From Candidatus Hodarchaeota archaeon (GTDB taxonomy: Archaea > Asgardarchaeota > Heimdallarchaeia > Hodarchaeales > Hodarchaeaceae), in assembly GCA_016840035.1 (NCBI GenBank), contig JAEOTC010000077.1, positions 20,053-84,052 on the forward strand: a DNA stretch of 64,000 bases, written 5' to 3'. The notes under the pieces are model-generated. The model saw nothing but the letters and a program-made list of their open reading frames with translations. It was not told the DNA's origin and searched no databases. Position 1 is the first letter of the stretch. The number at the start of each line of letters is the position of its first letter. Shown piece by piece: positions 1 through 64,000 of the stretch. The position numbers and the translations under genes were made by a program.

Positions 1-1
1 A

Positions 2-328
2 GTTATTGCATGTCTTGCCATTCGCTTAGCAATTGCAAAATTATTAGCCAATCAAGACATAATGCTTCTTGACGAACCTACAGTTATGCTTGATTCGTAT
101 AGGCGAAAAGAGCTAGTCGAAGTTTTTGATAAAACTAAACCTGTTCGTCAGACAATTATCGTTACCCATGATACAGAATTTGAAAGAGTTGCTGATACTA
201 CTTTCACGATCGTAAAACTTGCAGGCAGATCCACTGTAATTTCAGAGGAAATTGATCATATTGTCTCTCAACAGAAGAAATATCAGATGTTAACTAAAGA
301 ACGCTTTAAACAATTAGAAATTAGCTAG
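2..328 (+). CDS. C-terminal fragment of an SMC/Rad50-type ABC ATPase (5' end outside window)
   Basis: The frame is open from base 2. The translation ...LAIRLAIAKLLANQDIMLLDEPTVMLD...IIVTHD carries Walker B (MLLDEPT), D-loop and H-loop (VTHD) in the order typical of Rad50/SbcC/SMC head domains. Confidence 0.6.
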   Translation, partial: VIACLAIRLAIAKLLANQDIMLLDEPTVMLDSYRRKELVEVFDKTKPVRQTIIVTHDTEFERVADTTFTIVKLAGRSTVISEEIDHIVSQQKKYQMLTKERFKQLEIS

Positions 329-478
329 TTAGGATATTGTATTCTCTTGGATGCAAAGTCGTTCATAAGGAAGAGTATCACATCCTTACCGTTTTTCCGT
401 CATTTCTGAGTCAGAGAAATGAGAATTTATGATACCCTTCTTACTCAGGAACCCTAAGTAGAAGGATGCATACCTTCT

Positions 479-1513
479 TTATTCTTTCGGTAAGTGAAAC
501 CGATAACTCTTAGAAATGAATTTTACATGACCAGATTTTTCAAGTTCTTGAACCATGTTGAATTCGGTACCTGAATCAGCCTCGTATGTACCAGAGAGAT
601 GTTTTTGAGTTATTTCATATGCTTGTTTTGCAATTTTGGTCACTAACAATTTCCAGGCTGGTTCATATCCAGGACGATAAAAAGTAAATTGAACCATTGG
701 ATTTTGGCCTTCTTCAGCTCGAATAGCTCCAGCTGCTACAATTAACTCGTTTTCAAAGATTAACAACGTTTTCAGCGGACGATTTTGGATATTTCCATAG
801 TACCTTTTTAGCTGCTCTTCTTCAGGGAATGCCTCAAGAGCAGTTTCATCAACTCTTCCTAGTTCAATAAGAGCGGTTAAGTCTGTTTCATTTGTCAAAT
901 CGCCTTTACGAAGAGTATATTTTTCTTCTCCTTTAAATTCTAAATTCTCAGGGTTATATCGATAAGTGATGTATTTCCTATCCACTTTAAATCCGTTGGA
1001 CTTTAGAAAGGTAATTTCAGCTTTTCTTTTCGATTGATATACTCCACCAGCTATTATTTGATGATTATCACCCTTATCCTTGTCACGATCAACGATATAG
1101 TTCAACACTTCTTTAAACAACTTGTCTTGAACTTCAGGAGGACATTCATCCATTGCATGGGGATAACTGATCTCTGTAGCGTTGAATCGATTCATAAAAT
1201 GACTCTGAACATACGCTAGAGGTTTTCCATCTGATGTAAGTGCATATCTAAAAGCATTAACATCTGGAGGATCGTTTTCATTCCGTTCCTTTATTTGCTT
1301 TACAACCTCATCTTTTGGAGGTACAGGATAATCTCGATCTGGGATACGATTCTGAGCAGTTACAAATATCTCTGCTTGAATTTCCTCCAAACCCTCATTC
1401 GGTTGAAATTTTCGATAAACAATATCCATTGGTATCACACTTATGGGACTTACCCCATCCAACTTAAATATTTTTCCAAGATTTGGCATAAATATCAGAA
1501 ATTGGAATATCAA
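479..1513 (-). CDS. hypothetical protein, possibly a tandem GNAT-like fold
   Basis: Long ORF of 344 aa. It has two halves with an acetyltransferase-like beta/alpha pattern (..GKPLAYVQ..FLKSNGFK.. and ..LIVAAGAIR..VQELEKSGH..). The true start may be the internal MDIVYRKF (about 1429). No diagnostic motif was seen. Confidence 0.4.
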   Translation of the reverse strand: MIFQFLIFMPNLGKIFKLDGVSPISVIPMDIVYRKFQPNEGLEEIQAEIFVTAQNRIPDRDYPVPPKDEVVKQIKERNENDPPDVNAFRYALTSDGKPLAYVQSHFMNRFNATEISYPHAMDECPPEVQDKLFKEVLNYIVDRDKDKGDNHQIIAGGVYQSKRKAEITFLKSNGFKVDRKYITYRYNPENLEFKGEEKYTLRKGDLTNETDLTALIELGRVDETALEAFPEEEQLKRYYGNIQNRPLKTLLIFENELIVAAGAIRAEEGQNPMVQFTFYRPGYEPAWKLLVTKIAKQAYEITQKHLSGTYEADSGTEFNMVQELEKSGHVKFISKSYRFHLPKE

Positions 1514-1603
1514 AAATAATTGGAAATAAGGTAAATTTGCCAGTATCTTTTTAAGGAAGAGGTAGAGGATTATACTTAGGGGAAAACTCTCAAATTTCCT
1601 TTA

Positions 1604-1618
1604 TTTGTATATAATATA
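1604..1618 (+). promoter_or_regulatory. candidate archaeal TATA box for the topoisomerase gene
   Basis: tttgtatataatata lies about 40 nt upstream of the ATG at 1654. A ggagag Shine-Dalgarno-like element lies at 1638-1643. Confidence 0.3.
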
Positions 1619-1653
1619 GAAATAAACTACTTATACTGGAGAGATAACGAATT

Positions 1654-3690
1654 ATGTCAACTCACGGAAAAAATGTGCTGATTATAGGGGAAAAATCCTC
1701 TCAAGTGCGAACTTTCTGTGAGACTCTCCTCCCTGCAATAAAGACAAAGAAAGTTGGTAAACGTATATATACTCGTTCGGGTCCATGGAAAGGCAACAAT
1801 CTGACTTTTCTTCCTTTGTCAGGTCATATTACCACAGTTGATACAAAAAAAGGTTACGGGTGGGGAGAAACTGCTCCAATCAATATTGTACAGGATCCTA
1901 AAGCACTTATTATCAAAGAGAATTATGAATTTCGGAAAATTATACGTGAACTAGCGACTAAAAGCGAAGAACTCTGGTTAGCGACCGATCCTGATTCAGA
2001 AGGAGATAATATTGCCTATGAAGCCTATAAAATTGCAATTCGGGCCAATCCCATATTAAGAGTTAATACTCGGAGAGTATGGAATTCGTCTCTAACTTCT
2101 GTTGAAATTTTACGGGCCTTCAATCAATTAGCAAATTGGTCTGTTAATCAGGCATTAGCTGTACAAGGCAGAAGAATGGTAGATGCCTGGGTGGGTTTTG
2201 CTGGGACTCGAGAAGTAACTATTGCTGCACGAAAAGTTCGAAATGAGCGGGGTCTTGTTTTATCTGTCGGTCGAGTCCAACTACCTACTCTTAAGTTGAT
2301 TGTGGATAAGGATATTGAACGTACAGAGTTTCTTGTACAAGAAAAGTATAATATTCTTGCAGATCTACTGGATGAGAGTAGAAAACAGATTTTAGTGTCT
2401 GTTCAGCATGATAAATCCCCTTTTACCAACGAAAACGATGTTCAGACGATTCTTGATAAGTTAAAAAAATCCACTTTAGGGAAGATTTCTTCATTTCAAC
2501 AAAAACAGACTAAGATTCCACCTCCGCGTCCTATGAACACTACTGACGCGATAGCGTTACTTTCCCGTCAATTAAAACTGAAAGCTGATAACGCCCTAGA
2601 AATTCTCGCAACTCTTTACGAACAGGGATACATCTCCTACCCAAGGACTGAGAATAGACAATTTAAATCAAATTTCCCTCATAACGAAATTCTTACGAAC
2701 CTCCAGTCTCACCCTCCTTATAAACCATTTTTTCAACAGATTAAAACAATGACTCAGGTTCGTACGAATGGACGGAAACAAGGAACTGAAGATCATGATC
2801 CTATCCATCCAACTGGGGAAATTCCATCGATTGGAGGAAAAATAACTCCCTTACACCTTAAAAGTTGGACCTTTATTGCTCGTTGGTATATTGGGATGTT
2901 TATGGAAGACCTCATCCAACAGCGTGGTACAGTAAGATTAGCAATCAAAGAAGAACCTTTTTCCCAGAAATATCAATCCACAGAATCACTTGGGTGGACT
3001 GAAGCAATGAACTGGAGAAGACCCCGTGAAACTCCCTCATTCTCCTTCGAAGCAGGTCAGATCGTACAAGTCCGTAATATACGGTCAGAAGCCTTTAAAA
3101 CGAAGCCTCCTGCCCGATGGAGTGATGCTACCTTAATTAAACGATTAGAAAAACTCAAAATCGGTACGAAATCTTCCCGTCCAGATGTTATTAAGAAACT
3201 TGAATTAAGACAATATATCGTACGAAAAGGAAACTCCTATGAAAGTACCAATACTGGTAAAACAATCATTACTGTATTTAATGCGATTTGGCCTGATTTA
3301 GTTACACCCAAATTTACCAGACAGGTTGAAATTCGAATGGATGAGGTGGCATCTGAAACCTGCTCGTATGACATGATGCTTGAAACTATTCGTTCAGAAT
3401 ATCTTTTCCTGCATCAAAAATTACTTTCCCAAATCGAAAATCTCCAAGATCAACTAAAAGAAGCCTTTTCTGATCTTGGAAGTTCAACCTATAAAAAGAG
3501 GAAATCTCACTTTTCCACCAAGCAGCGTAAATCAAAGACTGAAAACGCTTCTTACCCTTGTCCTGCTTGTAACTCCGGTAACCTACGTGAAAGAACCAAT
3601 TCCCGTACAGGGGAGAAATTCTTCGGTTGTTCTCGATACCCAGCTTGCAGTTTCACAAGTTCAAGGAATATCTACAAAAAAAAAGGATAA
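1654..3690 (+). CDS. topA: type IA DNA topoisomerase (TopA/Topo III-like) with C-terminal Zn ribbon
   Basis: TOPRIM elements LIIGEKSS and ATDPDSEGDNIA. Active-site tyrosine context GYISYPRTENR. C-terminal C4 zinc ribbon CPACNSG...FFGCSRYPAC. Confidence 0.9.
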   Translation: MSTHGKNVLIIGEKSSQVRTFCETLLPAIKTKKVGKRIYTRSGPWKGNNLTFLPLSGHITTVDTKKGYGWGETAPINIVQDPKALIIKENYEFRKIIRELATKSEELWLATDPDSEGDNIAYEAYKIAIRANPILRVNTRRVWNSSLTSVEILRAFNQLANWSVNQALAVQGRRMVDAWVGFAGTREVTIAARKVRNERGLVLSVGRVQLPTLKLIVDKDIERTEFLVQEKYNILADLLDESRKQILVSVQHDKSPFTNENDVQTILDKLKKSTLGKISSFQQKQTKIPPPRPMNTTDAIALLSRQLKLKADNALEILATLYEQGYISYPRTENRQFKSNFPHNEILTNLQSHPPYKPFFQQIKTMTQVRTNGRKQGTEDHDPIHPTGEIPSIGGKITPLHLKSWTFIARWYIGMFMEDLIQQRGTVRLAIKEEPFSQKYQSTESLGWTEAMNWRRPRETPSFSFEAGQIVQVRNIRSEAFKTKPPARWSDATLIKRLEKLKIGTKSSRPDVIKKLELRQYIVRKGNSYESTNTGKTIITVFNAIWPDLVTPKFTRQVEIRMDEVASETCSYDMMLETIRSEYLFLHQKLLSQIENLQDQLKEAFSDLGSSTYKKRKSHFSTKQRKSKTENASYPCPACNSGNLRERTNSRTGEKFFGCSRYPACSFTSSRNIYKKKG

Positions 3691-3830
3691 TTTTCAGAAA
3701 ATTCTTCAATCGTGGATCTACATACTTTTTGTGTCACAACCACTACATTTTTGTTACGAGTGATTTTCATCGATTCTTGGATTGATTCCCTTTTTTACCT
3801 ATACTAAGCTTTTAGGATACCAGATTATAA

Positions 3831-5288
3831 ATGACAATTAAAGTTGCAGAGAAACGGATGAATTCAGTAGGAGTTGATGTAGGCACCAGCACTTCTCATC
3901 TGGTCTTTTCGGAGTTAGTTCTCAAGAAAGACCCTTCATCAAAAACAGAAAAATTCTACGTCGCTGAACGCAACATAAAACATCGAGGAGACATTATTTT
4001 TACTCCTTTACGCCCTACAACCAATGAAATTGATATTGACCGCCTTTTACCTGCTCTCCTCCACGAATATCAGAAAGCGAACATTGATCCAGCCACCATA
4101 GATTCTGGGGCAGTTATCATCACTGGTGAGTCTGCTAAACGTAATAATGCAGAGAAAATTGTTCAATTCCTGGCTAAGGAAGCTCAACTTGGTAATTTTG
4201 TCGCTAGTACTGCTGGACCCAACTTCGAATCAATGATCTCTGCATATGGGTCAGGAGCTGTGACCTATTCCGCAACTCATGGGAAAAAGATCATTCATTC
4301 TGATGTGGGAGGCGGAACCTCGAACATTGCTGTCATTGATAATGGTATTATTACTGCTACAGCATGTATAAATGTTGGAGGTAGATTATTAGCATTTAAT
4401 GATGCTAATGAGATTATTCGCTTGGAACCTGCTGGAGTTTGGGTTTTAGAGGCATGTAACCTGACTCATAAGTTAGGTGAGAAAATAACTGAAGAAGAAA
4501 AACTTCTTGTAAGTCAAAAATTAGCTGATTCATTGCTTGAAGTACTTAAGGGTGAAAAGCTCTCTAAACTTACGCAAAAACTGATGATGACGGAAAATCT
4601 TCCTCAAGAATGCTTTGAGAATAGTCCTGCTGTTAGTTTCTCTGGAGGTGTGGCGGAATTCATTTATCAAAAATCTGATGAGGAATTCCACGATCTTGGA
4701 AAGCTACTGGGAAATCACATACGATCTCTCCTCAGTGAAAACAATTTGGAGCAAATTGAAACTCCAGAGAAAATTAGAGCAACTGTTATTGGTGCTAGCG
4801 GACATACACTAAACGTAAGTGGGTCAACAACATTTATTTCGAAGGATCGAAGTAAAATTGACCTTCCTGTTCGTAATTTACCTGTAGTTCTCCCCCAAAT
4901 CGACAGACAACTTCTATCAATTGATTATGTTGCCACCCAGATTCGCAATGCCTTTCTGAGAATGGATATTGAAGAGGGCGAAGATAACTTTGTCTTGGCT
5001 TTTATAGATCCTGTCCGTTCAGTTTATGAAAAATTAACAATTTTTTCAAAAGGAATTGTGAAAGGATTACCTAAAACAATACAATCTGAAAAACCAATTT
5101 TTCTTGTCTTTGAAACAGATATTGGTAACTCTGTAGGGAATGTCATGAAAAGAGAAACAGGAATCTCAAATGAAATCCTCTCTTTAGATGAAATTTCTAT
5201 CAAAGAGGGTGATTTTCTGGATTGCGGAAAACCACTGTTTGAGGATCGTGTATTCCCTATAGTCATAAAATCATTAATCTTCGGTTGA
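3831..5288 (+). CDS. eutA: EutA-like protein (ethanolamine ammonia-lyase reactivase family, ASKHA fold)
   Basis: Collinear with E. coli EutA blocks recalled from memory: SVGVDVGTSTSHLVFS, DSGAVIITGESAK, FVASTAGPNFES, DVGGGTSN, ACINVGGRLL, RATVIGASGHTLNVSGST, LPVRNLPVV, and the C-terminal PIVIKSLIF. Confidence 0.75.
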   Translation: MTIKVAEKRMNSVGVDVGTSTSHLVFSELVLKKDPSSKTEKFYVAERNIKHRGDIIFTPLRPTTNEIDIDRLLPALLHEYQKANIDPATIDSGAVIITGESAKRNNAEKIVQFLAKEAQLGNFVASTAGPNFESMISAYGSGAVTYSATHGKKIIHSDVGGGTSNIAVIDNGIITATACINVGGRLLAFNDANEIIRLEPAGVWVLEACNLTHKLGEKITEEEKLLVSQKLADSLLEVLKGEKLSKLTQKLMMTENLPQECFENSPAVSFSGGVAEFIYQKSDEEFHDLGKLLGNHIRSLLSENNLEQIETPEKIRATVIGASGHTLNVSGSTTFISKDRSKIDLPVRNLPVVLPQIDRQLLSIDYVATQIRNAFLRMDIEEGEDNFVLAFIDPVRSVYEKLTIFSKGIVKGLPKTIQSEKPIFLVFETDIGNSVGNVMKRETGISNEILSLDEISIKEGDFLDCGKPLFEDRVFPIVIKSLIFG

Positions 5289-5318
5289 AAAATTAGCAAT
5301 ATAGGTGTTATTTTAAAT

Positions 5319-5810
5319 TTGAAAGTTTTAGGCTTGATCTCTGATACACATATCCCCTCGAGACGTGGGGAATTACCCAAAAACGTTTTAGATGCTTTTA
5401 AAGATGTTGACATGATTCTACATGCAGGAGATTTTGAGGAACTTGATGTGGCTGATACCCTTGAATCTATAGCACCCCTGATAGCAGTCCATGGAAATAT
5501 GTGTAATTTGGAAGTGAAGAGAAAATTTCCCCCCAAATTAACCCTCAAAGTTGAGGATCTTACAATAGGTCTCACACATGGAAATGGTAGACCATCAAGT
5601 TTCTTCGGTCGGGTGCAGGATCTTTTTCAAAAAGATAATCCGAATATAATCATCTCTGGTCACACTCACCATCCAGCAGCTGAAGTCATTAATGGCATCC
5701 TAATGTTAAATCCTGGATCGCCAACTGATAAGCGATTTGCTCCTAAAAATACTGTCTTAATTCTAGAAATTAACAATTCGAAGTATAAGTATCAATTTAT
5801 CGATGTTTAA
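5319..5810 (+). CDS. MJ0936/YfcE-family metallophosphoesterase
   Basis: Motifs SDTHIP, AGDFE, VHGNMC and SGHTHH in canonical order. Size 163 aa. TTG start. Confidence 0.85.
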   Translation: MKVLGLISDTHIPSRRGELPKNVLDAFKDVDMILHAGDFEELDVADTLESIAPLIAVHGNMCNLEVKRKFPPKLTLKVEDLTIGLTHGNGRPSSFFGRVQDLFQKDNPNIIISGHTHHPAAEVINGILMLNPGSPTDKRFAPKNTVLILEINNSKYKYQFIDV

Positions 5811-5856
5811 GGACCACCCTCTAATTAAAGGAAATATGATTTGATTCTTTTTCAAT

Positions 5857-6675
5857 TTAAGGAATTCCTCTTGGATCCCAAGTGATTGATGTATCTTCGT
5901 TTAACATATCTATAGTCTCTAAATCGTTCGTAGATAGAGTAAAATCGAAAACGTCTGCATTTTGTTGTAAATGATCTTTAGTTGCACTCTTTGGGATTGT
6001 CGGAACATTATGCTGTAAACACCAACGAATCAGAATTTGTGCAGGAGATTTTCCATATTTTTCTCCAATTTCATGCAATGTTTTATTTCCGAGATATTTC
6101 CCTTTGGTTAATGGACTATATGCTTGCAACTGGATATTTTTTTCCTTGCAATATTCCAAAAGATCTTTGTTATACCACCAGGGATGGAATTCAACTTGGT
6201 TCACTGCAGGAATAATCGAACATGTGCCGAGGAGTTCTTCTAAATGCCTGATCACAAAATTACTAACACCTATCGCTTTCACTCTTTCTGTTTCTAATAA
6301 CGATTCGAGTGCAGCCCACGATTTTAATCTCAAATTTGTGACAGGCCAATGAATTAAATAAAGATCGATATAATCCAGACCAAATTGATCCATGCTTTTA
6401 TCAAATGCATTTAGGGCCTTTTCATATCCATGATCACTGTTCCAGAGTTTGGAGGTCACAAAAAGCTCCTTTCGATCAACAGTACTTGTTGCAACCGCTT
6501 TACCCACCTCTCGTTCATTCCCATAGAAAGCTGCAGTATCGAATAATCGATAACCAATGTCAATAGCCCACTCAAAAACTCGATCAGCTTCTTCGGGTCT
6601 TATTAGGTAAACCCCCAAACCTAGATACGGCATTTTGGTACCATTGTTAAGCTGTACCTTACTCGAAAACTCCAT
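5857..6675 (-). CDS. aldo/keto reductase (DkgA-like)
   Basis: N-terminus is typical of the family (LNNGTKMPYLGLGV). Catalytic-tetrad contexts FDTAAFYGNE, TSKLW and LIHWP. Size 272 aa. Confidence 0.9.
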   Translation of the reverse strand: MEFSSKVQLNNGTKMPYLGLGVYLIRPEEADRVFEWAIDIGYRLFDTAAFYGNEREVGKAVATSTVDRKELFVTSKLWNSDHGYEKALNAFDKSMDQFGLDYIDLYLIHWPVTNLRLKSWAALESLLETERVKAIGVSNFVIRHLEELLGTCSIIPAVNQVEFHPWWYNKDLLEYCKEKNIQLQAYSPLTKGKYLGNKTLHEIGEKYGKSPAQILIRWCLQHNVPTIPKSATKDHLQQNADVFDFTLSTNDLETIDMLNEDTSITWDPRGIP

Positions 6676-6755
6676 TCACTCTACATCCTCTTTGTTTATT
6701 CAAAATGATTCTAAGGAGATGGGTGATTGATGAACCATCTAATTAATATTTCTTC

Positions 6756-7703
6756 TTAAAAGAACAGAGTGGTTCCAATTAGCGCAATATAAAACCACAA
6801 GAATGCAAAAGCCATCAAAATTGAAGCAGTTTTAAAAATTTTAAAGCTAAGTTTTTGAGAGGGGGTAATTAAGTTCTTTACTGCTAAATAGAGGACAAAC
6901 GCATTAATCACCAGAAGGGGAGTCAAGAGAATTAATTCAATACTTAGAACAAATCCTGTAGATATAATTAATATGCTGCTAATAATAGCTGAAATGGTAA
7001 TAACTTGTATAGTCTCTGTTTGGCCACGAACAATCGGCCAAACTGGAATATTAGCCTCCTGATAGCCACTTAAATTTTCTGGAATGAGTGCAAGAGTTAA
7101 GAAGTGTAAAGGGATCCAACAGACCACAAATAGCCCCATCAATATCCCTGCAACAGTGATAGAATTTGTAACAGCAGTTACGCCAGCTAATGCGGGAAAT
7201 CCACCTGCTAATCCTCCAAATACAATAGAATAGCGAGTTCTCCGCTTAAGCCAGAAAGAATATACAACAATGTCAAAAAACGCCCCTAAAAATACAACAA
7301 GCATTGTTAGCGCATTTACGAATACACCAACAAAGAATCCTCCAGCAATGGTGAAGAGAAGACCATGTTTTAATACTGTATAAGGAGGAATTTTACCTGA
7401 TGGTAGCGCGCGTTCTTTAGTCCGTTTCATCAATGAATCAATATCACGATCAATATACATATTCAGGAGTGTACTCCCTGAAACCGCTAAAAATAATCCA
7501 GTTATTAACCATAAAAAGGTCATTACATTAAAATTATTTACCCAAGCGGTTATCAAATAAGCAAAAATAGTCGTGTACACCAATAAAAAGGTCTGCTTTG
7601 TTTTGATTAGCTCACCGTAAAGAGAAAAAGGTGTAGTTTGTGAAGTAGTTAGAACTGTCTCTTCATAAGAAGTATATTGAGCAGGGGGCTTGTCATTTGC
7701 CAT
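6756..7703 (-). CDS. UbiA-family prenyltransferase, heme O synthase (CtaB/CyoE)-like, paralog 2
   Basis: First Asp-rich motif NMYIDRDIDSLMKRTKERALPSG, where the usual RP is RA. CtaB-type second block WIPLHFLTLAL....GYQEANIPVWP. About 9 TM helices. Confidence 0.8.
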   Translation of the reverse strand: MANDKPPAQYTSYEETVLTTSQTTPFSLYGELIKTKQTFLLVYTTIFAYLITAWVNNFNVMTFLWLITGLFLAVSGSTLLNMYIDRDIDSLMKRTKERALPSGKIPPYTVLKHGLLFTIAGGFFVGVFVNALTMLVVFLGAFFDIVVYSFWLKRRTRYSIVFGGLAGGFPALAGVTAVTNSITVAGILMGLFVVCWIPLHFLTLALIPENLSGYQEANIPVWPIVRGQTETIQVITISAIISSILIISTGFVLSIELILLTPLLVINAFVLYLAVKNLITPSQKLSFKIFKTASILMAFAFLWFYIALIGTTLFF

Positions 7704-7786
7704 CGTGGATCTGGAGATACAACAATATTTATTTTATTACTTTGTTTACTCCAGTTTTTCGTAGGATTTTCCAAAGTATAAAACTC

Positions 7787-7839
7787 AAAAAAGAAAAAAA
7801 GAAGGAGATTATAGATCAACATTTATTTATATTGATCTA
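7787..7839 (-). terminator. hairpin plus oligo-T candidate terminator after CtaB-like paralog 1
   Basis: 8-bp inverted repeat tagatcaa/ttgatcta (7812-7819 / 7832-7839) lies just downstream of the stop at 7847. It is followed on the minus strand by a T-run (plus-strand aaaaaagaaaaaaa, 7787-7800). Confidence 0.4.
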
Positions 7840-7846
7840 ATATTTT

Positions 7847-8806
7847 CTAAGGGGGAGAGGCAATAACACCGATAAAGAGCCACAAGAAAGCAAACGCCAT
7901 CAGCATGGATGCTAGTTTGAAGATTCTAAATGTCCGTATTTGTGTGGGATTTCGAAGATTGTTAAGTGACATCCATATCATATAGAAACAGAAGGCGAAT
8001 AATGGGATCAGAGGTAGAAATCGAATCTCTAACACCATTCCAGTTAAAGCGATTAGTATTGTACTTAAGATAGCAGAGAGAGTGATTACTTTAATTGTCT
8101 GGTTTTTACTTCGTATGACTGGCCACATTGGAACCTGTGCATTTCGATAACCTTCAAGATTTTTAGGGAGTAAAGCTAATGTTAGGATGTGTAAGGGAAT
8201 CCAACATAATACAAATAACCCCATTAAAATCCCTGGAATAGTGATTGATGCGGAAACAGCTGTGGCTCCTGCTAATGCAGGGAGGCCCCCTGCAATTCCA
8301 CCAAAGATTATAGAAAATCGTGTTCTCCTCTTCAATAAGTAGGAATAAACAACCACATCAAAAAAAGCCCCGAGGAAAACGACCACTGAGGTCAGGAGAT
8401 CCACAAAAATCGCAATTGCTAATATTCCTGCAATTGTAAAGAGGAAACCGTGTTTAAGAACCGTCTTAGGTGAGATTTTTCCCATGGGGAGTGGTCGATC
8501 TCTTGTTCTTTCCATAAGAGCATCAATATCCCGGTCAATATACATATTTAACAGAGTACTTCCCGAAATAGCGAAAAACACTCCCACGTTCAACCACAGA
8601 AATACGCTCAAACTAATCCCAGTCCACCAAGCACTGATGAGGTAAGCAAAGAATGTAGTGTAAAGTAACAAGAATGTTTGCTTACTCTTAATCAACTCTC
8701 CATAAAGAAAAAAGGGAGTAGTTGTGGTTGTGGAGACTGTTGCTTGCTCGTAGTCATGTAAGTATTCAGGAGAGTCCATGTCTGTCATATGTTTCCATTT
8801 CACCAC
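7847..8806 (-). CDS. UbiA-family prenyltransferase, heme O synthase (CtaB/CyoE)-like, paralog 1
   Basis: NMYIDRDIDALMERTRDRPLPMG and WIPLHILTLAL....GYRNAQVPMWP. Aligns along its full length with 6756..7703, with long identical runs (SGSTLLNMYIDRDID, VVFLGAFFD, LMAFAFLW). Confidence 0.8.
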   Translation of the reverse strand: MVKWKHMTDMDSPEYLHDYEQATVSTTTTTPFFLYGELIKSKQTFLLLYTTFFAYLISAWWTGISLSVFLWLNVGVFFAISGSTLLNMYIDRDIDALMERTRDRPLPMGKISPKTVLKHGFLFTIAGILAIAIFVDLLTSVVVFLGAFFDVVVYSYLLKRRTRFSIIFGGIAGGLPALAGATAVSASITIPGILMGLFVLCWIPLHILTLALLPKNLEGYRNAQVPMWPVIRSKNQTIKVITLSAILSTILIALTGMVLEIRFLPLIPLFAFCFYMIWMSLNNLRNPTQIRTFRIFKLASMLMAFAFLWLFIGVIASPP

Positions 8807-8828
8807 TTTTGAGATTGTTTTATGTTAC

Positions 8829-10451
8829 TTATTCTGGCCAATCCTTGACATCATGTCGACCTTTTATGATCTGAATCAATTGATTAAAGCAGAGAATTGC
8901 TAATGCGATTACAAAAAGCATGATTCCTAAATCCATAACAATTGGTAACCAATTTCCAAAACCAAATAGCTCCTGTGCTTTCCAAAAGGCTGCTACATCT
9001 TCAAACATGCCAAGAGATAATGGATCAGAAGGAGTAATACTATCTGCCCAAGCTAGATCAAAGTGTGGAAAATATAGGTAGATAGCACCAAGACCAAATG
9101 CCACAACACTTCCTGCAAGGAATAACCAACCCATTACATTTCTGATTGATCCCTTTATATCGAGTACATCAATTAGAAGTAACACCAACATGATTGCAGA
9201 AAGGGTAGCTAAAATGTGCCAATGACCGCGAGCTACAGTCGTTTCAACTGCTAATGGACCCTCTCTAAAGGCAGGTATTTTCAGTATTTCTGTAAAAGGG
9301 GATGGATCATCACCACCTCGAAGACTGAGTGCAAGGAAAATTCCACCAAAAGTCATAACAAAATTGACCCAAATAAAATGGAAATAGAGAGAAAATCTCA
9401 CAGGATCCTTGAAAATGGCTTTAACCTTGGTAGACGATGAGGAAGAATCATAGTCTCCACCAAGGAACTCTTTACTTAATTTTTTCCAACCAGTTAAGGC
9501 CAAAATTAAGCCAACTGTTACAAGAATTGCAGATCCTGCATATATCAAATAATGCATATCAAATGGGTAACTAATTATTTCGTTAAAAGTAACAGCCCAT
9601 GACCCAATTGACATGATTAACATACCAGGTATTGCTAAGGCCATAGATAATCCATACCATTTTCCTTTTTGATCTTGTACAGTATATCGATATACAACTA
9701 ATAAAATAATTACATCGATAAGCGCAAGCATGATATGCAAGTGTGCTTTTACCGCATCCACTAATACATGATCATATTCAAGTGCATATGTTTCAATTAC
9801 CTCTGGACGGAGAAAATATTCAGCTAATAGTGGTATCATGCCATTTCCAAAGAAAGACCCGATTACTCCACCAAGAATGACACTAAGTAGAATACAAACC
9901 GTAAGAAGGGTTACCGCATATTGGCCAAGAAGAATATTCCGTCTATTTTCCGCATCACGTTTTGGGAATGAACCCGTTGGAAAAACACCTAGTAATAGCA
10001 TAATTCCTGCATAGAAACAAAGAGAAAGTCCAACAAGGTAAAAACCGTGGAAAATCCATCCCTTGGGATCTATATAGGCAAATATTATACCACTTCCTGA
10101 AGCAAAAATACTACCAATGAACAATGGCCATTTAACCCGTGTTTTGAATTTTTCACGGACATCCATGAACATTAGTACAAAATATGTACATACTGCAACC
10201 ACTGGTACAGCTATACTGTGGTAAAGGATAATAATTCGTCCTGCTCTATCTACAAAATCATCTGATAGCTCAATAGGCAATAGAGGTTTTCCAAAAATGA
10301 GTTTTATGGGTTCAGAAAATGTAGAGAGGAATAAAATTATTACAAAGAGCCACACAAGGGTAAACGTTATCATTCCTTTGTAAGTCGCGCCATAGTTAAT
10401 TTTTCTTTTCAACCAATCGGTTTTTGAATCAGTAGTATCTACTGTATCCAT
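8829..10451 (-). CDS. uncharacterised 12-TM membrane protein with duplicated H-x-H helix motif
   Basis: About 12 hydrophobic helices by eye. Conserved-looking histidines in LYHS, KAHLHIMLALIDV, LYFHF and RGHWHILATLSAIML. It sits 22 nt upstream of CtaB-like paralog 1 on the same strand. Confidence 0.6.
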   Translation of the reverse strand: MDTVDTTDSKTDWLKRKINYGATYKGMITFTLVWLFVIILFLSTFSEPIKLIFGKPLLPIELSDDFVDRAGRIIILYHSIAVPVVAVCTYFVLMFMDVREKFKTRVKWPLFIGSIFASGSGIIFAYIDPKGWIFHGFYLVGLSLCFYAGIMLLLGVFPTGSFPKRDAENRRNILLGQYAVTLLTVCILLSVILGGVIGSFFGNGMIPLLAEYFLRPEVIETYALEYDHVLVDAVKAHLHIMLALIDVIILLVVYRYTVQDQKGKWYGLSMALAIPGMLIMSIGSWAVTFNEIISYPFDMHYLIYAGSAILVTVGLILALTGWKKLSKEFLGGDYDSSSSSTKVKAIFKDPVRFSLYFHFIWVNFVMTFGGIFLALSLRGGDDPSPFTEILKIPAFREGPLAVETTVARGHWHILATLSAIMLVLLLIDVLDIKGSIRNVMGWLFLAGSVVAFGLGAIYLYFPHFDLAWADSITPSDPLSLGMFEDVAAFWKAQELFGFGNWLPIVMDLGIMLFVIALAILCFNQLIQIIKGRHDVKDWPE

Positions 10452-10462
10452 TGAAAATCACC

Positions 10463-11149
10463 TTAGAATAGGTTACTAATCACAGGAATGTCAACTTTCC
10501 ATTTCTTGGGTAATCCAATTCCTAGGACAAACAAAACTCCTACTATTAAGAGGAGATAGGGAAGTACATCGAAGACCAAGTTCAATAAGTCTTCATTCCC
10601 TGATCCAACTGTAGCCATAGCTAATAAAACTCCACCAAATGAAATTAATAACCCACCAATTCCAAAGAAAGCACTTGTCCACTCTGTTTCTTTTGTATAC
10701 ACGGTGTATAATGGCAAAAAGGAAATAATTAATCCAGAGGGAATATGAATTGCCATAATAACCATGGAGGCTATATCCAGTTCTAATATACCTAGTTTAA
10801 TTACCGTTAAGAGTGCAATAACGATTAACGCGTATATGGTATAAAATAATCCATATTGTGTGTCATCGAACACAGCATACAAAAGTCCGACAGCAAGTCC
10901 TGCTGGGATCAATGCAGCTACAGGGGGGACTAATTCGTGACCTATGGCATCTGCCCATCCGAGAAGAATAATTATCACTCCCGAGACGAAAAGTACTAAG
11001 AAACTAATAGCCCATGCCAAGTGATATGGTTTTTTAGATACCAAATATTCCTTTAATAGGAGGAGGGCTAATACGATTGCCACCACACCTACTACTAGAA
11101 GCACAATTGCTCCAATCATATCTGTTTCAAGTAATGACATAAATTTCAA
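10463..11149 (-). CDS. uncharacterised about-7-TM membrane protein
   Basis: 228 aa and almost entirely hydrophobic helices. There is an 11-nt gap to the downstream 12-TM gene on the same strand. Confidence 0.55.
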   Translation of the reverse strand: MKFMSLLETDMIGAIVLLVVGVVAIVLALLLLKEYLVSKKPYHLAWAISFLVLFVSGVIIILLGWADAIGHELVPPVAALIPAGLAVGLLYAVFDDTQYGLFYTIYALIVIALLTVIKLGILELDIASMVIMAIHIPSGLIISFLPLYTVYTKETEWTSAFFGIGGLLISFGGVLLAMATVGSGNEDLLNLVFDVLPYLLLIVGVLFVLGIGLPKKWKVDIPVISNLF

Positions 11150-11315
11150 CTCAATTTCTAATTTAGATCTTTCTTTTACTAATGAAAGTCTGATTTTGTG
11201 AAAGATTTAAACTATCAAGCTTTATCCACAAGAATTCGTGTTTATAATATTCCTGCCAATAGAAGAAACAGGTAACAATTCAGAATAAAGTTTTTGCGAA
11301 TAAAAAAATTAGCAC

Positions 11316-11331
11316 CTTACTAAATAGTAAG
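11316..11331. promoter_or_regulatory. 7-2-7 inverted repeat, candidate operator in divergent promoter region
   Basis: CTTACTA-AA-TAGTAAG lies in the 328-bp region between the membrane operon (start 11149) and the HxlR gene (11478). Confidence 0.25.
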
Positions 11332-11477
11332 TAAATCTAACATTTCTTTTGTCCGAAAACCTTGATAACAAAAAACAAGCAGATTATATTAGAGTAAGCA
11401 ACTAACTTATCTTGATATCCTTATTATATTCCATTTTAATTGTGTAAATAGCAACGATTTCTGCTGGATGTGCTAGT

Positions 11478-11918
11478 TTGAACGAAGAAAAAATGGAAGA
11501 ATGTGCCGCAAGCCTAGCAATGAAAATCTTAGGCCGTAAATGGACACTGTATATTATTTGTGAGCTTCTGATGTGCCAAGAATTATATTTTAGTCAATTA
11601 CAAGAACAAATTCAAGGCCATTATAATGAAAAGATCTCTGCACGAGTCCTATCAGAAAGTCTGAGTCGTTTAGAAGAAAATGGAGTCGTTAATAGAACTG
11701 TCCATAGTGAAAGCATGCCGATTCGAGTGGGGTATTCCTTAACTGCAAAAGGTGATGATTTTGCAGTTATTTTTAGTGCATTGAAGGGTTGGGGAATCAA
11801 ATGGGGCGGAGTGACAGTCAAAAAATGTAAATCTTTTGCTTGTATTCATAATGCTGTTCCCGTTATTGATATTGATGCTGCTAAAGAGCTTTTCCAAATC
11901 GGGGAATGCAACGACTAA
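11478..11918 (+). CDS. HxlR-family winged-helix transcriptional regulator
   Basis: CAASLAMKILGRKWTLYIICEL...RVLSESLSRLEENGVVNR is typical of the HxlR signature. The start is possibly the ATG at 11493. Confidence 0.8.
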   Translation: MNEEKMEECAASLAMKILGRKWTLYIICELLMCQELYFSQLQEQIQGHYNEKISARVLSESLSRLEENGVVNRTVHSESMPIRVGYSLTAKGDDFAVIFSALKGWGIKWGGVTVKKCKSFACIHNAVPVIDIDAAKELFQIGECND

Positions 11919-12086
11919 TTGAAAAAAAGGAAGTCTGTCGGCCATTTAAGACGGACAGAGATTATCCCGAAACCAGTTTTAAAATTCGTCCTAATCTTTG
12001 AGTAACCCATAATTTTGTAGTCATTATAGTTAAAATAAATATTTCACACTAGTGAGTAAAGAAAGCGTTAGGAAGGTGAATACGAA

Positions 12087-12479
12087 ATGAAGCAAAAATT
12101 TCCATTTAAAACAGACTATATGTATTTCCAGTATCATGTTCTAGATATAGAAAGAGCAAGAGATTTTTATGTGAACACTTTTGATTTTAAAGTAGCTTGG
12201 GACGGAGGTAAGGAGGTTGGTTGGTGTGAACTTGATCTTCCCGTAAAAGGAACTAGATTAGGACTAAATCTTCTCCCTGAAGGATCTAAATTTGTATCAG
12301 GTTCGGGAGTTTTATCTTTCGAAGTAACTGACTTAGATAAAGCCAGAGAAATTCTAAAGGAGAAAGGAGTTCCTTCTGATGAAATTATCGATATACCAGA
12401 ACTCGTATCATATTTTAATGCTGTTGATTCTGAGGGGAATAAAATCCAATTTGTAGGAGAACCACGAATTAAAGAATAA
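12087..12479 (+). CDS. VOC/glyoxalase-family protein
   Basis: FQYHVLDIERARDFYVNTFDFKV matches the N-terminal beta-alpha-beta-beta-beta module pattern. Size 130 aa. Confidence 0.7.
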   Translation: MKQKFPFKTDYMYFQYHVLDIERARDFYVNTFDFKVAWDGGKEVGWCELDLPVKGTRLGLNLLPEGSKFVSGSGVLSFEVTDLDKAREILKEKGVPSDEIIDIPELVSYFNAVDSEGNKIQFVGEPRIKE

Positions 12480-12481
12480 AC

Positions 12482-12964
12482 TTATTCTTTTCGAATCTTT
12501 TGTTGGGCAAGCATCGCTGATTGAACTATGGGTTTATACCCCGTGCACCTACAAAGGTGTTTTTCGAGAGCTTTATTGATATCTTCTTTTCCTACTTCAG
12601 GGTTCGCATTAAAAAGCGCATACAACTCCATAATATATCCAGGAGTGCAGAATCCACATTGAACCCCTGTGGCTTCAATAAATGCTTCCTGAATTGCATG
12701 AAGAGAGAAGTCACTTGATATACCCTCAATAGTAACAATATTAGCATTTTCCAGTTTTCTAGCTTTAGTAATGCAACTTTTCACAGCTTTACCATTAACA
12801 ACGACGGTACAGGCTCCACAATGACCCTGTTTGCATCCATTTTTTGTACCTGTTAGATTTAGCTTCTCACGAAGAATGTCAAGTAACGAATCAGAAGGCT
12901 CTACTTCAAATGTATACGCTTTTTTATTAACGATTATATTTAGTTCCATTTCATTCTCCTCCAT
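12482..12964 (-). CDS. [2Fe-2S]-binding small subunit of a xanthine dehydrogenase/aldehyde oxidoreductase-family molybdoenzyme
   Basis: GCKQGHCGACTV (plant-type cluster), and QCGFCTPG with CRCTGY (second cluster). It overlaps the large-subunit stop by 14 nt. Confidence 0.9.
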   Translation of the reverse strand: MEENEMELNIIVNKKAYTFEVEPSDSLLDILREKLNLTGTKNGCKQGHCGACTVVVNGKAVKSCITKARKLENANIVTIEGISSDFSLHAIQEAFIEATGVQCGFCTPGYIMELYALFNANPEVGKEDINKALEKHLCRCTGYKPIVQSAMLAQQKIRKE

Positions 12965-15284
12965 TCCTTAATAATTCAAGCATCCGTTCTGTAGTTACCG
13001 GTATGCTTGTTAATGAAATTCCTGTTGCTCTTTGAATTGCATTTAAGATGACAGAAGGGGGACCTATAGCTGGATGTTCAGCAATTGGTCGTGCACCAAA
13101 GGGGCCATCGGGTTGAGGTGTTTCGATAAAGATACAACTATATTTTTCAGGCATATCAGAAAGTCTGGGGATGGCATATTTACGTAAATTCGTTGTAATC
13201 ATGTTACCTGACTCATCATATTCGATTTTCTCTTTTAATGCCTGACCAATACCTTGCATTACCCCTCCAGTAATTTGTCCCTCTGCTAAAGCGGGATTAA
13301 TGATTTTTCCAGCATCTAAAGCCGTAACAAAGTGTAAAATACTGATTTTTCCAGTTGTTTTATTGATTTTAAGGTCTACTCCTTGACTCCCATATGTCCA
13401 CTCGTAAGGCTGATACTGACCCGTCTCTAAATCTGGGAAAGTAACATTACGAACAACTGATGAACCAGTACTCAGAATCGGATTTCCCAAGGTATGTCCA
13501 TCTGGGTACTGATAACCTAAAACTAGTTCTTTAAGACTAAGTGTTTTATCCTGATAACTTACTCTCGTCCCATTATAAACAATATCATTTAAGGAACAAT
13601 TCCACACTTCAGCAGCATTTGTTTTAAACTTTTTAATGGCTTCTTCACATGCTATAATGATTGCATTTCCAACTCGCATGGTTGTCATACTTGCAACCGT
13701 CTGCCATTCATATGGGGTCAGTTGTGTGTTGATCTCATAATTTATCCGTATTCGTTCTACTGGAATATGTAGAGTTTGAGATGCAATTTGAGCAAGAACG
13801 GTTAAACAACCTTGACCCATTTCTACACCACCAATCGAGATATTAACCGTTAAATCCTCATTAAATTTTAAAAATACAGTTGAGGATGCATTTGCTGTTT
13901 GAACAGGTGATTTTATTAGTCCAACTACTGCACGACCGTAAAAATACTCTTCATCCTCCGGAGGTAGAGAAGTTTCATTCAATTTTGCCACTGTTTGAGT
14001 GAAGCACTTTCTAATATCCCCATTATGTCTAGTAACGATTTGACCTAGTGAATTCGTGTCACCATGTTGTAAAAAGTTCTTCATTCTCAGTTGATTAGGA
14101 TTCATATCCAATTTTAGAGCGATTTTATCGATTAAACGTTCAACCATGAATTGTCCTTCGGGATGGCCATATCCACGAAATGCTCCGACAGGGGTTGAGT
14201 TAGTATACACTCCAAAAGACTTGAGATTGCAATTGGGGAAATAATAGGGGCCAACACAGTTATGACCTCCCGCTAATACAACATTACAACCTGTATCTCC
14301 ATAAGCACCATCAGAATAATATTGTGTGGCTTCTATTCCAACGAGGGTACCGTCACTTTTCGCTCCTAACTTCATGAATCCCTTCATTCCACGTCCCAAT
14401 ACTGATCCAATAAATACTTCTTTTCGAGTTAGAACAAATTTGACGTGATAACCTGGGACTAATTTTGCAGCGAGTGTAACAAGTGGTTCAATAGTATAAT
14501 CACTCTTTCCACCAAAACCCCCTCCAAGATACGGGATATGAATGTGAAGTTTCGTCATTTGTTTAATATCGAAGTAGTCTGAGAGAACCTCCCTTAACAC
14601 AAAGGGGGCCTGTGAGCTACTCCATACATGGATGTCTCCTGTATGATCCCAGCGTGCAATAGCACCATGAGGTTCGATAGCTGCGTGATTCATAAGTGGA
14701 TACTCGAATTCATCTTCAACTATAATCTCGGCATCCTTAAAAACTTCTTCATGGTCACCTTTTTTCAATTGGTACATGTAAAAGACGTTTGATTTTGGAA
14801 TAGGAACAAAAGTAGGTACGTGACGATAGTTTCCATTCTGTTCATGAATAAGGGGAGCGTTTGGATCTGCTGCTTCAATGGCATCCAATACAAAAGGTAA
14901 TTCTTCTAAGTTCACATCAATTTCCTTAATCGCAACTAGTGCTTGGCTTTCAGTTTCTGCAATAACAACAGCTATAACCTCTCCCGCATGTCTTACTTTA
15001 TCAATAGCAATTGGGGGTTGATCAAAAATACAAGTGCCGAATAAATGGTTTTTATCCAAACCTAAAGACTTGCCTGTAAATACTTTATGAACTCCAGGCA
15101 TTTTTTCCGCGTTGTCTATATTTATTGAGTTAATGATCGCATGAGGCACCTTTGCTCTTAATACCTTCATTATTAATGTTCGTGGAAATCGTAAATCATC
15201 AATAAATAAAGCTGTGCCCGTAACTTTTTCCTTTGCATCCGCTCTTGGAATATTGGTCCCTACTACTTTGCCATACAACTTCAA
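12951..15284 (-). CDS. molybdopterin-binding large subunit of a xanthine dehydrogenase/aldehyde oxidoreductase-family enzyme
   Basis: 777 aa. Motifs GGGFGGK, FRGYGHPEG and a C-terminal ...GARPIAEHP glutamate context. No FAD (CoxM-type) subunit gene is adjacent. Confidence 0.9.
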   Translation of the reverse strand: MKLYGKVVGTNIPRADAKEKVTGTALFIDDLRFPRTLIMKVLRAKVPHAIINSINIDNAEKMPGVHKVFTGKSLGLDKNHLFGTCIFDQPPIAIDKVRHAGEVIAVVIAETESQALVAIKEIDVNLEELPFVLDAIEAADPNAPLIHEQNGNYRHVPTFVPIPKSNVFYMYQLKKGDHEEVFKDAEIIVEDEFEYPLMNHAAIEPHGAIARWDHTGDIHVWSSSQAPFVLREVLSDYFDIKQMTKLHIHIPYLGGGFGGKSDYTIEPLVTLAAKLVPGYHVKFVLTRKEVFIGSVLGRGMKGFMKLGAKSDGTLVGIEATQYYSDGAYGDTGCNVVLAGGHNCVGPYYFPNCNLKSFGVYTNSTPVGAFRGYGHPEGQFMVERLIDKIALKLDMNPNQLRMKNFLQHGDTNSLGQIVTRHNGDIRKCFTQTVAKLNETSLPPEDEEYFYGRAVVGLIKSPVQTANASSTVFLKFNEDLTVNISIGGVEMGQGCLTVLAQIASQTLHIPVERIRINYEINTQLTPYEWQTVASMTTMRVGNAIIIACEEAIKKFKTNAAEVWNCSLNDIVYNGTRVSYQDKTLSLKELVLGYQYPDGHTLGNPILSTGSSVVRNVTFPDLETGQYQPYEWTYGSQGVDLKINKTTGKISILHFVTALDAGKIINPALAEGQITGGVMQGIGQALKEKIEYDESGNMITTNLRKYAIPRLSDMPEKYSCIFIETPQPDGPFGARPIAEHPAIGPPSVILNAIQRATGISLTSIPVTTERMLELLRNGGE

Positions 15285-15465
15285 TTACCAAAAGAGAAAA
15301 AGATCATCATCTGTAAAAAAACTTGTTTCTGAATGTTAATGAGACTATAATGGTTTGTCAATCCCTCCAGTTAGGGAAAAGTAAAAATTTTCAGGCAAAT
15401 CTATGAGGAAAAGAATCCCTCAGCACATACTTGAGTTGATTTTAATCATGACTGGCTTGAATACC

Positions 15466-17370
15466 ATGAAAATAGGAATAATTGATTTAAGTACGGGTAA
15501 AATAGGTTTTGAAGAATTTTCATTCGAGAATATAAAATTTAAGAACTATTTAGGTGGTGAGGGGGTGGTTATTGATTATCTTCTAAGAAATATGCCGATT
15601 GAATGTGATCCTTTATCTCCTGATAATCATCTGTGTTTTATTACTGGTCTTCTAAGTGCAACAAAAGTTCCGTTTTCTGGTAGATTTACTGTCGTATGTA
15701 AATCCCCTCTCACAGGAGGTTGGGGCGAAGCTAATTCTGGTGGTCGGTTTGGACCAGAATTACGAAAGACAGGATTTGATTCTCTGATAATCAAAGGTAA
15801 ATCTAAACAATTGTCTATTATTGTTGTTATGGATAACAAAATAGAAATTAAATCGGCAGAAGACCTCAAAGGGAAGGATTGTGTCGAAACTGAAGAAGCT
15901 CTAAAGGACACATATGGTAAGAAATGTCAAATTGCCAGTATTGGATTAGCTGGAGAAAATATGGTTCTAATTTCAGGAATAGTCACAGATAAAGGCCGAA
16001 TTGCAGCTCGGAGTGGTGTTGGGGCAGTAATGGGCTCAAAAAACCTTAAAGCTATCGTAGCAAAAGGAAATAAACCAATTTACGTTGCAGATCCCTCTGG
16101 TCTCAATGAACTCAGGAAATTAGTTAATAAACGCATCAATAAAGGCATTAGTCCTCTTCTAAAACCAGGATTAAAAGCCTCTACTGCTTTTGCTCCCTGG
16201 ATTAGACGATTCGGAATTAAGAACTATGGTTCAATGAGTCCGAGTAATATGATAATAGAAGGTTATCGTAGATGGGGAACTTGTGCGGGACCTGCTATCG
16301 CCGTTGAAACCGGGGATGCCCCAATAAAAAACTGGAAGGGCTCATACCTTGATTTTCCTCTTAAGAAAAGCACTAAAATTACTGGTGATAATGTTACAAA
16401 GTATCAAATTAAAAACTATGGCTGTCACAGTTGCCCTATGGCCTGTGGGGGAATAATGAGATATTCAAATGAGAATTTTACCCTCGAAGAAACACACAAA
16501 CCCGAATATGAGACTCTAATCATGCTTGGAGCAAATTTGTTAAACGATGATCTTGGTTCGATATATCAATTGAATGATTACTGTAATCGTCAGGGTTTGG
16601 ATACTATTGCTTCTGGAGGGGTCCTAGCATTTATTATTGAAATGTTAGAAAAAAAAGAAATTGCACAAGAACAACTTGGTGGCCTAAATCCAGTTTGGGG
16701 AGATCCTACAGACTATTTAGCTATCCTGAAATTAATTACTAAGAGAAAAGGCCTTGGAGAAGTTTTCGCAGATGGTTTCATCCGTGCTACTGAGAAATTC
16801 CCTACTACCTCAGGAGTACATATTCAGAACCAAGCTCTTCCTGCTCATGATCCACGATTTTCTAATAGTCTTTTGCTTTCCTATAGATTAGATCCCGCAC
16901 CGGGAAGACATACCCCATTCATGGAATTAATGATCGATCTAGCAAAATTCAGTCAAATGTTTCCTGAGCTTCCTAAAAACAAGCGTATATCCAATTTTTA
17001 TTGCTATCACAAAACAGTTTCCACTTTAGGTTTGTGTCAGTTTAGTTTACTCACTGGAAATTTTCCTGTCCTTGAATTTGTGAACTTAATTACAGGGTTT
17101 AACCTGTCAATTGAAGATCTCATAATGATCGGCGAGAGGATTCTTAATTTAAAGCATATTTTTAATTTACGGGCAGGAATAAATCCTCTCGATTATAAAC
17201 TTCCCTCTAGAGCGTTAGAAAAAGCTAATCATGGGCCTAATAAAGCTATATCCAGTAAAGTCGAAAGAGAACTAATTATGGGATTTCTTGAATCTTTAAA
17301 CTGGGACACTAAAACAACCAAACCGAATATTGACCGATTGAAGGCTCTTGGGATTGAGGAATTCAGCTAA
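15466..17370 (+). CDS. aor: tungsten-type aldehyde:ferredoxin oxidoreductase (AOR family)
   Basis: N-terminus MKIGIIDLSTGK.., EANSGGRFG, and the [4Fe-4S] motif CHSCPMAC (CxxCxxxC). The track ORF begins at 15403, but the family-typical start is the ATG at 15466. Confidence 0.9.
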   Translation: MKIGIIDLSTGKIGFEEFSFENIKFKNYLGGEGVVIDYLLRNMPIECDPLSPDNHLCFITGLLSATKVPFSGRFTVVCKSPLTGGWGEANSGGRFGPELRKTGFDSLIIKGKSKQLSIIVVMDNKIEIKSAEDLKGKDCVETEEALKDTYGKKCQIASIGLAGENMVLISGIVTDKGRIAARSGVGAVMGSKNLKAIVAKGNKPIYVADPSGLNELRKLVNKRINKGISPLLKPGLKASTAFAPWIRRFGIKNYGSMSPSNMIIEGYRRWGTCAGPAIAVETGDAPIKNWKGSYLDFPLKKSTKITGDNVTKYQIKNYGCHSCPMACGGIMRYSNENFTLEETHKPEYETLIMLGANLLNDDLGSIYQLNDYCNRQGLDTIASGGVLAFIIEMLEKKEIAQEQLGGLNPVWGDPTDYLAILKLITKRKGLGEVFADGFIRATEKFPTTSGVHIQNQALPAHDPRFSNSLLLSYRLDPAPGRHTPFMELMIDLAKFSQMFPELPKNKRISNFYCYHKTVSTLGLCQFSLLTGNFPVLEFVNLITGFNLSIEDLIMIGERILNLKHIFNLRAGINPLDYKLPSRALEKANHGPNKAISSKVERELIMGFLESLNWDTKTTKPNIDRLKALGIEEFS

Positions 17371-17478
17371 GACTCTTCATTATCCAATCCTTGACTAATT
17401 TCTGTAGTGTAACTCTACTCATTGTTGTCTTTCAATACATCGTAAAGACAGAATCCTTTTGTAATCATCAATTCCACA

Positions 17479-17874
17479 TTGATATTACCTCCAAAATTCG
17501 AATCAGAGACAACTAATTTACACGATTGGTGGAATCTTATGTCTGAAGAAGAATATGTTACGATGATCCACAAATTTAGGGAGAATTTTCTAACTGATAA
17601 AGCAAAAAAAACCTTTAGAAAATGGAATAAAACAATGGCTTTTGAATTTACAGATCTAGAGAAGACATTTTACTTTCTTGTTGAAGCGGGATCTCCCAAT
17701 GAAGTTATAGAAGGAGAACCAGTGAAAGCAGACGTTAAAATTATTACGGATTCCAATACCTGGGTTGGTGTAATGAAGGGAGAAATTGGTGGCATGAAAG
17801 CTTATACCTCTAAGAAACTCAAGGTAAAAGGTAGAATGCCTGATCTTTTAAAACTGCAAAAACTGATGAAATAG
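17479..17874 (+). CDS. SCP2 sterol-carrier-like domain protein
   Basis: C-terminal GEIGGMKAYTSKKLKVKGRMPDLLKLQKL is a typical SCP2 tail. TTG start; an internal ATG start is possible. Confidence 0.65.
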   Translation: MILPPKFESETTNLHDWWNLMSEEEYVTMIHKFRENFLTDKAKKTFRKWNKTMAFEFTDLEKTFYFLVEAGSPNEVIEGEPVKADVKIITDSNTWVGVMKGEIGGMKAYTSKKLKVKGRMPDLLKLQKLMK

Positions 17875-17902
17875 TTACCTATCTATCTCCAATTGATATC
17901 AT

Positions 17903-18544
17903 ATGAAATGGTGGATTCAAGTGTCAGATCATGAAAGAAAAGTTGAATTATGTAAGACTATGAAAGAGCTGTATAAAGAAAAAATCCTAACAGATATTGG
18001 GGGAAATCTAAGTTTTCGTTCTCTTGAAGAACCAGAGAAGTTCTTTTGGATTACTCCCTCTGGTAAGAAAAAAGATCTCGTCGAACCAGAAGATTTAATT
18101 AAGATGACACTTGAGGGAGAAGAGTTAAACAATGATAACGATCTTTCTCCAAGCGTAGAATGGCCCATTCATCTCCGCATTTATCAAGAAGATGAGGATT
18201 TTCAATTTATTGTTCACTCTCATGCTCCTCTCGCAACAGCTTATTCAATCCTAGCTAACCCTCCCAAAATCCCACCTCTTACCGCTGAATTAGGATTCTT
18301 AGTTCCAGAGATTGTCATGGTACCTTATAAGCAAAGTGGATCTGAAGAACTGGGAGAAGCCGTTGCTGAATTATTATGGGATAGTCAAACCCTTATTTTA
18401 GAAAATCACGGTGTTGTAGCTGTTAGCGAAGAATCTTTTCAGAATGCTGCAATAAAAACACGAGCATTAGAAGAATATTTTCAAATTTATCTTAACACTA
18501 AAAAGTTTGGAGGGCAAATTCGTCCTTTTCCAGGATTTGATTAG
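17903..18544 (+). CDS. class II aldolase/adducin-family protein (fuculose/ribulose-phosphate aldolase/epimerase-like)
   Basis: GGNLSFR, VHSHAP (metal His) and ENHGVVAV motifs. Confidence 0.8.
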   Translation: MKWWIQVSDHERKVELCKTMKELYKEKILTDIGGNLSFRSLEEPEKFFWITPSGKKKDLVEPEDLIKMTLEGEELNNDNDLSPSVEWPIHLRIYQEDEDFQFIVHSHAPLATAYSILANPPKIPPLTAELGFLVPEIVMVPYKQSGSEELGEAVAELLWDSQTLILENHGVVAVSEESFQNAAIKTRALEEYFQIYLNTKKFGGQIRPFPGFD

Positions 18545-18558
18545 GTTGTGGGGAAATC

Positions 18559-20070
18559 ATGCCAGATTATTACCTTTCACTTGATGCAGGAACAAGTGGA
18601 GGAAAAGCTGTTGTTCTTGATGATCGAGGTTATGTAATTGGCTATTCTAAGACTGCGTGGAATCATCTTTACTTCATACCCGAGGATCTAGACCCATATG
18701 GGAGTGAATTCAAACCCGAACAGTTTTGGGATATTCTTCTACAAACTGCAAATGAAGCAATACTTAATTCGAAAATTTCCTCTAGAGACATAACAGCTAT
18801 CACGGCTACTTCTCAGAGACACGGTTGTGTTTTTTTTGATGATAAAGGTATACCTCTGTATGCTGGACCTAACCGAGATGCTCGTGGACTTGAAGTCGAT
18901 ACTGAGGAGATAATGCCTAATGAGGAATTATATGAAATAACTGGCCATGGTCTTCCTTTCCTATTCGCCTTAACAAGGCTATTATGGTTTAAAGAAAATG
19001 AAGAAGATGTATATGACAAAATCAAACATCTTCTGTCCATTGATGGTTGGGTAAATTTTAGATTAACAGGCAATTATACTATTGACGATACTGCTGCAGC
19101 TGAAACACTACTTTTTGATATCAAACACCGAAAATGGTCTGATAAGATACTCTCTGAATTTGAGATTCCTCATGAAATACTCCCAGAAAAGTATGAGTAT
19201 GGAAAAGTCATTGGTACCATTACTCCAGCAATTGCTTCACTTCTCGATCTAAATTCCAATACTCCAGTTGTTATGAATGCCGCTGATACTCAAGCATCAA
19301 TTCTCGGATGTGGAGGAATAAAGGAAAACACACTTGGGATTGTTGCGGGTTCCACAATGCCTTTACAAATGATAATTGATAAACCGATTATTGACTCCGA
19401 ACAGAAGATTTGGACAGGAGCATTTCCAAATAATCTTTGGGTTCTTGAATCGAATGCTGGATCAGTTGGAGACATCCACAAATGGTTTATTGACTCAATT
19501 CTTACTCCACTCGGGGTGGAGAATCCTTACGACAAATTTGAATCTTTAGTACTTACAAAACCACCTGGTAGTGGTGGAGTAATTGCAAACCTAGGTCCAC
19601 AGGTGTTTTCATCTCAAGCAATGCTTTCAGTTCCTATTTACGGTGGATTCTCCTTTACGCCTATTGCTTATTCATTTGATACTCCAGTAAATATTGCTGG
19701 ATTCTCTCGATCTGTTGTAGAGAATATTGCTTTCGCAGCACGTGCGAATTACGACCAAATTCTAGCAATAAGTGGAAAACAGGCAACAGAAACTCTTTTG
19801 ATGGGAGGAGTTGCCCGATCAAAAGTTCTTTGTCAAATCCTTGCTAATGTTCTAAACTGTGAGATTAAAACATTTTTACCAGAAGGAGCTTCTGTATCAG
19901 GTGCATTCGCAGCAATGATTGGTACAGAAAAATACAGCAATTTAGAAGAAGTAGTTCAGATCATTTCTGATTTTTCCATTTATTATCCTCAACAAGACCA
20001 ATTCGATGAATATGAAGCATTATATCCTGAATGGAAGGCCCAATATCAGAAATCTTTTGAGGAAGATTAA
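18559..20070 (+). CDS. FGGY-family carbohydrate kinase
   Basis: N-terminal YYLSLDAGTSGGKAVVLD plus the family length (503 aa). It starts 15 nt after the aldolase gene. Confidence 0.85.
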   Translation: MPDYYLSLDAGTSGGKAVVLDDRGYVIGYSKTAWNHLYFIPEDLDPYGSEFKPEQFWDILLQTANEAILNSKISSRDITAITATSQRHGCVFFDDKGIPLYAGPNRDARGLEVDTEEIMPNEELYEITGHGLPFLFALTRLLWFKENEEDVYDKIKHLLSIDGWVNFRLTGNYTIDDTAAAETLLFDIKHRKWSDKILSEFEIPHEILPEKYEYGKVIGTITPAIASLLDLNSNTPVVMNAADTQASILGCGGIKENTLGIVAGSTMPLQMIIDKPIIDSEQKIWTGAFPNNLWVLESNAGSVGDIHKWFIDSILTPLGVENPYDKFESLVLTKPPGSGGVIANLGPQVFSSQAMLSVPIYGGFSFTPIAYSFDTPVNIAGFSRSVVENIAFAARANYDQILAISGKQATETLLMGGVARSKVLCQILANVLNCEIKTFLPEGASVSGAFAAMIGTEKYSNLEEVVQIISDFSIYYPQQDQFDEYEALYPEWKAQYQKSFEED

Positions 20071-20104
20071 ATTTATACCTGATTGTTCATCTTGGTGGCA
20101 ATGA

Positions 20105-21118
20105 ATGAAAATTCTGATTACTACTCCCTTTACTGAATCGGGATTACACGCTCTAAACGAATCTAGAGATTTAGAAGTAATTTATGAAAATTGGCGGGAA
20201 ACTGGGGTTCTGTATTTTGATGAGGATGAACTGATTGAGAAGCTTAATTCAGGTAAGATTGACATTTTTATTACTGAAGCTGATGAAGTAGATGCAAAAG
20301 TAGTCGAGAAAACAGATCTGAAGCTGATAGGTTGCACCCGTGGGACTCCAGTTAATGTTGATCATGAATCAGCCTTAAAAAAAGGTATTCCCGTTATTTA
20401 CACCCCGTTTCGGAATGCTGATGCGGTTGCTGATTTAACTGTTGCCATGATGCTTTCACAGGCGCGAAAAATAGTTGAATTAGACCGATTTCTTCGTACT
20501 GGAGATTTTGATGTTTCGGATTTAGATGAAGACGGTTTTACTAAATTTTTGGCAAAATATATGGGGGTGGAGCTTGGTGGACTTACAATTGGTATAATTG
20601 GATTTGGTCAAATTGGTCAACGAGTTGGAAAACGTTTATTCCATGGTTTTGGATCAAAAATCATCTATTATGACCCGTTTATACCTGAAGATCATGCTGT
20701 TGTGGCAGAAATTAAAGCTACTAAGGTAGAATTAGAAATTCTTATGAAAACATCTGATATGATAACAATTCACACTCCTCCTATCGAAGAAGCTGAAGAA
20801 TTAATCAGTGATACAATGTTTCGCTTAATGAAACCCACTGCACAATTTTTCAATCTTTCTCGCTCCTTCTGCATCGATGAAGACGCATTATTTGATGCTT
20901 TGGAGAACAATCGCATCGCTGGGGCAGGATTAGATGTATTCGATGATGAACCAGTGGATTCGGATAACCGTTTTTTAAAATTTGATAATGTTACGGTAAT
21001 GCCCCACTTTGGAGGCAATACTCGAGACGTTATCACCCATCAAACAAATATGATTGTTGAAGATATTCTCAATTTTCTGAACGGTCGTCCATTGAAATAC
21101 ATGTGGAGTGGAGATTAA
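20105..21118 (+). CDS. D-isomer-specific 2-hydroxyacid dehydrogenase
   Basis: NAD fold GIIGFGQIGQRVG. Catalytic contexts NLSRS, DVFDDEP and MPHFGG. Confidence 0.85.
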   Translation: MKILITTPFTESGLHALNESRDLEVIYENWRETGVLYFDEDELIEKLNSGKIDIFITEADEVDAKVVEKTDLKLIGCTRGTPVNVDHESALKKGIPVIYTPFRNADAVADLTVAMMLSQARKIVELDRFLRTGDFDVSDLDEDGFTKFLAKYMGVELGGLTIGIIGFGQIGQRVGKRLFHGFGSKIIYYDPFIPEDHAVVAEIKATKVELEILMKTSDMITIHTPPIEEAEELISDTMFRLMKPTAQFFNLSRSFCIDEDALFDALENNRIAGAGLDVFDDEPVDSDNRFLKFDNVTVMPHFGGNTRDVITHQTNMIVEDILNFLNGRPLKYMWSGD

Positions 21119-21121
21119 CTC

Positions 21122-22156
21122 TCAATATTCCCTATCTAACTGAACCACATTCAAGTATTCTCTACTACCAAGGTGATGTCTTTTGATATTTTCAATCACT
21201 TCATTCCACCGTTTCAAGTCGGAAAAAGGAGAAGCTGCTCTGTGGGGGGATAATATAACATTGTCCAAAGCATTAAATGGAAAATGAAAAGGATATTTTC
21301 CTCCATTCTCATCTTCAAGAGGTGAATATTCGTACCAGACATCGATTGCTGCGCCCATAATTTTTTTCTGTTGTAAAGCTTCGAACAAACTCTTCTCATC
21401 GACAACAGATCCTCTACTAACATTGACTATGATTCCTTCAGATCCTAAATGATCTAATTCTTTTTCTCCTATTAAACCAATAGTGTCTGACGTTTCTGGA
21501 ACTGCAATGATTAGTACATCAATGGATTCTAGAAAACCAAGTAATTGGTTTCCACTAAACAATTTATTACCCTTTGTACTTGAAGAAGGGGATTTTCCAG
21601 TTCTGGTTAAAATCGAGAACTCGACATCAAAACCTGCAAGAAATTTGTGAACTTTAGTATTAATTGCACCATACCCCAGAAGTCCAATTCTTTTATCCCT
21701 CAAGGGGATAGAAATTGCATCCTTATCTCCTGTTCTCCATTTACCATTTTTCATCCACGTATGATGAGGGATGACTTTATTCAGGAGTGTAAGTAACATT
21801 GCTACAGCATGTTGAGCAGTAAAATAAGAATTTCCATGACCATTAATTAAAATCACATTTCGGGTCTGGTTAAGCTTTCTAAAAAAGTCAATATGATGTT
21901 TTATCCCAGTTCCAGGATTTATAAATAGTTTCATCCTTTTAGCAGTTAATTTAACTTCATCCTTTACTCTCCATCCAATAATAATATCAGCTGAGGGAGC
22001 TAGATCTAGTAAAACCTCATCAGTTAAAGGATTAGGGAATAAAAGATTTATTCCAGAAAATTTAGCCAAGTTATCCTCAATATAGGTTTTTAATCGTGTA
22101 TTTACATCCCATGTGAATAAAACATTGGTGATATTATTGGAACTCAAATCTTTCAC
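21122..22156 (-). CDS. D-isomer-specific 2-hydroxyacid dehydrogenase family protein
   Basis: IGLLGYGAINTKV, NVSRGSVVDE, AIDVW and SPHRAA. Convergent with the previous gene. Confidence 0.8.
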   Translation of the reverse strand: MKDLSSNNITNVLFTWDVNTRLKTYIEDNLAKFSGINLLFPNPLTDEVLLDLAPSADIIIGWRVKDEVKLTAKRMKLFINPGTGIKHHIDFFRKLNQTRNVILINGHGNSYFTAQHAVAMLLTLLNKVIPHHTWMKNGKWRTGDKDAISIPLRDKRIGLLGYGAINTKVHKFLAGFDVEFSILTRTGKSPSSSTKGNKLFSGNQLLGFLESIDVLIIAVPETSDTIGLIGEKELDHLGSEGIIVNVSRGSVVDEKSLFEALQQKKIMGAAIDVWYEYSPLEDENGGKYPFHFPFNALDNVILSPHRAASPFSDLKRWNEVIENIKRHHLGSREYLNVVQLDREY

Positions 22157-22297
22157 TCGCTTTAGATTTTCTAAGTTGTTTAATCCGAATATTTCTGGAT
22201 AATATTCAGTTTTTTCCTCTTCAAATAAGTTAAGGGAAAGGATTTTTAGGACTAAAAATCTCTAAGTGAACCAAGTTTTCCCAAAAAAAAACCATAA

Positions 22298-23563
22298 ATG
22301 GAGAGTAATCTAATGCTTGATGTTCTACTTACAGAAGAAGAGAGAGAAATAAAATATAAGGTTAGAAAAGCTATCAAAGCTATTCCCCCCTCAATGTTAC
22401 GAAAGATGGATAGAGAGGAAATTCAATACCCTACAGAATTCATTGAAAATATGGCTAAACAAAGTTTATTGGGAATTCGCTTTCCTGCCGACTTAGGGGG
22501 ATCAAATCTGAATTGGGTAGCGGAATCAGCTGTTATCGAAGAGGTAGGTGCGCTAGGTCCTGCATTGGGGTGTTTATATTCTCTTCCAAGTATTGTGGGA
22601 GAAGCAATACATCATTTTGGGACATCTGAGCAAAAGGAGAAATACTTGAAACCCATCTTAAGAGGGAAGCTTTATTGTGCAGAAGCTTTAACTGAGCCAA
22701 GAGGGGGATCTGATTTTTTTGGTGCAACATGTATGGCTGAAAAACAAGGGGATATGTTCTTACTAAATGGACAAAAACGTTTTGTGGTAGGTGCAGAAGG
22801 AGCAGATATTTTTCTAGTTTATGCAAAAACAAACCCGAAAGCTTCTGATCCTAGAAAGTCTATAAGCACTTTTATCATGGAAAAGGGTCTAGGTGTTGAA
22901 ACAAAGCATGTATATGGATTGATGGGATCAAGAGGAGGAGGTACTGGTCGTCTTTTATTTAAGGACGTTGAAGTTCCTGAAGAGAATCTTATAGGTGATT
23001 TAAATCAGGGAGGCGAAATATTCAACCAAATGATGATACCAGAACGTATGACTTCTGCTGCAGGTGCTATTGGTGCGGCACGTGCGGGTCTTCAAGTTGC
23101 TGGTAAGTATAGTACGCGCCGTAAAGCATTTGGAAGGCCTATCAGAAAATTCCAAGCCGTCTCATTCAAAATCTCTGAAAGTCTAACCTTACTTGATGCA
23201 GCTAGTGGTTTACTCTTTTCAGCAAGTTGTACAATTGACAAGAATAATGGATTAACAAATGGGTTAGTGAGGCGATTAGTATCGGAAAGCAAAAAATTCG
23301 CCACAGACTCGGCTTGGGAGGTAATCAATCATGCAATGCAAATTTTAGGTGGAATTGGATATACCAACGTGTATCCAATAGAGCGACTTCTTAGAGATAT
23401 TCGATTATTGAGCATCTGGACAGGTACAAATGAAATTATGAGTCTATTAATACAACATGAGTATTTCAACGAACTAAATTCAATTGATCCGTCATTTGAG
23501 CCTAGAGATGTGGAAAAGGATGCAATAGGGGCCGAATATTCGGACGAAAAAGTATACGAATAG
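22298..23563 (+). CDS. acyl-CoA dehydrogenase
   Basis: ALTEPRGGSDF, and a C-terminal IWTGTNEIM context with the catalytic Glu. Size 421 aa. Confidence 0.9.
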   Translation: MESNLMLDVLLTEEEREIKYKVRKAIKAIPPSMLRKMDREEIQYPTEFIENMAKQSLLGIRFPADLGGSNLNWVAESAVIEEVGALGPALGCLYSLPSIVGEAIHHFGTSEQKEKYLKPILRGKLYCAEALTEPRGGSDFFGATCMAEKQGDMFLLNGQKRFVVGAEGADIFLVYAKTNPKASDPRKSISTFIMEKGLGVETKHVYGLMGSRGGGTGRLLFKDVEVPEENLIGDLNQGGEIFNQMMIPERMTSAAGAIGAARAGLQVAGKYSTRRKAFGRPIRKFQAVSFKISESLTLLDAASGLLFSASCTIDKNNGLTNGLVRRLVSESKKFATDSAWEVINHAMQILGGIGYTNVYPIERLLRDIRLLSIWTGTNEIMSLLIQHEYFNELNSIDPSFEPRDVEKDAIGAEYSDEKVYE

Positions 23564-23623
23564 AAAGATATAATTCTGTAGTAATTCTTAACAAGTCTAA
23601 AACAATAGAAATTTGAATGAAGA

Positions 23624-23947
23624 ATGAACACCAATTCAGATAGAAATTCATCCATGGAACAAAAGACCCTCTACGAAAGTATTTTCGGAGGTGAAGGGTA
23701 CTCACTTGGTGGTCCTATTTTTTATCTTGCTACAGGTCTTTTATGCCTAATAATTACTTTTCTAATAGTTTTAACAGGAATTTACGTACCTGATGTTGTT
23801 ACTGATGTTCAATCTATTCGACCGGATATTAAATTTCCATTTTATGGACTTAGTCTACTATTAGCGGGAGTAGGAGCCTTAGTTGGAATTTTTTTAGGGA
23901 TAACAGGTATTTTATGGAGAAATTGGAAACAACAATTGGTAGAATAG
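23624..23947 (+). CDS. small two-TM membrane protein, hypothetical
   Basis: 107-aa ORF with two clear hydrophobic helices, filling the ACAD-FdrA gap. Confidence 0.4.
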   Translation: MNTNSDRNSSMEQKTLYESIFGGEGYSLGGPIFYLATGLLCLIITFLIVLTGIYVPDVVTDVQSIRPDIKFPFYGLSLLLAGVGALVGIFLGITGILWRNWKQQLVE

Positions 23948-24042
23948 TGGGTACAATTTACTTCCATTACACAAAAAATTCTTTATGACAAAGAAGAGTC
24001 TCCTCATATTATGTTTTTTATGCTTGAAAATGAGAGTTATTT

Positions 24043-25623
24043 ATGTCAGTAGTGAAAACCCACCTCATACATCAAGAATATCGTGATTCTGTTCAATTAA
24101 TGAGAGCAGCAGCAAGTGTTACTAAGGAAGTTGAGGGAATCCAAATAGCATCTGTATTAATGGGAACTCCTAAGAATAAACCTTTGTTAGATGAGGTGGG
24201 TTTACTTACTCCAGAAGCAAGTTCCGCTGATGCCAATGATATTGTTATTTCGATACGTGCCGACACCTTGGCGATTGCAGATGAGGCAATAGATTTCATT
24301 ATTAACTTCTTGTCTCAAACTGTTCAAGCTTCCCATGATAGTACACTCCTATATCGGTCTATCCGTGGAGCACTCGAAGGCCTACCCGATGCAAATTTAG
24401 CTGTAATATCTGTTCCTGGGGAGTATGCAGCAAGAGATTCGCATATTGCACTAATGACTGGATTAAATGTTCTTCTTTTTTCTGACAATGTTTCTTTAAG
24501 TGACGAAATTCGTTTAAAGAAAGAAGCACATGAAAAAGGGTTACTATTAATGGGCCCAGATTGTGGTACAGCAATGATAAAAAATATAGGTCTAGGATTC
24601 TGTAATATAGTGAATCCAGGTCCAATAGGAATCATTGCTGCCTCTGGTACTGGAACTCAAGAGGTAATGACATTATGTCATCATCTTAATCTTGGTGTCA
24701 CTCATGCTATTGGTACAGGATCTCGCGATGTAAAGGATTCGGTGGGAGGAATTACCATGATCGATGGATTACATGCTTTGGAACGTGATTCGTCTATAGA
24801 ACTTATTATCTTAGTTTCTAAGCCACCTGAAGCAAAAACTATGGATAAAATCGTTAAAGAGATAAAAAATAGCTCAAAACCAGTAATTATTATCTTTCTC
24901 GGGAAGGAACATGGATATTGCGATATTGAGGATAAATCATTAACCGTTAATACGTTGGAAGAAGCTGCTTATGCAGCAGCTAACTTTTTTACATCCAAGA
25001 AGTTAGAGCGGTCAATAATTCGCTTCGAGGATGAGGCCAGCATCAAAGAGATCTTATATGACTCGAATCAACAGATCAAACCTAGTCAAAAATATATCCG
25101 TGGATTGTTTGCTGGAGGTACTTTTACTTTTGAATCAGCCCAAATTATCAGAGACCTACTTTTGGAGAATGAAGTGCTGAATACCAACGTACATCTTGAA
25201 GGTACAGTTATTATTGAGGACGAAAATACAAGTAAAGGCCACACACTTATAGATATGGGAGCTGATGAATTTACACAGGGTAAACCACATCCAATGATAG
25301 ATCAAACTGAAAGAACACAAAGATTTTTACGTGAAATTAAAGATCCTGAAACTGCAGTCATTTTACTTGATTTTGTATTAGGATACGGATCTCATCCTGA
25401 TCCAATTTCTGATATGGAGGATGCTTTCATGCAATGGAAGAAAATTGATCAAAAAATCCCAATTATTGCTCATGTGTGTGGAACACAATTAGATCCACAA
25501 GATTACAATAAATCAATTGAAAGATTAACCGATCATGGGGTTATAGTAATGCCTACTAATGCACAAGCGGCAAGACTTGCAGCTCTAATCGCTCTTAGAG
25601 AGGAGTTAAATTACATTCATTGA
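24043..25623 (+). CDS. fdrA: FdrA-family protein (succinyl-CoA-synthetase-alpha-like acyl-CoA synthetase)
   Basis: Collinear with E. coli FdrA blocks recalled from memory: DSVQLM, VLMGTPKNK, PDANLAVISVPGEYAA, LLFSDNVSL, GLLLMGPDCGT, ASGTG.QE, SKPP, GKPHPMID. It lacks the last 50 or so residues of the E. coli protein. Confidence 0.85.
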   Translation: MSVVKTHLIHQEYRDSVQLMRAAASVTKEVEGIQIASVLMGTPKNKPLLDEVGLLTPEASSADANDIVISIRADTLAIADEAIDFIINFLSQTVQASHDSTLLYRSIRGALEGLPDANLAVISVPGEYAARDSHIALMTGLNVLLFSDNVSLSDEIRLKKEAHEKGLLLMGPDCGTAMIKNIGLGFCNIVNPGPIGIIAASGTGTQEVMTLCHHLNLGVTHAIGTGSRDVKDSVGGITMIDGLHALERDSSIELIILVSKPPEAKTMDKIVKEIKNSSKPVIIIFLGKEHGYCDIEDKSLTVNTLEEAAYAAANFFTSKKLERSIIRFEDEASIKEILYDSNQQIKPSQKYIRGLFAGGTFTFESAQIIRDLLLENEVLNTNVHLEGTVIIEDENTSKGHTLIDMGADEFTQGKPHPMIDQTERTQRFLREIKDPETAVILLDFVLGYGSHPDPISDMEDAFMQWKKIDQKIPIIAHVCGTQLDPQDYNKSIERLTDHGVIVMPTNAQAARLAALIALREELNYIH

Positions 25624-25635
25624 GGAAGGATCAAT

Positions 25636-25809
25636 ATGGATACACAGATTGACAAACTACTAAGTAACGGCCCTAAAGTAGTAAATATTGGATTACATTC
25701 ATTTTTTGAAGCAGCAAAAGCTCAAGGGATTCCAACAGTCCATATCAAATGGGAGCCACCCGCTCAAGGAAATCAGGAGTTATTACATTTATTAAATGAA
25801 CTACTCTAA
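25636..25809 (+). CDS. 57-aa ORF corresponding to the C-terminal tail of fused FdrA proteins
   Basis: Not in the supplied track because it is under 60 aa. MDTQ..PKVVNIGLHSFFEAAKAQGIPTVHIKWEPPAQGNQELLHLLNELL parallels the E. coli FdrA C-terminus (VAVINIGLRSF...VVHYQWSPVAGGNKKLARLLERL). It is in the same frame as fdrA, separated by one TGA. It has its own gaggaagga RBS-like element and ATG. Confidence 0.6.
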   Translation: MDTQIDKLLSNGPKVVNIGLHSFFEAAKAQGIPTVHIKWEPPAQGNQELLHLLNELL

Positions 25810-25823
25810 GCCAGAAAAAGATA

Positions 25824-27086
25824 GTGGTTAACATGACTATTAAAAATATGATTGAAAAAGCTAATAAAAAAGCCTTACAACGAATGGCGGATGTACAACC
25901 CATTCTGGTTGACATTGATCTAGCTATAAACGTAGTCCCTGGAATGGAAAAAAGGACGATTTTTCATGCAGGACCCCCAATAGAATGGGAAAGGATGTCC
26001 GGTCCAACTAAAGGGGCTATTGCTGGGATTCTTGTTTATGAAGGCTTAGCTAACACTATTGAGGAGGGGTACACTTTGGCTGCTTCCGGAGAGATCAATT
26101 TCGATTCCAACCATGATCATGACACTGTTGGTCCTATGACTGGTATAACTGCACCACATCAGCCAGTTTTTATTCTAGAAGATCCTAAAACTAAAAGTAA
26201 TGCCTATTGTACTCTTAACGAAGGTAGAGGTAAAGTTCTTCGATTTGGAGGGTGGAGTGATGACGTTTTAGCCCGTTTAAACTGGATGAGAGATACTTTA
26301 GCTCCTACACTAAGAAAAGCTATCATCCATTCTAAAGGAATCAATGTTAAAGCTATTATCTCTGAATCTCTTCATCAAGGGGATGAAGCTCACAACAGGA
26401 ATCGTTCTGGTACCTATTTATTCTTGGGTGAAATCACACCTCATCTTTTAGATACCGCCGACTCATCTCAAGTCAAGGAAGTTTTTCAGTTTATTAAAGA
26501 AAATGCTGATATTTTTAATTTGAATTTATCAATGCCTCATTCAAAATTAATTGCTGACGCTGCGCGTGATATTGATTATTGTCCTTTAATGGTTGCAATG
26601 GCTCGAAATGGAACTGATATTGGAATTCAAGTCTCAGGATTGGGTCGTAAATGGTTCACTTCTCCTGCCACGATGGTTGAAGGGCTTTATTTTCCAGGAT
26701 ATACTGCAGATGATGCGTGCCCAGATCTCGGTGATTCTACTATTTCTGAAGTCATTGGAATTGGAGGATTTGCAATGGCTGCTTCCCCCGCAATAGTTTC
26801 TTTTGTTGGTGGGGCAGCAAGTGAGGCTGTATCCAGAACCGAGAGAATGTACGAAATAACGGAAGGAAAAAATAAATCCTTCACTATACCGATTTTGGAC
26901 TTCAAAGGAACACCTACTGGTGTAGATATACGTAGAGTGGTTGAACTCAACGAAACACCTCTCATTAATACTGGAATAGCTCACAAAGAAGCTGGAATTG
27001 GTCAAATTGGTGCTGGTTTAACTGCAGCACCCATAGAAATGTTTAATGATGCTTTACGTGCTTTTGGTGTCAAATATCTTAAATAA
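25824..27086 (+). CDS. ylbE: DUF1116 / YlbE-family protein
   Basis: LHAGPP-like FHAGPPIEW, NFDSNHDHDTVGPMTG, NEGRGKVLRFG, and the near-identical C-terminal block PLINTGIAHKEAGIGQIGAG as in E. coli YlbE. The start is the GTG at 25824 or the ATG at 25833. Confidence 0.85.
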   Translation: MVNMTIKNMIEKANKKALQRMADVQPILVDIDLAINVVPGMEKRTIFHAGPPIEWERMSGPTKGAIAGILVYEGLANTIEEGYTLAASGEINFDSNHDHDTVGPMTGITAPHQPVFILEDPKTKSNAYCTLNEGRGKVLRFGGWSDDVLARLNWMRDTLAPTLRKAIIHSKGINVKAIISESLHQGDEAHNRNRSGTYLFLGEITPHLLDTADSSQVKEVFQFIKENADIFNLNLSMPHSKLIADAARDIDYCPLMVAMARNGTDIGIQVSGLGRKWFTSPATMVEGLYFPGYTADDACPDLGDSTISEVIGIGGFAMAASPAIVSFVGGAASEAVSRTERMYEITEGKNKSFTIPILDFKGTPTGVDIRRVVELNETPLINTGIAHKEAGIGQIGAGLTAAPIEMFNDALRAFGVKYLK

Positions 27087-27108
27087 ATATCAAATAATTT
27101 GGTGAAAA

Positions 27109-27651
27109 GTGCTGTCAACGAATAAATCGCATGATCTTAGTCACTCTCATGAAGCCCTTGCTCTTAGAAGTGAGCTCCTCGAATTATTAAACCTTTCTGG
27201 CAGTAGAATTGAATATTTAAGCGCTGCAGTTACTCCTCTTGTGTCAGTAGCAATGTCTGCATCAGTTCTGACTTTCCTATCCCTTCAATTCTTTTTCAAC
27301 GGACAATTACTCTCTACCCGAATAATTGCAGGATTAAATATACTAATACTTCTTTGTTTAGTTTTTATTTCCCTCATTACTCAAATTATGATCCATCGTG
27401 CACGTCTACGGTTAGCACGAATAAATCACGATCTAAAAATCGAGAAAATCCTCGATAAGGATCATATTTCTAAAGAAGAACATCAAATATTAATTCGATT
27501 AAGTCATCTGGCAAGAAAAAGTCGTGGTACAATCGATCAAGTTCAATGGCTTTACACCCATGGATTATTCCTAATTCTTTATGTACTGATTTCAATTACA
27601 GTGACGGGACTATTTCTGATTACATTGAGCGAAATTCCGCAATGGATCTAA
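27109..27651 (+). CDS. hypothetical membrane protein
   Basis: 180-aa ORF with a GTG start and 3-4 hydrophobic helices. No motif was recognised. Confidence 0.4.
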   Translation: MLSTNKSHDLSHSHEALALRSELLELLNLSGSRIEYLSAAVTPLVSVAMSASVLTFLSLQFFFNGQLLSTRIIAGLNILILLCLVFISLITQIMIHRARLRLARINHDLKIEKILDKDHISKEEHQILIRLSHLARKSRGTIDQVQWLYTHGLFLILYVLISITVTGLFLITLSEIPQWI

Positions 27652-27652
27652 T

Positions 27653-29509
27653 TCAGGGATTTTCAGCCATCTCTGCTCCAATGGGAGGTGTGGTTCCATT
27701 GGGAGTCCAATCTACCTCTTGATGTTTGAAATATGTGTTGTAAAGGGTAGCGTACTCACCGTCTAATGCTAATAAATCATCATGAGTTCCTTCCTCTATA
27801 ATTTGCCCATGATCGATTACAATAATCCGATCAGCATTCTTGACAGTGGATAATCTGTGAGCAATAATAATAGACGTTCTACCTTTCATCAGCTCCTCAA
27901 GTGATTCTTGTATCATTGACTCAGTATAAGCATCAACAGAGGAAGTAGCCTCATCTAGAATCAAGATTTTTGGATCTGCTAATAGTGCGCGTGCAAAACT
28001 GATCAGCTGTCTTTGCCCAGTACTTAGAAGTGATCCACCTTCACCCACGGAGGTATTTAAACCGTCTTTCAAGTATTCCAAAATTTCTTCGACACGAGAA
28101 ATTTGTAGTGCTTGTTTTAAGTCGTCTTCAGAAGCATTTTTACGGCCATAAGTTATATTTTCTAATATCGTCCCGTTAAATAGAAATGGAGTTTGTAATA
28201 CAACACCTAAATGGTTTCGATATCCTTTAAGCTTGTAATCTCGAACGTGTGTCCCATCGACGAGTATTTTTCCATTTTGAAACTCATAAAACCTTGTTAA
28301 TAAGGCTATTATCGAAGTTTTTCCAGCCCCGGTATGTCCAACAATTGCTAATTTCTCTCCGGGGTTAATTTTTAAGGTGAAATTAGTTAGAACTGGAGAT
28401 TCAGGAACATAGGCGAAATCCACATTTTGAAATTCGATCTTTCCTGTAATAGACTCCTTCTCTATATTCCCTAAGTCTTGAACTGAGGGTTCTGTGTCGA
28501 TTACTTGAAGGATTCGCTCAAATGCGGCAAAACCTGCCTGAATTTGTGCGTAAAAACTGATTAACTGAGTTATTGGGAAGAAAAAGTTATTCAGATAAGA
28601 AACAAAGATGAATAAATACGCTGCAGTAATTATACTGGATCCAGATAATGCGAGTTCACCCCCAACTAAGAGAATGAGGACTGTGGCAGTGGCTGACAAT
28701 AGTTCAACAAATGGAAAAAAGAGCATCATAGATATGCTTCTTTTAAATCCAGCCTGAAAGTGCTTCTGATTTATTCCTTTAAACTCGTCTAATGATTCAG
28801 ATTCAACACCAAAAGATTTAGACACTTGAATTCCATTTACACTCTCCGCAATGGCGGCATTTACCGATGCATGTGCCTTTCTAAAACCCATGCTTGTTGA
28901 ACGAGCTACTTTTCGGAATAAATAGCTGATTACTATTAATACAGGAATTACTGATGCAGTAATTAAAGCTAATTGTAAATTGATTAAGGCCAAGACAAAA
29001 AATACTGCTATAATAATCAAGAATTGCCCTACAACTGTTAAAACGATAGAAACGGCTCCTCCATAATCAGCAGCGTCACTGGAAACACGAGAATTCAATC
29101 TTCCGCTACGATGTTTATCAAAGAATTTCATATCTTGTTTTTGTAAGGCATCAAAGATGTCTCCACGTAAGGTCACCATGAAAAAAGGAACGACTTTAGC
29201 TACTTGAACATTTATTGTAAAATCCCCGAGCCAACTAAAAACAGATAACACTAAATAACATGTTCCTGCAAACAAGACGACTACAATGCTCACTTCTGTT
29301 AAATCCGATGAATCCAATGTTTGGATTAGAAATCCAAAAATGAGCGGGGTTAAAAGACTAATAACTGTTAACAGAATAGTAGTAACTGACGAAATAATGA
29401 TGGGCTTTCGATAAGGTGCTAATCTTTTGAGAGAGCGTTGAATAAGTTCACGATCACTGTACCTTCTTTCATCTTCAGATCTCTCAATTCCTTCAAATAT
29501 CCAACCCAT
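27653..29509 (-). CDS. ABC exporter, fused permease/ATPase (MdlB/MsbA-like half transporter)
   Basis: 6-TM N-terminal domain. Walker A GHTGAGKTS, signature LSTGQRQ, Walker B ILILDEATS. Confidence 0.9.
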   Translation of the reverse strand: MGWIFEGIERSEDERRYSDRELIQRSLKRLAPYRKPIIISSVTTILLTVISLLTPLIFGFLIQTLDSSDLTEVSIVVVLFAGTCYLVLSVFSWLGDFTINVQVAKVVPFFMVTLRGDIFDALQKQDMKFFDKHRSGRLNSRVSSDAADYGGAVSIVLTVVGQFLIIIAVFFVLALINLQLALITASVIPVLIVISYLFRKVARSTSMGFRKAHASVNAAIAESVNGIQVSKSFGVESESLDEFKGINQKHFQAGFKRSISMMLFFPFVELLSATATVLILLVGGELALSGSSIITAAYLFIFVSYLNNFFFPITQLISFYAQIQAGFAAFERILQVIDTEPSVQDLGNIEKESITGKIEFQNVDFAYVPESPVLTNFTLKINPGEKLAIVGHTGAGKTSIIALLTRFYEFQNGKILVDGTHVRDYKLKGYRNHLGVVLQTPFLFNGTILENITYGRKNASEDDLKQALQISRVEEILEYLKDGLNTSVGEGGSLLSTGQRQLISFARALLADPKILILDEATSSVDAYTESMIQESLEELMKGRTSIIIAHRLSTVKNADRIIVIDHGQIIEEGTHDDLLALDGEYATLYNTYFKHQEVDWTPNGTTPPIGAEMAENP

Positions 29510-31371
29510 TATGAACTACCTCCAATTTCATCTGTGTACTCGCTTTCTAATGGGGGTAACACCGCGTACTTACCAAAGATCCGTCTATAATCAGGTGAAG
29601 CACGAATAAGCTTTGAATGATGTCCTTTAGCAACAATTTTATTTCCCTTTATCACGATAACACAATCCGCTCTTCTTATCTGTGATAGTCGGTGTGTAAT
29701 GATAAAAGTGGTACGCCCTTGACTCACAGCGTTAATTGCTTTTACTATTTCTTCTTCTGTTTTTGAATCCACGGAGGAAGTTGAATCATCAAGGATTAAT
29801 ATTCTTGGATCGGTCAGAAATGTTCGTGCAAGAGCTACTCTTTGTCGTTGACCTCCAGAGAGTTGACTTCCCCCTTCTCCGACATAGGTATCATATCCCT
29901 TAGGAAATTCGGAAATAAAATCATGAGCTTGAGCCAATTTTGCAGCTTCAATAATACTCGGATCATCAGCTTCTCTGGCACCGAATGCGATATTCTCTCG
30001 AATTGATCTAGGAAAAAGATAGACATCCTGCTCAATCAATCCTATTTGTTTCCTTAAAATTTCTAAGGGGATTTTTTGGATATTCACATCATCTAAGAAT
30101 ATATCACCAGAATAATCGTACAATCTCAATAATAATTTTGTCAAAGATGATTTTCCAGATCCAGTGGGGCCCACAATTGCTATCATTTGTCCTGGAGCGA
30201 CACTAAATGAAATATCATCAAGAATTGGTCCTTTTGAGGTAGGATACTGGAACGAAACATTCTGAAACTTAATTTTTCCCTGAATAGTTTCCATTAAGGA
30301 CATTCCATTTTCTAGAGTATCCTCACCAACCTCTTTCATTTCCATATTGTAAATACGCCTTGCTCCAGCTAATCCACCATTATAAAGCATAACCGCAAAC
30401 GAGATGATATATGTAGGACCAATAAGGGTAAATAAAATACCAGTAAATCCTACTAAGGTGCCTATGGTAATTTCACCAGCTAGAATAAGTAAAGATCCGA
30501 TGAGAACAGAGGTTCCTGTTGTAGCGAATAAAATTAGAGTTGGGAAATATCGTGCTTGAAGAATTTGTCGTTTATACCATGTATCTCTGAAGTCCAAGAC
30601 AAAATCCATGAACTTTCTCCGTTCATACGACTCCTCTGCAAAAGCTCGAACCACTTCTGCACCTGTTATGTTATCCTGAACCGCAGTCGCTATTGCACTC
30701 CATTTTCGCATAAATGTGTGGCTAATAGGAGCCATTTTCTTGTTATAGCTAAACACAGCCCACAAATAGACTAGAAAAAATGGTATTGATAATAATAACA
30801 GCTGGGGGGCTTTTAGAATTGTTAAGACAAGTACTGCAGCTATCGTGACTGAGATGAATACATCAGCCATCATAGAAAAACCTGGGGAAATTAATCCACC
30901 AACTTGAGAAAGATCATTAGTAGCTAACGCCATTAATTCCCCTGTTCTTACTGAATCATGAAATTTTAGTGGTTTATTTTGCATAGAGTCAAAAAATTCC
31001 TCACGAATTCGTTTTTGTGAGGTCCATGATAACCATTCATTAGCAATCGAGGTGATAATCCCAATTAAGAAGCGGAGGATTCCCATTATCAGAATCAGAA
31101 ATACGAAATCACGCAAGAGATCGAGTTGTTGACTATTTGTACGTAAGTCTGGTAGATCGATAATCGCCCTATCTAGTGCCTGTCCCAAAAATATTGGTAT
31201 TAGCATGCGTATTAAAATAGATATTGATGTACCAACAAATATGACTATTAAATTCAATGGATTTGCCAATAAATGACCAAAAAACCAGCGAGAAAACGAT
31301 TTAGAAGAAACCTGATCCTTCGTAGTAATTGTCGCCATAATAAAAGAGCGGGATATCGAACTTATATACAA
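29509..31371 (-). CDS. ABC exporter, fused permease/ATPase (partner half transporter)
   Basis: Walker A GPTGSGKSS, signature LSGGQRQ, Walker B ILILDDSTS. There is a 1-nt stop/start overlap with the downstream half transporter. The start is possibly the ATG at 31338. Confidence 0.9.
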   Translation of the reverse strand: MYISSISRSFIMATITTKDQVSSKSFSRWFFGHLLANPLNLIVIFVGTSISILIRMLIPIFLGQALDRAIIDLPDLRTNSQQLDLLRDFVFLILIMGILRFLIGIITSIANEWLSWTSQKRIREEFFDSMQNKPLKFHDSVRTGELMALATNDLSQVGGLISPGFSMMADVFISVTIAAVLVLTILKAPQLLLLSIPFFLVYLWAVFSYNKKMAPISHTFMRKWSAIATAVQDNITGAEVVRAFAEESYERRKFMDFVLDFRDTWYKRQILQARYFPTLILFATTGTSVLIGSLLILAGEITIGTLVGFTGILFTLIGPTYIISFAVMLYNGGLAGARRIYNMEMKEVGEDTLENGMSLMETIQGKIKFQNVSFQYPTSKGPILDDISFSVAPGQMIAIVGPTGSGKSSLTKLLLRLYDYSGDIFLDDVNIQKIPLEILRKQIGLIEQDVYLFPRSIRENIAFGAREADDPSIIEAAKLAQAHDFISEFPKGYDTYVGEGGSQLSGGQRQRVALARTFLTDPRILILDDSTSSVDSKTEEEIVKAINAVSQGRTTFIITHRLSQIRRADCVIVIKGNKIVAKGHHSKLIRASPDYRRIFGKYAVLPPLESEYTDEIGGSS

Positions 31372-31410
31372 TTTACTCTTGGCAAGTATATATTCCTAGC
31401 TTGGGAAATT

Positions 31411-33789
31411 TTAATTCTTTTTTAGTAAGAGTCGACTTTGAGCACGTGATTTTATCTCATCTCGATCCCACAACATTGGATGATAGTCCCCTTTGTACCA
31501 CATGGGTATCAGATCATCATAATGTGGACTAGCTAAATGCCCAGATTGTCCTGGTGCAAATATCATTAGCGATTTTGAAAGATCATTTAAGTCAATTATC
31601 TGTCTATGGGATGGAGCCCATGCATTAACGTTATATGGATCATCTGCATGGATAGCTGTTTGACATAGAGTGTCTGTATCCCCACCAATAGGAATATTGC
31701 CACGGTTAAATACCTGATCCAATGGTCTTTTTAACCCCATTGCATGAGGGAAATTGACTTTATGTAGTTTTCCCCATTGCCAATCCGTTGGTTTTTTCCC
31801 GCAGGAACGAGTTAACCACTCAAAAGTTTTTTTCAAATTACGTAAGATTATCTCTTCTGTACCCCCCGCCTCTTGAATCCACCAAGAATTTGGAGATTTC
31901 AGTAGTCGCATGATGATATAGGTATCGTGTCCGTAAAACTCATTAGCATGATACAAGACTGGATTGAACCCCTTTCCCATGATTTCAAACACTAAATTCT
32001 CACTTAAACTACAACTCAAAATATCCCTAACGATCATGTACCGAAGGACCTCATAAATTGTACCTCCGATTGATTCAGGAGATAACACGCCGTTCCATGA
32101 GAGTAACAGTTGCAGTGCTTCTGCCACTTCCGAATTCGAAGGAGTTGGCAAACCCAAATTTCTGATTAGTTCGATAAATTCTTTTCCAGGTAAACATGTC
32201 ACATCCATCTGCATTGCTTTAAAATCTTCGACAGATAACTTTTCTCCTCTCTCCTTAAGCATCTGTTCAAACCGGGCTGCCCTAGCTCCATTCATCCAAA
32301 CATCTCCCAAATAATAGGGAAAATCATCAGGTACAATTTTATGGTTACAATTGATAATATAGCCCTGCTTTGGGTTTAGTGCGTGAGGCATTGATTTGAA
32401 AGGAATCTCTCCTTGCCATTCATAAGAATCATCCCATCCTGGAACAGGAACAGTGCCTTTATGTTTAGGTACTCTAAGAGGAACCTTTCCCGTAACCCAA
32501 TAACCGATATTGTTCTCTGTATCGGCATATGACATGTTTAGCTGTGTTGCATCAATGGATCTCATTGCTTCAACAAATTCATTCCAATTTGACGCTTTGT
32601 TCAATGAAATATAGCCCTGTAATGCCTGACTGGGTCTTAATGCCATAGAATTAATCGCAAGTCTAACGTTTGATCCTTCAATCACATCACTAATTATTGG
32701 TCCATGTCGAGTTATAAGTACTTTTTCGATGAGAGGGCCTTCTTGTCCTTTAATAATTATCTCTTCTTCAATAATCTCCGCATCAATAAACTCTCCATTA
32801 ACTTCGTATTGATTAGGATTCTGTTCGTTCATTCTTTCAATGTATAAGTCCTCAGCATCTGTAAAAGCTAATGTACTCCCCCAAGCTATGCTTTGATTGT
32901 GGCCCACGAGAATCATAGGTACTCCACACAACGAAACTCCAGATACATTGAATTCAGCTCCCATTAAATGTGTTTCGTACCAAATACTTGGTAGCATCAA
33001 TGATAAATGCATATCATTACACAAGTAAGTATGTCCAGTTGTACTTTTCTCTTTAGAAACAACCCACGTATTGCTTCCTTGCCCTTGTGACAAAAAAGGG
33101 CCGTTAGATCCTGAAAGAATACCATCTTTACTTAAGACATTGAACTCGATTCCATTAGGCAAAGTTATTGGATGAGTAATAGGAAATTTTATTTCTAATT
33201 CAGCAGCGTGATCGGCCCCGACCTCTTCAACTATTTTTGACCTAACTATTTCCCCATACCAGGCATGTGAAAGCTGCCAAAGCATAACTCGAGCAAATGC
33301 ACAACTATCCTCGGGACTCCACATTTTTGGTTTATGTCTGATCAGAGTAAATTCTACTGGCAACTTCGATTTTTTATGCTGTAAAAAAGCATTTACTCCA
33401 TCTGTATATGCTTGTATACAATCTTTTACCTCTTCTGTAGCATTATTCCAATCTATCTTTCCTAATCGAGCGAATCCGAATGTTCGGGATGTACGGTCTG
33501 TTTCGATTGCAAGATCACCAATTAATTCACTCAAAGTACCATTTGCTGTTCTTCGATTGAGTTCCATCTGCCATAAGCGGTCTTGTGCTTGTACAAATCC
33601 TTGGGCAAAGAATAAATCATATTTATGGTCAGCAAAAATATGCGGAATTCCCCATTTATCCCGAATAATCTCAACTGAACTTCCTCTTAATCCCTCTACC
33701 TCTATCTCACCGTCAACTATTGGTAATCGACGTTTACTCATCTGAGTGAGGACAAACCGCATTATTTTACCTAAAACCATCCTTACCAT
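31411..33789 (-). CDS. penicillin amidase / acyl-homoserine-lactone-acylase family (MEROPS S45, Ntn hydrolase)
   Basis: IIRDKWGIPHIFA, AQDRLWQM, and the autoprocessing site QGQG-SNTWVVS followed by CNDMHL. Size 792 aa. Confidence 0.9.
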   Translation of the reverse strand: MVRMVLGKIMRFVLTQMSKRRLPIVDGEIEVEGLRGSSVEIIRDKWGIPHIFADHKYDLFFAQGFVQAQDRLWQMELNRRTANGTLSELIGDLAIETDRTSRTFGFARLGKIDWNNATEEVKDCIQAYTDGVNAFLQHKKSKLPVEFTLIRHKPKMWSPEDSCAFARVMLWQLSHAWYGEIVRSKIVEEVGADHAAELEIKFPITHPITLPNGIEFNVLSKDGILSGSNGPFLSQGQGSNTWVVSKEKSTTGHTYLCNDMHLSLMLPSIWYETHLMGAEFNVSGVSLCGVPMILVGHNQSIAWGSTLAFTDAEDLYIERMNEQNPNQYEVNGEFIDAEIIEEEIIIKGQEGPLIEKVLITRHGPIISDVIEGSNVRLAINSMALRPSQALQGYISLNKASNWNEFVEAMRSIDATQLNMSYADTENNIGYWVTGKVPLRVPKHKGTVPVPGWDDSYEWQGEIPFKSMPHALNPKQGYIINCNHKIVPDDFPYYLGDVWMNGARAARFEQMLKERGEKLSVEDFKAMQMDVTCLPGKEFIELIRNLGLPTPSNSEVAEALQLLLSWNGVLSPESIGGTIYEVLRYMIVRDILSCSLSENLVFEIMGKGFNPVLYHANEFYGHDTYIIMRLLKSPNSWWIQEAGGTEEIILRNLKKTFEWLTRSCGKKPTDWQWGKLHKVNFPHAMGLKRPLDQVFNRGNIPIGGDTDTLCQTAIHADDPYNVNAWAPSHRQIIDLNDLSKSLMIFAPGQSGHLASPHYDDLIPMWYKGDYHPMLWDRDEIKSRAQSRLLLKKN

Positions 33790-34076
33790 CCTTCTTGATT
33801 TGGCCGCTTTTTTAAATTAATGCATTACACGAACATCATAGAATTCTTAAAGTTTTAGGAGAATTTAGTGACTATAGTTCTGATACGATATCTCTCTTTA
33901 CATAAGAACCCACATGTCAAAAGATTGTATTCAGAATATGACAAGATTGAATTACTGGGTATTTTTTTATTTGATAACCGTCTGAAAGACTTTTTTATTT
34001 GTGAACTGGTCTTTTAATAATGACATCAAAATGCTGTAAATCAGCAATAACCTACCTGTACGGTTTCTAGGATTTG

Positions 34077-34099
34077 GGAAGAGTATAAGGAAGAGTATA
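34077..34099. repeat. tandem direct repeat GGAAGAGTATA x2 upstream of uvrA
   Basis: ggaagagtata-a-ggaagagtata at 34077-34099. A third GAAGAGTA lies at 34170-34177. Confidence 0.5.
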
Positions 34100-34183
34100 G
34101 TGAATATTAAATCTATTTCTAATTCCTAAACCATTTGCCAAATTCTATGAATATAAATAAGCATAGCATGAAGAGTACTACTA

Positions 34184-37084
34184 ATGGTTTCTGGCAAGAA
34201 AGAGGTAATTTCTGTCCAAAATGCCCGAGTTCATAATCTCCGTAACTTATCTGTCGAAATTCCTCATAATCAACTCGTTGTGATCACAGGTGTTTCTGGT
34301 AGTGGGAAATCAAGCTTGGCATTTGATGTCATCTTCGCAGAAGGACAAAGACGTTATGTAGAGTCATTATCTGCCTATGCACGACAATTCCTTGGTAGAA
34401 TGCAGAAACCTGATGTTGATCATATAGAGGGATTAAGTCCAGCTGTTAGTATTGAGCAAAAGACTACAAGCAGAAATCCTCGTTCCACTGTTGGTACTCA
34501 GACAGAAATTTACGATTACCTCCGTCTTCTTTATGCAAATGTAGGAATTCCTCATTGCACTTCGTGTGGGAAAGAACTTAAGATTCAAACTCCTCAATCA
34601 ATTGCAAGGATGATTCGGTCATGGGAAGAAGGAACACGCATCAAAATACTTGCCCCTATCATTCGTGGAAAGAAAGGAACCCATCATACACAATGGGATC
34701 GATTGACAGAATTAGGATATGCACGAGTTAGGGTAGATAATGAAGAATATGAGCTAACAGACCCTCCAAAACTTGATAGATACAAGATTCACACTATTGA
34801 AGTAATTATTGACCGATTAATCATTAATGACCACTTGTCTAAATCACGGCTTATTGAAGCAATTGAGCAAGCCCTTGCATTAGGGGAGGGCTTACTTATT
34901 GTTACCAAGATCGAAAATGGTACAAAAAAGTCGATTGATAACTTATTTTCAGAAAACTATGCCTGTGCTGATTGTTCTCTTTCATTTGAAGAATTAAAAC
35001 CCAGAAATTTTAGTTTCAATTCTCCTTGGGGAAGTTGTCCAGAGTGTCAGGGTCTGGGAAAAACGCTGAAAATCGATCCTGATCTAATTATTACCAATAA
35101 AGATTTAAGTTTCCGAACAGGCGCCTTTATGGATAGACCATTAGAGCCCGGGACGTGGAGGTATTCCTACTACACTGCTCTCGATAAAGCTTGGGATGAT
35201 TTTTCTGTAGACACCCCTGTTAAAGATCTATCTGATGATGTAATCGAAAGACTACTTCATGGATCCAAAGGGGATATTAGTATCGTTTTTGAATCAGATA
35301 AGAGTCGATGGGAGTCAAAAAAGCATCATCACGAAGGTCTCGTAAATACGATTTGGCGTCGTTACCGTGAAACGAAATCTGATGGCTCACGAAGATATTA
35401 TGAAACCTTAATGCGAAAAGATTCTTGTGAAACCTGCCAGGGAAAGCGACTAAAACCATCCAGCTTAGCAGTGACTATCAATGATAAAAATATTGTTGAC
35501 ATCAGTAATACTACAGTTGAGCAATGCTTAGATTGGATCGAGGAAACGCGGGGAGGGTTATCAAAAACTCATCTAAAAATTGCAACGAATATATTAAGAG
35601 AAATAGAAAGTAGATTAATGTTTCTTATTTCTGTAGGATTACCGTATTTGACATTGGATCGCGCATCGATGACATTGTCTGGAGGGGAATCACAGCGCAT
35701 TCGACTGGCAACTCAAATCGGTTCAGCGTTAGTTGGAGTAACTTACGTCTTAGATGAACCCAGTATCGGATTACACGCAAGAGATCAAAATAAACTACTT
35801 GAATCTTTGAAAAACTTACGTGCCATCGGTAATACTGTGATAGCAGTTGAACATGATCACCAAACTATTCTATCAGCAGATCATGTTATTGATCTCGGCC
35901 CTGGTCCAGGAATTCATGGAGGGACTCTAGTCGCCCAGGGCTCCCCTGAAGTAATTCTTAACTCCCCAAACTCTCTAACAGGAGCTTATCTATCGGGAAA
36001 AAAAGTTATTGCAATTCCAAAATCTCGTCTCAATGGAAATGGGAAAAAGATCTCCATATTTGGAGCTAAAGAGAACAATTTGAAGAATATCGATGTGGAT
36101 TTTCCTCTTGGCAGATTTATTTGTTTAACAGGAGTATCAGGTTCAGGTAAATCGACTTTAATGAATGAAACTCTCTATAAAGGCTTAATGAAGTACTTAC
36201 ACGGTTCAAAAACACGTGTAGGAAGTCATGAGAAGTTTATTGGACTTGAGTATGTTGATAAAGTTATTAACATTGATCAAAGTCCTATAGGTAGAACTCC
36301 CAGAAGTAACCCAGCCACCTATACAGGAGTGTGGGATCATATTCGTCAATTATTTACCCAAGTAAAGGAGTCTAAACTTCGGGGATATAAACCAGGACGA
36401 TTTTCGTTTAATGTGAAAGGAGGAAGATGTGAAAAATGCCGTGGAGGAGGCCAAATTAAAATTGAACTTTCATTTTTACCTGATGTATGGATAACTTGTG
36501 AAGATTGCAAAGGTAAGCGGTATAATTCAGAAACGCTTGAAATCCGTTATAAAGGTAAGAACATTTCCGATATCCTAAATCTAACCGTTGAGGAAGGATT
36601 GGAATTCTTCGAAAAAATCCCCCCGATTAAGAAAAAATTACAAACCATTGTTGATGTAGGACTTGGGTATATCCAAATTGGTCAAGCAGCGACAACGCTT
36701 TCTGGCGGTGAAGCTCAAAGGGTCAAGTTAGCAAAAGAATTATCAAAGAAATCTACAGGAAAAACATTTTACATCTTAGATGAACCAACTACTGGTCTTT
36801 CCACACATGATATATCTTTTCTTCTGGCAGTTTTACAAAGACTTGTGAAAGAAGGAAATACTGTTGTAGTCATCGAACACAACCTTGATGTGATCAAAAC
36901 CTGTGACTGGATCGTAGAGTTAGGCCCTGAGGGTGGTGATAATGGAGGAATGGTTCTAGCAACAGGAACTCCAGAGAAAATCGCTCAAGTCGACTGTCCT
37001 ACAGGGTTGTTTTTACGAGAGATTCTGGAAGTTTACTCTACAAGCACTTCACAGAAAAAAAACAAGGTTAAAACTACTGATTAA
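34184..37084 (+). CDS. uvrA: excinuclease ABC subunit UvrA
   Basis: NARVHNLRNLSVEIP..TGVSGSGKSSLAFD, CxxC zinc modules, two ABC signatures (LSGGESQR, LSGGEAQR), and a second Walker A GVSGSGKST. Size 966 aa. Confidence 0.95.
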   Translation: MVSGKKEVISVQNARVHNLRNLSVEIPHNQLVVITGVSGSGKSSLAFDVIFAEGQRRYVESLSAYARQFLGRMQKPDVDHIEGLSPAVSIEQKTTSRNPRSTVGTQTEIYDYLRLLYANVGIPHCTSCGKELKIQTPQSIARMIRSWEEGTRIKILAPIIRGKKGTHHTQWDRLTELGYARVRVDNEEYELTDPPKLDRYKIHTIEVIIDRLIINDHLSKSRLIEAIEQALALGEGLLIVTKIENGTKKSIDNLFSENYACADCSLSFEELKPRNFSFNSPWGSCPECQGLGKTLKIDPDLIITNKDLSFRTGAFMDRPLEPGTWRYSYYTALDKAWDDFSVDTPVKDLSDDVIERLLHGSKGDISIVFESDKSRWESKKHHHEGLVNTIWRRYRETKSDGSRRYYETLMRKDSCETCQGKRLKPSSLAVTINDKNIVDISNTTVEQCLDWIEETRGGLSKTHLKIATNILREIESRLMFLISVGLPYLTLDRASMTLSGGESQRIRLATQIGSALVGVTYVLDEPSIGLHARDQNKLLESLKNLRAIGNTVIAVEHDHQTILSADHVIDLGPGPGIHGGTLVAQGSPEVILNSPNSLTGAYLSGKKVIAIPKSRLNGNGKKISIFGAKENNLKNIDVDFPLGRFICLTGVSGSGKSTLMNETLYKGLMKYLHGSKTRVGSHEKFIGLEYVDKVINIDQSPIGRTPRSNPATYTGVWDHIRQLFTQVKESKLRGYKPGRFSFNVKGGRCEKCRGGGQIKIELSFLPDVWITCEDCKGKRYNSETLEIRYKGKNISDILNLTVEEGLEFFEKIPPIKKKLQTIVDVGLGYIQIGQAATTLSGGEAQRVKLAKELSKKSTGKTFYILDEPTTGLSTHDISFLLAVLQRLVKEGNTVVVIEHNLDVIKTCDWIVELGPEGGDNGGMVLATGTPEKIAQVDCPTGLFLREILEVYSTSTSQKKNKVKTTD

Positions 37085-37196
37085 GGTTTTAAGCGTTTTA
37101 ATTTCAACTTAAATTAACCATTGATTCTTTTTCTTGAGAATAGAGTATTTCATAAACAATCGTTTTTATGGTATGTGTGTAAGAATTTGAATTAGA

Positions 37197-38348
37197 GTGA
37201 AGAAAAAGGTCTGCCTCCTAATGACTCAAGATAATCCAACAAAGACATTCGATGAAACAGATTTACTGTCATTTAACGAGATAAAACGATTAACAGATCT
37301 GGTTTTTGTCCCCTCAGGTTATATCGTTCAATTGAAGAACCTAAAAAATGAAATCCTCTGGGAAGATCCTCAAATCGTAAAGATAAGGGGTGACCAAAGA
37401 AATCAGAATTGTTACAAGGTTAATTTCGGAAGAGATTATCCATGCCCACATTGTTCCGCAATGGACAGCATTGAAAAAATGAAACCTATGATAAAAGAAG
37501 ATAGAAGCCTCATCGATGGAAAATGGTATCGTGTCATTGCCCTTCCAATAACATATCAAGGAAAGATTGCCGCTATAGAACTCATACAAGATATTACTTC
37601 AGAAAGGCATCAAAGGCAATTATTTGATTCTCTAGCATCGAAAGACTCTTTAGTATTAAATATTATTAGACATGATATTCCAAATTACTTGAATATAATA
37701 AATATGGCCTTAGAAAGTCTTGAATTGACAAATAAATTAGGAGAAAAAGAAAAATCATTTTTAAAGATAGCTCAATCTAATACCACACATACAATTTCCA
37801 TTTTGGAAGAATTACGAGATTTAAGTAGACTAGAAGATCCAATGGGAAAATTAGAGAAAATTGAAATAATAACAACTCTTGAAGATTGTATCAAAGAAAT
37901 ATCTTCTATGTTCCCTGAAAAGACTTTACAGCCTGAATTTAATATAGAAGTTCCAAGAAATAATACAATAATCTGGGCTAATAAATTATTGGCAGAAATA
38001 TTCTTAAATGTCTTAACAAATGCAATAAAATTCACAGAAAGTTCACTAGTTGAAGTTAAGATTCAAATTACTGATTTCATTGATGAGCGTGAATACATTC
38101 AAATAAAATTTGATGATTTCGGGAGTGGTATTCCTCCAGAGATTATTGAAGTTTTATTCAACAGAGCGGAGAGATTAAAAAGAGGATGGAAAGCAAAAAA
38201 GGGTTCTACTGGACTTGGAGTTACAATAATTAAATCTCTCGTTGATATTTTCGGTGGAGAAGTATTTTTTCTTAATAGAGTTAAGGAAGATTGGACTAAG
38301 GGAACTTCAGTAATACTCCGTTTTCCCCAAGTAATTAAAAGAACGTGA
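37197..38348 (+). CDS. sensor histidine kinase with N-terminal Cys-motif PAS-like domain
   Basis: CYKVNFGRDYPCPHCS...DGKWYRV.ALPI...IQDITSER (PAS-like with Cys motif). H-box IRHDIPNYL, N-box LTNAIKFT, G-boxes DDFGSGIP and GSTGLGVTI. Confidence 0.8.
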   Translation: MKKKVCLLMTQDNPTKTFDETDLLSFNEIKRLTDLVFVPSGYIVQLKNLKNEILWEDPQIVKIRGDQRNQNCYKVNFGRDYPCPHCSAMDSIEKMKPMIKEDRSLIDGKWYRVIALPITYQGKIAAIELIQDITSERHQRQLFDSLASKDSLVLNIIRHDIPNYLNIINMALESLELTNKLGEKEKSFLKIAQSNTTHTISILEELRDLSRLEDPMGKLEKIEIITTLEDCIKEISSMFPEKTLQPEFNIEVPRNNTIIWANKLLAEIFLNVLTNAIKFTESSLVEVKIQITDFIDEREYIQIKFDDFGSGIPPEIIEVLFNRAERLKRGWKAKKGSTGLGVTIIKSLVDIFGGEVFFLNRVKEDWTKGTSVILRFPQVIKRT

Positions 38349-38649
38349 TGTAAAGCCTCCTTACCGGAAGTTGATTCTAATTTTCCCTCCAGTTGGGAAG
38401 TATTCCGACGAATTCTATATTGGTTTTACCTTTAACATAAGAGATTTAAAGTACTCAAGAGTGTCTTTAATTGCAAAGCAAGTGTTGAAATAAAAGTCTG
38501 AACATCGTTATTCCTTCAAAGGAATAATAAAATTCATAGTCTAAAGCATTAGACGGGAAGTGGAAGTTATTCAGTATAAATATACTGATACAGACGGTGT
38601 TTTTGATAACAACGCTTTAGATAAGTAAAAAATATAGAAGGTATAAACT

Positions 38650-38784
38650 ATGAAAAAAATAAATTCAAAATACAATGGAACCGCCAATTTCGGCGCAGTT
38701 TTTAATTCACTGTTCGTTTCAGTGAATAACAATCGTCATATTAAACCAGAACCTTATGTTCCAATTAATATGCGTAGTGCTTAG
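38650..38784 (+). CDS. possible 44-aa small ORF in a long convergent intergenic region
   Basis: ATG preceded by a gaagg RBS-like element; MKKINSKYNGTANFGAVFNSLFVSVNNNRHIKPEPYVPINMRSA. There is no other support. Confidence 0.15.
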   Translation: MKKINSKYNGTANFGAVFNSLFVSVNNNRHIKPEPYVPINMRSA

Positions 38785-38842
38785 AATAATCTAAGCCTTT
38801 CAACCCCCAATTTTATTTAGGATCTCTTGTTGAGAGATGAAT

Positions 38843-40204
38843 TTACCAATTTCTAATATTATCCATCACAGTAGTAAATTCATTTTCCCATTCAGGAAAT
38901 TCTTCGGGTGAATTTGGGAATCTCTCAAAAAGATTATCGAATTTCTGTACACCTTTTACTATTTTATATAAATTATACAATAGATCATACCTTGGAAATC
39001 CTTTCAAGACGATTTTAAGGACTTCACTTCTTCCAAGACTCATTCCACCGTGTAAGGTCATAAACTGATCTTGAGATAAAATTTTACGTTTAAATAGATA
39101 TTCTAATCCTGGTGTTTTCACTTTACGTAGTGCTTCTGTGAACAATTGTAATTTAGTATGAGATAATCCGAAATCTTTCATGACTGCCACGTTATATCCC
39201 CATAGTTGCTCAGCACGTACATCTTGAGCTTTTAAAGCCTCGGACGCGACTTTTCCTGCATAATATCCTGCTGCAAGAGCAGGCCCATGTCCTTCCGCAG
39301 AGAACGGATTGACATGAAAAGCACTATCTCCAGCGGCTATAAATCCATGAGTCACGGCGTTCATTAGTGGATACCGTGTTGGAATTGTATACCCACCTTT
39401 ATCTTCCACTTCATAGGTTCCTGGAGGATAGTATTTATGCAAAACTTCTCTAAAAAGCTCCTTCATCCCTTTCTCAACTGACATATCGAGATACCATCCA
39501 ATACCAATATTTAATCTTTTAGGTCCCTTACTGAAGATCCAAAAATATCCAGGTTCAGGAATTTTACCGTCATATATCAAGAGTATTTTCTTTGCATACG
39601 GATGGTCTTCTTTTAGACGAATTATTTCACGGTAGGAGGCGGCTACATCTCTTTTTTCCATTTTCTTCTCTAAATTGGGAAAAAGGTGAGAAGGAACTGT
39701 TTTTCTGATCTGATAATTTCTTCCACTACAATCAATTGTGATGTGTGAATGAATCTCATATGGAGTTGTCTCCCCTTTTTTCTTTACTATTGCTCCTTTT
39801 ACTCCAGTTTCATCTACGATTGCTTTTATTGCCTTAGTTTCTGCGCGTACTTCCACACCACTCTCTACTGCCAACTTTAAAAGACGTTGCCCATAAGGAT
39901 GTCTATTAAGGACGAATCCGTCTCCAAATAATGGAAAAGTTACCTTATCAGTTTGGAAAACTAAGGCTTCTACATCATCAGCTACTTCTTCGCCAGATGG
40001 GAATTTTATCCCTAGTTCTTTATCCAACATCTTCAGTGGGCCAAGATTTATCGCATCCCCGCATGTTTTATTTCCTATCTCTTCATATGATTTAGCATCA
40101 ATCAAAATAACTTTATGGCCATTTTTAGCTGAAGTCAATGCTGAAATAACTCCAGCAGGCCCTCCACCGACCACTAAGACATCTGTATTTTCCATAATAC
40201 CCAC
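38843..40204 (-). CDS. geranylgeranyl reductase-family flavoprotein
   Basis: FAD fold DVLVVGGGPAGV, KTCGDAI, AAGDSAF. Size 453 aa. Confidence 0.85.
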   Translation of the reverse strand: MGIMENTDVLVVGGGPAGVISALTSAKNGHKVILIDAKSYEEIGNKTCGDAINLGPLKMLDKELGIKFPSGEEVADDVEALVFQTDKVTFPLFGDGFVLNRHPYGQRLLKLAVESGVEVRAETKAIKAIVDETGVKGAIVKKKGETTPYEIHSHITIDCSGRNYQIRKTVPSHLFPNLEKKMEKRDVAASYREIIRLKEDHPYAKKILLIYDGKIPEPGYFWIFSKGPKRLNIGIGWYLDMSVEKGMKELFREVLHKYYPPGTYEVEDKGGYTIPTRYPLMNAVTHGFIAAGDSAFHVNPFSAEGHGPALAAGYYAGKVASEALKAQDVRAEQLWGYNVAVMKDFGLSHTKLQLFTEALRKVKTPGLEYLFKRKILSQDQFMTLHGGMSLGRSEVLKIVLKGFPRYDLLYNLYKIVKGVQKFDNLFERFPNSPEEFPEWENEFTTVMDNIRNW

Positions 40205-40291
40205 TATCCCGACAGATTGGGAAAAAGCTATTCTGATTAAAAAGAAAATCGATCATCACCCTCGCAATTAATTTCACAAAACTTTTTTAGA

Positions 40292-41392
40292 GTGAAACCT
40301 AGAGCTAGACAAATCTCACAGACTATTCTCTTGAGAGATGATATCGGAGCATATTTTGAAGTGGAATCGGACCAACGACGATTATATCTTAATAATTGGG
40401 CATTGATGACTTCAGACGACCGTGTGATGTGGTCTTTTGGAGATATCAACCAAGAAAAACAACAAATGACACTCGACTTTATCACGGCTCTATCCAAGCT
40501 TGGTCATGAAATTTGGGGAACAGACCAATCAATTGGTACCATTCGGTTAAGATATGCTACACCTCACCCTAGTCATGCAAGAGAAATTTTGATTATTGAT
40601 TTACATCGCAAATATAATATTGTGATATCTGATCCACTTGTTACTACAAGACTTTTACGGAAGATTACGGTAAATGATGCTCAATCTCCGGAGATTGATA
40701 ATATCCGAAGTATTCTTGCGGGATCTGCAGCAGTTACGTATTCCCAATTCTTCTCTGAAGGAAGTTCCATGGAGCCATCTTTAGTGGATGAAATTTTCCA
40801 AGAAGCAGTAACTGCTGTTACTTATAATAAGAAAGTAACTGTTGGAAACGGAGAATGTTCATTTTCTGCTCTCTCGGTTGAAGAACTCCTCTTTTTCCAT
40901 GCTTTATTGAAAAATTTATTTGAATCTCATTCCCGTTATTCGAGTTTCCCTGAAACTCGTCCTTGGGGCGTTGTACATTCTAGCACTGGAGCTCAAGTGT
41001 ATTTAGAGCATCAACCTCCGATTGACGGTGCTTTAATTAGCGCCTTTTCCTCGGTTACTGCAGCATACTGCAATCTTCTATTTTCTGCATATCCAGCCCG
41101 ACTTGTCTTTGGTTATGATGCTTCGTCAGGTATGGAATTTATATCAACGACAAACAATATTTTCGTCATAAACAATCCACAGCGTCTTTTAAAACTCCAG
41201 AGATTTGTTCGACAATGGAAAAAAGTACCTAAAAATATCAAAGAAGATCTCATTCCAGCAATGAAAGCATATTTTGTAGAATTAGCTACCTTAGAGGAGC
41301 AACAAAGGCTTAAATCTCTCGAATTTCATCAAGTAATAAATAATTTAACACATATGGGAATACGTCGAGCAAGGGAGTACAAAGAACTATAA
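40292..41392 (+). CDS. hypothetical protein (possible tandem longin/roadblock-like alpha/beta domains)
   Basis: 366-aa ORF with a GTG start; an alternative ATG lies at 40406. The alternating strand/helix pattern was judged by eye. No catalytic motif was seen. Confidence 0.5.
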   Translation: MKPRARQISQTILLRDDIGAYFEVESDQRRLYLNNWALMTSDDRVMWSFGDINQEKQQMTLDFITALSKLGHEIWGTDQSIGTIRLRYATPHPSHAREILIIDLHRKYNIVISDPLVTTRLLRKITVNDAQSPEIDNIRSILAGSAAVTYSQFFSEGSSMEPSLVDEIFQEAVTAVTYNKKVTVGNGECSFSALSVEELLFFHALLKNLFESHSRYSSFPETRPWGVVHSSTGAQVYLEHQPPIDGALISAFSSVTAAYCNLLFSAYPARLVFGYDASSGMEFISTTNNIFVINNPQRLLKLQRFVRQWKKVPKNIKEDLIPAMKAYFVELATLEEQQRLKSLEFHQVINNLTHMGIRRAREYKEL

Positions 41393-41842
41393 AGCGACCG
41401 ATATATCAGCAATTAATGGATGAGTACTTTCTATTAGCTCTTCAACGGATATAAGTAAATTTTTCCCTTCCTCACCTCCACCTCCATAGACTTTTTGTTG
41501 ATTTAAAGCCAATTCGTCTAAGATTGTCGGTAATTCAAGACTGATGGGAGGAACGTCTCCAACGTAGTACCCTGTTTGCTTCTTAACTCTATTAGGCGAA
41601 GCTAGTTTAATATCTCGCACAAGTAACAATTTTTTTAACTTGGAGGTTTTTATTTTCCGATTTCCTTGTAAGATCACAAGATAGTAATTATCTGAAGGGT
41701 CTACAACAATAATAGATTTTACAATTTCTTCAATCTTGCATTTTAATACTTTACATGTTTCTTCTACTGTTCGTGTAGGTGAATCAACAATAATTAACGA
41801 TGCACTCAATCCATGTGTTGTAATATAGTCAGATAAATCCAT
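41387..41842 (-). CDS. YbaK/EbsC-type aminoacyl-tRNA editing (deacylase) domain protein
   Basis: Size is 151 aa. The pattern ..KSIIVV...YYLVILQGNRKIKTSKLKKLL...TGYYVGDVPPI resembles YbaK/ProX. Confidence 0.65.
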   Translation of the reverse strand: MDLSDYITTHGLSASLIIVDSPTRTVEETCKVLKCKIEEIVKSIIVVDPSDNYYLVILQGNRKIKTSKLKKLLLVRDIKLASPNRVKKQTGYYVGDVPPISLELPTILDELALNQQKVYGGGGEEGKNLLISVEELIESTHPLIADISVAL

Positions 41843-41921
41843 TATTAGACCCGAATCAGCTAATGTAAGTAGTGAAATCCACAGGGAGCTTTCTTAAAAA
41901 TTATGTGAGATATTTCTAAAC

Positions 41922-42482
41922 ATGCTTTTTGGTCAGAATATTTACTTGCGAGGGTTAGAACTCACAGATCTTCCAGAAATCATGAAATATTGGAATAATC
42001 AAGAATTAAAACAATTTTTAAATGCAACTACACCTCATTCAGCTCAGGAAGAGGAGGAATGGATTCGTAAAACTTGGGAAGAAAGAAAAAATGGGGAATC
42101 CTATGTATATGGAATTGTTCTGACTGACTCTGACATCTATATTGGAAATGTAGAAGTTAGAATCAAAGACCCAATAAGTCGTCGTGGGAATTTAGGGATA
42201 GCAATATTTAATCCAGTTTATTGGGGTAAAGGATTTGGTACGGAGGCAATCGAAGTAATGCTCAAATATGCCTTTACAACCCTAAATCTACATTCAGCCG
42301 AACTGGAAGTGTTTTCAAATAATCCTCGAGCTCAGAGGTGTTATGAAAAATGTGGATTCCAGAAATCAGGTGTTCGACGCGAGGCTCTCTTTGTAAATGG
42401 GGAATATCGGGATATATTCCTATTAGATATAACAAAAGAAGAATGGAAAGATAAGAAATCTGAAAATCGCATATCTACTTAG
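41922..42482 (+). CDS. GNAT N-acetyltransferase (RimJ/RimL-like)
   Basis: LRGLELTDLPEIMKYWNN..., GNLGIAIF...WGKGFGTEA, NPRAQRCYEKCGF. Confidence 0.85.
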   Translation: MLFGQNIYLRGLELTDLPEIMKYWNNQELKQFLNATTPHSAQEEEEWIRKTWEERKNGESYVYGIVLTDSDIYIGNVEVRIKDPISRRGNLGIAIFNPVYWGKGFGTEAIEVMLKYAFTTLNLHSAELEVFSNNPRAQRCYEKCGFQKSGVRREALFVNGEYRDIFLLDITKEEWKDKKSENRIST

Positions 42483-43224
42483 CTTTTTTTGGAATTACTA
42501 TTGTATTCTGAATGTTAATTAGTTCAGGTCTCTTCTTGTGGAATTGTCCATAAGTACAGTGGGATTTCAGCTGACAATTTTCACATAATGGCTTAACCTT
42601 ATTACAAACTTGTTGACTGTGACTAACGATTAGTGCATGAAATTTGCCTAAAATGAAATAATCTGAGGGAAGGGATTCCGTCATTAATTCCTGAATAACC
42701 TCGTACTTTAATTGTAAAAATTTAATTTCTCCGAAAATCCGAGCAAAGAATCGTCTTGTGTATGTTCCAACAATAGGTACAGGAGAATTGAAACAATAGA
42801 CTAGCAGGGAGTCTGCAGTTTCCTTTCCAACCCCTTTTATGTTAATTAACTCCTTACGTGAGGGAACTCCATCCTTTCTTGAACTATAGCTAGAAAACGC
42901 TTTGGATAACGATATCAAGGATCGAGCCTTTTGCTTATAAAATCCTGCAGGACGTATTAGCTCTTCAAGATGGCCTACTTCAGTTCTAAGAATCTCCTCA
43001 AACGAATTGATATTTTCCTTAAATAAATTTGATATAGCAATATCTACATTCTTCCAATTTGTATTTTGTACTAGGATTGTACCAATCGCTACCTCAAATA
43101 TTTCTTGGGTTGATTTCTCTTTTAGCCAAAGCATCCAAGTCTCGTGATGTGGTTCAATCCGTACATAGATGGTGGATAACATTTGAAAGAGACTAATGAA
43201 CTCCAATGCAATCACTTCTCTCAT
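42475..43224 (-). CDS. endonuclease III-like HhH-GPD family protein with [4Fe-4S] loop
   Basis: VQNTNWKNV, FYKQKA, HhH LINIKGVGKETADSLLVY, and a C-terminal Cys cluster CNKVKPLCENCQLKSHC. Confidence 0.8.
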   Translation of the reverse strand: MREVIALEFISLFQMLSTIYVRIEPHHETWMLWLKEKSTQEIFEVAIGTILVQNTNWKNVDIAISNLFKENINSFEEILRTEVGHLEELIRPAGFYKQKARSLISLSKAFSSYSSRKDGVPSRKELINIKGVGKETADSLLVYCFNSPVPIVGTYTRRFFARIFGEIKFLQLKYEVIQELMTESLPSDYFILGKFHALIVSHSQQVCNKVKPLCENCQLKSHCTYGQFHKKRPELINIQNTIVIPKKAK

Positions 43225-43470
43225 TCATGAAGGGGAGGCTGAATCGATTTGATTTTGGATGTTCAGTTTACTGACAATGTGTAAGATGCTAACTAGACAA
43301 ATCAAACTTTACAGTTGTTCTTAAAACGAATTGTTAATAAATCCTCACCTCATCCAATATTTGCACACTTGCTTTTTACTTTGAATGACATATTGTCGGA
43401 TAAAAGTAATGAATAAGTAGCTACTTAGGACGAATTGTCTAGTCAAATTCATATATTATGACAAAATGGT

Positions 43471-43878
43471 TTGAATTGTATGTCGAGTCAAGACTCTGAA
43501 GTTCAGTTAGAAGTCATCGCTTGGCAAGTGATGATTGTCTCCGTTTTTCGACATACAGAAAGACAAACTCTAAATTTACTAATATCACTTTTAGGTATTT
43601 CATCCCTTGTTGATGCCACCTTTCTGATAGAACAAATATTTGAACTCATCAGAAAGGGAATGATCTATATTCCTGAAGCTAGACTGGAGATATTTCACGA
43701 GGCACCCGAACTTGTAGATGTTTATCTCATCAAGGATTTTGATGAATCAATGAAATCTCTTGTCAAAGAACTTGCCGATCTAAGAGTAAAACTGAGTCAG
43801 GTTGAAGAAATTATTCCTCAAAAGGTTCTGATAGACTGGAAGAACTATATTGAGGGCAAATACATTAACTCTCGATAG
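43471..43878 (+). CDS. hypothetical protein
   Basis: 135-aa ORF with a TTG start (an ATG lies 9 nt downstream). It may be a winged-helix-like N-terminal half plus a C-terminal coiled coil, judged by eye. Confidence 0.4.
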   Translation: MNCMSSQDSEVQLEVIAWQVMIVSVFRHTERQTLNLLISLLGISSLVDATFLIEQIFELIRKGMIYIPEARLEIFHEAPELVDVYLIKDFDESMKSLVKELADLRVKLSQVEEIIPQKVLIDWKNYIEGKYINSR

Positions 43879-43950
43879 TCTGCGTTGGATTTAGTTCAAT
43901 CAATACATATCTAGCTTCTTGATTGACTTTGCACTTTGGCTCTAGATTTT

Positions 43951-43983
43951 TAATCCTCTCCCAATCCTCCTTCAATCCTCCTC
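43951..43983. repeat. three tandem 11-bp direct repeats (yAATCCTCyyy) upstream of the RHH gene
   Basis: taatcctctcc / caatcctcctt / caatcctcctc. The AATCCTC cores lie at 43952, 43963 and 43974, an exact 11-bp spacing, 43-75 nt upstream of the ATG at 44026. Confidence 0.6.
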
Positions 43984-44025
43984 TATGAATATCGGAAGAA
44001 TGAATCTTTTTGGAATTGACCCATT

Positions 44026-44238
44026 ATGACGAAAATCTCTGTTGAAGTACCTCAACACATACTTGATGACCTGCAAAACCATATTGGAACGGATAAAAAG
44101 TTCGTAAGTCTAAGTGATGCGATTCGTGCGGCATTACGCAAGTTATTGGACTCTTTAGACGAGATTGATAAACGACATGGAAGAACATCCAAAATTTCAA
44201 AAGGAAAGTTAGTTGAAGATTCGATAAAGAAACAATGA
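44026..44238 (+). CDS. ribbon-helix-helix (CopG/Arc-like) DNA-binding protein
   Basis: MTKISVEVPQHILDDLQNHIG..VSLSDAIRAALRKLL matches the beta-strand plus two-helix RHH pattern. Size 70 aa. Confidence 0.6.
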   Translation: MTKISVEVPQHILDDLQNHIGTDKKFVSLSDAIRAALRKLLDSLDEIDKRHGRTSKISKGKLVEDSIKKQ

Positions 44239-44257
44239 AGAACGGAGAAGAAAAGCT

Positions 44258-45022
44258 TTGGAAACAATAGTAACAGTAATAGGAGTCTTTCTAGCTCTAG
44301 GAATATTTACATATTTAGCAGCAAAACATACTGTCAAAACCAATTCTTATCATGCATTATTAGCAAGTTATATTCTGTTTCTTACCTTAGCTCAATTCTT
44401 TGCAGCTAAGATAACCCATTTTGACCTTGATTTTCTATTTTTGGGAACTGTTTATGCCCCCGTAGGAGTCATTGTATTCCCATTTACCTTACAAATTACT
44501 GACATGGTGAACGAGAAATTTGGAAGACGTGCAGTATACAATATGATTTGGATCGCTTTGGTAAGCCAAATATTGATGGTTATCTTCTTAATATTCGCTA
44601 TAAATTTACCTAATGAAGTTAAACCTACCGACCCCTTAGCTGGATTTGCAGTCGTTCCAGCATTTACATTAGCCTCTTGGATTAGCTTTTTTATCAGTGA
44701 ACGGTTCGACGCGTGGATTTATGACAATCTAAGAATATGGATTCAAAAGAAAACACAGAATGATACCGATTGGTGGAAGTACCTTTGGATTCGCAATGTC
44801 TTTAGTGACCTCCTTAGCCTAGGACTCGATTCTCTGATCTTCGTGCCACTCGGTTTCTATGTTTTTCTTTCAATTCATAGTTATTTTGATCCTAACGTAA
44901 TCCCTTATACCCTTAATGAAGTTCAAAGGCTTATTACAGGACAGATTATTATCAAATGGTTTTTAGGAATAATTGATACCCCGTTCATGTATCTAACGCG
45001 TTGGATATATGATAAAAACTAG
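44258..45022 (+). CDS. yhhQ: YhhQ/DUF165 (VUT) family transporter, queuosine-precursor (preQ0/preQ1) transporter-like
   Basis: FPFTLQITDMVNEKFGRRA and SWISFFISERFDAWIYDNLR...IRNVFSDLLSLGLDSLIF parallel conserved YhhQ blocks. Six or more TM helices. TTG start. Confidence 0.7.
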   Translation: METIVTVIGVFLALGIFTYLAAKHTVKTNSYHALLASYILFLTLAQFFAAKITHFDLDFLFLGTVYAPVGVIVFPFTLQITDMVNEKFGRRAVYNMIWIALVSQILMVIFLIFAINLPNEVKPTDPLAGFAVVPAFTLASWISFFISERFDAWIYDNLRIWIQKKTQNDTDWWKYLWIRNVFSDLLSLGLDSLIFVPLGFYVFLSIHSYFDPNVIPYTLNEVQRLITGQIIIKWFLGIIDTPFMYLTRWIYDKN

Positions 45023-45028
45023 GGGATT

Positions 45029-47191
45029 CTATAATTGGGAGATCTTTTCCAAGAAATCTTTAATAGGAACCTTCTCCCTCTTTCTTTCTAACGCATGATA
45101 GTACCAGGTGAGATATTTGAGACCTATACCCATCTTCAGAACGAATTCATCGATTTCTGAAATATCTTCTGATGATCTCTTCAAGAGTGTTAGTTTCTCA
45201 CGAATTTCAACCTTGGTTTTTTGAATAATTTGAGTCCAAGTATTAGGTGTAACTTTATCTAAATGTTTTCTGCAAACGAAAATCACATCAATTCCAATAC
45301 TGTTGGTTCCATGTATCTGAGTGCTTGTTTTCATCTCAGAATGAACTGGATAAATGTTCTTAATGAAAAATTTATGTTCTACTAAAGTTTTTATTAAAAT
45401 GATCCACGCATCCAGTTCTTTATGATGGAATGTGAATATTAACAGGCCCTCGTCTTTTAATACCCTAGCAATTTCTTTGAAAACGGATGAGAGCTCCTTT
45501 CCATACTGCTCATCGAATTTTCCTCTCTTCACATTTTTTACTATCTCAGTTTCCTTTGGTGAGTATTCAGGGATAAACCAAGAATAGTGATCTTTCAATG
45601 CCAGGCGTAACCAGACATAATAGAAGTCTGCAAGTTCCGCATATTGTACATTATCATAGTAGGGGGGATCTGTAACCACTAAATCAATACTTCTTTTAGA
45701 AAGAGGAATATCTGATGAGGAATGACAATAGAGGGAAATTTCCTTTATTTCGGAGTGAGGACTTTCTGTAGATGAGGTCGATGAGATAGGTCGCGAAATT
45801 GGATTTTTCATCTGTTTTCGTTTAGATTTCCCTGATGAATCAATATAAACTTCATATGGAGCTTTTGAGTACTTTTTTACACTTATCATCTTCTTGAAGA
45901 AGTTCTTGAATGTGCCTGTTCCGTATTTTGTTCCCCACGGATTGTTCTCACACGGATTTAGTGTTGCAGGGTATGCATGCTTTCTAAACAAGTTATAAAC
46001 ATAATGATTTTTCCTATGGTATTCACATAACAAATTGTTATACTCTAAAGCGGTTGAAAACGTAATAAGTAAAAATTCTCTACAATTTCTATCTTCAATA
46101 TCGAGTATAGCTGATAATAATTTACCTAATGAAAGGAGCTGCCGTGTATTGAACATTTCGGTGAAATGAAATATTTGATGGTTTAGTAATTCATTTGTTT
46201 TTGCTCCTGGGGGTATTTTTTGAGCTGGTAAAGGTAATTCACTTTTCAATAAATTGTACTCGAATTCGGCTCTCTTGTATAGTTCTATATCATTCTCACT
46301 AGCTGATTTAAAATCTCGAATGTTACATTCACTACAATAATATTCAATTGCATACATTCTTTCATTTGGTTTACCTTGTTGTTTATTCGCTTTAACAATA
46401 CGTCCAGAGTGTGTACATGAAGGGCAATAATATCGTCCTCTCTTAACAAGGAAAGAAGATGATTGAAACCTTGTAGAACACTGTGGGCATCTTGAAGAAT
46501 CTTTTCGCTTTGCTATGAATAGATGATTACAATCTGGACAGATAACGTATTGTGTTGTGTCATCTTTCCTATTAATTGCAAATAGAAAGCTACGATACAG
46601 AGGAATTTTATGACGACATTCTGTACATCGTATTTCCTTAATCCAGAAGTAGTACATAACATCAGCACTAGAATCACACCGATTACAGTCCGTTTTATAA
46701 AAACGTTGAATATCCTCCTTTACTTTGAGAGAAATATCCTGAAAAACCGTTTGAAGATGATCCAAATCCACATCTTCAATTTCTTTCTTGACCGTAAACC
46801 ACGCTACAGGGTTTAAATCACCTCCAATAACTCTAGAGTATCCTAATCTCAGTGCTTCAATAATAGTTGTCCCTCCTCCCATAAATGGATCCAAAATTGT
46901 CTTATCTGAAAAAGAATGATCTTTTAAATATAAATCCCAGAATTTACTTTCCTTGGAGCTTTCTTCATGATTATTAGCGTCGACACTTGCATAGATTAAA
47001 ATGGATCGAAAAACAGAACCCAATCTACGAGCAAACCATTTATGCAGAGTTAATATTGGACGATAATAGCGTTTTGCACTACTTTCACGATACGCAATCC
47101 GACTAACTAATGTAAACGGAAAATATCGTTCAATCGCTCTTTCATTACCTAGGTTTTGGGTTTCAAGGGTACTTGGTGGTGATTTACGCAT
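45029..47191 (-). CDS. Zn-ribbon-containing adenine-specific DNA methyltransferase (COG1743 / DUF1156-type), paralog B
   Basis: N-terminal YYRPILTLHKWFARRLGS (DUF1156-like). SAM motif LDPFMGGGTT. Several CxxC pairs (CNRC, CTEC, CPDC, CPQC, CPSC, CSEC). Catalytic VVTDPPYYDNVQY. Confidence 0.85.
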   Translation of the reverse strand: MRKSPPSTLETQNLGNERAIERYFPFTLVSRIAYRESSAKRYYRPILTLHKWFARRLGSVFRSILIYASVDANNHEESSKESKFWDLYLKDHSFSDKTILDPFMGGGTTIIEALRLGYSRVIGGDLNPVAWFTVKKEIEDVDLDHLQTVFQDISLKVKEDIQRFYKTDCNRCDSSADVMYYFWIKEIRCTECRHKIPLYRSFLFAINRKDDTTQYVICPDCNHLFIAKRKDSSRCPQCSTRFQSSSFLVKRGRYYCPSCTHSGRIVKANKQQGKPNERMYAIEYYCSECNIRDFKSASENDIELYKRAEFEYNLLKSELPLPAQKIPPGAKTNELLNHQIFHFTEMFNTRQLLSLGKLLSAILDIEDRNCREFLLITFSTALEYNNLLCEYHRKNHYVYNLFRKHAYPATLNPCENNPWGTKYGTGTFKNFFKKMISVKKYSKAPYEVYIDSSGKSKRKQMKNPISRPISSTSSTESPHSEIKEISLYCHSSSDIPLSKRSIDLVVTDPPYYDNVQYAELADFYYVWLRLALKDHYSWFIPEYSPKETEIVKNVKRGKFDEQYGKELSSVFKEIARVLKDEGLLIFTFHHKELDAWIILIKTLVEHKFFIKNIYPVHSEMKTSTQIHGTNSIGIDVIFVCRKHLDKVTPNTWTQIIQKTKVEIREKLTLLKRSSEDISEIDEFVLKMGIGLKYLTWYYHALERKREKVPIKDFLEKISQL

Positions 47192-47757
47192 CTTGGTTCA
47201 TAAGTCTCTGATTGTCCCGAATTTTCAATTAAGACTAGAGGACTATTATAAGGACTGGGCTTTCCATCTAACAATCTTTGTGTAAGGACAGCCCACCGAT
47301 TACAATTTGGAAATTCACATATAGCAGTTAAGCGTGTTACATGGTGTGCTCTTCCAACTAATGAAGGCATTGGTCCAAATGGTTCTCCTCTGAAACTTAA
47401 GAGCAATCCACAGACTATCACATGATAATCCTTCTGTAGTAATTCTTCGATGACCTCAACAAGATCATCTGCAAAGAATTGTGCCTCATCAACTCCCACG
47501 AACTTACAATCTAGAGATTCTAAATAAGATAAAATCTCTGCTGGATTATTCTCATCCACGATAATCGCATCTAATTGCATATCACTCCCTCGTGATGCAA
47601 TCCCCCGTTCTCGGGTATTAACTGCGGGTTTGAAGACAATTCCTTTAATATCAGAATAACGAAGTTCGTTAAACATCCGAATTAAATACTCACTTTTACC
47701 CGATTTCATTGGCCCAAATATAGCTTCGAGATATCCAGGTTTATAGATTTCTGGCAA
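47149..47757 (-). CDS. tdk: thymidine kinase (TK1 type)
   Basis: P-loop GPMKSGKSE, VGVDEAQFF, VCGLLLSFRGEPFG, and Zn-site cysteines ICEFPNC...YEPRC. Size 202 aa. Confidence 0.9.
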   Translation of the reverse strand: MPEIYKPGYLEAIFGPMKSGKSEYLIRMFNELRYSDIKGIVFKPAVNTRERGIASRGSDMQLDAIIVDENNPAEILSYLESLDCKFVGVDEAQFFADDLVEVIEELLQKDYHVIVCGLLLSFRGEPFGPMPSLVGRAHHVTRLTAICEFPNCNRWAVLTQRLLDGKPSPYNSPLVLIENSGQSETYEPRCVNHHQVPLKPKT

Positions 47758-47820
47758 AATTTTGACCTCTTTTTGTGGTTGATGAAGGATATTCCTCTCT
47801 TTCTGAGTAGGTGGTTTTAA

Positions 47821-49905
47821 CTATTTCTTCAGTCTAAAAATCTCATCTAAGGTTTCTTGAAGAGTCGTATCATTTCCATGGAGGAGATAGATAGAGATTA
47901 ATGGTAATAATTTAGCCAATAATTTTTCCCATTCACCCTCTGAATTCAGGTGTTGTTTCTCGTTAAATTCCTGAACTTCGCTTTGGATTTCTCTAAATAC
48001 ATGCTTTCCATTCCCTTTATTTCTCAAATGATCATTTTTCGTCATTTTTTTGGCTACTATAATAATATCAATATCGGTTCCAGCCACAGGTCGCGCTTGG
48101 AATTCACTTATAACAGGGAATGCCCTTTCAAGTACAAATTTGCTTTCATTTAAAGCTCTGATGATCAAAGCCCATGCTTTTGAATTTGAATGGTGAAAAG
48201 TGAATATCAACTGTGAATCTTCTTTTAATACGCGATGACACTCTTTAAAGACCTCAATTAATTGAGAAACAAATAATTTCTTATTTTTCTGCAGTCCAAT
48301 CTCTTCATCATTGACAATTGTAGATGCTTTAAACCAGGGATATGTTGTTTGTAAGATTTGCTGCAGCCATACATAGAAAAAGCTTGCCAACTCAGAATAT
48401 TGTATATAATCAAAGTATGGGGGATCTGTTAAGACTAAATCAATTGATTGATCTGGAATTCCATATTTTTTTAAATCGACTGATGTCCCTGATATTAGAA
48501 GTGTATCCGAATAAGTACTGCTGACAAGTTCTTGGAAATTCTCCATATTTCTCGCAAATATGCGATCACCCACTATAGGAACTCGTTTAATCTTATTATC
48601 CTGCATTATTATCTCAAATGGAGCTTCACAATATGCTTTTGCTCTTTGTATTCTTTCCAGATAAGTTACATAAGTTCCATTTCCTTTATCGGTTCCCCAG
48701 ACGTTATTCTCAACATATTGCAAAGGTACCAGAAAGGATTGAAAATTAAATACATTTACGATTTGTTTCATCGTATAGTTATAGGGGCAAATCACAGTAT
48801 GGAATTCTAAACAACTTGAAAATGCGCTCAGAAAAAACTCCTTTAGATTCTGATCAGTAATTGAAGAGATTGACTCTAGAAGTAAACTCAAACAATAAAG
48901 CTGTCGAGCATTAAATAGATCAGAATAGTACTTAAATCCATAATTTTTAAGATTTTTAACATTCGGACCATGAGGAGGGAGTTTTTCTCGCGGAAAGAGT
49001 AGAATATCTTTCTGTTCTTCAAACAAACTTTCTACTCTCTCATAATTCAAAATATCTTGTTCATTGACCGGTTTATATCCGCGGAACTTGCATTTCTTAC
49101 AGTAAAATTCGATAGCGATTTGTCTCGAAGAAAATGATTTGAAATCCTGTTTAATTATATCCACTAAACGATGTTCACTCTTGCATTTGGTGCATGAAAA
49201 TATTTTTTTTCTACAGTTTCCCACTCTCGGAATAAAACTTTGTCCACACTTTGTACAATGTGTTTGTGAATCAAGACTTTCTGTAGAGTAGAATAGGCCA
49301 TCACATTTTGGACAAATTACACATGTCTCTATACTCTTGCGTTGTTTTTTACCTATTATGTAATATTTGAATAGATCTTCACGAGACCGACAATCAGGAC
49401 ATTGAATCGTACGGACCCAGAAAGTATACATAATATCAGCATGTGTAGACCCACATTCAGAACATTCCGTTTGATAAAAACCCTTAATTCGTTTCCCAAC
49501 ATTATTAGCGATAGAATTCCAAGTATCTATGAATTTTTCTTTATTTAATTGATCCAGTTCTTTTTTTGTTGTGAACCAAGCAACTGGATTCAGATCAATC
49601 CCTATAGACTTTACTCCAAGCCTATTAAGCTCAACTAAGCTTGTTCCACCGCCACAAAAGGGGTCTAACATTATTGTATCTGAAAAGTTATGGTTTTTGT
49701 AGAATGATCCCTCTTCATTTTCCGTAGAGCTAAAAAGAGGAAGATCGGAAAAGTAAGCTAAACCCAAAGCCCTAAATGTAGATCCAGGCCGTCGTGCCCA
49801 AGATTTGTGAATTGAATATACAGGTCGATAGAATTGTCGCCTTTGTGATTCGACTTTTGCAATCTTTTCAACTAGGTTTATTGGGAAATTTTCACCAATG
49901 GGCAC
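47821..49905 (-). CDS. Zn-ribbon-containing adenine-specific DNA methyltransferase (COG1743 / DUF1156-type), paralog A
   Basis: FYRPVYSIHKSWARRPGS, LDPFCGGGTS, CxxC pairs (CSEC, CPDC, CPKC, CTKC, CTKC, CKKC), and LVLTDPPYFDYIQY. Confidence 0.85.
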   Translation of the reverse strand: MPIGENFPINLVEKIAKVESQRRQFYRPVYSIHKSWARRPGSTFRALGLAYFSDLPLFSSTENEEGSFYKNHNFSDTIMLDPFCGGGTSLVELNRLGVKSIGIDLNPVAWFTTKKELDQLNKEKFIDTWNSIANNVGKRIKGFYQTECSECGSTHADIMYTFWVRTIQCPDCRSREDLFKYYIIGKKQRKSIETCVICPKCDGLFYSTESLDSQTHCTKCGQSFIPRVGNCRKKIFSCTKCKSEHRLVDIIKQDFKSFSSRQIAIEFYCKKCKFRGYKPVNEQDILNYERVESLFEEQKDILLFPREKLPPHGPNVKNLKNYGFKYYSDLFNARQLYCLSLLLESISSITDQNLKEFFLSAFSSCLEFHTVICPYNYTMKQIVNVFNFQSFLVPLQYVENNVWGTDKGNGTYVTYLERIQRAKAYCEAPFEIIMQDNKIKRVPIVGDRIFARNMENFQELVSSTYSDTLLISGTSVDLKKYGIPDQSIDLVLTDPPYFDYIQYSELASFFYVWLQQILQTTYPWFKASTIVNDEEIGLQKNKKLFVSQLIEVFKECHRVLKEDSQLIFTFHHSNSKAWALIIRALNESKFVLERAFPVISEFQARPVAGTDIDIIIVAKKMTKNDHLRNKGNGKHVFREIQSEVQEFNEKQHLNSEGEWEKLLAKLLPLISIYLLHGNDTTLQETLDEIFRLKK

Positions 49906-50144
49906 AATCTATTCACCTATTTTATTCACAACGAAGTTTTAACTTTGCCATCAGAACTCTTAATTTTATTTTTTGATATTTTGGAGATTGAAAGACACCT
50001 TAAAATATTTAACGAGTATATTCTCAACGTAATCAGAAATTTCATTAATTGTAAATTTAATGGTGTTTTACCATCGGAATTCCTGTTATCAGATCTATAA
50101 AAAAAGGGGATCTCCCATCAGTTGAACGGCTATATATTCAATGC

Positions 50145-50945
50145 ATGGGTGATTTCGAATATCCATCCCAGAAAGCTAATTTTTATTCCTATATTTCAAC
50201 GAATCGTGATCTAATTAAGATTTCTGAAGAGCCTTCGGGTATTATTTCAGGATTTGCCTTTGGTCATATAACTAATCAACAAAAAGCAAGAATTAGAGCG
50301 ATTTTTGTTGAATCTACTTGGAGAAATAAAGGAACTGGAACAAAACTACTGAAATCACTGGAAAGTGAGTTCTTAACTCGAAATCCTAGTCTCACTTACT
50401 TATCTGTGCGTATTCCAGAAGAATATTTCACATCTCAACCCTTTTTTGAAAATCTAAATTTTGAAATAGTTACCAAGATAAATGGATACGTAACGAATAA
50501 TCTCTCCTTTCCTTTCTCAGTTAATAATCAGATTTCCGTTCGAAAAGCAAAGAAATCTGACATTGAGAGTATCATGCAAGTTGAGAAAGAATGTTTTTCA
50601 AAATTTTGGCAGATTGGCCCGGCAAGATTTGCACAAATGATAAATGAAAAAACTGAAATCTTATTTGTTGCTCTTTTGAACAATAAAGTTCTCGGTTATA
50701 ACTTTAATACGGTATCTCATCGCTATCAGAGTGGTAACTATGTTCGAATTGCTACTCTCCCTGAATACAGACAAAAGAACATCGCAACTACTCTTACTGC
50801 TCATGCTTTCAAATGGTTCCAGTCTATGCGGGTCAAGGAGATAATTCTTTCGACTTATGCAGATTCTTCTTTTCATAACTCGATGTATCAGAAATGGGGA
50901 TTCTCAAAGTATGAGGAAGAAATCATCCTTGCACGAGAATATTAA
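50145..50945 (+). CDS. tandem GNAT N-acetyltransferase (N-terminus probably extends upstream of the first ATG)
   Basis: Two acetyl-CoA motif-A regions (IFVESTWRNKGTGTKLL and IATLPEYRQKNIATTL). The upstream in-frame sequence IRSIKKGDLPSVERLYIQC mirrors the start of domain 2 (VRKAKKSDIESIMQVEKEC). Confidence 0.75.
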   Translation: MGDFEYPSQKANFYSYISTNRDLIKISEEPSGIISGFAFGHITNQQKARIRAIFVESTWRNKGTGTKLLKSLESEFLTRNPSLTYLSVRIPEEYFTSQPFFENLNFEIVTKINGYVTNNLSFPFSVNNQISVRKAKKSDIESIMQVEKECFSKFWQIGPARFAQMINEKTEILFVALLNNKVLGYNFNTVSHRYQSGNYVRIATLPEYRQKNIATTLTAHAFKWFQSMRVKEIILSTYADSSFHNSMYQKWGFSKYEEEIILAREY

Positions 50946-50959
50946 GGCCTTTAATACTC

Positions 50960-51583
50960 TTACTGTCGAAGTGTACAATAAATCTGATTTACATAACTAT
51001 TTTGTTCCATTATTTCCATAGAAATGAAATCAGTTGTTTCCAAATAAAATGAACGTCGGAATCTTGGACTTAAATTTACAAGAAGGAATGGTAATGAACT
51101 CATTAAAATCCCCCCATGGCAAACAACTAACAGTCGAACATTTGAATTCTTTGAATATCTCTCTCTTACGTACTCTATGAAATCTTTGATCCTCGAAATT
51201 ATTTGAACAAGTGATTCTCCCTCTGAGATAGATGCATGAAGATCATCAGCTTCAAACCATTTTTTCCACAATTCAAAAAATAATTCCCAGCTTTGGGCAT
51301 CTTTCTTCCCCTCCAACACACCTACATTAAATTCAATTAATCTATGATCAATTTCATACCTCACCCCGAATATTCTGCTTAGAATCTCTGCTGTTTCCAC
51401 TGCTCGTTTAAGAGGACTAGTGTAGATTTGTTTAAATCCTGAAAATTTATCATTTAAAACATCAACTAAAGAATTAACCTGTTTAACTCCCCTAATCGTG
51501 AGTCCATGCCTGTAACCTGTATTAGAGAAGATCTTCTCAATATTAGCATTACTTTCTCCGTGTCGAATGAAAATCAGTTCCAA
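50960..51583 (-). CDS. histidine phosphatase (phosphoglycerate mutase) family protein
   Basis: MELIFIRHGESNAN (RHG motif) and a later CHGG histidine context. Confidence 0.85.
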   Translation of the reverse strand: MELIFIRHGESNANIEKIFSNTGYRHGLTIRGVKQVNSLVDVLNDKFSGFKQIYTSPLKRAVETAEILSRIFGVRYEIDHRLIEFNVGVLEGKKDAQSWELFFELWKKWFEADDLHASISEGESLVQIISRIKDFIEYVRERYSKNSNVRLLVVCHGGILMSSLPFLLVNLSPRFRRSFYLETTDFISMEIMEQNSYVNQIYCTLRQ

Positions 51584-51631
51584 AGATCCATCTCTTTCAA
51601 CGTAGTGTTCTTTTTGATAATATCTCTTCCG

Positions 51632-53023
51632 TTATTTGCGGTATTTAGCAGAACCGAACGTTGCCATTAAATCAAGAACCTTTATTGCAGTTCTGATATT
51701 ATCATAAACAACGCCTCCTTCCGAACGAATTTGGGAAGTCCATTGAGATTTAATCGAATGATCTCCTACAATATAGGTGACAATTGGTTTTCTGTATTTC
51801 CGCATTTCTTGTATAACAGAAGGATTAAAAGTGATAGCGACTTGCATTGCTGCAATCATTAAAATTAACATGTCAATTTCATTGCTTTTGAATAGAATGG
51901 GAATTATCTGCCGTAAAGCTTCATCTAATCCATGGATTTCAAATGCTGGCCATGAATCGAGTGGATTTTTTGGAGGCATCCACTTAGGAAAAACTTCTTC
52001 CAATTGTTGTGTAGTGCTTTTGGAAAATTCTGGAATTTTTATGTCATAATTTGCAGCAATGTCAGCCCCAATGACTCCTCCTGCACCAGTTATTGTTACA
52101 ATTGCAAGTCTATTACCAGTAGGAATAGGTAATTTATCAAAAGCTTCAACAATATTAAAAAATTCACCGAATTCAGATGCAGAAATAATTTTTGATTGTT
52201 TTAGTAGATCTGATAATAATTTAGGAGAACCATGGGCAGTACTTGATGTATGACTTAGGGCTGCAGATCTACCCACCTCTGATTGGCCACCCAGTAAGCA
52301 AATTAATGGTCTGGATTTTGTAAATTGTTTAGCAAGCGAAAGAAATTTCCTAGGTCTTTTTAATCCCTCAAGATAGAAAGCAGCCACGGTAGTCTCCTCG
52401 TCATCTAAAAAGTCCTGCAATAAATCACTTTCATCAACATCAATTCGATTCCCAATAGAGGCTGCTTTACGAATACCTACAGCTCGTTCCGTAAAGAACT
52501 GTAAGATAACTGCTCCTGAAAAATATCCCGATTGACCTACAATTGAGATACCCCCTGTTCGTCTCATATCTGCAGAAATTGGTTCAAATGTTGTAATTAA
52601 TTCATCTGTAATAGTACCCATACAATTTCCTCCCCAAATACGTATGTGATATTCCTTACCAAGACGACCAATTTGCTCTTGAAGTTTTCTTCCTTCCTTT
52701 CCAATTTCTGCAAAGCCTGCACTCTCAATAATAATTCCTCTAACTCCTTTCTCATGACATTCCTTAAGTAATGAAGGAATAATCTTGGGAGCTATAAAAC
52801 AAATAACTAAATCGATTTTCCCTGGGATATCCAACAATGAATGAAAAACTTTCAAGCCAAGAATATCTTTTGCCTTTGGATTGACAGGAAAAATCTTATC
52901 TGTTTTAGAAAATGACCAAAGAACATTCTTTAATATACCATAACCCGCTTTTTTGCTGTTTCGACTCACCCCAACAACTGCAATCGATTCTGGTTGAAAA
53001 AAGCATGAAAGATCGGACTGCAT
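51632..53023 (-). CDS. acyl-CoA synthetase (ADP-forming) alpha-type subunit: CoA-binding plus SCS-like domains
   Basis: PESIAVVGVSRNSKKAGY, FPVNPK, IIIESAGFAEIGKEG, GGNCMG, and the phosphohistidine context ALSHTSS. No ATP-grasp beta domain is adjacent. Confidence 0.8.
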   Translation of the reverse strand: MQSDLSCFFQPESIAVVGVSRNSKKAGYGILKNVLWSFSKTDKIFPVNPKAKDILGLKVFHSLLDIPGKIDLVICFIAPKIIPSLLKECHEKGVRGIIIESAGFAEIGKEGRKLQEQIGRLGKEYHIRIWGGNCMGTITDELITTFEPISADMRRTGGISIVGQSGYFSGAVILQFFTERAVGIRKAASIGNRIDVDESDLLQDFLDDEETTVAAFYLEGLKRPRKFLSLAKQFTKSRPLICLLGGQSEVGRSAALSHTSSTAHGSPKLLSDLLKQSKIISASEFGEFFNIVEAFDKLPIPTGNRLAIVTITGAGGVIGADIAANYDIKIPEFSKSTTQQLEEVFPKWMPPKNPLDSWPAFEIHGLDEALRQIIPILFKSNEIDMLILMIAAMQVAITFNPSVIQEMRKYRKPIVTYIVGDHSIKSQWTSQIRSEGGVVYDNIRTAIKVLDLMATFGSAKYRK

Positions 53024-53134
53024 AATTATTCCTCAATTACAAATTACTGAAAGCTCTTTATCCTTGGAAATATAAGAGTTTCAATAACTAGCTTAAAATA
53101 AGTATTTTATCCAATCGATTTGTTGAGATGAAAA

Positions 53135-53719
53135 ATGGCCCAACGAAAGGATCAATCAGTCCAAAGCGGGGAATTTTATCCCTCTAAAGACAAAATAATT
53201 ATCTATAGATGCGAAGTGAAAAATACCAAAGGCTTTCTTAGAGATGTATTATTGTCAACAGTAATTGTTGGATTTTTCTCCTTTTTTCTATTGGAATGGT
53301 ACGCATTACTGGTTGTACCCATGAGTTGGCCGTTTCTTGTGCAATATTCACTCCCAAATCATTACCAATCTCTTCAATTTAACAAATATTCATTCCTTTT
53401 TGCTAAAGGTTCGTTAAAGAATCTTCTTCTTTCACAATCTTTGTATAAATGGAAAAAATTTCAATACGGAGATATTTTTCACATTCGTTTCAATAAATGG
53501 GAGAAAAGAAAACGAGGAGGAGTAAAAGATCAATTCGGGAAAATCGAAATAAAACTCGACCACGACTCACCCATTTTTCATTTCTTGATCACATCAAAAG
53601 ATTTAGCTCAAATTGTAAAGATTTTTGATACTCACCGGTTTCAATCTAAAGTTACCAAAAAGCGATCACGAGGGGAGCTCATGTTAATATTCCCCTTATC
53701 TCCTCGCTATAATACTTGA
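53135..53719 (+). CDS. hypothetical membrane-associated protein
   Basis: 194-aa ORF with two adjacent hydrophobic helices near the N-terminus. No motif was recognised. Confidence 0.4.
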   Translation: MAQRKDQSVQSGEFYPSKDKIIIYRCEVKNTKGFLRDVLLSTVIVGFFSFFLLEWYALLVVPMSWPFLVQYSLPNHYQSLQFNKYSFLFAKGSLKNLLLSQSLYKWKKFQYGDIFHIRFNKWEKRKRGGVKDQFGKIEIKLDHDSPIFHFLITSKDLAQIVKIFDTHRFQSKVTKKRSRGELMLIFPLSPRYNT

Positions 53720-53803
53720 ATCTAGTTTAAAAATTCTGTATAGAGATGTGAACATCGTCACAATGTTTATAATTGCTACCAATTATAATTTCGTGAGATT
53801 CGA

Positions 53804-54970
53804 ATGCCATCAAAAGAACTTCTCACCCTTAATTTCATTTTAATATTCATTTTATTCCTCAATTTTGACTTGGGAGGAACAAGGGCTGATTTAAATATTG
53901 TAGAACTCCCATGGAATCTTCAACAAATCGATATTGCCCGTGCTTGGAATATAACACAAGGAAGTGAAGACATTGCTGTCGCGGTTATAGATACAGGGGT
54001 AGATTTTTCACATCCAGCCTTAGTATCTTCTCAATGGATTAATAACAGAGAAATTGCAAATAATTCTATAGATGATGATAATAACGGTTACATTGACGAT
54101 TATAGTGGATGGGATTGGGTAAACAGCGACAATAATCCTGGTTGGCAATTTGATGATGAGATTCATCATCATGGGACTTTTATTGCAGGAATAATTGCTG
54201 CAAATAATTCTGAAGTCGTTGGAATTGCTCCAAAAGTGAAAATAATGCCTTTACGAGTAGTAGATGAAGCAAAACTTATTCCCAATCCACAGGGATTAGA
54301 AAACTCAGTGGAATATGCAGTTAAGAATAATGCATCAGTCATCATAATGAGTCTTGACCTTTTAATAGGCCCTCCAGGATTTCGTGATAGCCTTCGATCT
54401 GCAATTAGCGCAAACATACCGATAATTGGAGTAGCAGGAAATTCTGATTACGGAAATGAATCAATAGTTTTACCTGGACGTTTTCCTGAAGTCATTGCAG
54501 TTGGTGCTTCAAATCCTAATAAAGAAAAAGCAGATTACAGCAATATTGGTGAAGAAATCGAAATCCTAGCACCAGGAGGACAACAAGGAATTGGTCAAAT
54601 TAGGAGTACCTCCATTCAAGGAGGTTATCGTGTTGGATTTGGTACATCATACGCAGCTCCCCATGTTGCTGGTGTTGTCGGACTTATAAAATCAATAAGA
54701 AATGATCTTTCTGTCGAAGACATCCGTTCCATACTTCATTCTTCCGCTCAAGATCTAAATGATGTTGGGTGGGATCAAGAAACTGGTTTTGGATTACTCA
54801 ACGCATCAGCTGCCCTCGAACTCACACAGGTTTATGAAACGATAATCGCGACAACTACAACTCGTCCCCCTGGTCTCTTTGGGATTTCATTCACTTCTCA
54901 CTTTGGATTTATATTGGTTTTAATGCTAATAACACTATTTTTTAGAAGAAAACGACGCATAAGCTCTTAG
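53804..54970 (+). CDS. secreted subtilisin-like serine protease (S8) with C-terminal TM/sorting tail
   Basis: Signal-like N-terminus. Catalytic triad contexts AVIDTGVD, HHHGTFIAG and GTSYAAPHVAG. C-terminal tail TTTTRPPGLFG plus a hydrophobic helix plus RRKRR. Confidence 0.9.
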   Translation: MPSKELLTLNFILIFILFLNFDLGGTRADLNIVELPWNLQQIDIARAWNITQGSEDIAVAVIDTGVDFSHPALVSSQWINNREIANNSIDDDNNGYIDDYSGWDWVNSDNNPGWQFDDEIHHHGTFIAGIIAANNSEVVGIAPKVKIMPLRVVDEAKLIPNPQGLENSVEYAVKNNASVIIMSLDLLIGPPGFRDSLRSAISANIPIIGVAGNSDYGNESIVLPGRFPEVIAVGASNPNKEKADYSNIGEEIEILAPGGQQGIGQIRSTSIQGGYRVGFGTSYAAPHVAGVVGLIKSIRNDLSVEDIRSILHSSAQDLNDVGWDQETGFGLLNASAALELTQVYETIIATTTTRPPGLFGISFTSHFGFILVLMLITLFFRRKRRISS

Positions 54971-54979
54971 CTGGCCCTT

Positions 54980-56620
54980 TTAATCCCCATTTGCGCACGA
55001 AAGGGATGTGCGAAATAGTCCAAGTTTATGTCGTGAGCCAGAGTGGATTTCAACCTCTTCCACATCGATTATCCCACTCTCATATACTGAAATGACATTG
55101 TAAGAGTTCAGACGACGTGATCGGATTTTCTTGCTCGAAAAGGTTCCTGCATTAACAAATACCGTTTTTTCCACTTGCATTGTTGTAGCATAATGCTCCA
55201 ATCCTGATAAAACAAGGGGTACATTATGAGATGTTAAAAATTGAATAACATCGCCTGCATCCTTTACTGCTCTTTTGAAGTAACTTCGTGGAATAGGTAG
55301 AACAGAATGATGCATGGCTACCAGGAAAAATTTGTAGCTGCTATAACAATCATATTCATGCTTTATCATACGCATGCGACTACGGCCCACATGACCTGAT
55401 GAGTCAGCACCTGTATTAATTCCAAGAACCCGAACAGTAGGATCCTCATATATTGGATCTAGGGGGCCAACCTGTTGTACCCATAATTCTCTTCCAAATG
55501 GTTGTAAATCTCGAGTGCCAGGAACAATAAGAAATGGTACACTATACTCCCTCAATTCACGGATTTTTTGTTTAGCTAAGGCAAAATCCTCTGGATAGGA
55601 ATCATTTGTGAGGTCCCCTGTATGAATTAAGACATTAGGATTTTCTCGTAGCATCATTTTAATGCCTAAATCATATATTTTTGGTAAAAAGTCATTTCCA
55701 TTGGTAAAGTGTGTATCAGAGAACTGACAGATTTTTGTTATCAAGTTTTCGCCAGGAACTAAGTAACTTGATTGTATCGCTAGCTCTCCCTTCCATATTT
55801 GCTGAGTTTGTTGATTAGCAGTTAAAAATTTTGAATATGTATCAATTCCATGGAATTGTACATTTATATCTTTATCTTTGACAATAATATCGACAAATGT
55901 ATGTCCTGCGGTGCCCCTAGTCTTAAAACTGCTGAAAGTACCTGAATTTATCAGTAATGCTCTTCGCTCACCATTTGATAACGAAAATATATTTGGATAA
56001 TGTCTATGTGCCGTAATTAAAACATCTATACCTGCTTTCCAGATAACCTGAGAAACATCTCCTGCATCTAGGATCATTGATCTTTCTCTTCCGGTTGAAG
56101 GTATCGGTAATAAATGATGATGGAAGCAAAGTATTTTTAAGACATCGTCAGGAATTGTTTCGAGTTCTGCAATGGCTTCAATACCACGATCCCCAATTCG
56201 TCCAATATTTTCATCTGGTTCGGAGGAATCAATCCCCAAGATGACCATATTTCCCCCAGTTTCCCGTGTATCAATGAAAAACTGTCTTTCCCCAAAGAAT
56301 CTCTTCCAGAGTTGATCCCCGATATTCCTCATGTCATGATTACCAGGAATTGTATATAGTTCTCCAACAGTAGGAAAATGAGTTTGAAGGATTTCCTTTG
56401 ACAATTCAAAATCTTCGAACGTTCCTGAGTCTGTAATGTCACCTAGATGTAACACTAAGGCCTTCGGGTTCTTTTTCAACCGTTTATTAATTAAAATTGC
56501 TCCTGTTTCAAACGCATCTTGATGAAACAAACCAGTGAACTTTGAAATATGTGTATCAGAAAATATTAATAATTCTTCAAGTCTGGACTTTCTTTTAGAT
56601 CGTTTCCCTATCTGAATCAC
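54980..56620 (-). CDS. tandem (duplicated) calcineurin-like metallophosphoesterase
   Basis: Domain 1: FSDTHIS, LGDITD, PGNHD, FHHHL, AHRH. Domain 2: FSDTHFT, TGDLTN, PGTRD (degenerate GNHD), MHHSV, SGLEH. Confidence 0.8.
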   Translation of the reverse strand: MIQIGKRSKRKSRLEELLIFSDTHISKFTGLFHQDAFETGAILINKRLKKNPKALVLHLGDITDSGTFEDFELSKEILQTHFPTVGELYTIPGNHDMRNIGDQLWKRFFGERQFFIDTRETGGNMVILGIDSSEPDENIGRIGDRGIEAIAELETIPDDVLKILCFHHHLLPIPSTGRERSMILDAGDVSQVIWKAGIDVLITAHRHYPNIFSLSNGERRALLINSGTFSSFKTRGTAGHTFVDIIVKDKDINVQFHGIDTYSKFLTANQQTQQIWKGELAIQSSYLVPGENLITKICQFSDTHFTNGNDFLPKIYDLGIKMMLRENPNVLIHTGDLTNDSYPEDFALAKQKIRELREYSVPFLIVPGTRDLQPFGRELWVQQVGPLDPIYEDPTVRVLGINTGADSSGHVGRSRMRMIKHEYDCYSSYKFFLVAMHHSVLPIPRSYFKRAVKDAGDVIQFLTSHNVPLVLSGLEHYATTMQVEKTVFVNAGTFSSKKIRSRRLNSYNVISVYESGIIDVEEVEIHSGSRHKLGLFRTSLSCANGD

Positions 56621-56803
56621 TTCCTGATAATAAATAGTTCCTTATTTGGGGATTGGAAGATAAATTTAACTTAAAGAATGATATTCGCTTCTTTGAATTT
56701 ATATAGTTCTTCCTTTATGTTAATAAATACTCCCTTTTCTATGCTACTAACAGTAATCGTAAAACAAGCGATTGACCATTATCGTTACCTTGGAGAGAAA
56801 TTC

Positions 56804-58930
56804 ATGACATCGAAAAAATGTCCTCGCTGTAAAGGAAGTGGAAAGATAGCAACAAAAACAAAGAAAAAATGCCCAAAATGTCGTGGATTAGGATCTACAA
56901 AATTGCAAATAGGAGGAGGAGCTCCTAAAGGCAAAGACATTTGCTCAAAGTGTAAAGGTTCTGGTAAAATCGAATTTACTAAAGAAAAAGCTTGTCCTAC
57001 CTGCTCAGGAGAAGGGATTCTTGAAATTAAATGTCCAATATGTGGAAATTCATTGAAAAATAAAGAGAAGGAGATCTGCAACTCATGCAGGGATAAAACC
57101 TCAATCCACCAATTAACCCCTCCTGTTACAAAACAAACAGTTGAGTTTAACAAGCTTTATAGCAGTAATGTTGTTACGATCGTGGATTTTGGTTATTTCG
57201 TACAATTAGCTCCAAAAATTGAAGGATTAATTAGAAATAAACAATTTTCAGGAAAGAAGGATGATCAAGTAATTGTTAAACTTCTTAATAAAAAGGGAGA
57301 TAAGTTTGAATTTGAAGAAGTGAAAATTCGAAATATTGACCAGTTTCCAATTGTAAGGGTACATGATCCAATTCCATTGGAAAAAATTCATCAGCAACGA
57401 GAGGTTGGAGCTTATATCTCATTTATGGCACGGATTGAGAATATCCGACAAATTCCAAATGGACCAAAGGTATTTTCATTACTTGATGAAACTGGAAAAA
57501 TCGAGGCAGCAGCGTTCCGCTTAGATTTTGTAGATTCGATGTCTGTTGGCGATATTGTTGAAGTAGCAGGTCAATTCAATGTTCATCGTGGAGCAGAACA
57601 GGTTGAAATCTTGAACATGTTTATCGTAGAAGAAGCTTACTCTAATGCATTTACAAAAAAACTTGATAAACACCTAGATTCAATTAGTGAACCGCAGCAA
57701 ACAGATTTTCTCGTGAAATCCAATGTTTTAACTCTCCTTCAACCAAAATTTATTTTAGTTGCAAAAAGGTTACGTCGTGCGTTTTTTGAATCTCAACCCA
57801 TTATTATTCGTCATCATAATGATTGTGATGGTATCTGTGCAGGGATTGCAGTGGAACTAGCTCTACGGCAATTATGGTTGGATACATATCATCAATTAGA
57901 CGAAGATAAACTTAGACACCTGATTAAAAGAACAGTTAATAAACCACCCTTCTATGATCCATTAGATGCGGTTAGAGATGTAAATTTTGCATTAGAGGAC
58001 GAGAATCGTTTTGGAGATAAACTTCCTATCATAATTATGCTTGATACTGGCAGTAGTGAAGAAAGTCTATTTTCCTACAAACTTCTCCAGACTTATAATA
58101 TGGAAGTCTTAGTTGTTGACCACCATTTCCCTTCAGCTTCTGTTCAAGAAGCAGTTAGCATTCATCTCAACAATTATTATGCTGGTGGAGATTACAATAT
58201 CTGTACTGGGATGCTTGGCGTTGAATTAGCTCGGTTTATCAATCCTACGGTTACTGATGACATAATTCACATTCCTGCAATTTCAGGCATCGGTGATAGG
58301 GTGAAAGGTGAGGAATTTGATCAATATTTGGAATTCGCTAAGCAACGTAACTATACTGAGTCTTTTCTCTCCGATATTGCGATTGCAGTCGATTATCAGG
58401 CATATTTCTTAAAATTCTCTCCTGGAAGAATTCTGTTAACTGATCTTCTAGGGATTAAAGGGACTGATGAACGTCAAATAGCCTTTGTAAAACTTCTTGC
58501 AACAGAAGCTCGTGACCTTCTAGAAAAACAACTACATATTTCCTTGGAATACTGCCAAGAAACAGAACTACCTAATGGAATACACTTAGCTATACTAGAT
58601 GTAGAACAATTTGCTAGTCGGTTTGATTATCCTCCTCCAGGTAAAATTACAGGAAGTCTTTTTGACCATCTTGGGGGACAAAAACCAGATACTCCATTAG
58701 TAACGATTGGTTTAGGCCCTGATTTTGCCATCTTTAGGTCGCAACATGTCAAACTCGATTTCCCAAACCTTGTGAGAGCCTTAGCAGATGACTTGCCTCA
58801 TGCAAACATTGAGGGAGGAGGTCATGAAATCGTTGGAAGTTTAAAGTTTATTTCTGGAGCAAAAACTGAATTTATGAACGTGATCCAAGAAAAATTGACA
58901 ATTATCAGTGTCTCTCCTTCGGAGAATTAG
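56804..58930 (+). CDS. RecJ-like DHH/DHHA1 phosphoesterase fused to a DnaJ-type Cys-rich Zn finger, an S1-like domain and an OB fold
   Basis: Six CxxC pairs, of which the first four are CxxCxGxG-like (CPRCKGSG, CPKCRGLG, CSKCKGSG, CPTCSGEG) and the last two are plain (CPICGN, CNSC). S1-like VVTIVDFGYFVQL..IEGLI. OB-fold-like YISFMARIENIR...GDIVEVAG. DHH motifs HHNDCDG and VVDHH, and DHHA1 EGGGHE. The track ORF starts at 56678, but the ATG at 56804 has a ggaga RBS-like element and removes an implausible leader. Confidence 0.75.
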   Translation: MTSKKCPRCKGSGKIATKTKKKCPKCRGLGSTKLQIGGGAPKGKDICSKCKGSGKIEFTKEKACPTCSGEGILEIKCPICGNSLKNKEKEICNSCRDKTSIHQLTPPVTKQTVEFNKLYSSNVVTIVDFGYFVQLAPKIEGLIRNKQFSGKKDDQVIVKLLNKKGDKFEFEEVKIRNIDQFPIVRVHDPIPLEKIHQQREVGAYISFMARIENIRQIPNGPKVFSLLDETGKIEAAAFRLDFVDSMSVGDIVEVAGQFNVHRGAEQVEILNMFIVEEAYSNAFTKKLDKHLDSISEPQQTDFLVKSNVLTLLQPKFILVAKRLRRAFFESQPIIIRHHNDCDGICAGIAVELALRQLWLDTYHQLDEDKLRHLIKRTVNKPPFYDPLDAVRDVNFALEDENRFGDKLPIIIMLDTGSSEESLFSYKLLQTYNMEVLVVDHHFPSASVQEAVSIHLNNYYAGGDYNICTGMLGVELARFINPTVTDDIIHIPAISGIGDRVKGEEFDQYLEFAKQRNYTESFLSDIAIAVDYQAYFLKFSPGRILLTDLLGIKGTDERQIAFVKLLATEARDLLEKQLHISLEYCQETELPNGIHLAILDVEQFASRFDYPPPGKITGSLFDHLGGQKPDTPLVTIGLGPDFAIFRSQHVKLDFPNLVRALADDLPHANIEGGGHEIVGSLKFISGAKTEFMNVIQEKLTIISVSPSEN

Positions 58931-58933
58931 TTA

Positions 58934-59137
58934 ATGAGCAGAACATGTTTTTTTTGTGGATTAGATCTTATTAATGGGCCAAAAGAAAAGATAAATTCAT
59001 ATTATTTATTTTCCTGTCCAAATAAATGGCAAGTTTTTGTGTGTGTTGACTGTGTTGGGAAAGAAATTGATTCTCCATGTACAAAGAATGAAATGACTAA
59101 ACTAAAAGTCATTAGAGGCTTTCATAAATACCATTGA
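58934..59137 (+). CDS. small Cys-rich (putative Zn-binding) protein
   Basis: 67 aa with CFFC...C...CVDC...C. It starts 3 nt after the RecJ-like stop, so it is probably co-transcribed. Confidence 0.45.
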   Translation: MSRTCFFCGLDLINGPKEKINSYYLFSCPNKWQVFVCVDCVGKEIDSPCTKNEMTKLKVIRGFHKYH

Positions 59138-59164
59138 GGAAGAAAACCAGAGGAGAATGAGCTA

Positions 59165-59761
59165 TTGGATTATGTCATAAAGGAGTATTTACCTGAGTAT
59201 GAAGAGCAATGGTTAACATGCTTGAAAGAAGCATTCTACACATCATCTTATGTTGACACAATAATCAAACTCAAACCACGATATGAAAATCCTTTATTAG
59301 AACTTATGATGTTAAAAGGAAATAAAGTAGTTGCTTTTCTGGATATTGACGTAGTGCCACCATCAGAACAGTTATGTGGAGAAAATGTGGAAAATTCTGC
59401 CCAAATATCCATTATTGGTGTTCATCCCAAATATAGACGACAAAAACTAGCAACTCGTCTGTTTGAATACGCTTTCTCATATATTGAGAAGAATACCAGC
59501 ATTTCTAGGTTAGAGATTTCTTTTCGTGAAGATGAGGGAATGTTAAACTGGTTACAGGCTCTGAAATTCTCGAGATGTGCCAAATATTATGAAGTTAGTT
59601 TTAGTCAGGATTTCTTTATAAAATACAGAATAGATCTTCCTTTTGGAATAAGTCCCAGTATTCTAACCGGATTTGTAGATCAATCTGGATTTCGACTCTT
59701 ATCAGTAGATCATCCTCCAGAGAAGACATATCCTTTCATAGTAATGGAGAAAATCTTGTAA
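59165..59761 (+). CDS. GNAT N-acetyltransferase
   Basis: Motif A IIGVHPKYRRQKLATRLFEYA. TTG start. Confidence 0.7.
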   Translation: MDYVIKEYLPEYEEQWLTCLKEAFYTSSYVDTIIKLKPRYENPLLELMMLKGNKVVAFLDIDVVPPSEQLCGENVENSAQISIIGVHPKYRRQKLATRLFEYAFSYIEKNTSISRLEISFREDEGMLNWLQALKFSRCAKYYEVSFSQDFFIKYRIDLPFGISPSILTGFVDQSGFRLLSVDHPPEKTYPFIVMEKIL

Positions 59762-59764
59762 ATT

Positions 59765-61105
59765 CTAATCTTTTCTAAAAATAAGACAGTACTGATGGCA
59801 CCGGTTACCTACCCAAGCATTATTTACCCCCAATGCTAATAACCGCTTATCATCTTGCAACCAGATTTTTTCATCTTTAAGAACCCAACCAGTTTTTGAT
59901 AAAGCAATAGCAGTATCGTATGCTAAAGGGAATAGTCTTCCATTGGTAAAAACATTATTTGTAATGACCACTAGATACCCTTTGGGTTTCATGAACTTAT
60001 ATGTTTGCGTAAATATCTTTTTCTGAGTATTTATAAAGAGATCATAATCTTTGATATTCGCAAGATCGAATTCATCCATCTCACTGTACTTTGTATCTAA
60101 TCCTTTATCTTTTCGTTCTTTCTGTCGCATTTCTGTGCGATCTAATTGACTCCAATAAGGAGGAGAAGTAATAATCAAATCTATGCTTGGAAATTCTTTC
60201 TTTGCCCATATCTCTGAAAACTTCAAGCTATCTCCTTGAATAACTTCCCAGTAACTTTTATCGGTTGTAGTATATAATGGGTTATATGGAAGGGTTGGAA
60301 GGTGTGAAAGACGATCTTTACTAATCTCGACATAACGCTCAGATAATTCTACTCCAATTGCGCTCCTATTACATTGTTTAGCAGCAATTAACGTGCTCCC
60401 AGTTCCTAAAAATGGATCTACAACTAATTCTCCTGGTTTAGTAAAAAATGTAATAAATTTTCGTATCAATTTTTCTGGGAATTTTGCTGGATGAAGAATT
60501 TCATGTTTCTTACGAGGCGGAGGCCTTACAACAATCCACGATTTAGTCATACGGAGCCATTCTCGTCCAGTAAGAAGATTCAACTTGTTTTTGTTACTTA
60601 GAATGCCAAAAGGTTGCTTTTTCCTTCCTCTTCTCAACCGAACGATATCTGATCCCTGCCCTTGTTGCTCCTCAGGTCGGAAAATATGATACGTCTTTTC
60701 TTCTGTTTCATTTGCAATGTTGATTAAGTATTCCTCAACCTCTTGATTATATAGGGTTGTTAATTGTGATCTAACTGTTTTTATGACCGAAAGGTAGGTT
60801 GAAAGCGTTTGTTGCACGATAGTATTTTCTTGAACTGCGATAAAGATAATCGGTGTTTCCAGATCTATATGAAAGCACGAAAATTCCTGGTTTTGTACCT
60901 TTAATTCAATTTTGAAACAAAATAGACCATTATCTCTTATAAGATCAAAGAATTTCTTGAATTTCGCACTTTCAGGAAATTTAAGAAGATCAGCAAGAGA
61001 AATTATTTGAATTAGTTTGTGAGGATGGTAAATAAGTTCAAAGTACTCACGTATTTCATGTTCAACTACATGGGAGGTATTAGATGAAGAATTCATTCGT
61101 CTCAA
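59765..61105 (-). CDS. N6-adenine/N4-cytosine DNA methyltransferase with an uncharacterised N-terminal region of about 170-190 aa
   Basis: HPAKFPEKLIRKFI..GELVVDPFLGTGSTLIAA...GVEL (SAM-binding region) is followed by the catalytic ITSPPYW and a C-terminal DEKIW...CHQYCLIFRK block. Confidence 0.85.
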   Translation of the reverse strand: MRRMNSSSNTSHVVEHEIREYFELIYHPHKLIQIISLADLLKFPESAKFKKFFDLIRDNGLFCFKIELKVQNQEFSCFHIDLETPIIFIAVQENTIVQQTLSTYLSVIKTVRSQLTTLYNQEVEEYLINIANETEEKTYHIFRPEEQQGQGSDIVRLRRGRKKQPFGILSNKNKLNLLTGREWLRMTKSWIVVRPPPRKKHEILHPAKFPEKLIRKFITFFTKPGELVVDPFLGTGSTLIAAKQCNRSAIGVELSERYVEISKDRLSHLPTLPYNPLYTTTDKSYWEVIQGDSLKFSEIWAKKEFPSIDLIITSPPYWSQLDRTEMRQKERKDKGLDTKYSEMDEFDLANIKDYDLFINTQKKIFTQTYKFMKPKGYLVVITNNVFTNGRLFPLAYDTAIALSKTGWVLKDEKIWLQDDKRLLALGVNNAWVGNRCHQYCLIFRKD

Positions 61106-61228
61106 TTTCTTCCTTGCTTCTCAGTCAAGTTCTTTCTTTCCACAGAGTTGCACGATAAGAAAGTTAAAAAGGATATTTGGATAGAGTAGATTGAAGATAG
61201 TAAAAAAAGTTAACGGAGTTTAAACAGT

Positions 61229-61606
61229 ATGGCAGATTATTGTGTAAATTGTGGTCAAAGAATGAAACCAGAAGATATATTCTGTAGTAACTGTGGAAGT
61301 GAAGTAGAAAAACGTGATACATCCTATCGCTCTAGTTCGCAACCTAGAACGGACTATACGAATCGAGGAATGACGACTCAACCTAAATTATATCGTTCAC
61401 GAAATAATCGATGGTTAGCAGGAGTTTGTGGAGGTCTTGGAAAACACTTCAATATTGACCCTACTCTCGTACGAATCGGATTTATCCTTGCCACATTAGG
61501 TTATGGAACAGGTATTATACTGTACATTGTATTAGCCATTTTTATTGAGGAAGAACCTATAGACGTAGAATACTCTCCCCCAACGAAAGGGAATCCACCC
61601 TATTAA
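61229..61606 (+). CDS. zinc-ribbon plus PspC-domain membrane protein
   Basis: CVNCGQ...CSNCG zinc ribbon. PspC block NRWLAGVCGGLGKHFNIDPTLVRIGFIL followed by a TM helix. Confidence 0.75.
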   Translation: MADYCVNCGQRMKPEDIFCSNCGSEVEKRDTSYRSSSQPRTDYTNRGMTTQPKLYRSRNNRWLAGVCGGLGKHFNIDPTLVRIGFILATLGYGTGIILYIVLAIFIEEEPIDVEYSPPTKGNPPY

Positions 61607-61708
61607 GTAGTTTCTTTGATTATGTTTGTTAGCTTTCTTGGAGGAAAATGTTTCTCGTATCGACTATTTTAAAATCCAATTCTTTCTTCGCTATGTACGA
61701 TTAAGAAA

Positions 61709-61951
61709 TTGGAAATGTCTACAATGAATTATGATATTGAATTACCAGAAGAATTAGTTGAATATTTCGATTCTGTTTTTACATTGTTTGATTTAGGATT
61801 TTCTGACAAAGAACATATGTTGAAACACGTTTTACTTGAAGGTCTTGAACACAGATTAGAACATATGGCTCAAAACCAGAGTTTCAGCCAACATAAAAAG
61901 TATCATGATCTAATCGATACCGAAAAGGCGAAATGCATCAGTTCTGAATAA
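61709..61951 (+). CDS. small acidic hypothetical protein
   Basis: 80-aa ORF with no motif. The start codon is ambiguous (TTG at 61709 or ATG at 61712). Confidence 0.35.
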   Translation: MEMSTMNYDIELPEELVEYFDSVFTLFDLGFSDKEHMLKHVLLEGLEHRLEHMAQNQSFSQHKKYHDLIDTEKAKCISSE

Positions 61952-62272
61952 TTTACCCTATTTTTGAATACACATTACGAAAAGAAATTCCTCAAGCATG
62001 TACTTACTGGAGGAAACTATTCTTTTTCTTTATATTTTATTTTTAATGTTATCTGCTCTATATCCATACCCTTTATCCGAAGAGAATTTACCATACCATA
62101 AACCGATTGCCCTACAAAGTCTTGTACGAACTGCTTTATTCCAATGGACTGGCCATTTACCTCGAGTTTCACTTGATCTACTTCTTTCATATTCGACACC
62201 AAAAGTAATATAATCATTACTTGAGAGGTAATTTTTAAAATTCTATCCTTCAGTTTCAGTGAGTAATATCCG

Positions 62273-63022
62273 GTGTCAGCTTTGACCTTAATTAATCTTG
62301 AAAATGTTTCCAAAGACTATACAATGGGAGAGGTAGAGGTAAATGCATTATCTGACCTATCTTTGGAGATTGAAAAAGGAAAATTTGTTGTACTAATAGG
62401 ACCGTCGGGAACAGGAAAGAGTACTCTATTAAATCTAATCAGTGCTATTGATACTCCATCCAACGGGAGAATCCTAATTGAAGGTGTGGATATTACTTTT
62501 CTCACACGCAAACAGCGTGCTCAATTTAGAAGACATAAAATAGGCTTCATTTTTCAATTTTTCAATCTCATACCGACATTGACAGCAGTAGAGAATGTTG
62601 AATTTGGTCTTGCACTTGTAGGAGTAACTGATTCATCAGGAAATATTTCATACAGTACAAAGGACATTCATTCAACAGCAATGGATTGGTTAGATAAGGT
62701 AGGATTAGCCCACAGAGCTAGACACTTCCCAAGTCAAATGAGTGGAGGGGAACAGCAAAGAGTGGCGATTGCTAGAGCATTAGCTAAAAATCCTCCAATT
62801 ATAATAGCTGATGAACCAACTGGTAACTTAGATTTTCGTACAGGTATTAAGATTTTAAAATTGATGAAAGAATTAAATAAAGAAACTCAGAAAACGTTTG
62901 TTATTGCTACTCACAATAGTCAGCTTGCCAAAATTGCTGATTTTGTAATCTCTCTACAGATGGGAGGGGTAGAGACGTATGAACAAATCCCTCATGACGA
63001 CCTTGACAATCTCATATGGTAA
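62273..63022 (+). CDS. ABC transporter ATP-binding protein (MacB/LolD/FtsE-like)
   Basis: Walker [11 protein letters not shown]-loop, signature MSGGEQQRV, Walker [13 protein letters not shown]-loop ATHN. GTG start. Confidence 0.9.
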
Positions 63023-63043
63023 GATCTGAGAAAGGACAGGATA

Positions 63044-64000
63044 ATGAATTTTCTTAATCGCTACTGGCGTAGAAAGATGATTGGTGACATTAAGCACCAG
63101 AAATTATTATTCTTTTCCATATTTTTCCTTTGTATATTTGGAGTAGGATCATATGTCACTCTCACCATGGGATACACCAATCTATATGTGTCTTTAGACA
63201 AAATATATGAGAAGACAAATTTTGCAGATGTAGAAATCAATTCTCATTCAGATTCTTGGTTCAATATAAGTAAAGTTGACCTCTTTACTAAAAATTATTC
63301 GTTAAATAACCCAGGCTTCAATTTGGTTAATTATCGTCTCTTAACAAAATCGGGTTATAATTCTTCAATGGTAACACAAGAGAATATTCGATATCAATTA
63401 ACTGAGGGTAGAGCTGTTGGAATTAATTGGAGTTTATCCAGTAATGAAAGGATTAATGATTTTATCTTCGAAGAAGGTCCCTCTCAGTTTGACAATAATT
63501 CGATATACTTAGAAGCCCACTATGCCCATTCTTATGATCTCCATGTCAATGATTCTATTCAAACACGAATTCTTGGTCAGAAGTTTAATTTTACAATAAG
63601 AGGAATTGTTTATAATCCAGAATCTTTACTTGTAATTCCTTCACGTCATGATTTTTTACCAACCAATAGATTTGGTATAATTTATTTACCTTTAAAATCC
63701 TTACAACAATATACAAATCTCACAGGCTTTGCAAATAATCTTATAATAGAAATTTCACCTCATTTATCAGATATGGAGAAGGAGTCGTTAATATCTGAAT
63801 TTTATACCCAATTAAATGCGTATACCAACAATTCTTTTGCACCTCCAACCTTTCAACAATATCAAGTATCTAATTGGGCCATAAATATGGACTTGGAAGA
63901 AATTCAAAAGATTGCTATCGTTCTCCCTATTTTAATCCTCGGGGTCGCAAGTATTGCAATATTTATCACCTTAAATCGTCAAGTACAAAGCCAGAGACGA
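63044..64000 (+). CDS. FtsX/MacB-type ABC permease, N-terminal part (3' end outside window)
   Basis: Not in the supplied track because it runs off the window. The ATG at 63044 lies 21 nt after the ATPase stop and the frame is open to base 64000. There is an N-terminal TM helix (LLFFSIFFLCIFGVGSY), then a large extracytoplasmic domain, then the start of a further TM helix (IAIVLPILILGVASIAIFI). Confidence 0.65.
   Translation, partial: MNFLNRYWRRKMIGDIKHQKLLFFSIFFLCIFGVGSYVTLTMGYTNLYVSLDKIYEKTNFADVEINSHSDSWFNISKVDLFTKNYSLNNPGFNLVNYRLLTKSGYNSSMVTQENIRYQLTEGRAVGINWSLSSNERINDFIFEEGPSQFDNNSIYLEAHYAHSYDLHVNDSIQTRILGQKFNFTIRGIVYNPESLLVIPSRHDFLPTNRFGIIYLPLKSLQQYTNLTGFANNLIIEISPHLSDMEKESLISEFYTQLNAYTNNSFAPPTFQQYQVSNWAINMDLEEIQKIAIVLPILILGVASIAIFITLNRQVQSQRR

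Follow-up and report, generated by a model that had tools for sequence, protein, structure and literature searches.

A salvage thymidine kinase gene probably relocated between two paralogous, stand-alone DUF1156/COG1743 methyltransferase genes in one Hodarchaeales subclade

Introduction

In a 64-kb stretch of Hodarchaeota DNA (the window), a thymidine kinase (TK) gene lies between two methyltransferase (MTase) genes, MTase-A and MTase-B, and overlaps the second of them. The question raised by this locus is whether the three genes form a single system or are neighbors by chance. The reading favored here, with moderate confidence, is that of two independent, stand-alone short-form DUF1156/COG1743 MTases and a relocated salvage kinase that is co-transcribed with them by virtue of its position. 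The gene order is real, yet it reads as an accident and not as a novel system of modification or defence that depends on TK; the evidence does not support a functional link between dTMP and methylation, a viral origin or a defence cassette.

Locus organization and expression

Gene structure was computed directly, and the three minus-strand genes, the 63-nt gap and the 43-nt overlap described in the initial annotation match the ORF list exactly. The features are as follows:

50145..50945, plus strand: double-GNAT acetyltransferase (Pfam), divergent from MTase-A; A-side synteny anchor
49913..49917, minus strand: SD-like GGTGA, 7 nt upstream of the MTase-A GTG; read from the sequence, putative function
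47821..49905, minus strand: MTase-A, 694 aa, GTG start (ORF list)
47758..47820, minus strand: A-TK spacer, 63 nt
47769-47765, minus strand: SD-like GAGGT in the A-TK spacer, 7 nt before the TK TTG
47149..47757, minus strand: TK, 202 aa, TTG start (ORF list)
47149..47191, minus strand: TK/MTase-B overlap, 43 nt, out of frame
45029..47191, minus strand: MTase-B, 720 aa, ATG start (ORF list)
44258..45022, plus strand: Vut_1, YhhQ-like transporter (PF02592, E = 1.4e-33), convergent with MTase-B; B-side synteny anchor

The overlap is forced: an in-frame stop lies two codons upstream of the ATG at 47191, and from that stop to the first conserved block (I20-E21-x-x-F24-P25) MTase-B has no other canonical start codon. 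It spans the last 12 codons of TK, which are non-conserved, and codons 1-14 of MTase-B; the residues that these encode have pLDDT < 50 in the AF2 model. SD-like sites are present for A and TK and none is seen for B. Neither an obvious AT-rich TATA-like box nor an oligo-T run was found in the 63-nt A-TK spacer (from the sequence and the list of T runs), and the corresponding spacers of the related loci L001 and L003 are of comparable length, with GGAGG ahead of the TK start. To judge from these features, A, TK and B probably form one transcript in the window. Since B has no SD-like site and starts 43 nt inside TK, its translation probably depends on ribosomes that have just completed TK, through coupling or re-initiation. 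The single transcript with translational coupling that had been proposed is plausible from the sequence, and the overlap is kept in relatives (43 nt in L001, 34 nt in L003 and 4 nt in the P0140 contig).

The window belongs to the core chromosome of a Hodarchaeales/Heimdall-group Asgard archaeon and is housekeeping in character. It encodes topoisomerase, UvrA, GGR, YbaK, GNATs, ACS, a RecJ-like protein and metabolic enzymes, its GC content is flat (34-39%), and the best homologs of MTase-A, TK and MTase-B are all Hodarchaeales/Heimdall-group MAG proteins. No DUF499, DUF3780, SNF2 helicase or nuclease was found in the window by Pfam and PADLOC scans of nearly all ORFs of at least ~125 aa (two ORFs of about that size or more, 17479-17874 and 23624-23947, were omitted), which bears out the earlier remark that the usual defence partners are missing near the MTases. 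Neither integrase nor tRNA was found within the same 64 kb. Another orphan-like PF01555 MTase lies 10 kb from the cassette.

Two paralogous methyltransferases

MTase-A and MTase-B share 36% identity over 634 aa (E = 3e-126), a similarity far above chance, and on this alignment they are paralogs, as the initial annotation held. Its list of shared blocks is recovered throughout the alignment (FYRP, ARRxGS, LDPFxGGGT, DLNPVAWFT, CxxC pairs, FNxRQL, TDPPYxDxxQY, LIFTFHH), with a correction at the residues around ARR, which read HKWFARR in B and HKSWARR in A. Motif I is LDPFCGGGTS in MTase-A and LDPFMGGGTT in MTase-B, and motif IV is TDPPYF and TDPPYY, respectively. Three Cys4 Zn ribbons lie between the two motifs in A; those of B are formed by C169/172/189/192, C218/221/235/238 and C256/259/286/289. 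MTase-A matches PF01555 in two separate parts and PglXI/HmaB/DUF1156_MTase in PADLOC, where MTase-B matches HmaB (E = 8e-34) and DUF1156_MTase. Against NCBIfam NF042963, whose cutoff is 1000 bits, MTase-A scores 113.8 bits and A and B together span 114-125 bits. By these profile matches both proteins are distant relatives of DUF1156/COG1743, short-form SAM-dependent amino-methyltransferases, and it is as distant relatives that the proposed family assignment holds.

Orthologs of MTase-A with at least 51% identity occur solely in Hodarchaeales/Heimdall-group MAGs. In quick NJ trees, built without support values, A and B form sister clades with congruent branching inside each. Motifs I and IV are invariant in all A-clade (12/12) and B-clade (12/12) sequences examined, and identity in the Zn-ribbon region is 0.62 within A, 0.50 within B and 0.34 for A vs B. 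The AF2 model of MTase-B (pLDDT 80.8, pTM 0.84) has a Rossmann core interrupted by an insert of ~350 residues, Zn-ribbon plus helical, and the best Foldseek matches are generic Rossmann methyltransferases, the tRNA methyltransferase Trm11 among them.

A and B probably go back to a short-form DUF1156/COG1743 methyltransferase gene that was duplicated long ago, and both copies have been kept as stand-alone ("orphan") enzymes without restriction or defence partners, each with a complete SAM-binding motif I, the DPPY catalytic motif IV and its own conserved Zn-ribbon/helical insert. Most likely they act independently, each on its own fixed target. Going by family membership and the DPPY motif, they most probably methylate N6-adenine in DNA. 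RNA methyltransferases of the m2G/m6A type would also match the DPPY motif and the fold.

It is rather unlikely that A and B are instead RNA (tRNA/rRNA) or other non-DNA amino-methyltransferases, recruited from a DNA-MTase family for housekeeping modification. Vertical lineage-wide inheritance, housekeeping synteny and a recognition insert that does not vary would fit such a role, as would weak Pfam matches of the UPF0020/Trm11 type and Foldseek matches to Trm11 that equal those to DNA MTases. The related HmaB also has a structure whose nearest match was reported to be a tRNA MTase, and protective DNA methylation was not detected for it (PMC11232893). However, the top profile matches are DNA MTases (PF01555, D12-class, PADLOC HmaB/PglXI/type II), the nearest outgroups come from DUF499-centred RM-like systems, whose methylases are predicted N6-adenine DNA MTases, and no RNA-binding domain (THUMP, PUA and similar) was detected.

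The thymidine kinase

TK matches PF00265 (E = 2.5e-32) and scores 169.5 bits against NF003296, slightly below the cutoff of 183. Its P-loop reads GPMKSGKS, a DEAQFF motif is present, C147, C152, C190 and H193 are the Zn ligands, and the invariant columns of its homologs reveal canonical TK1 features only. The homologs align across residues 1-202, in favor of the TTG start; with the 186-aa version of an NCBI record (P0121), the P-loop would be truncated. On these features TK is an ordinary TK1 salvage enzyme, predicted to convert thymidine and ATP to dTMP. It is a vertically inherited Asgard TK1, with Asgard orthologs 56-89% identical.

The TKs of at most 62% identity, one of them in the same MAG as locus L007, are sited in dNK-TK-PfkB-Bmp/ABC clusters. 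Compared with the salvage-cluster TK1 of the Heimdall group, the window TK is orthologous (57-62% identical) and keeps all catalytic and Zn-binding residues, but in the window's subclade the gene has left that cluster and is sited between or beside the MTases, with overlapping stop and start. The MTase-linked TKs make up one nested clade of the TK tree (NJ, without support values). The ancestral home of TK in this archaeal group is the salvage cluster of dNK-TK-PfkB with the Bmp/ABC nucleoside transporter, and a single relocation, in one Hodarchaeales subclade, brought it into the A-B slot.

Synteny and slot contents

Distribution, synteny, slot variability, the TK relocation and the independent losses of either MTase from the locus were computed directly from about 30 related loci. 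A and B occur together on the same strand in L001, L003-L008, L010, L018, L034 and L094. Between them, seven sister-lineage loci have PhoU_div+PHO4 (a PiT phosphate-transporter pair), and the slot of L010 is empty; TK of the sister lineages is in the dNK-TK-PfkB-Bmp/ABC salvage cluster. Eight more distinct related loci have TK next to A and/or B, so that the TK-MTase linkage proved to be conserved, in one Hodarchaeales subclade only, where the whole ~12-kb neighborhood is equally syntenic. B is missing from the locus in L080-82, L095 and L096, which have A-TK-Vut, and A is missing from the P0140 contig, which has TK-B-Vut. After the move of TK, the locus itself lost B at least twice and A once, and TK was kept; copies of A or B may be present elsewhere in those genomes. 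Vut_1 has the same position in L001, L003, L005-L010, L018, L034, L064, L080-82, L095 and L096; that of the GNAT gene is kept in L001, L003, L080-82 and L095, and is ~2.5 kb farther in L004-6, L018 and L034. The conserved unit is the A+B pair, with each paralog forming its own lineage-wide clade in a syntenic neighborhood.

That A, TK and B make up one functional DNA-modification module, either a methylase, heteromeric or of dual specificity, with its activity tied to dTMP supply, or a module in which TK feeds a pathway to modified thymidine, is improbable. The tight same-strand packing, the conserved TK/B overlap and the presence of TK beside A and/or B in every subclade locus examined speak for it, and Zn-ribbon inserts that diverged between A and B, each being conserved, are compatible with two specificities. 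The sister lineages, however, have A and B with PhoU_div+PiT or an empty slot and TK in the canonical salvage cluster, TK has outlasted B (at least twice) and A, and TK shows canonical TK1 features only. As the unrelated flanking genes (GNAT, Vut_1, HhH-GPD, YbaK, GGR) are equally syntenic, the TK-MTase adjacency carries no specific signal. The persistence of TK when either MTase is lost, and the variable slot of sister lineages, speak against the heteromeric system tied to dTMP supply that had been hypothesized.

In the TK subclade, TK never lacks an MTase neighbor, and whether the slot has TK or PhoU_div+PHO4, the inserted genes are closely packed on the MTase strand. On these grounds, a regulatory link between TK or other inserts and the MTases, e.g., growth- or replication-coupled expression, may exist. 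A reading of the locus as regulatory coupling only, in which a growth- or replication-linked MTase operon repeatedly recruited DNA-precursor supply genes (TK or PhoU/PiT) for co-expression, is quite improbable. Both inserts serve nucleotide or phosphate supply, share the MTase strand and either overlap a neighboring gene or are set off by only 22-84 nt, but with just two insert kinds known coincidence is possible, L010 has no insert, and PiT/PhoU have a general phosphate function.

Viruses commonly carry MTases and TK as cargo. That the cassette is a defence or anti-defence element, degenerate or novel, whether left over from an Hma/BREX-related DUF499 system or viral or mobile in origin, is nevertheless highly improbable: beside that viral habit this reading has in its favor the family-level homology to HmaB/PglXI and the additional orphan-like PF01555 MTase, and against it the window without partner genes, integrase or tRNA, the flat GC content, the NF042963 scores far below cutoff, the missing C-terminal ~150 aa of the long forms and orthologs that are syntenic across divergent Heimdall-group genomes. 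In IMG/VR no MTase relatives were found and the TK relatives are only 27-32% identical, which together with the housekeeping flanks speaks against the viral or mobile origin once suggested; the suggested defence or anti-defence cassette is contradicted by absent partners, vertical inheritance and a conserved putative target-recognition region.

Comparison with known systems

The DUF1156/COG1743 MTase of DUF499-centred systems (HmaB in Hma; the "BREX-related" BR types 1-3) is related to PglXI/BrxXI of BREX type 3. A and B resemble the long forms of these MTases over nearly their full length (33-41% identity) and share with them the N-terminal DUF1156 block, motif I, the Zn-ribbon insert, the helical domain and the DPPY motif IV. 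In contrast to the long forms (880-990 aa), A and B have ~700 aa, lack the C-terminal part and reach about one-tenth of the NCBIfam equivalog cutoff. They have no DUF499 ATPase, helicase-nuclease or DUF3780 nearby and, unlike the island-borne MTases, are vertical, duplicated and syntenic in Heimdall-group genomes. As a control, the long-form relatives in L012, L014 and L053 were found close downstream of a DUF499 ATPase gene, which adjoins the MTase gene in L053 and is separated from it by one gene of ~300 aa in L012 and L014.

Conserved orphan DNA MTases (Dam, CcrM, and those of Halobacteria; Fullmer et al., 2019, as cited in PMC10609329) are similar to A and B in having no cognate nuclease, lineage-wide vertical conservation, a conserved recognition module and beta/alpha-type amino-MTase motifs, with motif-level PDB matches to CcrM, MboIIA and TTHA0409. 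A and B differ from them in family, in architecture (a DUF1156 N-terminus, three Zn ribbons, an insert that separates motifs I-III from IV) and in being a paralogous pair.

The Thor/Loki group has a short DUF1156-type MTase (~680-730 aa, 37-40% identical to B) with the short architecture of A and B and a conserved housekeeping neighborhood free of defence partners. Unlike A and B, it is single-copy and falls in a separate NJ clade (without support values). Its neighbors resemble an ECF-type transporter, a metallophosphoesterase and MtnA, an assignment made by reading the sequences rather than by a family scan.

Organization and expression of the locus

The locus consists of three neighboring open reading frames:

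49905-47821, minus strand, MTase-A (A), short-form DUF1156/COG1743-type methyltransferase, 694 aa, GTG start
47757-47149, minus strand, thymidine kinase (TK), 202 aa, TTG start
47191-45029, minus strand, MTase-B (B), paralogous methyltransferase, 720 aa, ATG start

In the window sequence, A and TK are separated by a spacer of 63 nt, and TK and B overlap by 43 nt. The initial annotation is thus reproduced in strand, coordinates, spacer, and overlap, and every motif block that it listed as common to the two MTases is found in A and B. Aligned over 634 aa, A and B share 36% identity (E 3e-126), which makes them clear paralogs. The start of B at 47191 is forced by an in-frame stop two codons upstream of this ATG and by the lack of any further ATG, GTG, or TTG ahead of residues 20-25, where the first invariant block lies. 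Orthologs of TK align from residue 1, and its N-terminus is conserved up to the P-loop, which supports the TTG at 47757 and a predicted 202-aa product over the 186-aa version in an NCBI record (entry P0121). The latter begins at the internal Met17 of TK, so that the P-loop GPMKSGKS loses its first Gly (window 47710-47757).

Shine-Dalgarno (SD)-like motifs are located ahead of A (GGTGA, 49917-49913) and TK (GAGGT, 47769-47765; GGAGG in the homolog loci L001 and L003). None precedes B, whose ATG sits within the TK tail. The overlap comprises the last 12 TK codons, which are non-conserved, and the first 14 B codons, and B residues 1-14 have pLDDT below 50. A, TK, and B would be carried on a single transcript, with B translated by coupling. 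The SD-like sites and the overlap fit this arrangement, and the co-transcription proposed in the initial annotation is probable. A scan for sigma-70 promoters and terminators found fewer sites than in shuffled sequences, with a bacterial model that is inapplicable to archaea.

The thymidine kinase

TK belongs to the TK1 family (PF00265, 112.6 bits with the gathering cutoff at 20.6, E 2.5e-32), and scores narrowly below the cutoff of the equivalog model NF003296 (169.5 against 183 bits). The P-loop, the DEAQFF motif, and the Zn ligands are all intact, and the invariant residues include G15, K21, E91, A92, F95, C147, C152, C190, and H193. Judged by these motifs, TK is a canonical, ordinary TK1.

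Family membership of the methyltransferases

A and B are members of the DUF1156/COG1743 superfamily in its broad sense, as was originally assigned. They have full-length homology to it, the FYRP...ARRxGS block, motif I (FxGxG), a Zn-ribbon insert, and motif IV (DPPY). Searches with phmmer gave full-length matches to PF06634-annotated proteins (E 1e-170 to 1e-190), the PADLOC model DUF1156_MTase matched the two MTases at E 1e-22 and 9e-19, and the best PADLOC models were HmaB, PglXI, and DUF1156_MTase. PF06634 (DUF1156) itself scores 18.9 bits with B, under its gathering cutoff of 24 bits, and has no match to A at E ≤ 0.01. PF01555 matches each protein in two pieces, one at motif I near residue 100 and one at DPPY near residue 505. 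Weak matches to PF06634 and to the D12-class MTases (PF02086) are found in B alone.

HmaB is the DUF1156/COG1743 methyltransferase of the DUF499-centred Hma system, and PglXI is a relative from BREX type 3. The NCBIfam model NF042963 ("anti-phage-associated DUF1156 protein"), with 960 positions and a curated cutoff of 1000 bits, gives fragmentary matches of 124.5 bits to B and 113.8 bits to A. Island-borne relatives have 880-990 aa, as compared to 694-720 aa for A and B, and alignments of B to them stop about 150 residues short of their C-termini. The low NF042963 score and the short length indicate that A and B are short-form superfamily members outside the HmaB/anti-phage equivalog. Defence-finder matches to HmaB and PglXI in these Asgard genomes are likely to be false positives.

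Structure, catalytic motifs, and substrate

The AF2 model of B (pLDDT 80.8, pTM 0.84) has one Rossmann MTase core, formed by residues ~95-140 and ~485-645 and interrupted by an insert of ~350 residues with three Cys4 Zn ribbons and a helical domain. Sequence search of the PDB gave motif-level matches to beta-class MTases only, and Foldseek of the B model against the PDB gave generic Rossmann MTases only (E > 1e-3). The matches from both searches are generic MTase cores (TTHA0409, MboIIA, CcrM, Trm11), and the Foldseek comparison gave no structural hint as to either the substrate or the Zn-ribbon insert.

DPFxGGGT and TDPPY are kept in 12/12 A and 12/12 B orthologs examined. With motifs I and IV intact in both proteins, a catalytically dead partner of the METTL3/14 type is rejected. 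The SAM-binding motif I and the (D/N)PP(Y/F) motif IV are present and invariant, and PF01555 and PF02086 are matched, which makes N6-adenine in DNA a candidate target. The same motifs occur also in RNA m2G and m6A MTases, and Trm11 is among the Foldseek matches. Action of A and B on RNA is conceivable, if rather unlikely.

Identity in the Zn-ribbon insert is 0.62 within A, 0.50 within B, and 0.34 between A and B, and within each clade the insert is as conserved as the catalytic core. Such a pattern would be expected for two enzymes with differing but fixed targets. It is at odds with A and B being specificity-switching restriction-modification methylases, and equally with one being a catalytic subunit and the other its dead partner.

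Genomic surroundings

The 64-kb window is ordinary chromosome. Its genes encode topoisomerase, EutA, UbiA prenyltransferases, xanthine-dehydrogenase-type and AOR oxidoreductases, enzymes of sugar/acid metabolism, ABC exporters, penicillin amidase, UvrA, histidine kinase, geranylgeranyl reductase, YbaK, GNATs, HhH-GPD, Vut_1, histidine phosphatase, ADP-forming ACS, subtilase, a RecJ-like protein, and a further PF01555 MTase. The best homologs of A, TK, and B all come from Hodarchaeales/Heimdall-group Asgard MAGs.

Hma and BREX-related (BR) systems are recognized by an MTase beside a DUF499 AAA+ ATPase and an SNF2 helicase-nuclease, to which type 2 adds DUF3780. No partner gene of a DUF499-centred system is present in the window: when nearly all ORFs of at least ~125 aa were scanned with Pfam and PADLOC, no DUF499, DUF3780, SNF2 helicase, or nuclease was found, in agreement with the absence of defence partners and nucleases reported initially. 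The Pfam-less ORFs of the window have no PADLOC match (27109-27651 screened at E ≤ 1e-5 only). No endonuclease or specificity subunit of any restriction-modification type adjoins the MTases, whose neighbors are Vut_1, HhH-GPD, GNAT, histidine phosphatase, and ACS. As a control, a DUF499 ATPase was found close upstream of the long-form MTase in Fuchsiella (L012), Haloferax (L014), and Halosimplex (L053), adjacent in L053 and with one ~300-aa gene between them in L012 and L014. This is the published context of these MTases (PMC7641849; PMC11232893; bioRxiv 10.1101/2025.10.09.681413).

The haloarchaeal loci L053, L055, L063, L072, L074, and L077 carry long-form DUF1156 MTase paralogs in groups of two or three inside 6-8 kb, and those of L053 are accompanied by the DUF499 ATPase and a weak phage-integrase-family match. 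Clustering of DUF1156 paralogs thus occurs in the defence-island context too.

Comparison of related loci

Exact-sequence look-ups of TK, MTase-B, and P0001 returned no contig, and genomic context was taken from homolog loci. These were collected by a scan of GTDB genomes with a B-clade profile, from contigs with TK homologs, and by searching metagenomes with a TK profile. They fall into six classes.

Gene arrangements in related loci (TK identity is to the TK of the window)
Class i: A-TK-B; window, L001, L003, L094; TK 85-100% identical; overlap 43, 43, and 34 nt in window, L001, and L003
Class ii: GNAT-A-TK-Vut_1, without B; L080, L081/82, L095, L096; TK 68-77% identical
Class iii: TK-B-Vut_1, without A; JGI contig with P0140/P0004; TK 64% identical; 4-nt overlap
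Class iv: A-PhoU_div(DUF47)-PHO4(PiT)-B (Pfam); L004-L008, L018, L034; same strand, 22-84-nt spacers
Class v: A-B directly adjacent; L010; no insert
Class vi: dNK-TK-PfkB salvage cluster; L083-87, L097; TK 62% identical or less

Class vi clusters additionally hold genes for a Bmp/ABC nucleoside transporter, a phosphopentomutase-like protein, and a nucleoside phosphorylase; L087 of this class and L007 of class iv come from the same MAG. In the TK tree, every MTase-linked TK falls into one clade nested among the salvage-cluster TKs, which indicates one relocation, and B has been lost from the locus at least two times and A once. In the MTase tree, the A clade is sister to the B clade, the branching inside the two is congruent, and all loci with TK group in a single nested subclade. 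The Thor/Loki-group genomes have one short homolog each, in a conserved non-defence neighborhood. Taken together, the arrangements between A and B and the trees identify the A+B pair in a syntenic housekeeping neighborhood as the conserved entity. The slot between them is variable, and its occupation by TK is lineage-specific; a functional embedding of TK between the MTases is not supported. TK is a textbook example of a salvage gene relocating and gaining an overlapping junction, and no new system.

In the sister Heimdall-group genomes of L004 (5999-12217) and of L005-L008, L018, and L034, the MTase paralogs bracket a phosphate-transporter pair, PhoU_div (DUF47) and PHO4 (PiT). The four genes, on one strand with 22-84-nt spacers, look like one operon. 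The identical slot is filled by two differing "precursor supply" inserts (TK; PhoU_div and PHO4). In the Thor/Loki group (L019-L047), sequence reading places look-alikes of ECF-transporter T and A components, a metallophosphoesterase, a small kinase-like protein, and an MtnA/eIF2B-like isomerase beside the MTase, and no defence genes were evident there.

Possible roles of the methyltransferase pair

Literature searches returned DUF1156/COG1743 MTases only in the defence-island setting and gave no description of the Asgard pair. A short, partner-less form with vertical inheritance across Asgard archaea, and with two lineage-wide paralogs from a duplication in the Heimdall/Hodarchaeales group, appears to be an undescribed mode of the superfamily. 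This short-form branch has been kept by Asgard archaea as core chromosomal genes, in contrast to the DUF499/Hma/BREX-related island role. The Asgard host group is the archaeal lineage nearest to eukaryotes, and to our knowledge almost nothing is known of methylation in these relatives. A and B are candidates for housekeeping methylation, epigenetic or of RNA, in the closest archaeal kin of eukaryotes.

It is also imaginable, and quite improbable, that A and B are a domesticated non-defence methylation system whose operon repeatedly took up genes of DNA-precursor supply (in one subclade TK, in others PhoU/PiT for the uptake of phosphate), so that methylation is co-expressed and functionally coupled with DNA synthesis or growth. 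The locus would then be a replication-linked epigenetic module, instead of two unrelated orphan enzymes beside a hitch-hiking kinase.

The three roles proposed in the initial annotation, namely a heteromeric system tied to dTMP supply, viral or mobile cargo, and a cassette for defence or anti-defence, are not supported. The TK-MTase linkage is recent, restricted to one subclade, no stronger than the synteny of unrelated flanks, and persists where either MTase has been lost. An obligate A+B heteromer is rejected, since either paralog is found without the other at the locus. Viral or mobile cargo is rejected: IMG/VR has no MTase relative and only TKs of 27-32% identity, tRNA and Rfam scans of the window are empty, no integrase was found in it, its GC profile is flat, and the flanks are cellular and syntenic.

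Other genes in the window

A third amino-MTase of 446 aa (59765-61105, minus strand; PF01555 E 1.6e-30; type II/orphan MTase models in PADLOC) lies between a GNAT (59165-59761) and a Zn-ribbon/PspC protein (61229-61606). No nuclease is found near it, and it looks like another orphan methylase. A 750-aa protein (56678-58930, plus strand) combines a DnaJ-type CXXCXGXG Zn finger, an OB fold, and a DHH domain (RecJ/GAN-like nuclease), and is adjoined by a double metallophosphoesterase (54980-56620). Bacterial-type UvrA (34184-37084, plus strand, 966 aa) is encoded alone, with no UvrB or UvrC seen within the window. Genes for a xanthine-dehydrogenase-type molybdoenzyme and its 2Fe-2S subunit (12482-15284), and for a CoA-ligase-like protein adjoining AllG, an oxamate carbamoyltransferase subunit (24043-27086), may together form a set for purine/allantoin catabolism in this Asgard archaeon. 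ORFs with neither Pfam nor PADLOC matches are located at 40292-41392 (plus strand, 366 aa), 8829-10451 (minus strand, 540 aa), and 479-1513 (minus strand, 344 aa). The 366-aa ORF has positional counterparts of 327-350 aa, also Pfam-less on record, beside a YbaK-like gene in L080, L081, and the P0140 contig.
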